A stretch of DNA of 53,699 nt from Bacteroidales bacterium (GCA_036752345.1 DAIOSV010000004.1:1-53699), one strand, 5' to 3'; shown: positions 1 through 53,699, counted from the stretch's first letter. The notes: generated by a model from the letters alone, not told the origin. Translations and numbers: made by a program.

Positions 1-2
1 AC

Positions 3-1328
3 AATCGTTTTGAGGCATACGGCCATGTGCGCATTGTCAATAAAGACGTAACAGTATATGGCGATACATTATATTATAGTAGTTCGCAAAGCATGGCAAG
101 TTTGCGTGGTGACATTCGCATGATTCATGGGAAAATGACACTCACCACACATTTTCTTGATTATGATTTAAAAGAAAATATGGGCTATTATCGCGGCGGC
201 GGAAAAATCATAGACGAAACCAATATTCTTACAAGTAAAATAGGCCGATATTATGTAGACGATGCGATGTTGTTTTTCAAGAACGATGTGGTTCTTAAAA
301 ATCCAAACTACGTAATGAATACTGATACCTTAAAGTATAAGACAGGCACCAATGTCGCTTATTTTGTGGGGTCGACCGACGTAACAAGTCAAGAGAACGT
401 TATTCATACAGAAAATGGTTGGTACAACACCAAAGCAGATTTGGCGCAATTGTACAAGAATTCATATTTGCACAAAGGCTCTCACTATGTATATGGCGAC
501 GATATGTTTTACGATCGCAAGAAAGATGAAGGAACAATTCGGAAAAATGCAGTCATCAAAGATACTTCGGCAAAAATCACATTGTATTCCCAATATGGTT
601 TCTATGAAGGGAAGAAAAAATCGGTGTTCGTAACAAACAAAGTATTGGCTGTGAAAGCATTCAAAACCGATTCCTTGTATTTACATGCCGATAGTCTTTT
701 CTTGAATCAATATACGGTGGCTCGTAAAGATTCTGTTAAAACAGATTCTGTAACATACGAAGTGGTTACGGCATATCACAAAGTTCGATTTTATAAAAGT
801 GATATACAAGGAGTGTGTGATTCTGTTGTGTACAATGCCTTGGATTCAATGATATACCTTCGTTCAAATCCTATTATATGGTCCGACGAAAATCAAGTGA
901 CAGGGCTGGATATTCGCTTGAAGTTGGCAGAAAAAAATACACGTCTTGACCAGATTATCATTCAATCGGATGCCTTTGTGGTAGAGCAGTGCGACCACGA
1001 TAAGTTCAATCAAATGAAAGGGAAATCGCTTATAGGATACCTTAAAAATAACGAGATATATCGTCTTGATATATTTCAAAATGGTGAAACATTATACTAT
1101 ATGAAAGACGGCGATGACTTTGTTGGGGTGAATAAGGCTGTGTGTAGTGATATTTCGGTCTATTTGAAGCACGGCAAAATAGACCAAATAGTATTTAAAA
1201 ATAAGCCTGAAGGAACGTTCAGTCCGGTAGAACAATTTCCTAAGAAGATGGCAAAATTTGACAAATTCCAATGGTATGATACAGTTCGTCCGGTTGATGC
1301 AAAAGATGTTTTTAACTGGCGAAAATAA
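3..1328 (+). CDS. OstA-like (LptD N-terminal-like) domain protein, 5' end outside the window
   Basis: The frame stays open to base 3 (NRFEAYGH precedes the GTG chosen by the ORF track), so the true start lies upstream of the window. The protein has a repeated short beta-strand pattern (VTVYGDTLYY, DIRMIHGKMTL, NVAYFVGSTDV) like Bacteroidota OstA-like proteins. It ends about 20 nt before a bidirectional terminator. The family call is pattern recognition only. Confidence 0.5.
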   Translation, partial: NRFEAYGHVRIVNKDVTVYGDTLYYSSSQSMASLRGDIRMIHGKMTLTTHFLDYDLKENMGYYRGGGKIIDETNILTSKIGRYYVDDAMLFFKNDVVLKNPNYVMNTDTLKYKTGTNVAYFVGSTDVTSQENVIHTENGWYNTKADLAQLYKNSYLHKGSHYVYGDDMFYDRKKDEGTIRKNAVIKDTSAKITLYSQYGFYEGKKKSVFVTNKVLAVKAFKTDSLYLHADSLFLNQYTVARKDSVKTDSVTYEVVTAYHKVRFYKSDIQGVCDSVVYNALDSMIYLRSNPIIWSDENQVTGLDIRLKLAEKNTRLDQIIIQSDAFVVEQCDHDKFNQMKGKSLIGYLKNNEIYRLDIFQNGETLYYMKDGDDFVGVNKAVCSDISVYLKHGKIDQIVFKNKPEGTFSPVEQFPKKMAKFDKFQWYDTVRPVDAKDVFNWRK

Positions 1329-1346
1329 ACGGTAATTTTTGAGCAT

Positions 1347-1376
1347 AAAAAAAGGCGGTTAATACCGCCTTTTTTG
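1347..1376. terminator. bidirectional rho-independent terminator between the OstA-like gene and tkt
   Basis: An A-run is followed by a GGCGG (1354-1358) / CCGCC (1365-1369) stem with a TTAATA loop and then a T-run. It sits between convergent genes. Confidence 0.6.
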
Positions 1377-1390
1377 TTTTCTATCACGTA

Positions 1391-3439
1391 TTACTTTTTA
1401 TACTCTTTCAAGTATTCAAGTACTTGGTTTACAATGTTTTCTTTGGTGTAACCAAATTTTTCATCTAATACCGTGTATGGTGCAGAAAAACCAAAGTGAT
1501 TCAATCCCCAAACTTTGCCTTGAGCACCAACAAGTCCTTGCATATTGGTTGACAAACCGGCTGTAACACCGAATGTTGGTTTGTTTGACGGAATAACTTT
1601 TTCTTGGTATTCCTTATTTTGGTCTCTAAATAGTCCTTCGGAAGGTGCAGAAACCACTTGAACGCTTAGCCCATGTTGTTGCTCAAGTATGAGCGATGCT
1701 TCAAAAATAGTACTAACTTCTGAACCATTGGCAACTAATACAACGTCAATTGCTTTTTTCGGTTCGTTCACAATGTATGCACCGAATTGAGCTTGTTTAG
1801 CATCGTTGTATCGAGTAGAACCTTGTTTTGCCGGTATGTCATTCACAACTTGACGAGAGAAAATCAATCCCGTTGGGCGGTCGTTAGTTCTCATTGCAAT
1901 TTCCCAACAAACTGTTGCTTCTTGCGCATCAGCCGGGCGAAGAGCTAAGAAACTTCGTTTGCCGCTATGGTTGTACACCTGTTCCATCAAACGAATTTGT
2001 GCTTCTTGTTCTATTGGTTGGTGAGTAGGTCCGTCTTCGCCTACGCGGAATGCATCATGAGTCCAAAGGTATTTCACCGGAAGTTCCATGAGTGCCGAAA
2101 TACGAATTGCCGGTTTCATGTAGTCGGAGAATACGAAGAATGTACCGCATGCAGTGAAAAGTCCACCATGAAGAACAATACCGTTCATGATTGAAGCCAT
2201 GGTAAGTTCTGCCACGCCCGATTCAAGGAATTTTCCTGAAAAATCATCTTTTGTGATGGCTTGTGTTTTTTTCAAGAAGCCGTCGGTGTTGTCGCTGTTT
2301 GATAAATCGGCAGAAGAACAAATCATGTTATCAAGTTGTTCTGCTAAATATCCAAGCACCGTTTTTGATGCAGTACGTGTGGCAACGTTTGGCTTTTGCT
2401 CTATTTTTGAAAAATCAATGGTTGAAGGTAATTCTCCAGACATGAAATGTGCAAATTTCTTTGCCAATTCGGGGTTTGCTTGTTCCCAAGCTTGTTGTTC
2501 TGCTTTACGATTTTGGGCTTGCGCTGTTTTTTCAGCAACAACGTTTTTCCAATATTCTTGTACATCAGCAAAAACCGCAAATGGATTTTGTGCGTCACCG
2601 TCAAGATTTGCAATTGTTTTTTCAACAGAAGCGCCAGCTTTGCTTACTGGTTGTCCGTGAGTAGATGTTTGTCCTTCAAACGAATTTCCTTCGGCATCAA
2701 GTAGGCCTTTGCCCATAATTGTTTTGCCAATGATAAGTGAAGGTTGTCCTTTTTCTTCGTTAGCCCATTTAAGTGCTGTGCGAATTTCATCGTGGTCGTT
2801 GCCGTTGATTATGATAACTCGCCAGCCCCATGCTTCATATTTCTTTGCTGTATCTTCGCTCGAAACTACATTGGTATGAGTTGAAAGTTGAATGTCATTG
2901 GAATCGTAGAACATGATAAGATTGTCCAATCCGAGATGCCCTGCAATACGGCCTGCGCCTTGTGAAATCTCTTCTTGAATGCCACCATCAGAAATGAATG
3001 TGTAGATTTTATGGTGCATCCAATCTCCAAAACGTTGGCGAAGAAATTTCTCAGCAATAGCAGCACCAACTCCCATTGTGTGGCCTTGCCCCAATGGACC
3101 TGATGTGTTTTCTATACCAATGGCATGATTTACTTCAGGATGTCCGGCTGTAATGCTTCCCCATTGACGGAAATTTTTAAGGTCATCAATTGTGAGGGCA
3201 CCTATCATACACAATGTTGAATAAAGCATTGGTGACATGTGTCCCGGGTCAAGAAAAAATCTATCTCTGTTTGCCCACGATAAGTTTGTTGGGTCATATT
3301 GAAGAAATTCCGAGTAGAGAACGGAAATAAAATCCATTCCGCCCATTGCTCCTCCAGGATGGCCTGATTTTGCTTTCTCAACCATGGATAGTGCTAAAAT
3401 TCGCATATTGTCGGCAGAACGTTCTGATATAGTTTTCAT
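1391..3439 (-). CDS. tkt: transketolase
   Basis: 682 aa and full length. It has the ThDP-binding N-terminus SGHPGGAMGGMDF, plus HMSPMLYS, GPLGQGHTMGVG and FISDGGIQEEISQGA, followed by the pyrimidine-binding and C-terminal transketolase regions. Confidence 0.95.
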   Translation of the reverse strand: MKTISERSADNMRILALSMVEKAKSGHPGGAMGGMDFISVLYSEFLQYDPTNLSWANRDRFFLDPGHMSPMLYSTLCMIGALTIDDLKNFRQWGSITAGHPEVNHAIGIENTSGPLGQGHTMGVGAAIAEKFLRQRFGDWMHHKIYTFISDGGIQEEISQGAGRIAGHLGLDNLIMFYDSNDIQLSTHTNVVSSEDTAKKYEAWGWRVIIINGNDHDEIRTALKWANEEKGQPSLIIGKTIMGKGLLDAEGNSFEGQTSTHGQPVSKAGASVEKTIANLDGDAQNPFAVFADVQEYWKNVVAEKTAQAQNRKAEQQAWEQANPELAKKFAHFMSGELPSTIDFSKIEQKPNVATRTASKTVLGYLAEQLDNMICSSADLSNSDNTDGFLKKTQAITKDDFSGKFLESGVAELTMASIMNGIVLHGGLFTACGTFFVFSDYMKPAIRISALMELPVKYLWTHDAFRVGEDGPTHQPIEQEAQIRLMEQVYNHSGKRSFLALRPADAQEATVCWEIAMRTNDRPTGLIFSRQVVNDIPAKQGSTRYNDAKQAQFGAYIVNEPKKAIDVVLVANGSEVSTIFEASLILEQQHGLSVQVVSAPSEGLFRDQNKEYQEKVIPSNKPTFGVTAGLSTNMQGLVGAQGKVWGLNHFGFSAPYTVLDEKFGYTKENIVNQVLEYLKEYKK

Positions 3440-3560
3440 GTCTTACTTTTATAAAATTTTGCTGCAAGGTACTTTCTTTTATTGAAAATGCCGGTACTGC
3501 TTTTGCGAAATTATACACAACTTATTCAACAAATTTGTACTTTTATGAAAAATTTGTCGT

Positions 3561-4772
3561 ATGGAACAAATGTCGGAATGGTTTTCTTTTGGAGAAGGTG
3601 CCCATTTACCTCAAGAAAAAATGGTTGAACTTGCTCATAAATCGCATCCTTTGGTTTTGGGACTTCCTGTGGAATTTGAATCGGATGAACGCCGTATAGC
3701 ATTGACACCGCAGGCAGTGAATGTTTTTGTGAATCAGGGTGTGGTGGTTTTGAAAGAGCGCGAGGCGGGTTCCAAGGCAAATTATTCTGATGCTGACTAC
3801 GCTGAAGCAGGAGCTACTATTTGTGCATCAAAAGAAGATGTGTATAAATGTGATGTATTGTTGAAAATTGGAACTATAACTGAACAAGAGCTTCCATTTA
3901 TTCACGACAAACAAATAATTTTTTCGACCATATCGTTTCAAAAACTCACAAAATCCATATTGAGCGCATTGGCGCGTAAACACGTTACGGCAATTGGCTA
4001 CGAATTTGTTCACGATGGGAATGAATATTATCCAATATTGCATTCGATGAACGAAATTTCTGGAACGCTTTCGGTACTTGTAGCTGCAGAGTGTTTAACA
4101 AATAATGAAGTTGGAAAAAGCGTCTTGCTTGGTGGTGTTACCGGTATAAGTCCGGCTGAAGTCGTCATATTTGGTGCTAACACTGCTGGTGAATTTGCGG
4201 CTCGTGCAGCTCTCGGGCTCGGTGCCGAAGTGAAATTGTTCGATTCGTGTATGCAACGATTAACTTCGGTGCAGCAGGTTTTATCGCAACGATTATTTAC
4301 TTCAAATTACCATGAAAAAGTGCTCCGTAAGGCGTTACTCTCTGCCGATGTGGTGATAGGTGCAATTTGTCTTGAATCCAGTGACCAATATATGGTAGTG
4401 GAGGACATGGTAAAAAGCATGAAGCGTGGGGCTATAATCGTTGATTTGTGCATGAATCAAGGTGGTTGTTTTGAAACATCAAGGCCTACAACCTTTGAAA
4501 ATCCTACGTTTGTAAAATACAATGTCGTTCATTATTGCGTTCCAAATTTAGCTTCAAAAGCTGCTCGCACAGCTTCTATAGCGTTGAGCAATATTCTAAT
4601 GCCAATGGTGCAAAATGTTTTAAATAGTGGAGCGTTTTATACTTTCTTAAAGCAGAACTTATATGCTCGCCGTGGTGTGTACATGTACAATGGCATTATT
4701 ACTAATGACAATGTAGCACGCGTCTATGGCTTGAACAGTAAAAGCATTGATTTGCTTTTGGCGGCTTTTTAA
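3561..4772 (+). CDS. alanine dehydrogenase / PNT-alpha family NAD-dependent dehydrogenase
   Basis: 403 aa. It has an RIALTPQAV N-terminal motif and the Rossmann segment VVIFGANTAGEFAARAALGLGAEVKLFD, typical of the AlaDH/PNT family. It has an ATG start. Confidence 0.75.
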   Translation: MEQMSEWFSFGEGAHLPQEKMVELAHKSHPLVLGLPVEFESDERRIALTPQAVNVFVNQGVVVLKEREAGSKANYSDADYAEAGATICASKEDVYKCDVLLKIGTITEQELPFIHDKQIIFSTISFQKLTKSILSALARKHVTAIGYEFVHDGNEYYPILHSMNEISGTLSVLVAAECLTNNEVGKSVLLGGVTGISPAEVVIFGANTAGEFAARAALGLGAEVKLFDSCMQRLTSVQQVLSQRLFTSNYHEKVLRKALLSADVVIGAICLESSDQYMVVEDMVKSMKRGAIIVDLCMNQGGCFETSRPTTFENPTFVKYNVVHYCVPNLASKAARTASIALSNILMPMVQNVLNSGAFYTFLKQNLYARRGVYMYNGIITNDNVARVYGLNSKSIDLLLAAF

Positions 4773-4834
4773 GCGTCGTCTTTTGCTTTGCTTTTATTTA
4801 CGAGGATTACACCGGTAAATACCAATCCTGCAGC
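4731..4834. repeat. left copy of a 104-nt direct repeat (ald 3' end plus eamA 3' end)
   Basis: It differs from 9207-9310 at only 4 positions by manual alignment. It covers the last 14 codons of ald (GLNSKSIDLLLAAF*) and, on the other strand, the C-terminal codons of an EamA-type gene. Confidence 0.9.
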
Positions 4835-5070
4835 AAATATTTTCTGCCAATTCAAAATATCCATTTTCAAAATGATGCTCATAATAGCGGCTATAATCTT
4901 TTTTCTCAGGATGCTCTTTGGATAAAAGAAGCGAAACAATCCAAAAACAAAGTATTGCATCTATGGCACGTAGGCAAAAAATGCCCATGGATGAAATTAT
5001 GCGTGCAACAACAAGATTTTTGCAGAAAAAAACTATTAACCCCAAATATGGTTTATTGCAAATACAAGAT
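4769..5070 (-). pseudogene. internally deleted, frameshifted EamA/DMT transporter remnant
   Basis: ORF-track fragments 4769-4960 and 4794-5045 lie in different frames. They match the C-terminus (..MDILNWQKIFAAGLVFTGVILVNKSKAKDDA) and N-terminal part (..NLVVARIISSMGIFCLRAIDAILCFWIVSLLLSKE) of the intact gene at 9245-10150. The equivalent of roughly 9380-9950 is missing. Confidence 0.85.
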
Positions 5071-5091
5071 ATTTTTTATAATTATATTGTA

Positions 5092-5120
5092 TAAAAGTCA
5101 GAAAATGTGCATTTTGTGAC
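5092..5120 (-). terminator. rho-independent terminator of the island operon
   Basis: On the minus strand, directly after the S8 stop codon, the sequence reads GTCACAAAATG-CAC-ATTTTCTGAC (one mismatch) followed by TTTTAT. Confidence 0.55.
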
Positions 5121-7607
5121 TTAGTTAGTTTTTATAAAGACTTTTCTGTAAAGTTCTTTGTTGTCTTTAATGCTTACAATGTAATATCCATTAGTGTAAT
5201 GCGAAATATTAATGCAAGTTTCTTTATTTGTGGTTTTTAGCTCATCAATTTTATCTCCTACACTGTTCGTAATTGTAATAGTTAATTCGCGTTCGTCTAA
5301 TTCATTATTATATCTCACGATTATCTCATTTTTCGCAGGATTTGGGTATAGAATTACGGGGCTTTGGTTTTCCTCATTACTCATAGAGATTGGAATTTCT
5401 TCGTTATAGTTTTTTAACATAGACGCTTCTGATATCATCAGTTCAGATGAATCCTTTGTAATGTTCCTATTGTTCTCACAGGAAACAAAAGGTTCAGCCT
5501 TTGCGTGAAATATGCCCGTTGAAGTTGGTTTTATGCTTGTTTCTGCATTAAATACAATTTCCTCTCCAGCTCGCAGTTCCACATTGGAGTTGCCTTGTAC
5601 TGTGAAATTTGACATGTCAAGTTTTTCTATTGCGGTACGATTGTATGTTGTATTATTGACTATTTTATTTGAAACATATATAATAGGATTGGTGTCATCA
5701 TAAACTATATATTTGAACCACACATCGTTGCTTGGAATATATGTTTGCACGCCGTTATTTGTAACAATCTTGTATTTCCATGTTTTCAGGTCTGCCGATG
5801 TATGTGTTATGTTTGAAATGGTGTAATAATTATTTCCTTGATTAGGATTTGCAGCCGAAAAGCCGTTGGTAGAAACTTGTATGATAGGATTTTCTGTATA
5901 TGGGAACGTGATAGTTTTTGTTACTTCATATTGTTGAACAGAATACGTACCTGATGACAAACCAGTGCAATTACCATTGGATAAAATCCATTGGAAATTG
6001 GAGGTTGGTTGCCCAACAATGCCAGTCACCTGATTTTCGTAAACTAACCCTAAAGCCATCAGGATGGCTTTATATGCATTTATTCTCCCGTAACCAACTT
6101 CTTGGTTCCAAAATCCGTATGTCGAGTTACAGTATTTGTAATCTGACAGTTTGTCGCAACTCTTACATAGTATGGCACGTGCTTCTGTTGCTGTCAAACA
6201 GGGATTTACTGACAAAATTAACGCCATAACTCCTGCCGCATGGGGACAAGCGGCGGAAGTGCCACTGAAATTATTAGTATAATCTGTGGTTGAGTATCCA
6301 TTAACTCCTGTAATATCAGTGGTATAGATATTATAATATCCTCCTGGTGCTACAAGGTCTATATCATCACCATAATTTGAGTAGACTTCTCTTTGATCTT
6401 TGTTGGAAGATGCACCAACTGCAATTGTATTTGGTAGTTTTGCAGGATAAGCAACTTCATTGTTCGAATCATTGCCTGTTGAAAAAAGAACAGGACATCC
6501 TAAACCATTTCGTCCTTCTGAATTTGCATAATTTATTGCATTTGTGATTGCTGTACTTGGATTATTTACGTGCCAAGAATTGCTTATTATATCTGCATTG
6601 CCATATAAAGTAGCCCAATTTATTGCATCAGCCAGAATTTGAGATGTTGAAGAACTGCCCCAACCAGTATGAATAGGTATTAAATGGCAACGAGGAGCAA
6701 CCCCAGCAATTCCAATATTATTATCCTTTACTGCAGCAATAATACCAGCACAAGCTGTACCATGCTTTTCGTTGATGTTTAAATAACCTCCTGCAGTTCC
6801 ATTACCTGTTGCATCATAGCCCGATTCAAGATTAGGTAACAAATCAGGATGAATTAAATCAACACCTTCATCTACAACTGCAATTCTAATTGATGGTGAA
6901 CCTTCAGTGATATTCCATGCTGGCTCAACATTGATATCAGCCCCAATAAAGCCATCCCCTTGTCCTGTATTTTTTAATGTCCATTGATTACTATAAAAAA
7001 CATCATTTGATTGAAAAATATCAACCATGAAGAAATTCGGTTCTGAAAATTCAAATAACCCTGTTTCAAAAAATATATTTGCAAGTTGCAAAGCATTTAG
7101 TTGTTTTTTCGGAGGGACAGACAATAAAAACTGTTTTTTTACAAAATCATCTTCTTTAATTATGTTACAAGAATATTTATCTAATAATTTCTCAAGCTCT
7201 ACAATAGATACATCTAATTTTAGTTTGACAACAAATTCATCAATAATCCCACATAAATTTCCGTTGTATTCCAACATTGGTTGCAAAGAAATCACTCCCG
7301 AAAGTTCACTAATTTTTTGAAGAGTTAACATTGGAATAGCAAGGCTATCATTAGATTCTATAATTACAAAAGGTATTCTTTCATCCATTATATCATCTTG
7401 ATTGTAGATAGAAATATTCTCTTTTTTAATTATATTTAACAAATCAGAAATATCGCATTGTTTAGATTTTTTAATTACTACTTTATTTGTTTTTTCTTCA
7501 AGAATAATTTTTTCCTCACCATAATAATACCAATTTTGAGCTTGGACATTATACTGTAGGAGCAATGTTAATGCACATATTAGATATCTTAAAATCTTTT
7601 TTTTCAT
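5121..7607 (-). CDS. secreted subtilisin-like S8 serine peptidase with T9SS C-terminal sorting domain
   Basis: 828 aa with a signal peptide (LLQYNVQAQ). The catalytic triad motifs are IAVVDEGVD (Asp), HGTACAGIIAA (His) and GTSAACPHAAGV (Ser). The C-terminus, ILYPNPAKNEIIVRY...GYYIVSIKDNKELYRKVFIK, is a typical T9SS type A sorting domain. Confidence 0.9.
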   Translation of the reverse strand: MKKKILRYLICALTLLLQYNVQAQNWYYYGEEKIILEEKTNKVVIKKSKQCDISDLLNIIKKENISIYNQDDIMDERIPFVIIESNDSLAIPMLTLQKISELSGVISLQPMLEYNGNLCGIIDEFVVKLKLDVSIVELEKLLDKYSCNIIKEDDFVKKQFLLSVPPKKQLNALQLANIFFETGLFEFSEPNFFMVDIFQSNDVFYSNQWTLKNTGQGDGFIGADINVEPAWNITEGSPSIRIAVVDEGVDLIHPDLLPNLESGYDATGNGTAGGYLNINEKHGTACAGIIAAVKDNNIGIAGVAPRCHLIPIHTGWGSSSTSQILADAINWATLYGNADIISNSWHVNNPSTAITNAINYANSEGRNGLGCPVLFSTGNDSNNEVAYPAKLPNTIAVGASSNKDQREVYSNYGDDIDLVAPGGYYNIYTTDITGVNGYSTTDYTNNFSGTSAACPHAAGVMALILSVNPCLTATEARAILCKSCDKLSDYKYCNSTYGFWNQEVGYGRINAYKAILMALGLVYENQVTGIVGQPTSNFQWILSNGNCTGLSSGTYSVQQYEVTKTITFPYTENPIIQVSTNGFSAANPNQGNNYYTISNITHTSADLKTWKYKIVTNNGVQTYIPSNDVWFKYIVYDDTNPIIYVSNKIVNNTTYNRTAIEKLDMSNFTVQGNSNVELRAGEEIVFNAETSIKPTSTGIFHAKAEPFVSCENNRNITKDSSELMISEASMLKNYNEEIPISMSNEENQSPVILYPNPAKNEIIVRYNNELDERELTITITNSVGDKIDELKTTNKETCINISHYTNGYYIVSIKDNKELYRKVFIKTN

Positions 7608-7619
7608 AACGTTAATAAT

Positions 7620-8255
7620 TTAAAACATATAACCAACACCTAAATTTACCCCCCAAAACCTGTAGTTATAAGGGAATGTCAATGCGTTAATGATGTATTT
7701 TTCCGAAAGGACTTCACGATGATACGATAAACAATAGTATTGTATGTCTATCATCCAATTTTTTATAACATATCCACATTGAATACTTGGTTTTAATATA
7801 TATATAAACTTTGGCGCAATAGAATATTTATCGTCAAATTCAGGACACGTAAATACATTATAGTCACAAACTAAAGATAACTTTGGAACAATGCGGAAAT
7901 GAGTCGTATTTATATGATATGCCAGCGATATATTGAACAAGTGATTGTTATTTTTAAAAGCATATTCTCTTTTAGAGTAAATAAGCATACCATCAATTGC
8001 CACACCTGAAGATTTAATAAAATCATAGCCAACTCCAATACCTATATTCTTAAAGATTAACCTGTTGTAGCTTACATTAACACTCGGAGTAATCACATTC
8101 TTTTGAAATTCTGGCGAAACCGAAACTCCTTCCACAGTTACCGAAGGTCCTATGCTAAAACTTATGATATTATTTTTTTCAAATTCTTGTGCGACAAGAG
8201 AATAATTACTCAAAGAAAAGAACAATATATACACTATTTTCAGTCGTCCTCTCAT
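7620..8255 (-). CDS. small outer-membrane beta-barrel protein
   Basis: 211 aa with a signal peptide ending SLVAQ. It shows alternating amphipathic strands and an aromatic C-terminus (LGVGYMF). It lies 12 nt upstream of the S8 gene and 8 nt downstream of the preceding gene. Confidence 0.6.
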   Translation of the reverse strand: MRGRLKIVYILFFSLSNYSLVAQEFEKNNIISFSIGPSVTVEGVSVSPEFQKNVITPSVNVSYNRLIFKNIGIGVGYDFIKSSGVAIDGMLIYSKREYAFKNNNHLFNISLAYHINTTHFRIVPKLSLVCDYNVFTCPEFDDKYSIAPKFIYILKPSIQCGYVIKNWMIDIQYYCLSYHREVLSEKYIINALTFPYNYRFWGVNLGVGYMF

Positions 8256-8263
8256 TTCTATTT

Positions 8264-9157
8264 TTATTTGTTTCTTAATTCCTCAATCTGTTTCTGCAAA
8301 TCAATAATATATAGAGTTAGCTCTTCTATTTTTCTAAGTAGTAGGTCGTCCATTTCGCCAACTTTGTAGCCATTCTCTTTAAACTCCTTTGCTGAAGGCA
8401 CATCGGGAAGGTGCTTGTTTTCGTTCACAAATGTTTCCACTTCGTTGAGCGAACGTAGTTCATATTCTTTTTCAAACACGTAGTCAGACGAGGGAACGTC
8501 TGCCATTACTTTTAATTCCTCACAAATAATACCGCTGTTTACTGCCAATTTATAGGTCGATGAAGTTGTTGCTCCATTAACGGATACATTTGTCGGTTGT
8601 AATGTTGAAAAATAACCATACGTTGCTCTTACGGAATTTGATGCCTTTAGATTTTGTGCCACAACGGAATCTGTTGTAATAATTTTTCCATTGGAAGATA
8701 AAATTCCTTGGCTATTATAGATTAAATGATATCCGTCGTAATATGGATTACCTGTATAGAAACTAAAAGTACCATGTCCTATTGTTGTGCTGTTTGACGG
8801 AGCGGGAATATGACTTCCCATGTGGATACCGTCCCATTCAATGCTAACCCACTGCCATCGCCAATCATTGTTGTTGTACCTATACACTTTGTACCCCGAA
8901 GGAGTCCATTCCGAAAAAGGTGCGCCTACCGAATCGGGCATCATTCGTACCATACCATGTCTATATATTGTGTCTGCAGTTGTGGAACTTCCAGCCCATT
9001 GTTGTGCTATGGTTGTTGCTACAATAATGAACGATGCAAAAAATGTAAAGGTTCTTTTTATAAAAAATATTTTTAATATTGTTTTTATAAATACAAATAT
9101 AGTATTTTGTAAAATATTAGTCAATATAAAATACTTTTTTTTTGCTTGAGTCTTCAA
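8264..9157 (-). CDS. hypothetical secreted/surface protein with conserved Bacteroidota tail-fiber-like C-terminal module
   Basis: 297 aa with a hydrophobic N-terminal segment ending IVATTIAQQ. The C-terminal ~85 aa (SDYVFEKEYELRSLNEVETFVNENKHLPDVPSAKEFKENGYKVGEMDDLLLRKIEELTLYIIDLQKQIEEL) is a module I recognise from many Bacteroidota hypothetical proteins. Its function is unknown. Confidence 0.5.
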   Translation of the reverse strand: MKTQAKKKYFILTNILQNTIFVFIKTILKIFFIKRTFTFFASFIIVATTIAQQWAGSSTTADTIYRHGMVRMMPDSVGAPFSEWTPSGYKVYRYNNNDWRWQWVSIEWDGIHMGSHIPAPSNSTTIGHGTFSFYTGNPYYDGYHLIYNSQGILSSNGKIITTDSVVAQNLKASNSVRATYGYFSTLQPTNVSVNGATTSSTYKLAVNSGIICEELKVMADVPSSDYVFEKEYELRSLNEVETFVNENKHLPDVPSAKEFKENGYKVGEMDDLLLRKIEELTLYIIDLQKQIEELRNK

Positions 9158-9206
9158 TCATTTTTCTTTATTAGTCCTGCTGAGGTCGTGAATACGTATG
9201 TACGGG

Positions 9207-9310
9207 TTGAATAGTAAAAGCATTGATTTGCTTTTGGCCGCTTTTTAAGCGTCGTCTTTCGCTTTGCTCTTATTTACGAGGATTACACCGGTAAATACCA
9301 ATCCTGCAGC
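9207..9310. repeat. right copy of the 104-nt direct repeat (orphan ald 3' remnant plus eamA 3' end)
   Basis: It carries an orphan copy of the last 14 ald codons (GGGTTGAATAGTAAAAGC...TTTTAA, the same peptide GLNSKSIDLLLAAF*) with no ald body upstream. It has 4 mismatches to 4731-4834. Confidence 0.9.
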
Positions 9311-10150
9311 GAGAATTTTTTGCCAATTCAGTACATCCATTTGTAAAATTATGCTCATAACTGCAGCAATAATAGGCTGAATGTATGAATAAACGCTCAC
9401 AACTGTTGGCCGGAGTCGTTTTTGCCCTATAGGAATTAGAAAATATGCGATGAAGGTAGCTCCAAACACAGTAAACGCAAGATCAAACAAGAATCTTCCT
9501 GAAAGCGCGTTGTAGTTTATCGTTGTAAGTTCTTTTCCCACAAATGGAAGTGCTACAATAGTAGAAAACAGAAACATCCATTTCATAAACGTTATGGTGC
9601 TGTATTTCGCTACTAATGGTCGGAATGCACCTAAGTAGAGGCCGAAAAACGCTCCGTTGAGTACCATAAGTATAACGCCAAGTGGTTGCGTGTGTGCTAT
9701 GCCGTTTGCTGAGAGTGAGCTATTGAGTATGAGGAGCACAACACCTCCAAAACTGATTGCAACGCCTCCAACTTTTTTGAGCGTGAGAGGTTCTTTTAAA
9801 AAGAATGTTGCAAAAAACATTGTGAAAATTGGAGTGAGCGATGCCAATATTGAAGCATCAAGCGGTGTGGTTTGGTTTAGAGCCGTAAGGAAACTTATTT
9901 GCGTAAGAAACAGCCCCAGCATAGAGGCAAGAAAAATCTTTGGGAAATCTTTTTTGTCAATCGGTTCCTTAGGAAGGAAAAGTGAAACGAGCCAAAAACA
10001 AACCGTTGCACCTATGGCTCGTATACAGAAAAGCCCCATTGAAGAGATAATGTGGGCTGATACAAGGTTTTTGCAAGAAATAATATTGAACCCAAATATG
10101 ACGTAAGCAATAAATATTGCAATATGGCCGACTAATTTGCTGTGGTTCAT
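9245..10150 (-). CDS. EamA/DMT family transporter (intact copy)
   Basis: 301 aa with about ten hydrophobic segments in two EamA-like halves. Its start codon abuts the stop codon of the upstream esterase gene with no gap. Confidence 0.85.
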   Translation of the reverse strand: MNHSKLVGHIAIFIAYVIFGFNIISCKNLVSAHIISSMGLFCIRAIGATVCFWLVSLFLPKEPIDKKDFPKIFLASMLGLFLTQISFLTALNQTTPLDASILASLTPIFTMFFATFFLKEPLTLKKVGGVAISFGGVVLLILNSSLSANGIAHTQPLGVILMVLNGAFFGLYLGAFRPLVAKYSTITFMKWMFLFSTIVALPFVGKELTTINYNALSGRFLFDLAFTVFGATFIAYFLIPIGQKRLRPTVVSVYSYIQPIIAAVMSIILQMDVLNWQKILAAGLVFTGVILVNKSKAKDDA

Positions 10151-11107
10151 TTATTTAGACGTAGAAAAATTATATGAGGATTTAGGTAACATCTCATTCT
10201 TTTCCAACCATTTGTATAGTTGTTCGTTCCAATTTTTTGACTCCTCCGTTGTGGTTCTGAACATTCCAAATCCGTGTCCACCGTGTTTAAGGTGCATAAA
10301 TTCATGGCTGATATTTGCCTTGGTCAATGCTTTGTCTAAAACTTCGCTATTGCGAAAATCTACAACATCATCATCTTCGGCGGCAAGAAGAAAAATCGGA
10401 GGCATATCGGTTGGAATATTTTGCTCTATTGAAAATTGTTGTATGTCGGTCTTCGTATATTTTTGGGTAAGGAGGTTTTTTCGTGAACGAACGTGTGCAA
10501 TGCTGTCTTCCATAGATACGACAGGGTATATGGCCATTACATAATTCGGTCGAACGCCAATGTTTTCCGAATCAATAAGAAGATCTTTTTGTAAATAGTT
10601 GGTGTGCGTTGCTCCTGCATGGAGTACTAAATGTCCGCCCGCCGAAAATCCAATGGCGCCAATTTTCGTGGTGTCTATGTTCATTTTCAAGGCATTCTTT
10701 CTGATTGTATAGATTGTGTATTGAATGTCTTCAATCATTGCGGGGTGGTGGAATCTGTGACTACTTACACGATATCGAAGCACAAAAGCAGTGATGCCTT
10801 GTTCTTGAAACCATTGTGCCACTTGGTGCCCTTCGTGTTTCATGCCAAGATGATGATAACTTCCACCGGGACAGATAATTACCGCAGGTGTTGTTGCTGT
10901 TTGTTGCGTAGCAGTATGTTGAACGAGAGGTTGTGTAGCCGGATATACATATATTTTTGATGTAGCTCGTCGTACCGCTTTGGTATAATTATTTTTTGTT
11001 TCACCTTTTTTGTTAAAACCATTCCATAACTCAACTTTTGAAGTGTATTGTGCAGAAAGGTTGAGGCAAGCAAAAAAAGTAAGAAGGAGAAAAATAGTGC
11101 GTTTCAT
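10151..11107 (-). CDS. secreted alpha/beta hydrolase (esterase/lipase-like)
   Basis: 318 aa with a signal peptide (FFACLNLSAQ). It has the nucleophile elbow GFSAGGH and a C-terminal HGGHGF motif. Its start overlaps the stop of the upstream gene by 4 nt. Confidence 0.8.
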   Translation of the reverse strand: MKRTIFLLLTFFACLNLSAQYTSKVELWNGFNKKGETKNNYTKAVRRATSKIYVYPATQPLVQHTATQQTATTPAVIICPGGSYHHLGMKHEGHQVAQWFQEQGITAFVLRYRVSSHRFHHPAMIEDIQYTIYTIRKNALKMNIDTTKIGAIGFSAGGHLVLHAGATHTNYLQKDLLIDSENIGVRPNYVMAIYPVVSMEDSIAHVRSRKNLLTQKYTKTDIQQFSIEQNIPTDMPPIFLLAAEDDDVVDFRNSEVLDKALTKANISHEFMHLKHGGHGFGMFRTTTEESKNWNEQLYKWLEKNEMLPKSSYNFSTSK

Positions 11108-11466
11108 CGTGTAATAATCTCTTTTACTTCTTCTATAGAAAGTTGTCGGTAAGCGGGTCTTTGACCTTCGGCAAAGGTGACTTCAAAATATTCTTCGTCG
11201 TAGAATGAAAGTTTTGAGTTCGTGTCAGGGTTGCATTCCAAATAGATGCAGTTTTGCAACTCAAGTCCTTTGGCTTTGCAAATTTGGTGAACGAGCGAAT
11301 TTGCTGCTGATGTTACTGATGAACCAGGATTTTCTTGGTACAATTCAGTTGCGATTATTACTTTTTTGCCTTTGTGTTCAAGTATTTTTAAGCCACACTT
11401 CGAAGGAAGCTCCCATTGTCCTTTGAAGTCGAAAATTTCATCATAATATGTTTCTGGAACTTTCAT
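11104..11466 (-). CDS. hypothetical cytoplasmic protein, no family recognised
   Basis: 120 aa with no signal peptide or TM segment. It is wedged between the radical SAM gene (7-nt gap) and the esterase gene (4-nt overlap). The coding call rests on length, position and the lack of a competing ORF. Confidence 0.6.
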   Translation of the reverse strand: MKVPETYYDEIFDFKGQWELPSKCGLKILEHKGKKVIIATELYQENPGSSVTSAANSLVHQICKAKGLELQNCIYLECNPDTNSKLSFYDEEYFEVTFAEGQRPAYRQLSIEEVKEIITR

Positions 11467-11473
11467 CTGTCTC

Positions 11474-12751
11474 TTATTTAATGATATTTCTTACCACATC
11501 TTTTCCAAACGATTTGTTTGCTAATTTGCGGTCGCGCGGACGGTATGTGCCGTCTTCCATTTCGCGAAGCACCACGTTGGAGAATAATTTAAACATTTTC
11601 TCTTCTTGTGTCTCCTTTTGGTAAAACATCTTCCACGCATAGTCATACAATTCTTGTAAACGCTCTGGTGTCATGTGTTTTGGGGTATATACCACTTGGC
11701 CTGCGTTGTAGTGATCCCAATCAAAGTCGAAAATTCTTCCTTGACGGAGCAAGTCGTCGTATGCTTTAGTGTGAGGGAATGGGGCAAGCACGGTGAATTC
11801 AGCCAAATCCAAATCAACCTCAAGTAAGAAGTCAATCAAACGTTTAATGTCATCTTCGGTTTGGTTGTCCAAGCCTAAAAGAATAGTGCCTTCTACGCCA
11901 ATTCCATAATCGTGGTAGCGTTTGATTCTTTCTTTAATGTAATCCGATGTGTCGTAAACGGCTTGATATACATACCAAGCGCCTGCTTGCGCTGCTAAAT
12001 CAAGTACTTCGGGGTCATCTTCAATAGTATGGCTAATCCATTTTTTCTTGAGAGGAATCATTTCTTTAAACAATTGTTTTTCCCACTCTTTATTTTGTGC
12101 AAGGGAATTGTCAACGATAAACAAACGGTTGTTGTCTATCGATTCTAAGTCTGCAATTGCTTTGTCAATTGGGCGAGGGCGAAAATTACGGCTTCCTAAG
12201 TACGATACCGCACAAGGGTAGCAGCTGAAACGACATCCGCGTGAAGCGTGAAACAAGTCAACCATAGGAACACCTTTGTGGTTGTATAAATCTCGCTTGT
12301 ATAGGTCGCGACGAGCCGGGCCTACCAAATTAATGTCGGGCATGTTGCCCATGAAATTATATACCTTTTGAAGCTTTCCGTTTTTCCAGTCGTCCATCAC
12401 GGCTTCCATCCTTCCTTCCGATTCTCCTAAAAATACAGAGTCGGCATGTTCTATAGTTTCCTCTGCATGAAGCATGGTAGAAATTCCACCAAAAATTACC
12501 TGTTTGCCCATTGCACGATATTTGTCGGCTATGGCCCATCCACGTTTTACCTGAGTAGAAAGCATCATGGAAATAGCAACCATGTCGCACTCTTCGTTGA
12601 AGTCAATTTCCTCAACATTTTCGTCGGTAAACGAAACATCAACCCATTCGGGAAGCGTTGCCGCAAATACTACCGGTCCGTGAGGCGGTAAATTAAATGT
12701 AGTTTGTCCGGGAAGTTTTTTCCATTTAGGATATATGAGTTTCAGTTTCAT
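11474..12751 (-). CDS. B12-binding-domain radical SAM protein
   Basis: It has the CxxxCxxC cluster motif in ASRGCRFSCYPCAVS. The N-terminal Rossmann-like cobalamin-binding-type region includes LIYPKW...MVAISMM...VIFGG. I prefer the ATG at 12751 (MKLKLIYPKW) over the TTG at 12772 used by the ORF track. Confidence 0.8.
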   Translation of the reverse strand: MKLKLIYPKWKKLPGQTTFNLPPHGPVVFAATLPEWVDVSFTDENVEEIDFNEECDMVAISMMLSTQVKRGWAIADKYRAMGKQVIFGGISTMLHAEETIEHADSVFLGESEGRMEAVMDDWKNGKLQKVYNFMGNMPDINLVGPARRDLYKRDLYNHKGVPMVDLFHASRGCRFSCYPCAVSYLGSRNFRPRPIDKAIADLESIDNNRLFIVDNSLAQNKEWEKQLFKEMIPLKKKWISHTIEDDPEVLDLAAQAGAWYVYQAVYDTSDYIKERIKRYHDYGIGVEGTILLGLDNQTEDDIKRLIDFLLEVDLDLAEFTVLAPFPHTKAYDDLLRQGRIFDFDWDHYNAGQVVYTPKHMTPERLQELYDYAWKMFYQKETQEEKMFKLFSNVVLREMEDGTYRPRDRKLANKSFGKDVVRNIIK

Positions 12752-12844
12752 AATACGTGTTTTCAGTTTCAATAATGAGTTTGTTCTTTGCAGAACTCTC
12801 GTATATGTGCAAAGATATGTTTTTTTGTTGTTCGGTTTTCTTAG

Positions 12845-14194
12845 CTATTTTACCAATTCTTCTAATTTATTGGCAACAAAATTGAATGGAAATTCATTGT
12901 AAATCTTGTCGAATTTTGTTTTGATTTTGTCGTTGCAAAGATTGCCAATGCTTCCTTCGTGCGTATGGTTCGCTTTTCTTTCTGCTTTGAATTCGCCATG
13001 TTTTATGTCGAGACCAACTTTTTTGTACGCATCGCGGAATGGCATTCCTTCATACGTCAATCGATTTACTTCGTCAACACTGAAAATGTAGTCGTACATT
13101 GAATCGTCAAGAATGTGCTCCGAAATTTTTATGTTGTTCAACATCAACATCATCATGTCTATGCAGCTATGCACTTCGGTAAAGCCCGGTATGATGCATT
13201 CTTTGATGATTTGCAAATCGCGGTTGTATCCAAATGGCAAATTGGTGGTGATAAACGTGATTTCGGTTGGCAATGCTTGCAATTTGTTCGATTTGGCACG
13301 AATAATTTCAAACACATCAGGATTCTTTTTGTGAGGCATAATGCTTGAACCTGTTGTGAGTTCTTCGGGGAACGAAACGAAATGGAAGTTTTGGTTCATA
13401 AACAAACACATTTCCATTGCCATTTTTGAAAGGGTAGAAGCGATGCTTGCTAGAGCGTAACTTACAATTTTTTCAACCTTACCGCGTCCCATTTGCGCGT
13501 ACATCACGTTGTAGTTCATTGATTCAAATCCCAACAATTCGGTAGTCATAGTGCGGTTTAGTGGGAACGACGAGCCGTAGCCTGCGGCAGAGCCAAGTGG
13601 GTTTTGGTTCGCAATTTTATATGCAGCCAAAAGCAGTTGTAAATCATCGGCAAGGCTTTCGGCATAGCAACCAAACCACAATCCGAACGACGATGGCATG
13701 GCTATTTGTAAATGCGTATAACCCGGCATAAGCACGTTTTTGTACTTTTCGCTGAGGTTTTGCAAAAGCGTAAACAATTCTTTTACACTGCCCGAAGTTT
13801 CTTCAATTGCATCACGAAGATACAATTTCATATCGAGCAACACTTGGTCGTTGCGTGAGCGTCCGCTGTGGATTTTCTTTCCAACGTCGCCAAGTTTTTC
13901 GGTCAACAAAAATTCTACTTGTGAGTGAACATCTTCCACATGGTCTTCAATGACAAATTTCCCTTCCTGTACTGCTTTGTAGATGTTTTTCAACTCTGCT
14001 TGTACTTGGTTAAGTTCGTCTTTTGTCAACAAACCGATTGACTCCAACATGCGTGTGTGAGCCAAATTGCCAAGCACATCGGCTTTTGCCAAATACACAT
14101 CAAATTCTTTGTCTTTGCCAACGGTGAAAGTTGAAACTTTTTCGTTAGGCGTTACATCTTTTTGCCAAAGCGTGTTAGAATGATTTTTTGCCAT
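12845..14194 (-). CDS. argH: argininosuccinate lyase
   Basis: 449 aa with the fumarate-lyase signature region (GSSIMPHKKNP) and SGRSRNDQV. Its start overlaps the argE-like stop by 1 nt (TAATG). Confidence 0.93.
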   Translation of the reverse strand: MAKNHSNTLWQKDVTPNEKVSTFTVGKDKEFDVYLAKADVLGNLAHTRMLESIGLLTKDELNQVQAELKNIYKAVQEGKFVIEDHVEDVHSQVEFLLTEKLGDVGKKIHSGRSRNDQVLLDMKLYLRDAIEETSGSVKELFTLLQNLSEKYKNVLMPGYTHLQIAMPSSFGLWFGCYAESLADDLQLLLAAYKIANQNPLGSAAGYGSSFPLNRTMTTELLGFESMNYNVMYAQMGRGKVEKIVSYALASIASTLSKMAMEMCLFMNQNFHFVSFPEELTTGSSIMPHKKNPDVFEIIRAKSNKLQALPTEITFITTNLPFGYNRDLQIIKECIIPGFTEVHSCIDMMMLMLNNIKISEHILDDSMYDYIFSVDEVNRLTYEGMPFRDAYKKVGLDIKHGEFKAERKANHTHEGSIGNLCNDKIKTKFDKIYNEFPFNFVANKLEELVK

Positions 14195-15264
14195 TATATC
14201 TTCAAATTTTCAAGTAATTCAATATATGTTTCTATTCCTTGTTTCAGTTCCGATTCAAGGATGTATTCATTTGCGGTGTGCGAGCGCATAGTGTCGCCCG
14301 GACCAACTTTTACTGATGGGAATCCCGACATAAATACTTGATCGGAGAGTGTTTCCGAACCAAAAATTTTGAGTCCAAGTTTTTGTCCGCTTTTTACGAT
14401 TGGATGGTCACATGGAATTGACGAAGAATTGAGTCTAAACGAACGAGCTGTAACTTCTGATTGTACTGATTTCTTAATAATTTCATATACCTCATGGTTC
14501 GTATAGTTTTCGTTGATTCTTACATCAACTACAAAGGTGCATTCGCCGGGAATTACGTTGTGTTGTGTACCCGCGTTTATGCACGTTACGTTCATAGAAA
14601 CGTCACCCAAAAACTCGGAATGTTTTGGGAACGTATATGTTTTAAACCACTCAATGTCTTGCATGGCTTTGTAAATGGCATTGATGCCGTTGTGGTGTGC
14701 TGCATGACCTGATTTTCCAATAGCTTTGCAGTCGAGTACTAGCAATCCTTTTTCGGCAATAGCCATTGCCATTCCGGTAGGTTCGCCAACAATGCCGAAT
14801 GAAATTTCTTCCAGTGTTGGAATTACACATTCTAAGCCATTTTTGCCCGAAACTTCTTCCTCGGCTGAGGCAACAAAAATCAGGTTGAACGGATTGTTTT
14901 CTTTTTCGTTGAAATAAAGAAATGTAAAAATGAGCGAAACTAGTGGCGCACCAGCGTCATTACTGCCTAGCCCGATAATTTTGCCTTTGTCACTAATTGC
15001 ATTAAACGGATCGGTAAGCCATCCATCGGCAGGTTTCACCGTGTCGTGATGAGAGTTAAGCAAAATTGTAGGTTTGGTTTTGTCAAAATTTTTGGAACGA
15101 ACAATTACATTGTTTTCAATACGTTGCGCTTCTATGTTGTGGTTTTTGAAAAACGCCACAAGCAGTTCGGCAGTGCCCGATTCGTTTCTACTCACCGAGA
15201 ATGTTTCAATCAATGAAACGAGTAGCTCTTTTGCTTGTTCAAATTGTTCTGTCTGAAGTTCCAT
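14194..15264 (-). CDS. M20 family deacylase (ArgE-like acetylornithine deacetylase / succinyl-intermediate desuccinylase)
   Basis: It has M20 metal-binding motifs (LNSHHDTV, ASAEEE). I moved the start to the ATG at 15264 (MELQTEQF), because the ORF-track start at 15339 would overlap the S4-domain gene by 68 nt. It is coupled to argH. Confidence 0.8.
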   Translation of the reverse strand: MELQTEQFEQAKELLVSLIETFSVSRNESGTAELLVAFFKNHNIEAQRIENNVIVRSKNFDKTKPTILLNSHHDTVKPADGWLTDPFNAISDKGKIIGLGSNDAGAPLVSLIFTFLYFNEKENNPFNLIFVASAEEEVSGKNGLECVIPTLEEISFGIVGEPTGMAMAIAEKGLLVLDCKAIGKSGHAAHHNGINAIYKAMQDIEWFKTYTFPKHSEFLGDVSMNVTCINAGTQHNVIPGECTFVVDVRINENYTNHEVYEIIKKSVQSEVTARSFRLNSSSIPCDHPIVKSGQKLGLKIFGSETLSDQVFMSGFPSVKVGPGDTMRSHTANEYILESELKQGIETYIELLENLKI

Positions 15265-15271
15265 GTGTTTT

Positions 15272-15658
15272 CTATAAATAACCAAATTCTTCAAGAGAGC
15301 GGCGGTCTTTCTTGGTAGGACGCCCGGTACCTTTGTCACGATATACGGTAAATACCATTTTTACATCTTCAAGCTTTTGCAACTCCGATTGTGGGGTTAA
15401 ATCTTTTATAAAATCAGCAACTACCTTTGCCGATTCTCGTTGTGCCAATAATCCCACAACTTGGTATGAACGAACAATTGGTGGGCGTTTTACGTGTACC
15501 ACGTCGTTGATTTTTACAATGTGTGAGGGTTTTACAGACATGCCGTCAATGGACACCTGGTTGTTTTTGCAGGCAGTAGTAGCCAAACTGCGCGTCTTGT
15601 AGAGTCGCACAGCCCATAACCATTTGTCTATTCGTAAATTTTCCTCAGTTTTTGGCAT
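15272..15658 (-). CDS. hslR: S4-domain RNA-binding protein (Hsp15-like)
   Basis: 128 aa with the S4 motif KWLWAVRLYKTRSLATTACKNNQVSIDG. Confidence 0.8.
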   Translation of the reverse strand: MPKTEENLRIDKWLWAVRLYKTRSLATTACKNNQVSIDGMSVKPSHIVKINDVVHVKRPPIVRSYQVVGLLAQRESAKVVADFIKDLTPQSELQKLEDVKMVFTVYRDKGTGRPTKKDRRSLEEFGYL

Positions 15659-15660
15659 TG

Positions 15661-16245
15661 CTACAAATCAATAAAGTTTTTTAGTATTTGCGCACCTACG
15701 GCACCACTTTTTTCGGGGTGAAATTGGAACGCAAAAAAATTATCTTTCTCAATACCTGCACTGAAATCAAGTACATAGTTACAGGTAGCAGTTGAATGCG
15801 AATTCATTTCGGCATAATAGCTGTGAACAAAATACACATAGCTTTCAGGCGTAATGTTTTTAAGCAATGACCCTTGTAAGTTGCTAATTGTATTCCAACC
15901 CATGTGCGGTATTTTTTCTTTTCCCGAAGGAAACCGTTTTACGTTCACATCAAAAATGCCTAAACAGTCAACATCACCTTCTTCGGAGTGTTTGCACATA
16001 AGTTGCATGCCAAAGCAAATCCCTAAAAATGGTTGCTTGAGCGAAACAAGCACTTCGTCAAGATGACGCTCGCGCAAATAGGGCATTGCCGTTCCTGCGT
16101 CGCCAACGCCGGGAAATATAATTTTGTCAGCTTTGTACAATACTTCAGGGTCGTTTGTTACTACGGGTTCTATGCCTAGCCGATTGAGAGCGTAACTCAC
16201 TGATTGAATGTTTCCTGCGTTGTATTTTACTATTGCTACTTGCAT
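15661..16245 (-). CDS. hisH: imidazole glycerol phosphate synthase glutamine amidotransferase subunit
   Basis: 194 aa class I GATase. The catalytic Cys lies in LGICFGMQL and the His/Glu in FQFHPEKS. Confidence 0.9.
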   Translation of the reverse strand: MQVAIVKYNAGNIQSVSYALNRLGIEPVVTNDPEVLYKADKIIFPGVGDAGTAMPYLRERHLDEVLVSLKQPFLGICFGMQLMCKHSEEGDVDCLGIFDVNVKRFPSGKEKIPHMGWNTISNLQGSLLKNITPESYVYFVHSYYAEMNSHSTATCNYVLDFSAGIEKDNFFAFQFHPEKSGAVGAQILKNFIDL

Positions 16246-16264
16246 ATTATTTTTTTATATGTTA

Positions 16265-16272
16265 CAAATGTA
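16265..16272 (-). promoter_or_regulatory. candidate Bacteroidota -7 box (TACATTTG) for the hisH-led array
   Basis: The minus strand reads TACATTTG, matching TAnnTTTG, about 19 nt upstream of the hisH ATG. Confidence 0.3.
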
Positions 16273-16407
16273 GTAAAGTTTGCGTATTGCAAAAAGGTTT
16301 CGAGCCTTCGTTTTGTTTTTTTCGAGATTCTGCACTGAAAATTGGTAAAGACTAAAAAAGTTTCTTGAAAAATCCGTATTTTCGTAGAGTTTGAATCCAT
16401 TCGATAC

Positions 16408-19400
16408 ATGTACGCTATCTTACAAAAAGTAATAGAAATTGGGCAAAGTGGGAAATCTATTCACATTATGCTTCCTGAAATATGCAATAGCATATCAAAT
16501 TTCCCCGATGTCCTTGGTGTCCTTATTTCATACAAAGATGTGAATTACTACAGTTCGCGTTTTTCAATTAGTGGACGTGTGCAAAATAAAGAACTGAAAA
16601 TCGGCAACCAAAATATTGGCGGATTGTCAATATATTACAAGGAGCAGTCGGAGTTTAAAATGATTTCCGATGACGATTTGTTTTATACGGCAACGGTGAT
16701 TTCGGGTTTCATTTCCGAGAATAAGTTGGTTGATATTACTTCTGAATATGAGCAGCGCAAACGAGAACTTGATGCAATAAAAGAGGTAAAAAGTATTATA
16801 AATACCGGGTTACCATTGGATGAATTGTTGCAACACTTGTGTGATACCTTGCCAAAATACTGGCAGTATGCTGATATTGCTTGTTGTAGAATTATTTTTG
16901 ATGATTTGACATACACCTCACATGGTTTTAAAGAGTCGCAATGGGTGATGAAAGATTCATTCGTGACGTTTGACAACACAACCGGAACCATTGAGATATT
17001 CTACACGCAAGATATTAGTTCAGAAAATATGTCAGTGTTTACGAAAGGTGAACGTGATACCGCAAACACAGTAGGTATTTTAATCAGTCGCTATATTAAT
17101 GATGTTAAAGGCCGGTTGCTGTCTAATAACCCTATTTTGAACGCCAATCCGACTAGCAAGGAAGGAATTCCGCGCGAATCGCTCATAAACAGTGATCAAC
17201 CATTGCAGAAATTACTCAACGAGCAAACGTTGGATAAGTACATTTATCTTGACATGATGAAACACAAGGTTTCTCAAATCTTGTTCGTTGCCACAATGTA
17301 TGATGCGTTCAATCTTGAAAAAGATGATAGCTTTTTTGAGAAATTCATGGGACCAATTTATCAGTATAGCATATTCACATTGCCAAGAATTATCGGCGTC
17401 TCGTCACCCGAACAGGCAATTGAGTTGCTTAAAACCACACATTTCGATTTAATTGTCTTGATGGTTGGTGCTGATGTGCAAAAACCGTTGAAGTTCAGTG
17501 CCGAAATTAAAAAGTTTACAAATGAAGTTCCAGTCTATCTTTTGCTCAATCAACAATCAAATATTGCCTATTTTCAAGATTTGGTAGTCAAAACCACATT
17601 GTTTAACAAAATATTTATGTGGAATGGCGATTCGCAGATTTTCTTTGCTATGGTTAAATCGCTTGAAGATTTGGCAAATGTTGAGAACGATACCAAGATA
17701 GGACTTGTTCGTACTATGCTGCTCATAGAAGATTCTGTGCAATATTACTCTAAATATTTGCCGGTAATTTTCTCCGTATTGTTCAACCAAGTAGGTGAGC
17801 AGATAGCCGATTTTGAACTGAACGAGTTGGAAAAATTGTCAAAAATCCGTTCTCGGCCGAAACTTTTGTGGGCGCGAAATTATGAAGAGGCTGCATTTTT
17901 GTTCAACAAATACAAGGATTTTATGACTTGTGTGATTTCCGACATGGAGTTTGAACGCAATGGAAAACTCGATAAAGAAGCCGGTCTTTTGTTTCTTGAC
18001 CATGTGCGAGAGTACAATAAAAACTTGCCGGTGCTTATGCAGTCGTCGGATCTGAACTATTCAATGTCGGCACGCAAATTCAACGCAACGTTTATCAATA
18101 AAAAGTCCGACAACTTGCTCGAAAAAATCAAAAAATTCGTGATGCATAATTTCGGATATGGTGATTTTGTGTTCCGTAATGGTAAAGGAGAAACAATAGC
18201 AAAAGCTCGAAATTTGCGCGAGTTTGAAACATTGCTCCGCATCATTCCTGATGATTCTTTGAAATACCATGCCGACCAAAATCAATTTTCCGTATGGCTC
18301 ATGGGTCGTGGCGAGATTGAATTGGCTCGCAAACTGAATCCTATAAAGTTATCTGATTTAGGAAACGACGTATCGGAATTGCGTCGTATGAATAATGTGA
18401 TTCTTGATGAATATCGTCAGACAAAAAAACGAGGGAAAATTTTAACGTTTGAGGAAACAGCAGTACTTGATGAAAAAAATGTAGTCACATTGGCACCAGG
18501 TTCGTTGGGAGGAAAAGGTCGAGGATTGGCATTCGTTAATACGTTGATAAACAACATAAATTTGAATCCATACGCCGACCGCATTGCTATTCGTACGCCA
18601 AAGACTGCAATTATTGGGACAAATGAGTTTGAAGTTTTCATAAAACAAAATTTTGCCAAAAAGAATCTCTTTGCAAAAGATTTGTCAGATGATCGCATCA
18701 AGGAGATGTTTATTGCAGCACGCCTTTCCGAAGACTTACGAAAGAAATTGGCTACGTTGCTAGAGCAGGTTTCAAAACCGTTGGCAGTTCGTTCGTCAAG
18801 TATATTTGAGGATTCCGTAACACAGCCTTTGGCGGGAGTTTTTAGTACTTATATCATTCCTAACAACGACACTGACCTTGGCAAACGATTGAGTGATTTG
18901 GAAGTGGCTATCAAATTGATTTATGCGTCGGTGTATGGCGAACAAGTCAAAGAATTTTATAAGTCAACCAATCACAAGCTTGAAGAAGAAAAAATGGCCA
19001 TTGTGATTCAGGAAGTTGTGGGCGACTATTACGACAATTATTATTATCCGCACATTAGTGGCGTTGCACAGTCATATAACTATTATCCGATAGCGCATAT
19101 GAAGCCCGAAGAAGGTTTCTCGGTATGTGCGGTAGGGCTTGGTTTTTACATAGTTGATGGAGGACGGGCGTATCGTTTTTCACCGCATTATCCAAAGGTG
19201 GACATTTTAAGCACAAAAGATCAGATAAATTCGTCGCAGACAGATTACTATGCCGTAGATTTTACCAAGAAAGACATAAACTACAAACGCGATGGAGAGC
19301 GTGCAGCATTGTCGTTGCTCCCAATTTCAGAAGCCGAAAAACACAAGACTTTAGCCCATTGTGCTTCGGTGTACAATATTCAAAATGATAGAATTGAACC

Positions 19401-20172
19401 AGGACTTTCAGCCGTAGGCCCACGTATTATCAACTTTGCCGATATTTTGAAGTATGATTACACACCGTTGGCTGAGGTGCTTTCTCTTATGCTAAGAACC
19501 GTGGAAGAAGCAATGGGTACTCCTGTGGAAATAGAGTTTGCCGTTGATTTGAACGAAAATAAAGATGGTGTTCCTTCATTCTATTTGCTTCAAATAAAAC
19601 CACTTACCGGAAGTTTGCTTACCGAGAATTCGTTACCGCAAGAATTTGTAAATGCATCTAAATTGCTGAACACAACATCGTGTATGGGTAATGGATTTAT
19701 AGAAAATATAAGTGATGTCGTGTTTGTAGACCTTGAGAAATTTGACAAACTACGCACGCTCGAAATGGTTGCGGAGATTGAAAAAATCAACAAAACGATG
19801 GTAGAGCAAGGTAAGAAATATATACTGATAGGGCCCGGACGATGGGGAACAAGCGATAGATTCCTAGGCATTCCTGTGCTTTGGTCGCAAATTTCCAATG
19901 CCAAAGTGATAGTTGAAATTAGTCTTTCGAATTTCCCACTCGATGCTTCGTTGGGATCGCACTTTTTCCATAACGTCTCAACTATGAATATTGGCTATTT
20001 TGCAATAGAAAATACCAATGAAGATAATTATATCAATTGGGATATTCTAAAACAACAAACTGTGGTAGAGACAACAGACTATTTTGTTCATGTGCGTTTT
20101 GATAAAAATCTTTTCGTGCATATGCAAGGTAAAGAGCGCACAGCATCAATTTATGTACAAGAAACTGAATAA
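16408..20172 (+). CDS. multidomain signalling protein: sensor-like N-terminus, two receiver-like modules, PPDK_N-type (PEP/pyruvate-binding, ATP-grasp) domain, uncharacterised C-terminal domain
   Basis: 1254 aa. The PPDK_N signatures are GGKGRGLAF, VRSSSIFEDS, AGVFSTY, MAIVIQEVV and VEIEFAV. A receiver-like module carries LLIEDS / CVISDMEF / LMQSSD / FINKKS, and an earlier degenerate receiver-like module contains FDLIVLMVGAD. I could not find a PEP-utilising TIM-barrel domain. Confidence 0.75.
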   Translation: MYAILQKVIEIGQSGKSIHIMLPEICNSISNFPDVLGVLISYKDVNYYSSRFSISGRVQNKELKIGNQNIGGLSIYYKEQSEFKMISDDDLFYTATVISGFISENKLVDITSEYEQRKRELDAIKEVKSIINTGLPLDELLQHLCDTLPKYWQYADIACCRIIFDDLTYTSHGFKESQWVMKDSFVTFDNTTGTIEIFYTQDISSENMSVFTKGERDTANTVGILISRYINDVKGRLLSNNPILNANPTSKEGIPRESLINSDQPLQKLLNEQTLDKYIYLDMMKHKVSQILFVATMYDAFNLEKDDSFFEKFMGPIYQYSIFTLPRIIGVSSPEQAIELLKTTHFDLIVLMVGADVQKPLKFSAEIKKFTNEVPVYLLLNQQSNIAYFQDLVVKTTLFNKIFMWNGDSQIFFAMVKSLEDLANVENDTKIGLVRTMLLIEDSVQYYSKYLPVIFSVLFNQVGEQIADFELNELEKLSKIRSRPKLLWARNYEEAAFLFNKYKDFMTCVISDMEFERNGKLDKEAGLLFLDHVREYNKNLPVLMQSSDLNYSMSARKFNATFINKKSDNLLEKIKKFVMHNFGYGDFVFRNGKGETIAKARNLREFETLLRIIPDDSLKYHADQNQFSVWLMGRGEIELARKLNPIKLSDLGNDVSELRRMNNVILDEYRQTKKRGKILTFEETAVLDEKNVVTLAPGSLGGKGRGLAFVNTLINNINLNPYADRIAIRTPKTAIIGTNEFEVFIKQNFAKKNLFAKDLSDDRIKEMFIAARLSEDLRKKLATLLEQVSKPLAVRSSSIFEDSVTQPLAGVFSTYIIPNNDTDLGKRLSDLEVAIKLIYASVYGEQVKEFYKSTNHKLEEEKMAIVIQEVVGDYYDNYYYPHISGVAQSYNYYPIAHMKPEEGFSVCAVGLGFYIVDGGRAYRFSPHYPKVDILSTKDQINSSQTDYYAVDFTKKDINYKRDGERAALSLLPISEAEKHKTLAHCASVYNIQNDRIEPGLSAVGPRIINFADILKYDYTPLAEVLSLMLRTVEEAMGTPVEIEFAVDLNENKDGVPSFYLLQIKPLTGSLLTENSLPQEFVNASKLLNTTSCMGNGFIENISDVVFVDLEKFDKLRTLEMVAEIEKINKTMVEQGKKYILIGPGRWGTSDRFLGIPVLWSQISNAKVIVEISLSNFPLDASLGSHFFHNVSTMNIGYFAIENTNEDNYINWDILKQQTVVETTDYFVHVRFDKNLFVHMQGKERTASIYVQETE

Positions 20173-20175
20173 GCT

Positions 20176-20829
20176 ATGATAAATGTAATTGTAATCGGAA
20201 TCCACCACCTTCATGCAGAGAGTATGGCTATGTTGATTGAATCAAATAGCGAATTTAAAGTACTTGATGTTCTTTCTCACGCCTCTGACTTGCTGCGCAA
20301 GACGTATGATGAGCCGGTGCATGTAATTGTGAAAAATATTCCCAAAATTACGACAGACGATATTGCCGATGTGCAGGATATTCAACGCATATACACCAAA
20401 GCAAAGGTTTTGATTATTTCGTATTCAGAAAACGAAGACACTATTTTTAATATCATAAAAGTAGGAGCTAAAGGATTCCTTTCGCACGATGCCACGCGTC
20501 AAGATTTGTTTGAGGCAATTTATTCGCTGCGCAATGGATATGATTATTTCAGTAAATGTATCACCAACATTTTGCTTAATCGGTACGTGTCGTCGATTCA
20601 AAATCATGAAAAACCCGAAAATGATCAAGTAGAGGAATTGAGTTCTCGTGAAATTGAAATTCTTTCGTTGTGGGGAAAAAGTCTGACTAATTCTGAAATT
20701 GCCGACACCCTGCACATAAGCATTCGTACCGTAGAAACGCATAAAACACATATTATGCAAAAACTCAATCTCAAGACGCAAGTTGATTTGATAAAATATG
20801 CCATACGCAACAATATAATTGATTTGTAA
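20176..20829 (+). CDS. LuxR/NarL-family transcription regulator with a degenerate (pseudo-)receiver domain
   Basis: 217 aa. The C-terminal LuxR HTH is LSSREIEILSLWGKSLTNSEIADTLHISIRTVETHKTHIMQKL. The N-terminal receiver fold is present, but the acidic pocket, phospho-Asp and Lys positions are substituted. It starts 3 nt after the upstream stop codon. Confidence 0.85.
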   Translation: MINVIVIGIHHLHAESMAMLIESNSEFKVLDVLSHASDLLRKTYDEPVHVIVKNIPKITTDDIADVQDIQRIYTKAKVLIISYSENEDTIFNIIKVGAKGFLSHDATRQDLFEAIYSLRNGYDYFSKCITNILLNRYVSSIQNHEKPENDQVEELSSREIEILSLWGKSLTNSEIADTLHISIRTVETHKTHIMQKLNLKTQVDLIKYAIRNNIIDL

Positions 20830-20852
20830 CACAGTTGATTCCGTAACATCTT

Positions 20853-22346
20853 ATGAAATACGACATAGCTATAGTAGGTAGTGGATTGGGTGGGCTCGTT
20901 TGTGGCTATGTGCTTGCCAAAAACGGGTTTAAAGTCGTTATACTAGAGAAAAATTCACAAATAGGAGGGTGCTTACAAACGTTTAAGCGCAACGGTGTGA
21001 AATTTGACACGGGCATGCACTATATAGGAAGCATGGAAGAAGGGCAGATACTACACAGGTTTTGGAAGTATCTTGGCTTGCTCAACAATGTGCCCTTGCA
21101 ACGCCTAAACCTTGATGCCTTTGATGTTGTTGACCTTAATGGTACCAAGTATAAATTTGCTTCAGGATTTGAAAATTTTCAAGAAACGCTTTCGCAACAA
21201 TTCCCACAAAATCATCGTGATATAGAGGAGTATGTACGTCGTGTGCGTGAAATTGCATCATCATCGCCATTGTATAATTTACGAAAAATTAACCTCAATG
21301 TTTTTATTGAGCCAGACTACATTAAAACGAGCATAAATGATTTTATAGCTTCAATTACAGCAAATCCTACATTACAAAATGTGTTGGCAGGAAACCTTCC
21401 TCTCTATGCAGGAGTGAAAAATGTTACTCCAACCTATATCCATGCGCTCATTACCAATTTCTACATACAAAGTGCATATAGAATAGTAGGAGGCAGTGAC
21501 CAGATAGCAAAATCGTTAGCTAGTTCAATCAAACAATTTGGAGGAGATATCTTTACCAATGCTGAGGTTGACAAGTTTCTTTGCAACGATACGTGTATGA
21601 CGGCTGTTCAACTAACTAATGGTGAGGTCATTGAAGCAAAGAATTTTGTATCGAACATTCATCCGCAAGTTGCTGTTTCAAAAATTGATTCCTCTCTTTT
21701 ACGTCGTGCGTATCGTGAGAGAATTGGAAATTTGCAAAATACTATATCGAATTTTACGGTCTATATTAAGTTCAAAGAAAATACTACACCGTATCTCAAC
21801 TATAATTATTTCTATTACAAGAATGCCGATGTGTGGGCCGGTAACGATTACAATGAAAACACTTGGCCTGAGCAGTATTTATACATGCATCAATGCCACG
21901 CGCCAAATTCTACATATGCACAAAGTGCCGAACTTATAGGGTATATGCGTTACGATGAGGTTGCACGCTGGGCAGGAACAACTGTTGGACACCGCGGTTC
22001 CGAATACGAACAATTCAAAGAAGAAAAAGCACAACGAATGTTACAAGCGTTGGAACATCAGTTTCCCGGCATAAATCGTTGTATAGAGGCCTATAGTACC
22101 TCAAGTCCGCTTACATATCAAGACTATACTGCAACATTTCAGGGTTCAATGTATGGCATAGTGCGCGACAAAAATTTCCCGACTCAAACGCTTATATCTC
22201 AACGAACTAAAATATCTAATTTCTTTATGACCGGTCAAAATATCAATTCGCATGGCATTTTGGGCGTGACAATAGGGGCAATTCTCACATGTGCCGAATT
22301 TTTAGGACTGAATACCGTTATTGATAAATTTGCAGAAGAAGAATAA
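20853..22346 (+). CDS. FAD-dependent oxidoreductase of the phytoene desaturase (CrtI-like) family
   Basis: 497 aa. The N-terminal dinucleotide-binding motif is DIAIVGSGLGGLVCGYVLAKNGFKVVILEKNSQIGG. Length and C-terminal pattern are typical of CrtI-like amine-oxidase-fold enzymes. Confidence 0.75.
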   Translation: MKYDIAIVGSGLGGLVCGYVLAKNGFKVVILEKNSQIGGCLQTFKRNGVKFDTGMHYIGSMEEGQILHRFWKYLGLLNNVPLQRLNLDAFDVVDLNGTKYKFASGFENFQETLSQQFPQNHRDIEEYVRRVREIASSSPLYNLRKINLNVFIEPDYIKTSINDFIASITANPTLQNVLAGNLPLYAGVKNVTPTYIHALITNFYIQSAYRIVGGSDQIAKSLASSIKQFGGDIFTNAEVDKFLCNDTCMTAVQLTNGEVIEAKNFVSNIHPQVAVSKIDSSLLRRAYRERIGNLQNTISNFTVYIKFKENTTPYLNYNYFYYKNADVWAGNDYNENTWPEQYLYMHQCHAPNSTYAQSAELIGYMRYDEVARWAGTTVGHRGSEYEQFKEEKAQRMLQALEHQFPGINRCIEAYSTSSPLTYQDYTATFQGSMYGIVRDKNFPTQTLISQRTKISNFFMTGQNINSHGILGVTIGAILTCAEFLGLNTVIDKFAEEE

Positions 22347-22368
22347 TGGGCGAAAAGTTGTTCTTTAA

Positions 22369-23826
22369 TTATTTCTTCCAGAAGTCTGGTAAAAATAAGA
22401 TTAAGACGGTGAATATTTCCAAACGGCCAATATACATTGATAATGCCATTACGTATTTGGAAACATCTGGAAATGATGCAAAGCAAGATATCATGCCTTC
22501 GGGTGTGAATCCCATTCCTCCGTTACCTATAGAGAGAGCAACAGCTGAACATGATGTGTAGAAGTCATGTCCCATAATCGAGAGTAGGAAAGATCCAAGC
22601 AAAAAAATGGCAATGTACATTACAACGAATGCATATACGTTTGAAATTACTTTAGTGCCAAGAGGCTTTTTACTTAAACGGAGAGTAAGTACACCATTGG
22701 GGTGAAGAATTTGTTTGAGTGCCAAATAACTATTTTTTATCAAAATATTTATTCGCACCACCTTAATAGCACCACTTGTAGAACCAGCACATGCTCCAAT
22801 AAATGTAAGAATGAAAAATAACATTTTTGTCGCAAATGGCATGATACCATAGTCACATGACGAAAACCCAGTTGTCGTTATGAAAGACACAACAAGGAAC
22901 AATATATTTCGAAGTTGTTGTTCTGCATCAGCAAACGATTGGCATGTAGAAAAGTGTTCCCAAATATTTATTCCGAAAATACTCAAAGTAAAAATAACGA
23001 TTAGTAAAATGTATGTTTTCAATTCTTCATCTTGTGTAAGATATCGAAACTTGCCACGTGCTCCCATATATAGTAACACGAAGTTTACACCCGAAATGAA
23101 CATAAAAAAGATCACCACGTATTGTGCGTATGGCGATGCACTTGCCAAACCATCGTTGTAGTTCCAAAACCCGCCGGAAGAAATAGTACATTGTGCAAGA
23201 ACCAACGCATCCAAGAAATTCATACCGCCAATCTTGAGTAGAGCAACTTCGAGCGCAGTGCACGCTATGTAAGTTAAGTATAGTCGGCTGGCTGTATCTT
23301 TTATGCGTGGGTGAATTTTATCTTTGGTAGGTCCCGTTACTTCTGCATTGTAGAGTTGGGTCCCTCCAATGCCCATCATAGGAATAATGGCAACGGTGAG
23401 AACTATGATACCCATACCACCAACCCATTGCATTTGGCCGCGCCAAAGTAAAATGTGTTTTGGTAATATTTCAACATTAGGAATAATTGTAGCTCCGGTA
23501 GTTGTATATCCTGACATTGCCTCAAAAAAACCATCGGCGAATGAAGAAAGACTATGAGAGAAGAGGAATGGCAGAGCTCCTATTATTGAGAAGATGAGCC
23601 AAACGGTTCCAACTATAAAATATCCTTCGCGGCGTCCTATGTTTTTTGATGCTTTGCGAAACGAAAAAGCCATAGCAAGACCAATTGCAGTGGTAATTCC
23701 TATCGCCAATAGTAGGCCGTCCATGTTTTCTGAATAGACCACGGCAGGAATGATACAACAAGCCATAAGTATGGCTTCTAGTAGTATTAAGATCCCAATG
23801 GTTCGTATGACAATTTTCCAATTCAT
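22369..23826 (-). CDS. trkH: TrkH family potassium uptake protein
   Basis: 485 aa polytopic membrane protein with repeated MPM-type segments (GYTTTGAT, SSGGF, TTTGFSS, NGGMGF selectivity-filter-like glycines). Confidence 0.9.
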   Translation of the reverse strand: MNWKIVIRTIGILILLEAILMACCIIPAVVYSENMDGLLLAIGITTAIGLAMAFSFRKASKNIGRREGYFIVGTVWLIFSIIGALPFLFSHSLSSFADGFFEAMSGYTTTGATIIPNVEILPKHILLWRGQMQWVGGMGIIVLTVAIIPMMGIGGTQLYNAEVTGPTKDKIHPRIKDTASRLYLTYIACTALEVALLKIGGMNFLDALVLAQCTISSGGFWNYNDGLASASPYAQYVVIFFMFISGVNFVLLYMGARGKFRYLTQDEELKTYILLIVIFTLSIFGINIWEHFSTCQSFADAEQQLRNILFLVVSFITTTGFSSCDYGIMPFATKMLFFILTFIGACAGSTSGAIKVVRINILIKNSYLALKQILHPNGVLTLRLSKKPLGTKVISNVYAFVVMYIAIFLLGSFLLSIMGHDFYTSCSAVALSIGNGGMGFTPEGMISCFASFPDVSKYVMALSMYIGRLEIFTVLILFLPDFWKK

Positions 23827-24005
23827 TATGCTTCGGAATCTTCGTTTTTGCTTTTACGGCTTGCAATAAATTCAATAGTTACACAGACAAAGCCAATACC
23901 AAGTAGTGCTGTAATTGTATTTTTGTCGGCGGCATCTAAAAACATTAGTACCATTGATGCTATACCCAAAGCAAACGCTACCGCAAGCAGAATTTTAGTT
24001 CTCAT
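23826..24005 (-). CDS. small two-TM membrane protein between trkA and trkH (absent from the ORF track)
   Basis: My manual translation of the minus strand gives MRTKILLAVAFALGIASMVLMFLDAADKNTITALLGIGFVCVTIEFIASRKSKNEDSEA* (59 aa). It has an ATG start 5 nt after the trkA stop, and its TAA overlaps the trkH ATG by 1 nt. It has two hydrophobic helices. Confidence 0.5.
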   Translation of the reverse strand: MRTKILLAVAFALGIASMVLMFLDAADKNTITALLGIGFVCVTIEFIASRKSKNEDSEA

Positions 24006-24010
24006 AAATA

Positions 24011-25363
24011 TTATTCAAAAAATTTTTTAATCTCATTAACTGCTGAAGGCAGTGCAAATATTAATACTTTGTCTCCATCGCAAATTTGCGTGCGACCTGA
24101 AGGAATAAAGGCATTTTTCCCGCGAACTACACCACCAATTACCGCATCTTTCGGTAAATTTTTCATTTCTATTAATGTTGATTTGGTGATTTTCATGTTT
24201 TCGTTGGCAATGATTTCCAATATTTGTGCATCACATTGTGTCAAGTGCCGTGTAGACGATATACTTGCAGAATTACTCAATGTATATTTGTGAATACTGT
24301 TCGCAGCAATTGTTTTTTTGTTAATCAAAGTGTCAATACCCATGTCAAGAGCAAGCCCAATGTAGTCAACGTTTTCAACTTCTGCTATGGTGCGTTTTAC
24401 GCCAATACGTTTAGCCAAATAGCAAGAAAGAATATTTGTCTCGGCATTGCTTGTGGTGGCAATAAACACATCGGTATTGCGGATGCCTTCTTCAACGAGC
24501 AAATCCATACTACGTCCGTCGCCATTGATTATGAGCGTGTTCTCCAATTGTTGAGAAAGTTTACGAGCTTTTTCCGGATTAATTTCAATCAACTTTACAT
24601 CGAATTGCTTCTGCAAAATCTTAGCAGTGGCACGACCAGTGCGACTGCCACCTAAAATCATAACTTGTGAAACGGCCGCATCCTTTTTCTCGAATGTTTC
24701 AAGCATTTTATTCACGCCTTGGCGGTTGCTCACAATATAGAGTATATCATCCGGTTGGCAAATATCATCACCCTTAGGAATTATAGTTGAAAAGCCTCGT
24801 TTGATTGCAATAACACGATATTTTTGTAGTTCGTCTTGCGTTGGAATAATTTCTTGCATGTATTTTCCAACAACGGCAGCTGTTTCTTCTACTTTGAGTA
24901 CGAAGAGAGAGAGTAGCCCATCAGCAAAATCAAATGATTCGCGGGTGGCTGCTCGTTCTACGAATGTTGCAATTTCTTGTGCAGCAAGTGCTTGTGGATA
25001 TATAATAGAATCTATTCCTATTTCGCGAAATAGTTTTTTGTTCTTTTCAAGCAAAAGTTCCGGGTCTCGTACACGAGCAATAGTATGTGGAGCACCTAAC
25101 TTCTTCGCAATAACGGCTGAAGCTATGTTCATTTCAGGGAAATGCGTTACGGCAATATACAAGTCGCACGCTGCAACTCCTGCTTCATTGAGGACAGAAA
25201 TGGTAAGTGCAGAGCCTTCAATTGTCAATATGTCCAAATGCAAGGCAAGTTGGTTGAGATTTTCGGTATCAACATCAATGACAGTTACTTCGTGTCTGTC
25301 GTCTGCCAAGATTCTTGCTAAGTGTTGTCCAACTTCGCCGGCACCAGCTATAATTATCTTCAT
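24011..25363 (-). CDS. trkA: Trk system potassium uptake protein TrkA
   Basis: 450 aa with two tandem RCK/TrkA-N Rossmann units (KIIIAGAGEVGQHLA and VMILGGSRTGRATA). Confidence 0.92.
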   Translation of the reverse strand: MKIIIAGAGEVGQHLARILADDRHEVTVIDVDTENLNQLALHLDILTIEGSALTISVLNEAGVAACDLYIAVTHFPEMNIASAVIAKKLGAPHTIARVRDPELLLEKNKKLFREIGIDSIIYPQALAAQEIATFVERAATRESFDFADGLLSLFVLKVEETAAVVGKYMQEIIPTQDELQKYRVIAIKRGFSTIIPKGDDICQPDDILYIVSNRQGVNKMLETFEKKDAAVSQVMILGGSRTGRATAKILQKQFDVKLIEINPEKARKLSQQLENTLIINGDGRSMDLLVEEGIRNTDVFIATTSNAETNILSCYLAKRIGVKRTIAEVENVDYIGLALDMGIDTLINKKTIAANSIHKYTLSNSASISSTRHLTQCDAQILEIIANENMKITKSTLIEMKNLPKDAVIGGVVRGKNAFIPSGRTQICDGDKVLIFALPSAVNEIKKFFE

Positions 25364-25507
25364 CGTATTTTAAAAAAGCGGACTAAGATAGTGTATTTTA
25401 TGAGAAAAAAATAAAACAATTAACGACCTTTTTGTAAAATCAATTTTTTCGTTGAAGAAACTTATATGTTGTGGCTTATAGTATAACATGCTATAAGTCT
25501 TTTTTAG

Positions 25508-26554
25508 TTATTGTTCCTTTGTATAAATCGTTTGTGTTGGGAAGGCAAATTCGAGTCCGTTAGCATTGAATTCTCGGAGAATTTCCATATTAACTTCTGT
25601 TTGCGTTTCGTAATAATCACCAGACTTTTTTATGTAATAAATAAAAAGAATTTGCATTGAAAAATCGCCATAGGTAAGAAAACTCACAATAACATCATTT
25701 TTAATCGTGTGAATTTTTTGAGGCAAGTCGCGGAGTATCTTCATGGCCAAATCCATTTTTTCCGGAGTTGTGTCATACGTCAATCCAAGGGTGACTTTAA
25801 TTCGCGTTGAAGGTTCGGAATTAACATTTTCTATGGGATTGTCAATCACTTGTGAGTTAGGAATTGTAACTACGCGATTGTCCAATGTGCGAATTCGAAG
25901 GCTGCGCAATCCAATGGTTATGACATTGCCGTCGATAGTGCCAAAACGGACTCTGTCGCCAATATTGAACGGACGGTCAAAAAACAACATGAATCCGCTT
26001 AAAAGGTTTTTTACCGTATCTTGGGCAGCCAAGGCTATCGCAACACCTCCAATACCAAGACCTGCTATCAATGTGCCGATTTGAATGCCGATATTGTGCA
26101 TCGCAACCAGAATACCAAGAATCCAAATGGTGTAGGTAGTGGTCCGATAGAGAATTTCAGTCATGCTGTGGTTGATTTTTGAATCTCCTTTATCAGCATA
26201 TTTTGCTAGTATGTTTTGTATAATTCCACCAGCTAGGCGAGAGAATGCCCATGTGAAATTGATGACAATCAAAACGGTGTATATCTTCCACATTGACGTT
26301 TCAAGGGCATCAGATGTGTCAAGCCGTTTGATAGCATACCAAATGAGTGCAATAATGGCCGCAAACATAAATGGAGCTCGAAATTTCTCTATCAGTAAGT
26401 CGTCAAGAGTTGATTCTGTTTTTGCTGCAAGTCTGCTAAAGATTTTTGTAAAAATCAGATAAATAAGTTTGGCTATGAAAAAACCTCCAATCGCTATGGC
26501 TAGTGAAATAAGTATATCCAAAAGACTGTTGCCCCAAATTGTGTATGTCAACAT
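25508..26554 (-). CDS. mechanosensitive ion channel (MscS family)
   Basis: 348 aa with N-terminal TM helices followed by the MscS beta-domain pattern PFNIGDRVRFGTIDGNVITIGLRSLRIRTLDNRVVTIPNSQV. Confidence 0.88.
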   Translation of the reverse strand: MLTYTIWGNSLLDILISLAIAIGGFFIAKLIYLIFTKIFSRLAAKTESTLDDLLIEKFRAPFMFAAIIALIWYAIKRLDTSDALETSMWKIYTVLIVINFTWAFSRLAGGIIQNILAKYADKGDSKINHSMTEILYRTTTYTIWILGILVAMHNIGIQIGTLIAGLGIGGVAIALAAQDTVKNLLSGFMLFFDRPFNIGDRVRFGTIDGNVITIGLRSLRIRTLDNRVVTIPNSQVIDNPIENVNSEPSTRIKVTLGLTYDTTPEKMDLAMKILRDLPQKIHTIKNDVIVSFLTYGDFSMQILFIYYIKKSGDYYETQTEVNMEILREFNANGLEFAFPTQTIYTKEQ

Positions 26555-26646
26555 AAGCTCTATTTTTTTACAAATGTAACAAAAACATTGTAGTAGTAAA
26601 AAAGTTGCGTTTTGGAATAGCTATTTTTATCATTCAATTGTCTAAA

Positions 26647-26685
26647 CCAAAAAATAAAAAAAGCAGAAGCTTTGCAACTTCTGCT
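26647..26685 (-). terminator. rho-independent terminator of the oxidative-stress operon
   Basis: The minus strand reads AGCAGAAG-TTGCAAAG-CTTCTGCT followed by a long T-run, 25 nt after the reverse-rubrerythrin stop. Confidence 0.7.
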
Positions 26686-26709
26686 TTGTACGAGAGATTA
26701 TCGTAGACT

Positions 26710-27261
26710 TTATTTAAAATATCTATTGAATAATCCTTGAAAACCTTGTCCGTGACGAGCTTCGTCTTTTGCCATTTCGTGAACAGTGTCATGAATAGCA
26801 TCAAGATTTTGTGCTTTTGCATTTTTGGCAATTCTCATTTTGTCGGCGCAAGCACCTGACTCTGCCATCATGCGTTTTTCAAGATTCGTTTTGGTATCCC
26901 AAACCACATCTCCTAACAATTCGGCAAATTTAGCTGCATGTTCGGCTTCCTCGAACGCATATCGTTTGAAAGCTTCTGCAATTTCAGGATAGCCTTCGCG
27001 GTCAGCTTGGCGGCTCATTGCTAAGTACATGCCAATTTCTGAGCATTCGCCATTGAAATGAGCAGACAAATCTTTTTTCATTTCGGCATCGCAGTCTTTT
27101 GCTATTCCTATAACGTGTTCTGTAGCAAATGACAAACCAGCTGATTCGTCAACAGGTTTCCATGTCACTTTTTGTTTACATTGAGGACAGTGTTCAGGAA
27201 GGTTGTTCTCGTCGCCTTCATATACGAACCCACAAACGGGGCATACAAATTTTTTCTTCAT
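26710..27261 (-). CDS. reverse rubrerythrin (N-terminal rubredoxin-like CxxC pairs plus ferritin-like di-iron domain)
   Basis: 183 aa. CPVCGFVY...CPQCKQ lies at the N-terminus, followed by ExxH di-iron motifs ([18 protein letters not shown]). Confidence 0.85.
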
Positions 27262-27280
27262 ATCGTGGTTGTTCTTAATG

Positions 27281-27820
27281 TTAATAATTATCTGGTCTTA
27301 CTTGGAAATATGCTTGTGGGTGTTCGCACACGGGACAAATATCAGGAGCGTTTTTGCCAATTACAAGGTGGCCGCAATTTGAACATTGCCAAATCATATC
27401 TTTGTCTTTACTGAAAACGAGTCCGCCTTCTATATTTGACAATAGTTTAAGAAAACGTTCTTCATGTTCTTTTTCAATTTTAGCTACGCCTTCGAATAAT
27501 GTGGCAATATCTTTGAACCCTTCTTCGTGAGCTTCTTCTGCGAAGTTTGCGTACATATCTGTCCATTCATAGTTTTCACCAGCGGCAGCATCTTTTAAAT
27601 TCGTAATAGTATCAGCTACTTTTCCACCGTGAAGCAATTTGAACCATATTTTTGCGTGTTCTTTTTCGTTGTTAGCTGTTTCTTCAAATAGATTTCCTAT
27701 TTGTACAAAACCATCTTTTTTTGCTTTTGAGGCGTAGTATGAGTATTTATTACGTGCTTGTGATTCACCTGCAAATGCTGCTTGCAAGTTTTTTTCTGTT
27801 TTTGAGCCTTTTAATTCCAT
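27281..27820 (-). CDS. rbr: rubrerythrin (classical order: di-iron domain then C-terminal rubredoxin-like domain)
   Basis: 179 aa. It has NEKEHAKIW and IEKEHEERF ExxH motifs and a C-terminal CSNCG...CPVCEHP. Confidence 0.92.
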
Positions 27821-27844
27821 ATGCTGTATATTTTTACATTTTTA

Positions 27845-28468
27845 TTATAACGAAATTTTTTCAAAATCGGCAACGCCATGTTTGCAAACGGGGCATATAA
27901 AGTCAGGAGGAAGTTCTTCTCCTTCGTAAATGTAGCCACAAATTCTGCATCGCCAACCAACTTTCCCCGTGTTTTTAGTTGCGGGCGAACTTTGTTGTGG
28001 TTTTATGTGTTTATGGTAGTACGAGTACGTGAGTGTTTCGTCTGATGATAAAACTTCTGCCTCCGTCACTTCTGCAATGAAAAGTGTGTGTGTGCCTAAG
28101 TCAATCATTGACGTAACCGAACCCGACAAAAATGCATTACTATATTCCGAAAGATAGAGAACACCATTGGCAGAACGTTTCGCCGAGTCAAACCCAATGA
28201 ATTTGTCAGCTGTTTTGCCTGATTGAAATCCAAATCTTTCTATAACAGAAAATGGTGTAGATTGTGTAAGTACCGAGACATTGAATTTTCCCGATGCTTT
28301 AATCATATCGTGCGTTCGGTTTGCTTTATTTATAGCTACCGTAATTTGTAACGGACTACTGGTAACTTGCTGTACTGTATTCACAATACACGCATTGTCA
28401 TCGCCATCGTTGTTGGCCGACAATGCGTATACGCCATATGCTATTGAAAATAAAGCCTTTGAATTCAT
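27845..28468 (-). CDS. flavin reductase-like domain fused to C-terminal rubredoxin (high-molecular-weight rubredoxin, Hrb-like)
   Basis: 207 aa. The N-terminal FMN-binding split-barrel pattern is YGVYALSANNDGDDNACIVNTV. The C-terminal motif is WRCRICGYIYEGEELPPDFICPVCKH. Confidence 0.8.
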   Translation of the reverse strand: MNSKALFSIAYGVYALSANNDGDDNACIVNTVQQVTSSPLQITVAINKANRTHDMIKASGKFNVSVLTQSTPFSVIERFGFQSGKTADKFIGFDSAKRSANGVLYLSEYSNAFLSGSVTSMIDLGTHTLFIAEVTEAEVLSSDETLTYSYYHKHIKPQQSSPATKNTGKVGWRCRICGYIYEGEELPPDFICPVCKHGVADFEKISL

Positions 28469-28470
28469 AT

Positions 28471-28629
28471 TTATGCTTCTTCAAAGTCTTCTTTTCCAAC
28501 TCCGCACATTGGACAAGTCCAATCAGCAGGTAAATCTTCAAATGCTGTTCCTGGTTCTATACCATTATCTGGGTCACCAACTTCAGGATCGTATTCATAA
28601 CCACATACTTTACAAACAAATTTTTTCAT
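28471..28629 (-). CDS. rubredoxin (absent from the ORF track, 52 aa)
   Basis: My manual translation gives [52 protein letters not shown]. It has the canonical CxxCG...WxCPxCG rubredoxin signature. It starts 5 nt after the perR-like stop and ends 2 nt before the Hrb-like start. Confidence 0.9.
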
Positions 28630-28634
28630 AATTA

Positions 28635-29066
28635 TTATTTTTTAGTTAGACATTTGTTACATATTCCTTTATAGTACACTTGTGTTTCTTTAACGGAAAA
28701 ACCTCCGTCTAAAGTATCGATTGGAACATCAAAGTTTTGAGGAATGTCATAAATAGTTTGGCACTTTTCGCAAAGAAAATGTGCGTGCCGATATGTATTT
28801 CCATCAAAATGATTCATTTTTCCATCAATTGAAATTGCTAATATAATACCTTTTTCTTGAAGTTGTTCAAGCGTATTATATACTGTTGTTTTTGAAAGTG
28901 TGGGAATGCTCGGCACTAGTGCATTATACACCTCGTCAGCCGAAGGGTGTGTGGAATGTTCTAAAACATAACGTAAAATATACATTCTTTGTACCGAAGC
29001 CTTAATGCCACATTGGTTTAATAATGTTACAATTGTGTTGTCTGATATTTTCTGTTTTTGTTCCAT
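28635..29066 (-). CDS. perR: Fur family transcriptional regulator, PerR-like by context
   Basis: 143 aa with a winged-helix N-terminus ([23 protein letters not shown]), HFLCEKC and CNKC structural Zn pairs, and His-rich regulatory-site residues. It is the first gene of the rubredoxin/rubrerythrin operon. Confidence 0.75.
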
Positions 29067-29078
29067 TATTAATTTTTT

Positions 29079-29101
29079 TTACAAATTTGTAATAATTACA
29101 A
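29079..29101. promoter_or_regulatory. composite Fur/Per-box-like palindrome upstream of perR
   Basis: The sequence TTACAAATTTGTAATAATTACAA contains a perfect 14-nt palindrome TTACAAATTTGTAA (29079-29092). This overlaps a perfect 7-1-7 inverted repeat TTGTAAT-A-ATTACAA (29087-29101). The site lies 13-35 nt upstream of the perR ATG. Confidence 0.5.
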
Positions 29102-29184
29102 AATAAGTCCAAATATTTTGACGAAAAAAAACAAAAAATAGATATACGTCTCCTGAAATACGATTGGCAGTTCCATAAATTTTG

Positions 29185-29192
29185 TATCTTTG
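29185..29192 (+). promoter_or_regulatory. candidate -7 box (TATCTTTG) for the SPFH gene
   Basis: It matches TAnnTTTG, 26 nt upstream of the ATG at 29219. Confidence 0.3.
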
Positions 29193-29218
29193 TGAAAATA
29201 AATTAAATAAAATCCCCT

Positions 29219-30037
29219 ATGAAAGGAAAATATCAAAGACTTATTATCATTGGCATCGTAGCCGTATTTTTTCTCGTTGCTTTTGGAAACAGTATGTTTA
29301 TAAAATTGGAAGCAACTGAGCGAGGTGTTATATTTCGTCAGTTTACCACTGGTTTGGATAAAGACAATGTGTATGAACCAGGATTTCATATAATTGCACC
29401 ATGGAATGACATGTATGTATTCAATGTTTCAGAGCAAAAAGTTGAAGAAACAATGGATGTGCTTGATAAAAATGGTCTTTCTATCAATATAGAAATAACC
29501 GTTCGTTTTTATCCTATTTACAATAAGGTAGGTAGCTTGTATGAAGCTTTCCGTACCGATTATGCCAACGTGTTGGTTGTTCCTGAAGTTCGTTCTTCAG
29601 TACGTCAAGTTGCTGGACGCTATACGGCTGAAGAAATTTATTCAACAAAACGTTCTGAAGTGGAACAAACAATTATTGACGAAGCCGGTAAAAAATTACG
29701 TGAAAATAACATAGAAATGAAAGCTTTGTTGATTCGTTCTATTAATTTGCCACAAGACATTCGCCAAGCTATTGAAAGTAAGTTGAAACAAGAACAAGAA
29801 GCTCTTGCATATCAATTCCGTTTGGAGAAAGAAAAATCGGAAGCAGAACGTAAAAGAATCGCTGCAGAAGGTGAGGCTCGCGCCAACAATATTATCAATA
29901 ATAGTTTGACACCTAGTTTGCTTAAGATGCGTGGCATTGAAGCAACGTTGGAATTGGGTAAATCACAAAACTCTAAGACTATAATTATTGGTGGTGGAGG
30001 TGATGGACTTCCTCTCATATTGAACTCAGACAAATAA
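29219..30037 (+). CDS. SPFH/band 7 (prohibitin-HflC-like) membrane protein
   Basis: 272 aa with an N-terminal TM anchor (LIIIGIVAVFFLVAF), then an SPFH core and a coiled-coil Ala/Glu-rich region (EKEKSEAERKRIAAEGEARA). Confidence 0.88.
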   Translation: MKGKYQRLIIIGIVAVFFLVAFGNSMFIKLEATERGVIFRQFTTGLDKDNVYEPGFHIIAPWNDMYVFNVSEQKVEETMDVLDKNGLSINIEITVRFYPIYNKVGSLYEAFRTDYANVLVVPEVRSSVRQVAGRYTAEEIYSTKRSEVEQTIIDEAGKKLRENNIEMKALLIRSINLPQDIRQAIESKLKQEQEALAYQFRLEKEKSEAERKRIAAEGEARANNIINNSLTPSLLKMRGIEATLELGKSQNSKTIIIGGGGDGLPLILNSDK

Positions 30038-30060
30038 ATTAGTAACTAATAATAATAACG

Positions 30061-30092
30061 AAGGCTGTTGGACACATACAACAGCCTTTTTT
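30061..30092 (+). terminator. rho-independent terminator after the SPFH gene
   Basis: A perfect 10-bp stem AAGGCTGTTG (30061-30070) / CAACAGCCTT (30079-30088) with an 8-nt loop is followed by TTTTTT. Confidence 0.8.
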
Positions 30093-30097
30093 ATACT

Positions 30098-31069
30098 ATG
30101 GATTACAAAAGTATACTTAACACTACGGAACCAAAAGCAATAATGGTGGTAGGCGACATTATGCTTGATTCCTATTTATGGGGAAATGTTGATAGAATTT
30201 CACCTGAGGCCCCTGTGCCGGTAGTTCTGGTAGATTCTGTAGAAGACCGCTTGGGCGGAGCTGCAAATGTGGTGAAAAACTTTATTTCGCTTGGCATGCG
30301 TCCGTTTGTGTGTAGCGTAGTAGGCGATGACGAGGCTGGTCATACGTTCCTTAAAATACTCCAAACATTGGGTGTTGATTCTAAATACTGTGTAGTTGAC
30401 CAAAATAGGAAAACAACCATAAAAAAGCGTGTTATTTGCGGAAAACAGCAAATGTTGCGTATTGATAGCGAGCAGATTGACGAAATACGTGAAGACGTAC
30501 GCAAAAAGTTGGAGGAAAATGTACGTAAAGGCATAGAAGAAGAAAATATCGCTGCAATTGTTCTTGAAGACTATGACAAAGGAGTTTTTTCGGCAGAATT
30601 AATTCAAATTATCGTAAATGAGGCAAAAGCGAAGTCTATTCCGGTTTTAGTTGATCCTAAAAAACGGAATTTTACCAACTATAAAAACGTGACACTTTTC
30701 AAACCAAACTTCAAAGAATTTACAGAAGGATTAGGTAAATCGTGTTCAAAATATGATAATGATGCGTTGTTTTCTCTTGCAAAAGAATTTATGCAGAAGC
30801 AAAGCATTGACATTATGATGATTACACTATCGGAATTGGGAATATTCGTAGCCGATAAAGATGCGTATGTTCATATACCAACGCAAGTGCGCCACGTTGC
30901 CGACGTTTCAGGTGCAGGAGACACGGTTATAAGCGTTGCTACCGTGTGCTATATTTTAGGCTTCCCGATAGCAGAAATAGCTCGAATATCAAATATTGCG
31001 GGAGGTCTTGTCTGCGAGCAACCCGGAGTAGTAACAGTAGAAAAAGAACAATTAATACAAAAAATATAA
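30098..31069 (+). CDS. PfkB-family sugar kinase, RfaE domain I-like (D-glycero-beta-D-manno-heptose-7-phosphate kinase)
   Basis: 323 aa, from the ATG at 30098. The ORF-track TTG at 30068 lies inside the terminator hairpin. It has the RfaE-type N-terminus IMVVGDIMLDSYLWGNVDRISPEAPVPVV and a C-terminal DVSGAGDT PfkB motif. Confidence 0.8.
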   Translation: MDYKSILNTTEPKAIMVVGDIMLDSYLWGNVDRISPEAPVPVVLVDSVEDRLGGAANVVKNFISLGMRPFVCSVVGDDEAGHTFLKILQTLGVDSKYCVVDQNRKTTIKKRVICGKQQMLRIDSEQIDEIREDVRKKLEENVRKGIEEENIAAIVLEDYDKGVFSAELIQIIVNEAKAKSIPVLVDPKKRNFTNYKNVTLFKPNFKEFTEGLGKSCSKYDNDALFSLAKEFMQKQSIDIMMITLSELGIFVADKDAYVHIPTQVRHVADVSGAGDTVISVATVCYILGFPIAEIARISNIAGGLVCEQPGVVTVEKEQLIQKI

Positions 31070-32232
31070 TGGCTTCAATTTTAATTGTTGACGATGAACG
31101 TGCCATTCGTAATTCAATGAAAGAAATTCTTGAATACGAATCATACAAAGTTGACGTTGCGGAAAATGGAGTAGAAGCTTTGCAGAAAGTGCAAAACGAA
31201 AAATACGACCTCATTTTTTCTGACATCAAAATGCCTGAAATGGATGGGATTGCTTTTCTCGAAGCAGTTATGAAAGAGCGCGGTGATGTTCCCGTTATTA
31301 TGATATCGGGCCATGCAGAAATTGATATCGCCGTAAAGTCTATAAAAATTGGAGCGTACGATTTTATTTCCAAGCCACTTGATATGAACCGTTTATTAGT
31401 AACGGTGCGCAATGCCTTGGATAAGAAAAAACTTGTGCAAGAAACTACAATGCTGAAGAAGAAAATTGGTTCAAAGTACCAAATGATAGGCAATTCTCCA
31501 GCATTGAAGAAAATAAATGAAATAATAACAAAAGTAGCTCCAACTGATGCTCGTGTGCTCATAACCGGACAGAATGGCTCTGGTAAAGAATTGGTTGCTC
31601 ATGCGCTCCACGACCAAAGTAATCGTAAAAATGGACCATTTATAGAAGTAAATTGCGCTGCAATTCCTTCGGAACTTATTGAGAGTGAACTTTTTGGACA
31701 TGAAAAGGGAGCATTTACCTCGGCAGTAAAAACACGTATAGGTAAATTCGAACAAGCCGATGGAGGTACTTTATTTCTTGATGAAATAGGCGATATGAGC
31801 CTTTCTGCACAAGCAAAAGTGCTTCGAGCGTTACAAGAACAAAAAATAACTCGTGTAGGAAGCGAAAAAGATATTACGGTAGATGTACGTGTGCTTGCTG
31901 CTACTAACAAGAATATGAAAGAGGAGATAGACGCAAAACGTTTCCGTGAAGATTTATATCATAGATTGAGTGTAATTCTTATAAAAGTGCCTTCTCTCTC
32001 AGAGCGTATCGAAGATATACCGTTGCTTGCCGAACATTTTGTGATAGAAACGAGCAAAGAAATGGGTATCCCGAAAAAAGAAATTACACCAGGTGCCATA
32101 AAGAAATTACAAACATATTCTTGGACCGGAAATATTCGCGAGTTTAGAAATGTGATAGAACGGCTCGTAATTCTTAGTGGAAAAACTATTGAAGAGTCTG
32201 ATGTAGACCTCTATACGCAGCCACTTGGATAA
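31069..32232 (+). CDS. sigma-54-dependent response regulator (receiver plus AAA+), no C-terminal DNA-binding domain
   Basis: 387 aa, from the ATG at 31069, which overlaps the kinase TAA by 1 nt. The receiver has ILIVDDE / LIFSDIKMP / ISGH / KP. The AAA+ part has Walker A GQNGSGKE and Walker B LFLDEIG, and the sigma-54 contact loop reads GAFTSA. The protein ends 22 aa after the sensor-II region (REFRNVIERLVIL). Confidence 0.85.
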   Translation: MASILIVDDERAIRNSMKEILEYESYKVDVAENGVEALQKVQNEKYDLIFSDIKMPEMDGIAFLEAVMKERGDVPVIMISGHAEIDIAVKSIKIGAYDFISKPLDMNRLLVTVRNALDKKKLVQETTMLKKKIGSKYQMIGNSPALKKINEIITKVAPTDARVLITGQNGSGKELVAHALHDQSNRKNGPFIEVNCAAIPSELIESELFGHEKGAFTSAVKTRIGKFEQADGGTLFLDEIGDMSLSAQAKVLRALQEQKITRVGSEKDITVDVRVLAATNKNMKEEIDAKRFREDLYHRLSVILIKVPSLSERIEDIPLLAEHFVIETSKEMGIPKKEITPGAIKKLQTYSWTGNIREFRNVIERLVILSGKTIEESDVDLYTQPLG

Positions 32233-32949
32233 TCACTCAAAAACCATTTTGAGTATCCCCAATGAGGTTAGTTGTTGGGTTTTGCAGATGTGATAATCAT
32301 AATACAAGAGCAAAATATCTAGAAGTTGTTGACGCTCCTGGCGATTCAATTCTAACACATCGGTAAGTTCTTCAGAATTAATGATTAAAGAAAATAGTCG
32401 GCTTTGCTCTAATGATAAATTTTCGTGTAGTCCGTTAGGCGATATGAATTGCGAATTGAGCAACGAAAATATATTTGTTTGCGGGGTAAAATTATTTTGT
32501 GGAAAAAATCCCAAAAAACGCGTCAGGTGCAGCAAGTAGAGTATATGTAAATTAGCAAAGTTCGTTTTTGATTCTTCCAAGAGAAATACAAAACTTTTTA
32601 GGTATTGAAATACTGCATCGCAGCGTTCCTCTTCTTTAAATACTTTGTCGGTAATTTCACCAACAAAAAGCGCAATAGTTGATTTGAAAACATTTGCTGT
32701 AATATCCGTCGGCACTAATTGAAATGAGATATTCGTAATCCGATGAATTTGCTTTGATGTTTTTTTTCGAATCACCGAAAGGTGTACAAAAGACAAAGGT
32801 TGGAACATTGCCATTTTTGAATGGTTTGTTCTTACATTATTCATAATGTAGCTACCATTCCCAAATTGTTCTGTATAGATATGCGCTATCACACTCGTTT
32901 CGGAGTATTTTATAGTACGCAAAACAATGGCATTGGTTTCGGTGAGCAT
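32233..32949 (-). CDS. recO: DNA repair protein RecO
   Basis: 238 aa with an N-terminal OB-fold pattern AIVLRTIKYSETSVIAHIYTEQFG. Its stop codon abuts the stop codon of the convergent regulator gene. Confidence 0.8.
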   Translation of the reverse strand: MLTETNAIVLRTIKYSETSVIAHIYTEQFGNGSYIMNNVRTNHSKMAMFQPLSFVHLSVIRKKTSKQIHRITNISFQLVPTDITANVFKSTIALFVGEITDKVFKEEERCDAVFQYLKSFVFLLEESKTNFANLHILYLLHLTRFLGFFPQNNFTPQTNIFSLLNSQFISPNGLHENLSLEQSRLFSLIINSEELTDVLELNRQERQQLLDILLLYYDYHICKTQQLTSLGILKMVFE

Positions 32950-32953
32950 GAAA

Positions 32954-33847
32954 TTATAATCCTGTGCTAGTTTCCTTCTTTTTGTCGCGTTTCAATTTCT
33001 CTGGAATATAATCCGAAAATTTCTCACGTGAGCTATGAAGGTCTATATCAGATATATATTGAAATTTACCTTGCTTGTATTTATATCCATCTACCGAAAA
33101 ATCTGGGCCATAGAATTCAAAGATTCCGTCGTAACGCGGGTCTGATGGTGCAAGATGATCAAGAACATACATTTTCTTTTTCTTTTCGTAGCGAAGCATC
33201 ATAATTTGCTTAGAAGAGTATTCAAATATGATACGCTTTTTGTAGCCGCTTCCTTTTTGTTCTATAATTTGATACCCAAATGAAGGTTTTCCCTTCTTAT
33301 CAAATCTAAATGTTTCTATTACTTTTTTTTGTGTATAAATATTGTTCGGACGCCATCCTAAAAGAATGTATGTTGTGACATCATCATATTTATATGCACG
33401 AAGGTCGTAGTAAACCGCACCATACCAATTGTCCGGAGCATTTGTTACCCTTGTTGGGTCTCGCATTGTTGTGGCGTTATCAATAAGTTGATACACTTCA
33501 ACGGTATTGGTTTCTTTAAAATACTGTTGCAACAAACCGAATGTTTCGTATGTTCCGTTGGTGTGAACAATATGCCATGTGAAAATGCGAAACGTTTGGT
33601 CAGGTGCGATAAGGTTTCCCATTTTTAACTCAAGGAATGGATATTTGAATGATTCGGGAATGTGAAGCACCGAATCAAGCATCTGTATAAAAATCTTATT
33701 GTTTTTAATATTATCTTCTTCGCTAGCGAGATGTGTGATTTTTGAAAAAACAGCATTTAAGTTGTATGCGTCTATGCTGAAATTTTGCGCAGAACTTTCA
33801 AAGCTAAATATCAACGCCACTAGTATGGACAAAAATATTCGTTTCAT
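32954..33847 (-). CDS. hypothetical secreted protein
   Basis: 297 aa with a signal peptide (LVALIFSFESSAQ) and a Lys-rich C-terminal tail. I recognise no family. Its start abuts the upstream S8 stop with no gap. Confidence 0.6.
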   Translation of the reverse strand: MKRIFLSILVALIFSFESSAQNFSIDAYNLNAVFSKITHLASEEDNIKNNKIFIQMLDSVLHIPESFKYPFLELKMGNLIAPDQTFRIFTWHIVHTNGTYETFGLLQQYFKETNTVEVYQLIDNATTMRDPTRVTNAPDNWYGAVYYDLRAYKYDDVTTYILLGWRPNNIYTQKKVIETFRFDKKGKPSFGYQIIEQKGSGYKKRIIFEYSSKQIMMLRYEKKKKMYVLDHLAPSDPRYDGIFEFYGPDFSVDGYKYKQGKFQYISDIDLHSSREKFSDYIPEKLKRDKKKETSTGL

Positions 33848-36616
33848 TTATTTTGCTCCAAATTTGAATGTTTGTGTTTTCCCGTTAGTAGAAAAAGTAC
33901 TGATGTAAACGCCTTTTTGGTACTTTTTAAACGAATAAATTTTTGATTGATTGCTTGGAGAAAGTACAACAGATTCAAGTAATCGTCCTTGTGCATCAAA
34001 TACCTTGATTGCTACGTTTGACTGTGATTGTGGATATTCTATCCAATATTCATTATTGGCATAACATAGTTTTGCCGGAGTATAATCAATAGTTTGAATG
34101 GCAACATTGCCTTGCCCCGTTGTATCTACTATAGTTGGATTGTATTTCTGCTTCAGTTGGTAGGCCAATTTGTACAAATCAGATTGTGTGTCAGCCGCCA
34201 ACATTGCGTATCGTACTACACAAGAATCGGAGGGAGCTATGCTGTCAATTGTGGAATGTGCAAATACTCCAATCTCTTTACCATAGATGGTGTTCATTCC
34301 AATTGCATGTTTGCTATTGTTTAATGCGTACCACAATTCATTATTCGAAAAACCATCGCTATAGACTATCACATCGGAATAAACGTCGAATGCGTACACA
34401 TCAAAAGGATGATAATCTAATGACATATATCCAACATAGTAGGTGCGGTCTTCAACACTTGCTGCAACTGACAATTGCAAACTATCAACGTACCATATTT
34501 TGTTGTATGACGAATTTAAAATATCCCAATCAATAAAGGCTCCACATCGGAGGTCGTAAAGCGTGCTATCTCGTTGATTATTAATGCGATATTCGTAAAT
34601 TATTGCAGCAGTATCTTTCTTGCCATAGATGTATTGATTAATTGGAATATTTTCTGCTTCATATTGAGAATATATCATCAAATCAGCCGTGTCTGTTGGA
34701 ATAATAGTAGGTGAAGTTATAGGTTCAAAACTAGCCTTCCTGTCTGAACGCGAGTATATGGCAGACTGATTTTCCGCAATTACCAAACCACCTTGGAAAA
34801 CGCAATTTCCCTGATTTTTATAATTGAACCCATTTTGATTTTTATTAACGGTATAAATAGCTATACTACCATCGCCGGTTGCGGTTGATTTAATATCACC
34901 AAGTTCAAAGTCGTAATAACTGACATTTAATGTGATTGGATAATATTCATAGCTCCAATATGCGTTGTCGCCGGTATAGGTGAATTCAAAGTAGTTTGTG
35001 AGGTCTTTAGGAGGCTCTGCTGCTGCAACAAACAAGAATTTGCATGTTGTATCTTTGCCCATTTCTAATTTACTGAAAGAGAAAACTCCTTTGACGGGAC
35101 TTAGATAACTCGTTAGGCTTGTTGCGTTGATAATGAGGCTTTTAGCGTCGTGTAGGTAATTCTTGAATGTTACATAAAGAGCAACGGTATCGCCGGCATA
35201 TATGTGAGGTTGTCCCGTTAGATTTTCTGTTTTTAAATCAGTAATTCGAATACTTGGTAAGGTGGCATTTGTTACTGCTTTCAAAACGTTTACTCGGCCA
35301 TTCCCTAATTTGTCTTTATAGATAGGATCGGTATTGATAGTGTAAATATTGTCGGCTGTAACACGAAGAAGTTCACCAACTTGAATGGCTGAATATTCAG
35401 GGTGTTTGCTTCGTACTAGTGCTGCTGCTCCTGCAACAATCGGAGACGCAAATGATGTTCCGCCTCCCGACATTGAAATCGTTTTGTCATTGTTGGCAAT
35501 AGAATAAAATCCTTTAGCTGGAGCACAGATATCAACATAATAATTGTAGTGAGATCCTTTTGTTGGTGAGTCTGCCCAGATGTAATCACCATATACTGTT
35601 CCTCCTACACTTAACACAGACTTATAAGAAGCCGGATAATACATATCGGTACTAGCAGAATTTCCGGCTGCAGCAACGATTAACGCATCGCAGTTGTTTG
35701 TTGCATAGTTCACAATATCTTGTCCGTAAATGCTACCGGCAACATCGCCCCATGAGCAATTTATAACCTTGCATCGATGGTTGGCAGCATATACAATGCC
35801 ATCATACCCATTGGTGATAGAAGTACTGCCGTCGCGACATACTTTAACCGGAAGAAATTTAGTTTTAAATCCAACACCAGCAGTGCCAAAACCATTACTA
35901 ACTTGTGCACTCGCAATGCCGGCAACGTAGGTGCCATGTTCGGTGGCCGATGAGTTTGTTGGATCTTGGTCATTATCCGCAACATCCCAACCACGGTAAT
36001 TGTCTATAAATCCATCACCATCATTGTCATATCCATCAATTGGGTCTTTGAGATTATACGCTATTTTGTTTATTAAATCGGTTTGAATAATGTCGTTTCC
36101 CGCATCAATTATGCCAATAACCACAGTGCTATCACCTTGTTCTATGTCCCAAGCATCTAATACTTTACATACGTTCAAGTGCCATAGATTTCCGTTCGTG
36201 TATTCTGGATCATTGGGAGTATAGAGTAATTCGCCAATGTATGAAGGTTCTGCATATTCTATAGTATTCATGTGGTTGAGTGTTGCCAAAACTTTTTCAA
36301 AAGGAATATCTCCGGTATAGCTGCATTCGTAGATTTGGCTTATATCTACACAATTCTCGCAATTCTTTGGTGTAATTGATTTTGGGAATTTTTGTTGTGG
36401 CGTCGTTGCTCCAATTTGTGCAAGGTATAGATTTGCTTGTTGATCGTTTGGTTCAAACTCTGTTGTGGTCGCACTTTTCAACGTTGGCAACGATTTATAT
36501 TTAAAAATAATTTTGCCTGTTTCTATTTTGTTACCATTAAAATAGCTAATGCTTTGCGAGAACAATGTTGTCGAGCAAAGAACCAATACAAAAAAGAACA
36601 GTAGTTTTTTTATCAT
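33848..36616 (-). CDS. secreted S8 serine peptidase with T9SS C-terminal sorting domain (second copy of this class in the window)
   Basis: 922 aa with a signal peptide. The triad motifs are IGIIDAGND (Asp), HGTYVAGIASA (His) and GGTSFASPIVAGAAAL (Ser). The C-terminal sorting-type domain is KVFDAQGRLLESVVL...KGVYISTFSTNGKTQTFKF. Its ATG overlaps the upstream ABC ATPase stop (ATGA). Confidence 0.9.
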   Translation of the reverse strand: MIKKLLFFFVLVLCSTTLFSQSISYFNGNKIETGKIIFKYKSLPTLKSATTTEFEPNDQQANLYLAQIGATTPQQKFPKSITPKNCENCVDISQIYECSYTGDIPFEKVLATLNHMNTIEYAEPSYIGELLYTPNDPEYTNGNLWHLNVCKVLDAWDIEQGDSTVVIGIIDAGNDIIQTDLINKIAYNLKDPIDGYDNDGDGFIDNYRGWDVADNDQDPTNSSATEHGTYVAGIASAQVSNGFGTAGVGFKTKFLPVKVCRDGSTSITNGYDGIVYAANHRCKVINCSWGDVAGSIYGQDIVNYATNNCDALIVAAAGNSASTDMYYPASYKSVLSVGGTVYGDYIWADSPTKGSHYNYYVDICAPAKGFYSIANNDKTISMSGGGTSFASPIVAGAAALVRSKHPEYSAIQVGELLRVTADNIYTINTDPIYKDKLGNGRVNVLKAVTNATLPSIRITDLKTENLTGQPHIYAGDTVALYVTFKNYLHDAKSLIINATSLTSYLSPVKGVFSFSKLEMGKDTTCKFLFVAAAEPPKDLTNYFEFTYTGDNAYWSYEYYPITLNVSYYDFELGDIKSTATGDGSIAIYTVNKNQNGFNYKNQGNCVFQGGLVIAENQSAIYSRSDRKASFEPITSPTIIPTDTADLMIYSQYEAENIPINQYIYGKKDTAAIIYEYRINNQRDSTLYDLRCGAFIDWDILNSSYNKIWYVDSLQLSVAASVEDRTYYVGYMSLDYHPFDVYAFDVYSDVIVYSDGFSNNELWYALNNSKHAIGMNTIYGKEIGVFAHSTIDSIAPSDSCVVRYAMLAADTQSDLYKLAYQLKQKYNPTIVDTTGQGNVAIQTIDYTPAKLCYANNEYWIEYPQSQSNVAIKVFDAQGRLLESVVLSPSNQSKIYSFKKYQKGVYISTFSTNGKTQTFKFGAK

Positions 36617-37365
36617 AGCGTTTGCTTTATTTTTTTTGCCAAACTTGATGCAAAAATAAATTCGTTAATCTCTTGATTATCCGTGTGCCAAATTTCTTCT
36701 TTATTTCCTTCCCACCATTTTTCTCCTTTATATATAAAGACAATCTTGTCTGCTATTTCCATCACTGAATTCATGTCGTGTGTGTTTACAATAGCGGTAA
36801 TGTTGTATTCTTGTGCAATGCCATGGATGAGGTTATCAATCACAATTGAAGTCATAGGGTCCAAGCCCGAGTTAGGTTCATCGCAAAATAAGTATTTGGG
36901 ATTCAATGCAATAGCGCGAGCAATTGCTACACGTTTTTGCATACCACCACTAATTTCAGACGGGTATAAATTGTTTTTATTGATAACTTCTACACGTTTC
37001 AAACAGAAGTTTGCTCGGTCACGGCAATCTTCTTCGCTCATGTTGGAGAACATTCGAAGTGGAAACATCACATTGTCTTCAAGCGTTTCGGAGTCAAACA
37101 AGGCGCCACTTTGAAACACCATTCCAATTTCTTTTCTAATTTCTTTGCGATCTTTGTCGTTCATGGCGGTGTAGTCACGGCCATGGAATAAAATTTTCCC
37201 GGAGTCAACCGTTAGCAATCCTACAATTGACTTCATAAGCACCGTTTTCCCGGAGCCGCTTCGTCCAATGATACAGTTTACCTTACCCTCTTCAAAAACG
37301 GTTGATACGTTTTTTAGAACTGCCACATCTTTGAATGATTTTGATACGTTTTTAACTTCAATCAT
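36613..37365 (-). CDS. mlaF: ABC transporter ATP-binding protein, MlaF-like
   Basis: 250 aa with Walker A GRSGSGKT, ABC signature ISGGMQKR and Walker B LFCDEP. It is adjacent to an MlaE-like permease. Confidence 0.85.
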   Translation of the reverse strand: MIEVKNVSKSFKDVAVLKNVSTVFEEGKVNCIIGRSGSGKTVLMKSIVGLLTVDSGKILFHGRDYTAMNDKDRKEIRKEIGMVFQSGALFDSETLEDNVMFPLRMFSNMSEEDCRDRANFCLKRVEVINKNNLYPSEISGGMQKRVAIARAIALNPKYLFCDEPNSGLDPMTSIVIDNLIHGIAQEYNITAIVNTHDMNSVMEIADKIVFIYKGEKWWEGNKEEIWHTDNQEINEFIFASSLAKKIKQTL

Positions 37366-37368
37366 AAT

Positions 37369-38103
37369 TTAGAGTAAAGAAGTGAGTAAAAGGTTAAATA
37401 ACAATACAACGATACTGCTTTTTACAACGGCTTGTGTGCTTGCTTGTCCTACTTGCAAAGAGCCACCTTTTGCATAGTATCCATAATAACTCGAAATTGA
37501 TGTAATTAATATTCCGAAGATAAACATTTTTATGTTGGTGTACACAATGTAAAAAGGTTGAAACATAAATTGCAACCCATACGTGAATTGATTAGATGGG
37601 ACTTCTCCGGTCATGTCACCAACTATCCATCCGCCACCAATACCTAAAATAATGCTTATGCAGCAAAGAACTGGAAATGAAATAGCTCCGGCGGTAATTT
37701 TAGGCATTATGAGGTAATTTGCCGAATTAACACCCATAATATCAAGTGCATCAATTTGTTGGGTTATTCTCATTGTTCCAATTTCCGATGCAATACTTGA
37801 ACCAACTTTTCCTGCAAGAATTAATGCAACTACCGACGACGAAAATTCAAGAATAATAGCATCACGAGTGCCTAGTCCTACTAGATATTGAGGTAGAACA
37901 GGGTTGTCCATGTTTATGGCAAGTTGTAGTGCCATAACGCCTCCCATAAAGAAAGAAATGATAGCTACTATACCCATTGAATCATATCCAATGGCAACAA
38001 TTTCTTTGCCTACATTTCGCCAGAACATCCGTTTTTGGTCAGGTATAGCAATAGCTTTTTTCATAAGCAACATATACTGACCGATATGAAAGAATAAATT
38101 CAC
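37369..38103 (-). CDS. mlaE: MlaE-family ABC transporter permease
   Basis: 244 aa polytopic protein with the MlaE-type conserved core (GVMALQ, EIGTMRITQQIDAL). The ORF-track start is GTG, so the true start is uncertain by a few codons. Confidence 0.8.
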   Translation of the reverse strand: MNLFFHIGQYMLLMKKAIAIPDQKRMFWRNVGKEIVAIGYDSMGIVAIISFFMGGVMALQLAINMDNPVLPQYLVGLGTRDAIILEFSSSVVALILAGKVGSSIASEIGTMRITQQIDALDIMGVNSANYLIMPKITAGAISFPVLCCISIILGIGGGWIVGDMTGEVPSNQFTYGLQFMFQPFYIVYTNIKMFIFGILITSISSYYGYYAKGGSLQVGQASTQAVVKSSIVVLLFNLLLTSLL

Positions 38104-38191
38104 GTACTAATTTTTTAACGCATAAAAATAGTAAATTTTTTTAAGACAGGAATACTTATTGTAGCTCGCAATGCAATCAGTATAAAATAAA

Positions 38192-38222
38192 CAAAAAATC
38201 CCGAGAAAGTTCCCGGGATTTT
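38192..38222 (-). terminator. rho-independent terminator after the fumarase gene
   Basis: The minus strand reads AATCCCGGG-AACTTT-CTCGGGATT (one mismatch) followed by TTTTTTG. Confidence 0.6.
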
Positions 38223-38243
38223 ACCTGTATATACACTGTGTTG

Positions 38244-39881
38244 TTAGTTACAACAACATAGTGGTTTCAATTGTTTAAAGAAATCATTGCCTTTATCATC
38301 AACTAAAATAAATGCAGGGAAGTCTTCAACTACAATTTTCCAAATTGCTTCCATACCAAGTTCTGGATATTCTACGCATTCAATACTTTTAATGCTACTT
38401 TGTGAAAGCACAGCAGCCACACCGCCAATAGTTCCAAGGTAGAATCCTCCGTGTTTCTTACAGGCGTTAGTCACTTCTTCGGTACGGTTACCTTTGGCAA
38501 TCATAACGAGTGAAGCTCCATTTGCTTGGAATTCGTCAACATACGTGTCCATACGGTTTGCTGTAGTTGGGCCCATACTTCCGCAAGGATATCCTTGTGG
38601 CGTTTTTGCCGGTCCTGCATACAAAATAGGATGGTCTTTAAAGTATGATGGCACTCCTTCTCCTGCGTCAAGACGAGCTTTCAGTTTCGCATGTGCAATG
38701 TCGCGTGCAACGATGATAGTTCCTTTCAAATTGATACGAGTAGAAACCGGATATTTTGAAAGTTCTTTACGAACTGCATCAATACCTTTGTCAAGGTCAA
38801 TTTCTATACCTTTACAGCCTTCGCCTGCTTTGCAGTATTCTTTAGGAATAAGTTCACTTGGGTTTTCGTCCATTTTTTCTAACCAAACACCATCGGCATT
38901 GATTTTTGCTTTAATATTACGGTCGGCAGAACAACTTACGCCCATACCAATAGGACAGCTTGCGCCGTGGCGTGGCAAACGGACAACGCGAATGTCGTGT
39001 GCTAAATATTTTCCGCCGAATTGTGCTCCAAGTCCAATATTGTGCGCTTCTTTGAGTAATTTTTTCTCTAAATCAATGTCGCGGAAAGCGCGTCCTGATG
39101 CGTTTCCGGTAGTTGGTAGACTGTCGTAGTATTTTATGCTGGCAAGTTTTACGGTGAGCAAGTTTTTCTCAGCCGAAGTTCCGCCAATAACGAATGCAAT
39201 ATGGTATGGAGGGCACGCTGCCGTTCCCAATGTCTTCATTTTTTCAACAAGGAAAGGAAGCAATGTGTCTTCATTTTGAATGGTAGCTTTTGTCATCGGG
39301 TAGAAGTAGGTTTTGTTTGCCGAACCACCACCTTTTGCAACCATTATAAATTTATATTCATCACCTTCGGTAGCTTCAATGTCTATTTGAGCCGGAAGGT
39401 TACATTTTGTGTTTACTTCGTCATACATATTGAGAGCAGCATTCTGCGAATAACGAAGGTTGTCGTTCACGAACGTGTTGTAAACGCCTTTTGAAAGCGC
39501 TTCTTCATCGTCAAAACCGGTCCAAACTTGTTGACCTTTTTCTCCATGTATAATAGCGGTACCGGTGTCTTGGCAAAAAGGCAATACGCCTTTTACTGCG
39601 GTTTCGGCATTACGCAAAAATTGCAATGCAACGTATTTATCATTTTCACTTGCTTCTGGGTCTTCCAATATTGCTGCAACTTGTTTGTTGTGCTCGCGGC
39701 GCAACATAAATTCTACATCGTGAAATGCTTGTTGTGACAGCAAGGAAAGAGCTTCTTTACTCACTTTTAGAATTTTGTGACCTTCAAATTCGCTTACACT
39801 CACACCGTCTTTACTGAGAAGTCGGTACTCTGTGTCATCGTTGCCCAATTGAAACATTGGTTCGTAATGAAATTCTGCCAT
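38244..39881 (-). CDS. class I (Fe-S) fumarate hydratase, fused alpha/beta type
   Basis: 545 aa with the N-terminal FumA-type domain ([20 protein letters not shown]) and the C-terminal beta-type domain ([23 protein letters not shown]). Confidence 0.92.
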
Positions 39882-39959
39882 ATTTTGTTATTGTTTTATA
39901 TTGTTGTTTTTTGTCAACGGCTACGTAGAATAATAGCAACCGTTTTGTCAGGTTTTGTC

Positions 39960-40295
39960 TTATTTGCTATGTTCGGGAACGACAGCAAGAAATATCAAAT
40001 CTTGAGTGCCACAGTTTATGATGCTATGTTCTTGACCTTGTGGGCAATAATGTACATCGCCAGCTTTGAGAGGACAAACTGTACCATCGCAGAGCACTTT
40101 GCCTGAGCCTTCGAGAATGTACACTGTTTCACTATTTGTTTCGTGTTTGTGCATTCCAATTGACGCATCGGGAACAAGTCGTATGCGCATTATTTTGTTT
40201 GTACCGTCGCTGAATGCTTGTATGATGGCCGATTTTTCGCCACCTTTGAAATTCTTTTCCTCCTTCTCGGGAATGGTATTAAAAGCAATATTCAT
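39960..40295 (-). CDS. cupin domain protein
   Basis: 111 aa with cupin motifs GMHKHETNSETVYILEGSG and GDVHYCPQGQEHS. Confidence 0.8.
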   Translation of the reverse strand: MNIAFNTIPEKEEKNFKGGEKSAIIQAFSDGTNKIMRIRLVPDASIGMHKHETNSETVYILEGSGKVLCDGTVCPLKAGDVHYCPQGQEHSIINCGTQDLIFLAVVPEHSK

Positions 40296-40422
40296 TGTTC
40301 TAAATATTTATTTCGTAAAATTAACACAAATTCTTGTATGTGAAACACTCCATGTCGTTTTTTATAAAGTAACCAAAACGTAATGTTTTGGAGTTATCTG
40401 TTTTCTATCTTAACAATTTGTT

Positions 40423-40430
40423 TACATTTG
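40423..40430 (+). promoter_or_regulatory. candidate -7 box (TACATTTG) for the ammonia-lyase operon
   Basis: It matches TAnnTTTG, 37 nt upstream of the ATG at 40468. Confidence 0.3.
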
Positions 40431-40467
40431 CATTAATTCATTATTGAAGAGTTAAACTTTTTTTTTA

Positions 40468-41982
40468 ATGGTAACCTTAGAAAAAATCCAGTCAATAGTT
40501 TTTGATAGTAATCGTTTGAATATCAGTAAAAAAGAGACTGAGAAAATAATAGAAAGCTATTCTTTTTTAGAACAATTTTCAAAAGACAAAGTTATTTACG
40601 GAATCAATACGGGTTTTGGCCCAATGGCTCAGTACCGTGTGAGCGACAAAGATTTAAATGACTTACAATATAACATAGTTCGCTCACATTCCTGCGGTGC
40701 TGGCAAACCATTATCGGAACTGTGCGTACGTGCTGCAATGTATGCTCGCTATCTTACTTTTGTTCAAGGGAAATCGGGTATTCATATTGATTGCGCTATT
40801 CAGCTTAAAGAGTTTTTGAATCGTGGTATTTACCCATTTATTCCGGAACATGGAAGCGTTGGTGCAAGTGGCGATTTGGTGCAGCTATCGCACATGGCTT
40901 TAACCTTGATTGGAGAAGGTTTTGTGTTTTATAAAGGTGAAAAACGTCCGACTGCCGAAGTGTTGAAACAAGAGAAATTACAACCGCTCAAATTGCGTGG
41001 TCGTGATGGCTTGTCAATCGTGAATGGCACAGCATGTATGTCGGGAATAGCATTTGTAAATCTTGTCTATTCTCAAAAATTATTGCATTGGTCGTTACTA
41101 TTTTCTTCTTTGATGAACGAAATTGCAGGTTCATATGATGATTTTTTGAGTCCGGCGTTGAACAATATAAAATTACACGAAGGTCAGCAGAACGTTGCTG
41201 CTACAATGCGTGAAATCCTTAAAGGAAGCAAATGTTTGCGCGATCGTCAGGCTGAATTGTATGCGCAGAAAACCACCACAATGCATTTTTCTGACGACAA
41301 AAAAGTTCAACCATACTATTCGTTGCGTTGCGTTCCACAAGTATTAGGACCAATTTCTGATGAAATTGACAATGCGGCAAAAGTCATCGTAAACGAATTT
41401 AATTCGGTTGACGATAACCCTATTGTTGATGTAGAAACGAAAAACGTATATCACGGCGGGAATTTCCACGGAGATTATATTTCATACGAAATGGATAAGT
41501 TGAAAATTGGTGTTACGAAAATGACAATACTCAACGAACGCCAATTAAATTACTTGTTCCACGACAGAATTAATGGAATTTTGCCCCCATTTGTGAATTT
41601 GGGAAAATTAGGATTGAATTATGGTTTGCAAGCGGCCCAATTTACCGCTACGTCAACTACAGCAGAATGCCAAACATTGTCAAACCCGATGAGTGTGCAT
41701 ACCATTCCAAACAACAATGACAATCAGGATATTGTATCAATGGGAACGAATTCGGCTTTAATTGCAAAACACATTATAGAAAATTCTTTCCAAGTTGCCG
41801 CAATTCATTCTATGGCATTGGCTCAAGCGGTAGATTGTTTGAAAATACAAGATAAATTGTCGCCGGTAACTCGTGCGTTCTATGAAGATATTCGAAAAAT
41901 TGTTCCTATATTTGTTGAAGATATGCCAAAGTATGAGGAAATTGCGACTTTAATAACATATTTGAAAAACGTAAATATATAA
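40468..41982 (+). CDS. aromatic amino acid ammonia-lyase (HAL/TAL/PAL family, MIO cofactor)
   Basis: 504 aa. It has YGINTGFGPMA and the MIO-forming Ala-Ser-Gly in GSVGASGDLVQLSHMAL. Its neighbours are fatty-acid/polyketide-type genes rather than hutU/hutI. Confidence 0.88.
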   Translation: MVTLEKIQSIVFDSNRLNISKKETEKIIESYSFLEQFSKDKVIYGINTGFGPMAQYRVSDKDLNDLQYNIVRSHSCGAGKPLSELCVRAAMYARYLTFVQGKSGIHIDCAIQLKEFLNRGIYPFIPEHGSVGASGDLVQLSHMALTLIGEGFVFYKGEKRPTAEVLKQEKLQPLKLRGRDGLSIVNGTACMSGIAFVNLVYSQKLLHWSLLFSSLMNEIAGSYDDFLSPALNNIKLHEGQQNVAATMREILKGSKCLRDRQAELYAQKTTTMHFSDDKKVQPYYSLRCVPQVLGPISDEIDNAAKVIVNEFNSVDDNPIVDVETKNVYHGGNFHGDYISYEMDKLKIGVTKMTILNERQLNYLFHDRINGILPPFVNLGKLGLNYGLQAAQFTATSTTAECQTLSNPMSVHTIPNNNDNQDIVSMGTNSALIAKHIIENSFQVAAIHSMALAQAVDCLKIQDKLSPVTRAFYEDIRKIVPIFVEDMPKYEEIATLITYLKNVNI

Positions 41983-41985
41983 TTA

Positions 41986-42714
41986 ATGAAATACGCATTA
42001 GTAACCGGAGGATCGCGCGGAATAGGTCGTGCAATAAGTATAACACTCGCAAAAGAGGGATATGCTGTTATTGTTAATTACCATACAAACGAGCAAGCTG
42101 CTCTCGAAGTAAAACAAATAATAGAAGCAGATGGTGGACATGCAGAATTGTTGCCTTTTGATGTATCTGATGAAAAATCGGTAGACGCAGCAATTTTATC
42201 GTGGCAAGAGTCGCATTCTAACGAATATATAGAAGTGTTGGTCAACAATGCAGGAATTAAAAAAGATGCTTTGCTCGTTTTTATGCAAACTGACGCATGG
42301 AATAATGTATTGCGCACCAATCTTGATTCTTTCTTTTTTGTAACTCGTCGAGTACTAAAAAATATGATACCGAAACGCAACGGACGCATTATCAATGTGG
42401 CATCGTTGTCGGGAATCAAAGGATTGGCAGGCCAAGCTAATTACTCAGCTGCCAAAGCAGGATTGATTGGCGCAACAAAAGCTCTTGCTCAAGAAATCGG
42501 TTCACGAAAAATTACCGTAAATGCCGTAGCTCCTGGTTTCATTGCAACAGATATGACACAAGATTTACCTGAGGCTGAATTGAAAAAAATGATTCCCGCA
42601 GGTCGATTCGGGACCCCTGAAGAAGTAGCCAGTTTGGTTGCATTTTTGGCTTCTGAAAACGCTGCATATATTAATGGCGAGGTTATTTCTATTAATGGCG
42701 GTTTATATACATAA
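41986..42714 (+). CDS. fabG: 3-oxoacyl-ACP reductase (SDR family, FabG-like)
   Basis: 242 aa with TGGSRGIGRA cofactor motif, NNAG, the catalytic YSAAK, and a C-terminal INGEVISINGGLY. Confidence 0.88.
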   Translation: MKYALVTGGSRGIGRAISITLAKEGYAVIVNYHTNEQAALEVKQIIEADGGHAELLPFDVSDEKSVDAAILSWQESHSNEYIEVLVNNAGIKKDALLVFMQTDAWNNVLRTNLDSFFFVTRRVLKNMIPKRNGRIINVASLSGIKGLAGQANYSAAKAGLIGATKALAQEIGSRKITVNAVAPGFIATDMTQDLPEAELKKMIPAGRFGTPEEVASLVAFLASENAAYINGEVISINGGLYT

Positions 42715-42750
42715 TGGTGAAACACTGAGTATTAATTAAAAATAGAAGAG

Positions 42751-43287
42751 ATGAAAAAAGTTTTGGTAACAATTTTAGCCTTAATCGGTACTGTGATATC
42801 GGTTTCAGCACAAGAGCTTGAACAGAAAATAAAAATTCCAGAAGGATATCAAGGATTTTTGGAACAAGGTACCCGTTATCATTTTTGGGGAGACGAAACA
42901 AGTTCTGTAGATGTTTCAACAACTCATGGATTTTATTTTAATGGTCACACCTATGCAGGTATCGGAATTGGAATCTCTGCCGGACGTGAGCATACATTAG
43001 TTCCTGTATACACATCAATCAAGCATGTGTTTTATAACGATAGATATATTTCTCCGGTTGGGCAAGTTCGTTTGGGCTCATATTTAGGCGATGATTTTGG
43101 AACATATGCCGATCTTGCTGTAGGAGTTCGCTTTGCTACCAAACGTGATTTTGCATTGACAATTTCTGCTGCAGTTTCTTATTTTGAGCCATTCAAAGAA
43201 GAAGTGTGGAACTGGGAAACGAGTACAACCGAATCAGAAACAGTTGATTTTACAGGAGCTTCATTGCGATTCGGTATTGAGTGGTAG
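42751..43287 (+). CDS. small outer-membrane beta-barrel-like protein
   Basis: 178 aa with a signal peptide (IGTVISVSAQ), Gly/aromatic-rich alternating strands and an aromatic C-terminus (LRFGIEW). Confidence 0.5.
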   Translation: MKKVLVTILALIGTVISVSAQELEQKIKIPEGYQGFLEQGTRYHFWGDETSSVDVSTTHGFYFNGHTYAGIGIGISAGREHTLVPVYTSIKHVFYNDRYISPVGQVRLGSYLGDDFGTYADLAVGVRFATKRDFALTISAAVSYFEPFKEEVWNWETSTTESETVDFTGASLRFGIEW

Positions 43288-43323
43288 TAGTTTTATAATT
43301 GTGTTTTTTACTGAAGATAACCA

Positions 43324-44544
43324 ATGGCGAAAAGAGTAGTGGTCACGGGAATGGGTATCTATTCCTGTATTGGAAAAAATTTAGACGAGGTAACCAAATC
43401 GTTACGTGAGGGAAAGTCGGGAATTGGAATAGATCCAAAGAGAACGGAATATGGGTATCGTTCACCATTAACCGGAATTGTAGAACATCCTCAATTGAAA
43501 GGAGTACTAGACCGTCGGTTGCGTGTTTGTTTACCCGAACAAGGAGAATATGCCTATATGGCAACTGTTGAAGCTCTAAAAAATGCCAATATAGATATAG
43601 ATTACCTCTCAAACAATGAGGTTGGTGTTTTATACGGAAACGATTCTTCTGCACAAGCAGTTATAGAAGCTCATACAATAGCAATGGAAAAAAAAGACAC
43701 AACCTTGATGGGGTCAGGTGCCATTTTCCAGTCTATGAATTCTTCTGTGACAATGAATCTTTCAACTATTTTCAAATTGCGAGGAATAAACATGACAATC
43801 AGTGCCGCCTGTGCCAGTGGTTCTCATTCCATAGGTTTGGGTGCTATGTTTATCCGTCAAGGTTTGCAAGACATGATAGTGTGTGGAGGAGCCCAAGAAA
43901 CCAACTATCTTTCCATGGGTAGTTTTGATGGCATCAGTGCTTTTTCTGTTCGCACCGATGAGCCTACCAAAGCTTCACGCCCGTTTGATGCTTCACGCGA
44001 TGGTTTAGTGCCAAGTGGTGGTGCAGCAACCGTTATTCTTGAAGATTACGACCACGCTGTTAGTCGTGGAGCAACTATCTTGGCTGAAGTTGTTGGATAT
44101 GGCTTCTCATCAAATGGTGCAAATATCTCACAACCAAGCGATAGCGGTTCTAAAATAGCAATGGAACGTGCGTTACGTGATGCCGGTTTGCAAATTGGTG
44201 ACATTGATTACGTTAATGCTCATGCTACTTCAACGGTACAAGGTGATATGTATGAAGCTATGGCGCTTGATTCATTGTTTGGAACCGTTCGTCCATGGAT
44301 TAGTTCTACAAAATCAATGACGGGACATGAATGCTGGATGGCAGGCGCAAGCGAAATGATATATTCTATTCTTATGATGCAAAATTCATTTATTGCGCCG
44401 AATATCAATTTTGAATCTCCCGATGAGTTTTCTAAAAACTTGCGCATAGCAGTCGAGCCAGTGGCAAAGGATATTGATGTGTTTTTGTCAAATTCTTTTG
44501 GCTTCGGAGGAACAAATAGTGCATTAGTAGTAAAAAAAATATAA
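43324..44544 (+). CDS. beta-ketoacyl-ACP synthase, FabB-like (KAS I type)
   Basis: 406 aa. The N-terminus KRVVVTGMGIYSCIGKNLDEVTKSLREGKSGI closely resembles E. coli FabB as I remember it. The active-site Cys is in SAACASGSHSIG and the His residues are in NAHATST and MTGHECWMAG. Confidence 0.85.
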   Translation: MAKRVVVTGMGIYSCIGKNLDEVTKSLREGKSGIGIDPKRTEYGYRSPLTGIVEHPQLKGVLDRRLRVCLPEQGEYAYMATVEALKNANIDIDYLSNNEVGVLYGNDSSAQAVIEAHTIAMEKKDTTLMGSGAIFQSMNSSVTMNLSTIFKLRGINMTISAACASGSHSIGLGAMFIRQGLQDMIVCGGAQETNYLSMGSFDGISAFSVRTDEPTKASRPFDASRDGLVPSGGAATVILEDYDHAVSRGATILAEVVGYGFSSNGANISQPSDSGSKIAMERALRDAGLQIGDIDYVNAHATSTVQGDMYEAMALDSLFGTVRPWISSTKSMTGHECWMAGASEMIYSILMMQNSFIAPNINFESPDEFSKNLRIAVEPVAKDIDVFLSNSFGFGGTNSALVVKKI

Positions 44545-44555
44545 AATAAGTGCCC

Positions 44556-45857
44556 ATGAAAAGAGGTGTCATTCAAGGTATACTCATCCCTTTTTGTATT
44601 GTGTGTGTCTGTTGTGCAGGTAAAACGCAAGAATCTGATCCTATGATGGCGCAGGTTTACAAAATCTGTCCTAAAGCTGATGTGATAAATGTTGAACATA
44701 AAGTAGAGTCTACAGAAATTGAATTTTTGTGTGGGAAAGAACCTGTTTCTTTGGTGTTTGACAAACAGGGCACGCTTCTGTATAAAGAAACTGCGTATCG
44801 TCCCGATGAAGCTTTTCTTCGTAAGGTGCAGAAAAAAGTGCAAAAAACACATGCCGGTTGGACTATTGATGAATATTCATTGATAGAGACAAAAGATACT
44901 TCGTTTGTAAAATTAGAATTGTTGAAGCATGGAGTTGAGGAAAGCATGTTCTTTACATTGGATGGCAAGTTTTATAAATTCAAAAGTTATGTGACTACCG
45001 AACCGTGGTCTGCTAAAGAGCTTAAGAAATCTGCCTACAATTCAACATTACCATATGATTTTTTGAAACCGACGAAAATTATAGAGTTGGACGAAACATT
45101 GAAGGAAATTTCAGGTATTTCGGTAGTTGGTGACACTGCGGTGTTTTGTGTGCAAGACGAGTTGGGAGCTGTCTTTCATGTTAATTTAGGTGACAATTCA
45201 ATGTCGTCGGTAGGCAGGTTTACTGATATAGGCGATTTTGAGGATTTGGAAGTCGTTGGTGATAGTGTGGTAGTTTTGCGTAGCGATGGCTCGTTGTTCT
45301 CTTTTGATTTTGTTAATTTTAAAGGGAAGAGCAACCAAGTAATGTTGAATGTTCCTTGTATGAATTTAGAAGGATTATTCTATGATTCTAAAACTAAAAA
45401 ATTCATAGTCACTTGCAAAGAGCCATCACTAGAGCGCAGGCCGTCTTCGGAAAAACAAAAGAAGCAAGAGATAGCTATGAATGCCGAGCAGGAACGTGCA
45501 GTGTATTCGTTTGATAAAAATACGATTGTAAAACCCGAGAAAATTTTTTCTGTAAAGATTGGAGAGATTCGCAATCTTGTAAATCATTTATATGGAATGA
45601 AAGTAGAATGTTTTAATCCTTCTGCAATTGCAATTCATCCAATAACCAACGAAACGTATATTCTTTCTTCAGACCAGAGAATGATAGCAGTGTACAATGG
45701 TACTAGTCTTAAATCGGTATTTCTATTGCCTCCTGAAGATTACTACAAGCCGGAAGGTCTTGATTTTCTATCAAATGGTGATATGATCCTTTGTAGTGAA
45801 GGAGAAAAAAAAGGTGCGTTACAAGGACAAATTTTTGTTTTGAAAATGAAAAAGTAG
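44556..45857 (+). CDS. lipoprotein with C-terminal beta-propeller-like (SdiA-regulated/YjiK-like) region
   Basis: 433 aa, from the ATG at 44556. It has a lipobox-like CCAGKTQ. The C-terminal half has repeated blade-like segments (ISGISVVGDTAVFCVQDE, FEDLEVVGDSVVVLRSDG, PSAIAIHPITNETYILSSD, PEGLDFLSNGDMILCSEG). The family call is tentative. Confidence 0.5.
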   Translation: MKRGVIQGILIPFCIVCVCCAGKTQESDPMMAQVYKICPKADVINVEHKVESTEIEFLCGKEPVSLVFDKQGTLLYKETAYRPDEAFLRKVQKKVQKTHAGWTIDEYSLIETKDTSFVKLELLKHGVEESMFFTLDGKFYKFKSYVTTEPWSAKELKKSAYNSTLPYDFLKPTKIIELDETLKEISGISVVGDTAVFCVQDELGAVFHVNLGDNSMSSVGRFTDIGDFEDLEVVGDSVVVLRSDGSLFSFDFVNFKGKSNQVMLNVPCMNLEGLFYDSKTKKFIVTCKEPSLERRPSSEKQKKQEIAMNAEQERAVYSFDKNTIVKPEKIFSVKIGEIRNLVNHLYGMKVECFNPSAIAIHPITNETYILSSDQRMIAVYNGTSLKSVFLLPPEDYYKPEGLDFLSNGDMILCSEGEKKGALQGQIFVLKMKK

Positions 45858-45873
45858 AAGTTCTTTGAACGAA

Positions 45874-45916
45874 ATAAAAAAGGGCTGGAATTTCAATAAT
45901 TCCAGCCCTTCTTGTT
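45874..45916. terminator. bidirectional rho-independent terminator between the lipoprotein gene and clpB
   Basis: A perfect 12-bp stem AGGGCTGGAATT (45881-45892) / AATTCCAGCCCT (45898-45909) is flanked by an A-run upstream and a T-rich run downstream. Confidence 0.8.
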
Positions 45917-45928
45917 TGTGTGTATCGT

Positions 45929-48520
45929 TTATTCGTTTCGGAACACTATTGCGCCTTTTTGTACGTCAACCAGTATCTTCGAGTCTTTCACAATTTCGCC
46001 CGAAAGAATTTTTTTAGACAATTCGTTGAGTAGCTCACGTTGAATCACACGTTTTATAGGTCGAGCACCAAATTGCGGATTGTAGCCAGCTTGCGCAAGT
46101 TCGGCTATTGCTTTCTCGCTGATGTCTATCTTGATATCCATTTCGGCAAGTCGTTGAGCCAATCGAGCAAATTGCATACGAACAATCTCCGAAATATTGT
46201 CAGGAGTAAGTGGCGTGAACATGATTGTTTCATCTATTCTGTTCAAAAACTCCGGTCTCACGCTCTTCTTCAGCAAATTGAACACATCTTCTTTCGCTTC
46301 TTCTATAATTTGCTCTTTGTTTGCTTCGGTAATGTGCTCAAACTTGTCTTGAATGATGTCGGAACCAATGTTTGACGTCATAATGATAATAGTGTTCTTG
46401 AAACTAGCCGTACGACCTTTGTTATCGGTTAATTGTCCGTCGTCAAGCACTTGTAGCAAAATGTTGAACACATCGGGGTGCGCTTTCTCAATCTCATCAA
46501 GCAATACAACCGAATATGGTTTACGGCGCACAGCTTCGGTAAGTTGACCACCTTCGTCATATCCCACGTATCCCGGAGGCGCTCCAATCAAACGAGAAAC
46601 GGAGTGGCGTTCCTGATATTCCGACATATCTATACGAGTCATTAGGTTTTCGTCGTCGAACAAAAATTCGGCTAGCGCTTTCGCCAGCTCGGTTTTACCA
46701 ACACCGGTAGTTCCCAAGAAAATGAAAGAACCTATCGGGCGTTTCTCATCTTGCAAACCGGCACGACTACGACGAACTGCATCGGCAATCGCTCTTATAG
46801 CTTCATCTTGGCCAACGACACGTTGGTGTAACTCGTTTTCAAGATTCAAAAGCTTATCCTTCTCGGCTTGAAGCATTTTGTTCACCGGAATGCCTGTCCA
46901 GCGAGAAACAACGTCGGCTATATCGTCGGCACCAACTTCCTCGTCAATCAAACCGCCGTTAAGTTGCTTTTCTTTCAACTCTTCGCTCAATTTCTGTAAT
47001 TCGCTTTCGAGTACTTTGAGTTTGCCGTAGCGAATTTCCGCAACTTTTCCATAGTCACCGTCACGTTCTGCTTTTTCAGCTTCAAACTTCAAGTTTTCTG
47101 TCTCTTGGTTGATGTTGTGAATCTTCGAAACAATTTCTTTTTCGGAGTTCCACGTAGCCATGTATTTGGTTAAATCTGCTTGCAAATCAGCTATTTGTTT
47201 GTCAATGAGCTCGGTGCGCGCAGTTTCTCCATCACGTTTTATTGCTTCACGTTCAATTTCCAACTGACGAATTTTACGGTTCAATTCATCAATTTCTTCT
47301 GGCACGGAATTCATTTCCATACGAAGTTTTGCAGCCGCTTCATCCATCAAATCTATGGCTTTGTCAGGCAAAAATCGGTTAGTAATGTATCGGTGCGAAA
47401 GTTCAACGGCAGCGATAATTGCTTCGTCGAGAATACGAACATTGTGGTGGTTTTCGTAACGCTCCTTCAATCCACGCAAGATTGATACTGCGTTGTCTAC
47501 ACTCGGTTCGTCAATCATTACCATCTGGAAACGACGTTCCAATGCTTTATCTTTTTCGAAATATTTTTGATATTCGTCAAGAGTGGTAGCACCTATGGCA
47601 CGAAGTTCACCACGCGCCAATGCCGGTTTTAGAATGTTTGCGGCATCCATTGCGCCTTCGCTTTGTCCCGCACCAACTAAGGTGTGAATTTCGTCGATGA
47701 ACAGAATAATCTCACCATTGGCCGAAATCACTTCGTTTATGACTGATTTGAGTCGTTCCTCAAATTCACCTTTATATTTTGCACCGGCGATAAGCGCACC
47801 CATGTCAAGTGAGAAAATTTGTTTTGTCTTCAAATTGTCGGGCACGTCGCCTTTGATGATACGGTGTGCAATACCTTCGGCAATTGCAGTTTTACCAACA
47901 CCTGGTTCGCCTATCAAAATCGGGTTGTTTTTGGTACGACGCGAAAGTATTTGCAACACACGGCGAATTTCATCGTCACGCCCAATAACCGGATCAAGTT
48001 TGCCCGCACGTGCTTGCGCATTCAAGTTTATGGCAAATTTTTGCAACGCATTGTAGGTATCTTCTGCCGTCTGACTCGTAACTTTATTCCCTTTCCGAAG
48101 TTCTTGAATAGCGGAAACCAAGGTTTTTTCGGTAATGCCGGAATCTTTCAACATCTGCGAAATTTGGTCGCCCGATTTGAATATACCCAAAAGTATGTGT
48201 TCTACCGAAACATATTGGTCGTCAAATGTTTTGGTTTGATTTACCGCCTCTTGCAACGCTTTGTTTGCGTTTGACGATAGATATGCCTCACCGCCCGATA
48301 CCTTCGGGTACGTAGTAATAATTCTGTCAAGAGCTGCTTGTACACCGGTAACATTTACATCGAGTTTTTTGAGCAAAAAAGATGTAATGCTATCGGCCTT
48401 TTCAAACAAAGCTTTGAGAATATGCCCTGTTTCAACGGCTTGTTGGTTATTACCATTTGCGATTTGTACCGCTTGGTTCATAACCTCTTGCGCTTTAATT
48501 GTGAATTGATTGAAATCCAT
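45929..48520 (-). CDS. clpB: ATP-dependent chaperone ClpB
   Basis: 863 aa with two AAA+ modules ([14 protein letters not shown]; [17 protein letters not shown]), a long coiled-coil middle domain and a Clp N-domain. Confidence 0.97.
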
Positions 48521-48632
48521 AGTTGTATGATTTTAAAGTTTCGGTACACGTAGTACAAAACGATTGCCAATACTCTAAAACGGACAAATTGACGTAAAAT
48601 GATATAAACGTGTGCCTATTTGTCGTATGTGC

Positions 48633-48666
48633 AAAAAAATCCCGACAAATTGTTATTTGCCGGGAT
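48633..48666 (-). terminator. rho-independent terminator after the Ser/Thr-rich protein gene
   Basis: The minus strand reads ATCCCGGCAAAT-AACA-ATTTGTCGGGAT (one mismatch) followed by TTTTTTT. Confidence 0.7.
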
Positions 48667-48689
48667 TCTTATTCTATATGTACAGGAGT

Positions 48690-49421
48690 TTATTTTCTTG
48701 AGCTTGGTGTGCTTCGTGAGGTGCTCGAATTGCTTCGTGATGTATTTGAAGAACGAGTACTACTACTTGTACTTGGCGAAGATGATTTTGAAGTGTTAAC
48801 CGAACTAGACGAAGATGGTTCAGTTGCAGAACTACGAGAAGTTGCGTTTGATGAGCTATTTACATCAGTGCTACGAGTACTTGGCGTAGAACGGCTTGTG
48901 CTACTTTGTGCCGGTCTTGCATTGCTTTGAGCGGAATTTGTGTTATTCTGTGTTTCGCTCGCCGTGCTTCTATTGTGATTTATTGGCTCCGGTTTCTTAG
49001 GAGTAGAGTGGTGCACATGGTCTGCTGGTTCTTGGTGCATAGGAGCAGGAGCAGCGTGGCGATGTGGATACGGAGTCACGTCCATAACAACCGGAGTTGC
49101 ATAGCGAGTTGACGAAACATAGATTTCATTTCCGCCGGTAAATGTTGCGGTAACCGTTGTTCTTTTGGGAACGTCAATACGGCAATCGTACATTAATTCG
49201 TTAGAACCGCCTTCGGCATATATTTGTACGCTATAATAGCCTCTTGGTATGTTTGAGATGGTAACTTGGTTGTAGTAGGAATAATATTTTTGACCATTCA
49301 CAAATACAGAGAAAGGAATATCTACTTCACCTCTAATGATTAAATCTGACGCAAAAATTTGAGCTGTGCTAAATATAATTGCTACAATTGCTATAAACCG
49401 TTTCATGATCTTGTCCTCCAA
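48690..49421 (-). CDS. secreted protein with a small N-terminal beta domain, a His/Pro-rich linker and a ~100-aa Ser/Thr/Arg-rich low-complexity tail
   Basis: 243 aa with a signal peptide (IIFSTAQIFA). The tail is ...STSRSTPSTRSTDVNSSSNATSRSSATEPSSSSSVNTSKSSSPSTSSSTRSSNTSRSNSSTSRSTPSSRK. I chose the minus frame over antisense ORF 48610-48930 because of the signal peptide, ATG start and downstream terminator. Confidence 0.65.
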   Translation of the reverse strand: MEDKIMKRFIAIVAIIFSTAQIFASDLIIRGEVDIPFSVFVNGQKYYSYYNQVTISNIPRGYYSVQIYAEGGSNELMYDCRIDVPKRTTVTATFTGGNEIYVSSTRYATPVVMDVTPYPHRHAAPAPMHQEPADHVHHSTPKKPEPINHNRSTASETQNNTNSAQSNARPAQSSTSRSTPSTRSTDVNSSSNATSRSSATEPSSSSSVNTSKSSSPSTSSSTRSSNTSRSNSSTSRSTPSSRK

Positions 49422-49449
49422 AATTTAAAGTTAAACAATTTTTCTTTTT

Positions 49450-49469
49450 ATATGGTTTGCAAACCATAT
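49450..49469. promoter_or_regulatory. perfect 20-nt palindrome ATATGGTTTGCAAACCATAT
   Basis: It is exactly self-complementary (10-0-10). It lies 29-48 nt upstream of the Ser/Thr-rich protein start and 45 nt downstream of the rhodanese stop. No T-run follows it on either strand. Confidence 0.4.
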
Positions 49470-49513
49470 GCCAAATATAATGGAACTTTTGTAAATAATT
49501 GGATTACAGTTGA

Positions 49514-49897
49514 TTATTTATTCTTGAAAACAACTTTGTTTGGATATTTTTTGCTAAAAGCTGTGATGCCACCTTGCATATTGTACACTTCTTTAAATCC
49601 GAGTCCAAGCATGATATTCATGGCCGTGGTACTTCGTCTGCCCGAACGGCAATACACCAAAATCGGAGTTTCTTTGGAGATAGTTGCAATATTTTTTTCA
49701 AAATTTTGATTGCGAACATCAATATTGATAGCGTTTACTATAGCAACCGAATCAAATTCGTGCGGTGTGCGTACGTCCACTATCTGCAAATTCGGTTTTG
49801 TGTTCATGAGTTTTTCCGATTTTGAAATAGTCAGATTTTTTTGACTACAAGCAACCAATGGGAGAAAGCATAGAGAGAGTAGGGCTAATTTCTTCAT
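49514..49897 (-). CDS. rhodanese-domain lipoprotein
   Basis: 127 aa, from the ATG at 49897 (MKKLALLSLCFLPLVACSQ lipobox). The active-site loop is CRSGRRS. The ORF-track N-terminal extension to 50014 runs through the tRNA gene and I rejected it. Confidence 0.85.
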   Translation of the reverse strand: MKKLALLSLCFLPLVACSQKNLTISKSEKLMNTKPNLQIVDVRTPHEFDSVAIVNAINIDVRNQNFEKNIATISKETPILVYCRSGRRSTTAMNIMLGLGFKEVYNMQGGITAFSKKYPNKVVFKNK

Positions 49898-49920
49898 ATT
49901 TACAGTAATATTAAAGTGTA

Positions 49921-49953
49921 AAAAGCAAAAACGCCCAACTTTTGTTGAGCGTT
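49921..49953 (-). terminator. rho-independent terminator after tRNA-Asp
   Basis: The minus strand reads AACGCTCAAC-AAAA-GTTGGGCGTT (one G-U pair) followed by TTTTGCTTTTT, immediately 3' of the tRNA. Confidence 0.7.
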
Positions 49954-49955
49954 TG

Positions 49956-50029
49956 CGGTGCGGACGAGACTCGAACTCGCGACCCTCGGCGTGACAGGCC
50001 GATATTCTAACCAACTGAACTACCGCACC
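49956..50029 (-). tRNA. tRNA-Asp (anticodon GTC)
   Basis: The reverse complement is GGTGCGGTAGTTCAGTTGGTTAGAATATCGGCCTGTCACGCCGAGGGTCGCGAGTTCGAGTCTCGTCCGCACCG. It has a 7-bp acceptor stem GGTGCGG/CCGCACC, anticodon loop CTGTCAC, the T-loop GGTTCGA variant GAGTTCGAGTC, and no encoded CCA. Confidence 0.93.
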
Positions 50030-50043
50030 AGATTTTGGTTGTG

Positions 50044-50073
50044 CAAATATACATATTCTTTCTTTTCAGCAAA
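50044..50073 (-). promoter_or_regulatory. candidate Bacteroidota promoter of tRNA-Asp (-33 TTTG, -7 TATATTTG)
   Basis: The minus strand has TATATTTG (50044-50051) 14 nt upstream of the mature tRNA 5' end, and TTTG (50070-50073) 18 nt further upstream. Confidence 0.4.
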
Positions 50074-50131
50074 GCCTTTGCTGAATTTTTTTGAAGAAAA
50101 TGTAAAATTTTTCCAAAAGGCAATTTCTCCT

Positions 50132-50148
50132 TCATTGAGGGAATTTTT
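50132..50148. repeat. left arm of a perfect 17-nt inverted repeat (TCATTGAGGGAATTTTT)
   Basis: It is the exact reverse complement of 51368-51384. It ends 1 nt before the ATPase stop codon. The core is a CCTTCATTGAGGG dyad. Confidence 0.9.
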
Positions 50149-50149
50149 G

Positions 50150-51337
50150 TTAGTAGTTAAGTCCAAATGTCCAAAGAGGAATTGTTATACCACTCCCATA
50201 CTCAATGTTGTCTTTCACGATGATGCCATTGGAAACATTTTCGATTTGTTTTTTCCCTTTTCTTTTGCCTCCAACTTCAAATGTGTATTGTCCAATGCAA
50301 AAATCCGATTCTTTTGAAGAAATCACGTCATTCCGTACTCGCATTTGATTGTAAAAAAATGTCTCTCTAATGTTACCTATGTCAGGTGTTCCCGAAGCCA
50401 AAACCGTCATTAGATTGGGATTGTCTATGTAGATTTTCTCTATTTTGCCAAGACCACGTATCCCTCCTGTATCGTCACGAAGCTGGCCTATCATTTGTGC
50501 TTTTTCAAGTATGAGCAAATAATCGGAAACGTTGTTTTTGCTTACGCCAATTTCAACGGCAAGATTTTCAACATTTGGTTTGAAAGGAGAAAGTTGAGAA
50601 ACAATTACAAGCATTTTTTTTAGTTTTTGGCTTGTTGTCATTTTCATTTGTGCATATTGTGGAATGTCAACTTCAAGAGTTTGAGCAATGATTTGTTTTA
50701 TTTTTATTTCAAAACCGCCTTCAAGAGAAAATGGGTAGTATCCTTTGGCAAGATATTCGTGGAACAAGGGCAAAGGGTGTTCTATTTCTTTAATAATAGC
50801 ATTGTGTTTTAGTATATCGTCAAGGCAAAAAGGAGGAATTTGTATTCCTTTATACAAATGTAAAAATTCTCTAAAAGAAAGTCCCTGTAAATTATACACA
50901 ACCATTCGTCGGCTTAAATCTGCGGAACCTTTGTGTATATCGAGTACAGAGGAACCTGTTACCACAACGTGCAGTTTGCGGTGTATGTCATATATTTGTT
51001 TCAGTTCCTGTGACCAACCCGGATATTTGTGTATTTCGTCTATATAGAGATATGATCCTCCGTATTTTACAAATTCGTCGGCCAAATCTTTTATGCTGTG
51101 TAGGGCAAAATAGGTGTCGTCGGCGGAAATGTATAAAAATTGTGATTTGTTTGTGGCGTCATTTTTTTGCTTAAGCAAGCGTTGTAAAATCATGGTTGAT
51201 TTGCCTACGCCTCTTGGTCCAACGATACCTATCATTTGTATTGACCAGTCTATTTCGTCTACAATATAGCGGTGAAACGATGTAGGAACAGTATTGAGCA
51301 GTTCTTCCGTTTGAGAAAAAAGAATATTATCGAGCAT
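50150..51337 (-). CDS. AAA-type ATPase of the AAA_14/DUF4143 class
   Basis: 395 aa, from the ATG at 51337. The TTG at 51361 chosen by the ORF track lies inside the -7 box. It has Walker A GPRGVGKST, Walker B YLYIDEIH, and a C-terminal region with a wHTH-like segment (NLAVEIGVSKNNVSDYLLILE) followed by a nuclease-fold-like tail typical of this family. Confidence 0.75.
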   Translation of the reverse strand: MLDNILFSQTEELLNTVPTSFHRYIVDEIDWSIQMIGIVGPRGVGKSTMILQRLLKQKNDATNKSQFLYISADDTYFALHSIKDLADEFVKYGGSYLYIDEIHKYPGWSQELKQIYDIHRKLHVVVTGSSVLDIHKGSADLSRRMVVYNLQGLSFREFLHLYKGIQIPPFCLDDILKHNAIIKEIEHPLPLFHEYLAKGYYPFSLEGGFEIKIKQIIAQTLEVDIPQYAQMKMTTSQKLKKMLVIVSQLSPFKPNVENLAVEIGVSKNNVSDYLLILEKAQMIGQLRDDTGGIRGLGKIEKIYIDNPNLMTVLASGTPDIGNIRETFFYNQMRVRNDVISSKESDFCIGQYTFEVGGKRKGKKQIENVSNGIIVKDNIEYGSGITIPLWTFGLNY

Positions 51338-51358
51338 AATACGAAGATTTAAAGTATG

Positions 51359-51366
51359 CAAATATA
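51359..51366 (-). promoter_or_regulatory. candidate -7 box (TATATTTG) of the ATPase gene
   Basis: The minus strand reads TATATTTG, 21 nt upstream of the ATG at 51337 and 1 nt downstream of the right inverted-repeat arm. Confidence 0.35.
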
Positions 51367-51367
51367 T

Positions 51368-51384
51368 AAAAATTCCCTCAATGA
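51368..51384. repeat. right arm of the perfect 17-nt inverted repeat (AAAAATTCCCTCAATGA)
   Basis: It is the exact reverse complement of 50132-50148. It contains the perfect 6-1-6 dyad CCCTCA-A-TGAGGG (51375-51387). Confidence 0.9.
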
Positions 51385-51410
51385 GGGATTGATTTGCGAA
51401 AAATTATCAC

Positions 51411-51422
51411 TCATTGAGGGAA
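51411..51422. repeat. third partial copy of the motif (TCATTGAGGGAA)
   Basis: It has the same orientation as the left arm and is identical over 12 nt. It lies 26 nt upstream of the right arm, between the ATPase and ORF6N genes. Confidence 0.8.
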
Positions 51423-51476
51423 AAGCATTCTTTTTATTAAAATGTATTACCGCATAAAAACAATGTATTTCTCAAG

Positions 51477-52055
51477 TTAATTCTTATAATCATTTTTCTT
51501 TACACGCTTTACGGTATGCTTGAGTTTTCCTATGATAAAATTGAGCTCAAGCGATGATTCTGTTTCTGAAGTTTCTAAGTCAGGCATCACTATATCGGAA
51601 AGCACTTCTCCAAAATGCTGCATTTTTGCTTGTTGCTTCTTCGCATCTTTTTCGTCGTGCAGTGAAATTAGCTCGCGTTTTAAACTTCGTACCTTAGTAA
51701 ACGTTTCAATAATTGCAATTGTAGCTGCAGTAGCCTGTGGACTTTTTAGAATAGTGGCAAGCATATACAATCCCTTTTCTGTAAAGGCTTTTGGTGCGTA
51801 TTTGCTATGTTGTCCACGACCTTTTGATTCGTTTAAGATCAAAATTTTTGACCTTAAAGAATTAGCTTCTTCTTTTTCTAGTTCAAAAACATATCCTTTC
51901 GGAAACTTCTCAATGTTGTTTTTTACTGCTTGATTGACAACTCTGGTTTCAACGCCGTATAGTGTAGCAACATCTACATCTAAAATTACTGAAAGTCCAC
52001 GCACGGTGATTACTTTGTCTTCTACTTCCGTAGGTTTTAAAATATTGGCATTCAT
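51477..52055 (-). CDS. ORF6N (KilA-N-related) DNA-binding domain protein
   Basis: 192 aa. The N-terminal pattern VITVRGLSVILDVDVATLYGVETRVVNQAVKNNIEKFPKGYVFELEKEE...KYAPKAFTEKGLYMLATILKSPQA matches the ORF6N domain as I know it. The C-terminus is coiled-coil-like. Confidence 0.75.
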   Translation of the reverse strand: MNANILKPTEVEDKVITVRGLSVILDVDVATLYGVETRVVNQAVKNNIEKFPKGYVFELEKEEANSLRSKILILNESKGRGQHSKYAPKAFTEKGLYMLATILKSPQATAATIAIIETFTKVRSLKRELISLHDEKDAKKQQAKMQHFGEVLSDIVMPDLETSETESSLELNFIIGKLKHTVKRVKKNDYKN

Positions 52056-52081
52056 TTTTTGCGTCTTTTGGTTTGGTTATG

Positions 52082-52089
52082 CAAATGTA
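52082..52089 (-). promoter_or_regulatory. candidate -7 box (TACATTTG) of the ORF6N gene
   Basis: The minus strand reads TACATTTG, 26 nt upstream of the ATG at 52055. Confidence 0.3.
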
Positions 52090-52125
52090 GTAAACCATTT
52101 TAAAAAGCGAAATATGCCTTGCGGG

Positions 52126-52160
52126 AAATAAAAAAGAGAGACACAAAATGCCTCTCTCTT
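52126..52160 (-). terminator. rho-independent terminator after the GH31 gene
   Basis: The minus strand reads AAGAGAGA-GGCATTTTGTG-TCTCTCTT followed by TTTTTATTT, 40 nt after the GH31 stop. Confidence 0.65.
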
Positions 52161-52199
52161 TCTTTAATTATAGTGGAGCAGTAGTTGCTCTACGAATGA

Positions 52200-53699
52200 T
52201 TATTTTGCAAGTTTTACCGTAACTTCTGAACCTTTGTAGGTAATAGTTTTGCTTACGTTTTTCGTAATTGGTAAACCAACGCCATTGTTTTCAGAAACTA
52301 ATACAATGTTGAATACTCGCGATTGCAACATCCCCGGGAATGTGCCTTTGCGCTCGTCTATCGTCAACGTTTTATCATCGTTGTCCCATTCGAACTCAAT
52401 GGTAGCGCAGATGCCTTTTTCGTAGTTATAGCCGTCGTTTTCGTCTTCGTACAGTGTGAACTCGCCATCAGCACCTTGGTACACGCGAATTTCAAGTGTA
52501 TCGTCCGGTGATTCCAATGCGTAGTTTTTAACTTTTGCCATAGGAATAATAGAACCGGCGCGAACGAATAGCGGCATGGTTTCAATTGTAGCGTTAGCGT
52601 TAATCGTTTGTCCGCCATTGTAGCTTTTGCCTGTCCAGAAATCAACCCAAGCGGTGCCTTTTGGCAAATATACCGGACGTGTTGTTTTTGTCACTTTAAT
52701 AGGAGCAGCATCTTCGGCAAACATTGAAGGTGTTTTCCAACAAAGTATGGTACGAGCGGCACCGGTAGAAGAGTTTTCGGTTTCAAACACAAAACTGTAT
52801 GCTTTGCCTGCTTGCAATTCTACGTAGTCGGTGTATTTTTCCGTTCCACCTTCGTTTTGCGGAATTTCTTTTCCATCTATAAATAATCGTTTGCGATCGA
52901 AGTTTTTAATGTGGAAACGGTATTTTCCGCTTTCAGGAACGGTAATTTTCCCTTCGTAACGAATTGCAAACATTGAATCGGTTACATAACTTGGACGTTT
53001 GCAATACCAGAACACATCAAGTTTTTCAACCACAGTGTCAAGTCCAAGAACTTTGTATTTGTTGTCTTTGTAGAAACGAGCACGAAGTCCCGGTTTGCCA
53101 TCGTTTGTTGTGAAAACCGAACCCGGCACTTCAACACTGCGTTGTGGTGCTTTGTATTTTTGGTATTCGGTAACAGGAGCAACAAGGAATGAAGAACCGA
53201 AAATGTATTCGTCCGTAATGTTGTACGTTTGTTTGTCTTGTGGGAAATCCATTGCCAAAGCACGCATCATAGTGTAGTCGTCGTTGTACACTTGCCAAGC
53301 GCGAGTGTAAATGAATGGCAACAAGCGGTAGCGAAGGTGGTCAAATTTGAGCAATGTTGGACTGAATTCTCCAAATTCCCAAATTTCGCGTGGCGTTTCT
53401 GAGCCGTGCGAACGGAATATCGGGCAGAATGTGCAGAATTGGAACATACGTGTGTACAATTCTTGATAAGCCGGATCTTTAACCGAATTACTGAAAACAC
53501 CTTCGTAAGAACTCAATACGAATCCGCCTACATCAAATGTCCAATACGGAACACCGGACATACAGTGGTTTATACCAGCTATAATTTGACGTTGGTAAAT
53601 GTCCCAAGCGGCACCAATATCTCCACTCCAGGTAACTGCTCCGGCACGTTGTTGTCCGGCATAGGTAGAGCGGGTTAGAATGTATTGTCGTTGTGGATT
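52200..53699 (-). CDS. glycoside hydrolase family 31 enzyme with an inserted PA14-like domain; 5' end outside the window
   Basis: The frame is open from 53561 to the window edge. My manual translation there is NPQRQYILTRSTYAGQQRAGAVTWSGDIGAAWDIYQRQIIAGINHC, followed by MSGVPYWTFDVGGF. This is the typical GH31 catalytic-domain pattern (WSGD, GxPxWxxDxGGF). A PA14-like block, RFYKDN...FAIRYEGKITVPESGKYRFHIKNFDRKRLFIDGKEI, lies before the VYLPKGTAWVDFWTG C-terminal beta-sandwich. Confidence 0.85.
   Translation of the reverse strand, partial: NPQRQYILTRSTYAGQQRAGAVTWSGDIGAAWDIYQRQIIAGINHCMSGVPYWTFDVGGFVLSSYEGVFSNSVKDPAYQELYTRMFQFCTFCPIFRSHGSETPREIWEFGEFSPTLLKFDHLRYRLLPFIYTRAWQVYNDDYTMMRALAMDFPQDKQTYNITDEYIFGSSFLVAPVTEYQKYKAPQRSVEVPGSVFTTNDGKPGLRARFYKDNKYKVLGLDTVVEKLDVFWYCKRPSYVTDSMFAIRYEGKITVPESGKYRFHIKNFDRKRLFIDGKEIPQNEGGTEKYTDYVELQAGKAYSFVFETENSSTGAARTILCWKTPSMFAEDAAPIKVTKTTRPVYLPKGTAWVDFWTGKSYNGGQTINANATIETMPLFVRAGSIIPMAKVKNYALESPDDTLEIRVYQGADGEFTLYEDENDGYNYEKGICATIEFEWDNDDKTLTIDERKGTFPGMLQSRVFNIVLVSENNGVGLPITKNVSKTITYKGSEVTVKLAK

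Follow-up and report, generated by a model that had tools for sequence, protein, structure and literature searches.

In PEP synthase and PPDK, an ATP-grasp domain works together with a swivelling phosphohistidine domain, which carries the PF00391 motif GGxTSHAAIxAR, and with a PEP/pyruvate TIM barrel. To our knowledge, ATP loads a phosphoryl group on a histidine of the following domain in every characterized PPDK_N enzyme, and all of these enzymes finally phosphorylate a small molecule, namely pyruvate, rifampicin, glucan or phenols; we know of no PPDK_N enzyme that modifies any protein but its own histidine domain. Rifampin phosphotransferase (RPH; PDB codes: 5hv1 and 5hv3) and HpeI (PDB code: 9goj) show that PPDK_N modules can be rewired beyond pyruvate. 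PtsP (Enzyme I-Ntr) of the nitrogen phosphotransferase system acts on PEP by means of PEP-utilizer domains together with a TIM barrel; it has neither ATP-grasp nor receivers, and passes its phosphate to NPr.

A locus in the window, the whole 53,699-nt stretch of DNA that was analyzed, resembles each of these systems in part. Its first gene encodes a giant protein that shares with PEP synthase and PPDK a PPDK_N ATP-grasp domain with PpsA-aligned motifs, followed directly by a domain with an invariant histidine, but the PF00391 swivel and the PF02896 barrel are absent, the following domain is unrelated in sequence, and GAF-like and receiver domains stand in front. RPH and HpeI are the best structural matches of its ATP-grasp half (Foldseek E 1e-13 to 1e-10), whereas the sequence similarity is marginal and both the rifampicin-binding domain and the canonical C-terminal swivel-His domain of RPH are undetectable in the giant protein. 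As in PleD-type proteins, a double receiver with one phosphorylatable and one adaptor domain lies N-terminal to an enzyme domain, but the order is reversed with the pseudo-receiver first, a dikinase-like ATP-grasp takes the place of the GGDEF output, and GAF-like modules are added. The likeness to PtsP is one of logic only, in that PtsP has an N-terminal GAF sensor in front of a phosphohistidine-forming enzyme reporting nitrogen status; the giant protein differs in having ATP-grasp and receivers and no TIM barrel, and the analogy claims no homology beyond the GAF fold. The partner protein encoded by the second gene is, like the atypical response regulators VpsT, CsgD and actinomycete GlnR, a receiver joined to an HTH without a usable canonical Asp, and its predicted control of gdhA and amtB-type genes is a further likeness to GlnR. 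However, GlnR is OmpR-type, whereas the partner is NarL/LuxR-type and translationally coupled to the giant sensor-enzyme, and its DNA binding and regulon are predicted. Literature searches found no characterized member or homologue of the giant architecture, as a preliminary description of the locus had stated.

Gene layout and domain organization

The ORF coordinates (Table 1) agree with the three plus-strand genes of the preliminary description, which are separated by a 3-nt gap between the giant and LuxR genes (GAA TAA gct ATG) and a 23-nt gap between the LuxR and oxidoreductase genes. All the peptide strings quoted there are recovered in the giant gene translation, and its domain reading is upheld by Pfam, AF2 and Foldseek. 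The Bacteroidetes-type -7 promoter element has the consensus TAnnTTTG, and the TATTTTCG box in front of the giant gene is a putative promoter. The block GTATTTTCGTA is kept 5' of the giant gene in short-clade relatives despite differing upstream genes. No histidine kinase was found among the scanned ORFs, which cover all operon neighbors and most window ORFs of at least 200 aa, in line with the earlier statement that the operon contains none.

Table 1. Features of the locus, with positions counted from the first nucleotide of the window
Feature	Position	Strand	Evidence
TATTTTCG box, Bacteroidetes-type -7 promoter-like element (inferred)	16377..16384	+	24 nt 5' of giant gene ATG
Giant gene, 1254 aa (sensor, double receiver, dikinase-like ATP-grasp)	16408..20172	+	ORF translation, Pfam, homologues
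GAF-like module 1, degenerate, residues ~1-100	16408..16707	+	AF2 secondary structure, Foldseek tandem GAFs, homologue alignment
GAF-like module 2, residues ~133-239	16804..17124	+	AF2, Foldseek, homologue alignment
Receiver-fold domain 1, pseudo-receiver, residues ~286-431	17263..17700	+	AF2, Foldseek, residue conservation
Receiver domain 2, full phospho-acceptor set, residues ~434-581 (D512 codon 17941-17943)	17707..18150	+	Residue conservation
Small alpha/beta module, weakly DUF5752-like, residues ~585-650	18160..18357	+	Pfam PF19027, AF2
PPDK_N-type ATP-grasp nucleotide-binding domain, residues 699-1068	18502..19611	+	Pfam PF01326 E 6e-35, Foldseek
C-terminal domain (CTD), residues 1070-1254, GPGRWG loop and SxGxHFFxN motif (H1185 codon 19960-19962)	19615..20169	+	Conservation
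Aspartate-less NarL/LuxR-type partner regulator, 217 aa	20176..20829	+	Pfam, NCBIfam, NarL alignment
Partner pseudo-receiver (N54 codon 20335-20337)	20176-20535	+	
Partner GerE HTH, residues 154-209	20635-20802	+	PF00196 E 6e-18
CrtI/CrtD-like FAD-dependent oxidoreductase, 497 aa	20853..22346	+	Pfam Amino_oxidase and NAD_binding_8

The giant protein consists of two GAF-like modules, a pseudo-receiver, a canonical receiver, a DUF5752-like segment, the PPDK_N ATP-grasp domain and a 185-aa CTD. More than 770 close homologues agree with it in length, which marks its gene as real and conserved; homologues of 1250-1650 aa span 98-100% of the query. Pfam has no match in the first ~330 aa or the last ~200 aa, and the Pfam GAF model has no match anywhere in the giant protein. 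The AF2 model of residues 1-700 (pLDDT 79.5) contains two small alpha/beta domains, two receiver folds and a small alpha/beta module, and Foldseek pairs this model with the tandem GAFs of PDE2/5/6 and phytochromes (E 1e-5 to 1e-3) and, at an E of about 1e-6, with the double receiver of PleD. The GAF-like modules are small, with about 100 aa and 4 strands in the model. Module 1 aligns with the repeated LPxAWQYP...GPFLKEER module of long homologues, which have three such modules as compared with two in the window. Receiver 1 has A295, T296 and M352 at the catalytic positions and so lacks the acidic pocket and the phospho-Asp, but it is very highly conserved though degenerate; its PF00072 and PF03709 matches are weak, and its Pfam receiver score of 18.8 bits lies under the gathering cut-off, which relatives reach. 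Judged from its residues and modelled receiver fold, receiver 2 is fully canonical with the complete response-regulator residue set, and 57-58 of the 58 homologues share its E441, D442, D512, S546 and K565. The PF19027 (DUF5752) match of the following module has an E of 0.002 in the window and down to 3e-6 in relatives.

The structural matches of the ATP-grasp half in Foldseek span E 1e-13 to 1e-9 and include, besides RPH and HpeI, PPDK at 1e-9. Since the catalytic motifs GGK, VRSS..ED, Q, GLG, EIEFA and QxKP are conserved and align with E. coli PpsA, the ATP-grasp domain looks active. The preliminary description could find no TIM barrel, and a Pfam scan with PF02896 is likewise negative, the giant protein ending 186 residues past the ATP-grasp domain. 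Residues 1056-1254 have no Pfam match, that to the PF00391 swivel domain included, even at E <= 0.5. At the sequence-profile level, hhalign of the CTD against the PpsA and PtsI swivel domains gives a probability under 1%. No equivalent of a rifampicin-binding or other substrate-binding domain is detectable in the giant protein, and the best score against the NCBIfam equivalogs for PEP synthase, PigC/RedH and RPH is 45 bits against cut-offs of 598-1350.

The CTD has no Pfam match and no PDB sequence relative. It always lies immediately 3' of PPDK_N, in about 1,980 clusters at 50% identity, and the two together form one family-defining unit. All of the 258 sequences compared have H1185; the GPGRWG loop, W1146, G1147, G1154, P1156, S1181, G1183 and F1186 are invariant as well, and the motif loop has low pLDDT in the predicted model. 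Because the CTD has no detectable homology to phosphohistidine swivel domains, it is the invariance and position of H1185 that mark it as a putative phospho-acceptor. Rare tandem (PPDK_N-CTD)x2 proteins also exist, with no Pfam receiver match in them.

The receiver of the partner is sub-threshold in Pfam (27.9 bits, cut-off 30.2), and its NCBIfam matches include CsgD. Alignment with NarL places G8, I9 and N54 at the positions of D13, D14 and D59, and the phospho-site is Asn in 108 of 117 relatives and Asp in none of them. Therefore, the 217-aa partner is filed as an atypical, aspartate-less receiver regulator on the basis of its residues, in agreement with the earlier view that it is phosphorylation-incompetent. 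The receiver fold is retained, as is the acidic pair in most of the long clade. The third gene has an N-terminal NAD_binding_8 Rossmann fold and an Amino_oxidase fold along its whole length, folds which it shares with the CrtI/CrtD family as FAD/NAD(P)-binding proteins, but it scores far under the family cut-offs: 78 bits against the crtI family model TIGR02734 (cut-off 238.1), 115 bits against the CrtD equivalog (549.7) and 106 bits against the CrtISO equivalog (586.9).

Family, neighborhood and candidate operator

The PPDK_N-CTD family comprises at least 5,800 unnamed proteins, mostly receiver proteins of ~990 aa. Its core consists of a pseudo-receiver, a receiver, a DUF5752-like module, the PPDK_N ATP-grasp domain and the family-specific CTD. 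The giant protein is a short, gut/rumen-Bacteroidales form of this very large receiver-regulated, dikinase-like family, and the Bacteroidales branch has gained the N-terminal GAF-like sensor modules and a dedicated Asn-for-Asp NarL/LuxR partner. The giant and LuxR genes are adjacent in 48 of 52 genome loci, with stop and start codons often overlapping or 3-4 nt apart, and reverse look-up of three distant partner homologues found a giant gene upstream of each with a 4-nt overlap. The two therefore work together as a unit, as had been suggested.

The glutamate dehydrogenase gene gdhA is the only recurrent neighbor across phyla. In the wide family, which is GAF-less and LuxR-less and spans GC contents of 28-69%, gdhA adjoins the gene in 17 of 38 informative loci. 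It mostly lies immediately 5' of the gene in the same orientation, 32-440 bp away, and 2-3 gdh paralogues flank the gene at some loci. A canonical LuxR-type regulator occurs in 6 of 80 wide-family loci and an Asp-less partner in 0 of 80. Since most members have no DNA-binding partner, the wide-family enzyme must have a non-transcriptional output. The Bacteroidales long-form clade shows the gene order [nfnAB or gltBD]–giant–LuxR–gdhA, with gdhA following the pair in 27 of 31 informative loci; further neighbors in relatives are gltB/gltD, nfnA/nfnB-like genes and amtB. Of the 12 loci in the window's own clade, none has an adjacent gdhA and 3 have amtB nearby. The family is thereby tied, as an association, to ammonium assimilation (gdhA, gltBD or nfnAB, amtB), and the giant and LuxR pair probably control nitrogen assimilation. 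The window contains no gdhA, no amtB and no operator copy; since no operator copy is present, the nitrogen role at the window's own locus is extrapolated from relatives.

About 30 of 31 loci have the palindrome TACGTG-N3-CACGTA 105-150 bp 5' of gdhA; it also lies 5' of nfnA in 5 loci, and a variant is found 5' of amtB in the window's own clade. The form TACG-N7-CGTA has 26 matches in 896 kb, as compared with about 11 expected by chance, and 22-23 of them are in gdhA, amtB or nfnA promoter regions. Three independent loci outside the motif-derivation set also contain perfect copies. The motif is absent from wide-family loci and from one locus with gdhA but without LuxR (L028). In the short clade the inner half-site differs, in parallel with the consistent replacement of N by T in the recognition helix. 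The palindrome is predicted to be the operator of the LuxR partner, the link being one of co-occurrence confounded by phylogeny, and it could instead belong to another, unlinked nitrogen regulator.

Candidate mechanism and alternatives

These observations lead to a tentative model, to which we give slightly less than an even chance, that a GAF- and receiver-gated dikinase-like ATP-grasp enzyme and its aspartate-less LuxR partner control ammonium assimilation, the chemistry being the conjectural part. A small-molecule signal would act on the GAF modules and an unlinked kinase would phosphorylate D512 of receiver 2, and both together would gate the ATP-grasp/CTD unit. With ATP as donor, this unit would phosphorylate H1185 in the following domain, a step proposed by likeness to every characterized PPDK_N enzyme. 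The state of the enzyme would then be passed to the LuxR partner by modification or receiver-receiver contact, and the partner would bind TACG-N7-CGTA to control gdhA, nfnAB/gltBD and amtB. Its predicted target sequences are TACGTGAAACACGTA or TACGA-N5-CGTA, and the window's pair would act on predicted targets elsewhere in the genome.

It is also conceivable, though rather unlikely, that the PPDK_N-CTD unit acts directly on the GdhA protein by phosphorylation, other modification or binding, the LuxR protein being a later transcriptional add-on of Bacteroidales. AceK acting on isocitrate dehydrogenase and GlnE acting on glutamine synthetase are parallels in logic, and such control would fit the wide family, where gdhA is the sole recurrent neighbor in the lack of a DNA-binding partner and is mostly directly upstream on the same strand, some loci having flanking paralogues. 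However, the Bacteroidales clade shows transcriptional signatures in the partner HTH and the operator, gdhA is unlinked in the window's clade, and protein targets beyond the own histidine domain are without precedent among known PPDK_N enzymes. A self-contained, kinase-independent phosphorelay from the ATP-grasp domain through H1185 to the protein's own D512, which would replace a histidine kinase and let phospho-receiver 2 engage the LuxR receiver, seems distinctly unlikely. A survey of about 130 loci shows no conserved kinase gene nearby, neither H1185 nor the phospho-acceptor set of receiver 2 varies, and the partner retains the receiver fold and mostly, in the long clade, the acidic pair, all in favor of such a relay; but orphan receivers served by distant kinases are common, and a receiver N-terminal to an enzyme is the usual response-regulator order of input and then output. 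Moreover, because the tandem (PPDK_N-CTD)x2 proteins have no Pfam receiver match, the unit needs no receiver as acceptor.

We regard it as very unlikely that the ATP-grasp/CTD unit is a small-molecule dikinase or synthetase whose substrate, for phosphorylation or ligation, is a metabolite of the glutamate, 2-oxoglutarate or NADP(H) node, with a product that is metabolic or a ligand of the LuxR pseudo-receiver. The structural matches RPH, HpeI and PPDK all phosphorylate small molecules, and the linkage to GdhA and NfnAB, both NADPH-linked, would suit this activity, whereas no equivalent of a TIM barrel or rifampicin-binding domain is detectable and the 185-aa CTD would have to serve as carrier and substrate site at once. 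The model of the preliminary description, in which the three genes form one signalling operon with the CrtI-like FAD oxidoreductase as its output, is highly improbable. The genes share a strand, the gap before the oxidoreductase gene is short, and no terminator-like site lies between the genes in the window, so that the oxidoreductase is probably co-transcribed with the pair there; the arrangement recurs within a survey in which the CrtI-like gene lies 3' of the pair in 3 of 52 loci (L001, L008 and L032). It is absent from the other 49, no operator copy was found 5' of it, and it has no thematic link to the conserved neighbors. Thus, of the proposed co-occurrence of the giant gene with both neighbors, the LuxR part stands and the oxidoreductase part fails, and the three-gene operon with oxidoreductase output is largely refuted by the neighborhood survey. 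The oxidoreductase is a lineage-specific neighbor, a local passenger outside the conserved system.

A more far-reaching reading, which we consider unlikely, is that PPDK_N-CTD is a third kind of phosphohistidine-generating signalling enzyme beside histidine kinases and PTS enzyme I. It would load H1185 on an undescribed domain and signal to a protein target, be it glutamate dehydrogenase, the LuxR partner or the Asp of its own receiver. In parts of the Bacteroidota and in several other phyla, it would then be the long-missing master controller of ammonium assimilation.

Implications for ammonium assimilation

A study of Prevotella ruminicola left the regulation of its ammonium-assimilation genes to be characterized (PMC5552732). 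The giant and LuxR pair is a testable candidate system for some Bacteroidales and Prolixibacteraceae, comprising a sensor-enzyme and its dedicated DNA-binding partner as well as an operator and a regulon, both predicted. Beyond this pair, the analysis outlines a family of receiver proteins, thousands in number, that combine a dikinase-like output with an undescribed CTD and whose genes are linked to glutamate dehydrogenase across phyla. If the proposed chemistry is true, two-component signalling would gain a new output class, and the PPDK-type ATP-grasp a new use.

Domain organization of the giant protein

Pfam assigns PPDK_N to residues 699–1068 of the giant protein encoded by the first gene of the operon (E 6e-35), the receiver and DUF5752 signals are sub-threshold only, and no match covers the N-terminal ~330 or the C-terminal ~200 residues. 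Every peptide string quoted in the preliminary description is present in the translation of the operon, and its reading of a PPDK_N ATP-grasp domain holds, with the nucleotide-site motifs GGK, VRSS..ED, Q, GLG, EIEFA and QxKP aligning with E. coli PpsA. That description also saw no PEP/pyruvate TIM barrel, in agreement with Pfam, which finds neither this barrel nor a swivel domain in the giant protein, the check proposed there. The giant protein is thus neither a PEP synthase nor a PPDK in complete form, as two of the three domains that define these enzymes were tested for and are absent.

AlphaFold2 models of residues 1–700 (pLDDT 79.5) and 650–1254 (pLDDT 83.4, pTM 0.75) were each built on a 58-sequence alignment. 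In the N-terminal half, a long helix joins two small alpha/beta modules; after a disordered linker come two receiver folds and a further small alpha/beta module. Foldseek pairs this half with the GAF tandems of PDE2/5/6 and phytochromes, as well as with the double receivers of PleD and 3luf. Longer homologues (~1,530 residues) have three copies of the GAF-like module, LPxAWQYP...GxIEIFYLKEFP..GPFLKEER, and the window protein has one clear and one degenerate copy. When the whole C-terminal half is the query, Foldseek returns ATP-grasp matches alone, namely rifampin phosphotransferase, HpeI and PPDK (E 1e-13 to 1e-9).

Receiver 2 does carry the acidic pocket, Asp, Ser and Lys read by eye, since E441, D442, D512, S546 and K565 are invariant in 57–58 of 58 homologues. 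Receiver 1 is degenerate as described: its catalytic positions are occupied by A295, T296 and M352. Despite the loss of its catalytic residues, receiver 1 is itself extremely conserved; conservation of receiver 1 and of the helix linking it to receiver 2 exceeds that of the true receiver, with many invariant residues, including Y298, D299, E311, R327, W405, K417, E420, D421 and T429, suggesting that receiver 1 may have a specific binding or docking role.

The C-terminal domain and the wide family

The last 185 residues of the giant protein (CTD) belong to no Pfam family and have no sequence relative in the PDB. PDB searches with the single protein and the full family profile give only weak matches to the ATP-grasp domains of RPH and PEP synthase, and a search with the CTD profile returns nothing for the CTD. 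Matches of HIV gp120 to the GPGR loop of the CTD are attributed to chance. Two alignments of the CTD with swivel domains looked plausible by eye, but the reading as a divergent or permuted swivel phosphohistidine domain is unsupported: hhalign against the PpsA and PtsI swivels gives a probability <1% whether the CTD profile is narrow or diverse.

Searched against 1.84 billion representatives, the CTD profile retrieves ~1,980 clusters (50% identity), of which 484 are at E <= 1e-30, and the CTD nearly always forms the extreme C-terminus in these clusters. PPDK_N directly precedes it in all eight diverse proteins scanned. The commonest architecture, of ~990 residues, is receiver-like, receiver, DUF5752-like, PPDK_N and CTD; its profile retrieves at least 5,816 proteins, whose carriers belong to Ignavibacteria, Calditrichota, KSB1 and Bacillota and include an Asgard MAG. 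The cluster annotations of this form and the wide family of relatives are all generic. The PPDK_N–CTD unit is doubled in rare proteins, of which the representatives P0189, P0131 and P0172 (1523–1654 residues) contain it in tandem with no Pfam receiver match, and P0189 has an additional C-terminal nucleotidyltransferase domain (NTP_transf_2 / Pol-beta-like). Among 258 diverse CTDs, H1185 is invariant in all and is the sole invariant histidine; W1146, G1147, G1154, P1156, S1181, G1183 and F1186 are also invariant. The motif loop of the CTD is the lowest-confidence part of the AlphaFold2 model.

Conserved neighbours and a predicted operator

The giant gene and the following gene for a LuxR-type regulator (LuxR partner) meet at GAA TAA gct ATG with a gap of 3 nt, a gap of 23 nt separates the latter from the CrtI-like gene, and a convergent trkH lies 22 nt from the end of the CrtI-like gene. 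In Pfam, the GerE HTH match of the LuxR partner is strong and its receiver match is sub-threshold. The CrtI-like protein is an Amino_oxidase/NAD_binding_8 flavoprotein, which scores far under the cut-offs of the CrtD, CrtISO and CrtI models. A conserved TATTTTCG box lies 24 nt 5' of the giant gene; a sigma-70 promoter and terminator scan of 15600–23000, which is not informative for Bacteroidetes promoters, gave no more than the shuffle expectation. Genes for a radical-SAM/B12 protein, ArgH, an M20 peptidase, an S4/Hsp15-like protein and HisH, the last divergent from the giant gene, flank the operon, and TrkH, TrkA, MscS and rubrerythrin lie 3' of it. The preliminary description saw no histidine kinase in the operon, and none is present among the window ORFs scanned.

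Features of the window
Feature	Position	Strand	Length	Remark
Alanine dehydrogenase, ArgH, M20 (ArgE-like) peptidase, HisH	3561–4772, 12845–16245			near operon
Large S8 subtilase	5121–7607	-		type IX secretion C-terminal sorting domain
Giant ORF	16408–20172	+	1254 aa
Receiver 1 of giant protein	17263–17700
LuxR partner ORF	20176–20829	+	217 aa
CrtI-like flavoprotein ORF	20853–22346	+	497 aa
Rubrerythrin near flavin-reductase/rubredoxin-like fusion protein	26710–28468	-
TTG-start ORF	30068–31069		333 aa	overlaps 5' end of NtrC-type activator
NtrC-type receiver + sigma-54 AAA+ activator	30946–32232	+		no kinase gene seen adjoining
Large S8 subtilase	33848–36616	-
Aromatic amino-acid ammonia-lyase (PF00221), SDR/FabG-type reductase, beta-ketoacyl synthase	40468–44544	+		in a row

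Elsewhere in the window, the start site of the NtrC-type activator is uncertain because of the overlapping ORF. The row beginning with the ammonia-lyase is reminiscent of one section of a cluster for aryl-polyene or flexirubin-type pigments. Small oxidative-stress pairs such as rubrerythrin with the flavin-reductase/rubredoxin-like fusion are typical of anaerobes.

In 52 genome loci of Bacteroidales and Prolixibacteraceae, the LuxR gene directly follows the giant gene in 48, and two of the four others are contig ends, in agreement with the proposal that the two are conserved neighbours. The same proposal extended to all three genes, with the oxidoreductase as output, fails: the CrtI-like gene follows the pair in only 3 of the 52 loci, all close relatives, and this output model is largely refuted. 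The CrtI-like gene is lineage-specific, and in the window it is probably co-transcribed with the pair. By unbiased clustering of all neighbours, 33 loci have a glutamate dehydrogenase gene (gdhA; PF02812 + PF00208) following the LuxR gene, and in the clade with longer giant proteins (long form) this holds for 27 of the 31 loci having enough flank. Genes for NfnA-like and GltD/NfnB-like reductases lie directly upstream in 10–13 of the 52 loci, GltB and GltD are neighbours in 4, an ammonium transporter in 4 and ArgH in 9, these last spread over both clades with ArgH no more than 8 kb from the giant gene. The phospho-site of LuxR-partner relatives is Asn in 108 of 117 and Asp in none. In the reverse test, each of three distant LuxR-partner relatives is overlapped by 4 nt by an upstream PPDK_N gene encoding 1,411 aa, with gdhA 111 nt downstream.

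The wide family was sampled in 80 metagenome loci (GC 28–69%). Its proteins are without GAF modules, and an Asp-less LuxR partner is found in none of these loci and a canonical LuxR-type regulator in 6. Among the 38 loci for which both flanks are available, 17 have an adjacent glutamate dehydrogenase gene, and 44 of all 80 have one at a distance of up to 7 kb; the gene is mostly on the same strand and directly upstream, at times as 2–3 paralogues. Since gdhA is the only broadly conserved neighbour in the wide family too, the primary link across phyla is that of the PPDK_N–CTD receiver protein with glutamate dehydrogenase and ammonium assimilation. At L055, L057, L063 and L099, two or three glutamate dehydrogenase paralogues lie on both sides of the receiver–PPDK_N gene.

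The LuxR–gdhA spacers have in common a palindrome, TTACGTG-N3-CACGTAA, which precedes the gdhA start by 105–150 bp and a TAnnTTTG box by ~40–60 bp. Five loci have it again 79–97 bp before nfnA, and in L020 it lies in the interval from gltB to the giant gene. Perfect copies occur in the spacer of three loci outside the motif derivation. The relaxed core TACG-N7-CGTA has 26 matches in 896 kb vs ~11 expected, and 22–23 of the 26 fall in the promoter regions of gdhA, amtB or nfnA. No copy of the palindrome is found in the 80 wide-family loci or in L028, which has gdhA and lacks the LuxR gene. In three loci of the short-form clade, to which the window belongs, amtB lies ~6 kb away with TATACGA(A/G)AA...CGTAT 147–150 bp upstream, sharing the outer core of the long-form palindrome but differing in the inner bases. 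A de novo search for a short-clade palindrome gave recurrent mixed-composition palindromes solely within the giant coding sequence. The recognition helix of the LuxR partner is nearly identical between the clades, with a systematic change from HKN (long) to HKT (short) at a position with base contacts in NarL. The absence of the palindrome where the Asp-less partner is absent and the match of the HKN/HKT change to the inner bases fit the LuxR partner as the protein binding it, as judged from co-occurrence.

A putative nitrogen-signalling mechanism and its alternatives

In the window the pair is intact and the catalytic and receiver residues are conserved. None of gdhA, amtB, gltB and nfnAB lies within it; the long-clade palindrome has two matches at <=2 mismatches, both inside ORFs and at chance level, and TACG-N7-CGTA and the short-clade version have none. 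Thus, the targets of the pair are predicted to lie outside the 53.7 kb, and any nitrogen role of the pair here is an extrapolation from what is seen in relatives.

These observations lead to a plausible model in which two inputs, GAF ligand(s) and a phosphoryl group placed on D512 by an unlinked kinase, would gate the ATP-grasp/CTD unit, which may autophosphorylate on H1185, a step proposed because it would be analogous to all PPDK_N enzymes characterised to our knowledge. The phospho-state would then be relayed to the LuxR partner, which may control gdhA, nfnAB/gltBD and amtB. The giant protein might instead control GdhA directly and post-translationally, an unlikely arrangement that is favoured by the lack of a DNA-binding partner in the wide family. 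A kinase-independent relay from ATP-grasp to His to Asp seems quite improbable, and signalling through a small-molecule product of the enzyme unit is still harder to credit.

Among known systems, PleD-type response regulators are closest in working to the proposed gated unit, having an enzymatic output as the giant protein does. EI-Ntr is alike in logic, with a GAF sensor and a phosphotransfer enzyme reporting nitrogen status, and the LuxR partner resembles atypical regulators, GlnR of actinomycetes among them. No characterised homologue of the giant protein was found in the literature, nor any paper on DUF5752, on receiver–PPDK_N proteins or on any comparable nitrogen regulator in Bacteroidota; a study of rumen Prevotella notes that regulation of the ammonium-assimilation genes had yet to be characterised (PMC5552732). 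The giant protein would represent a response regulator whose output is new and, at the same time, a dikinase ATP-grasp joined to a new partner domain, and there is a modest chance that its chemistry is of a new kind.
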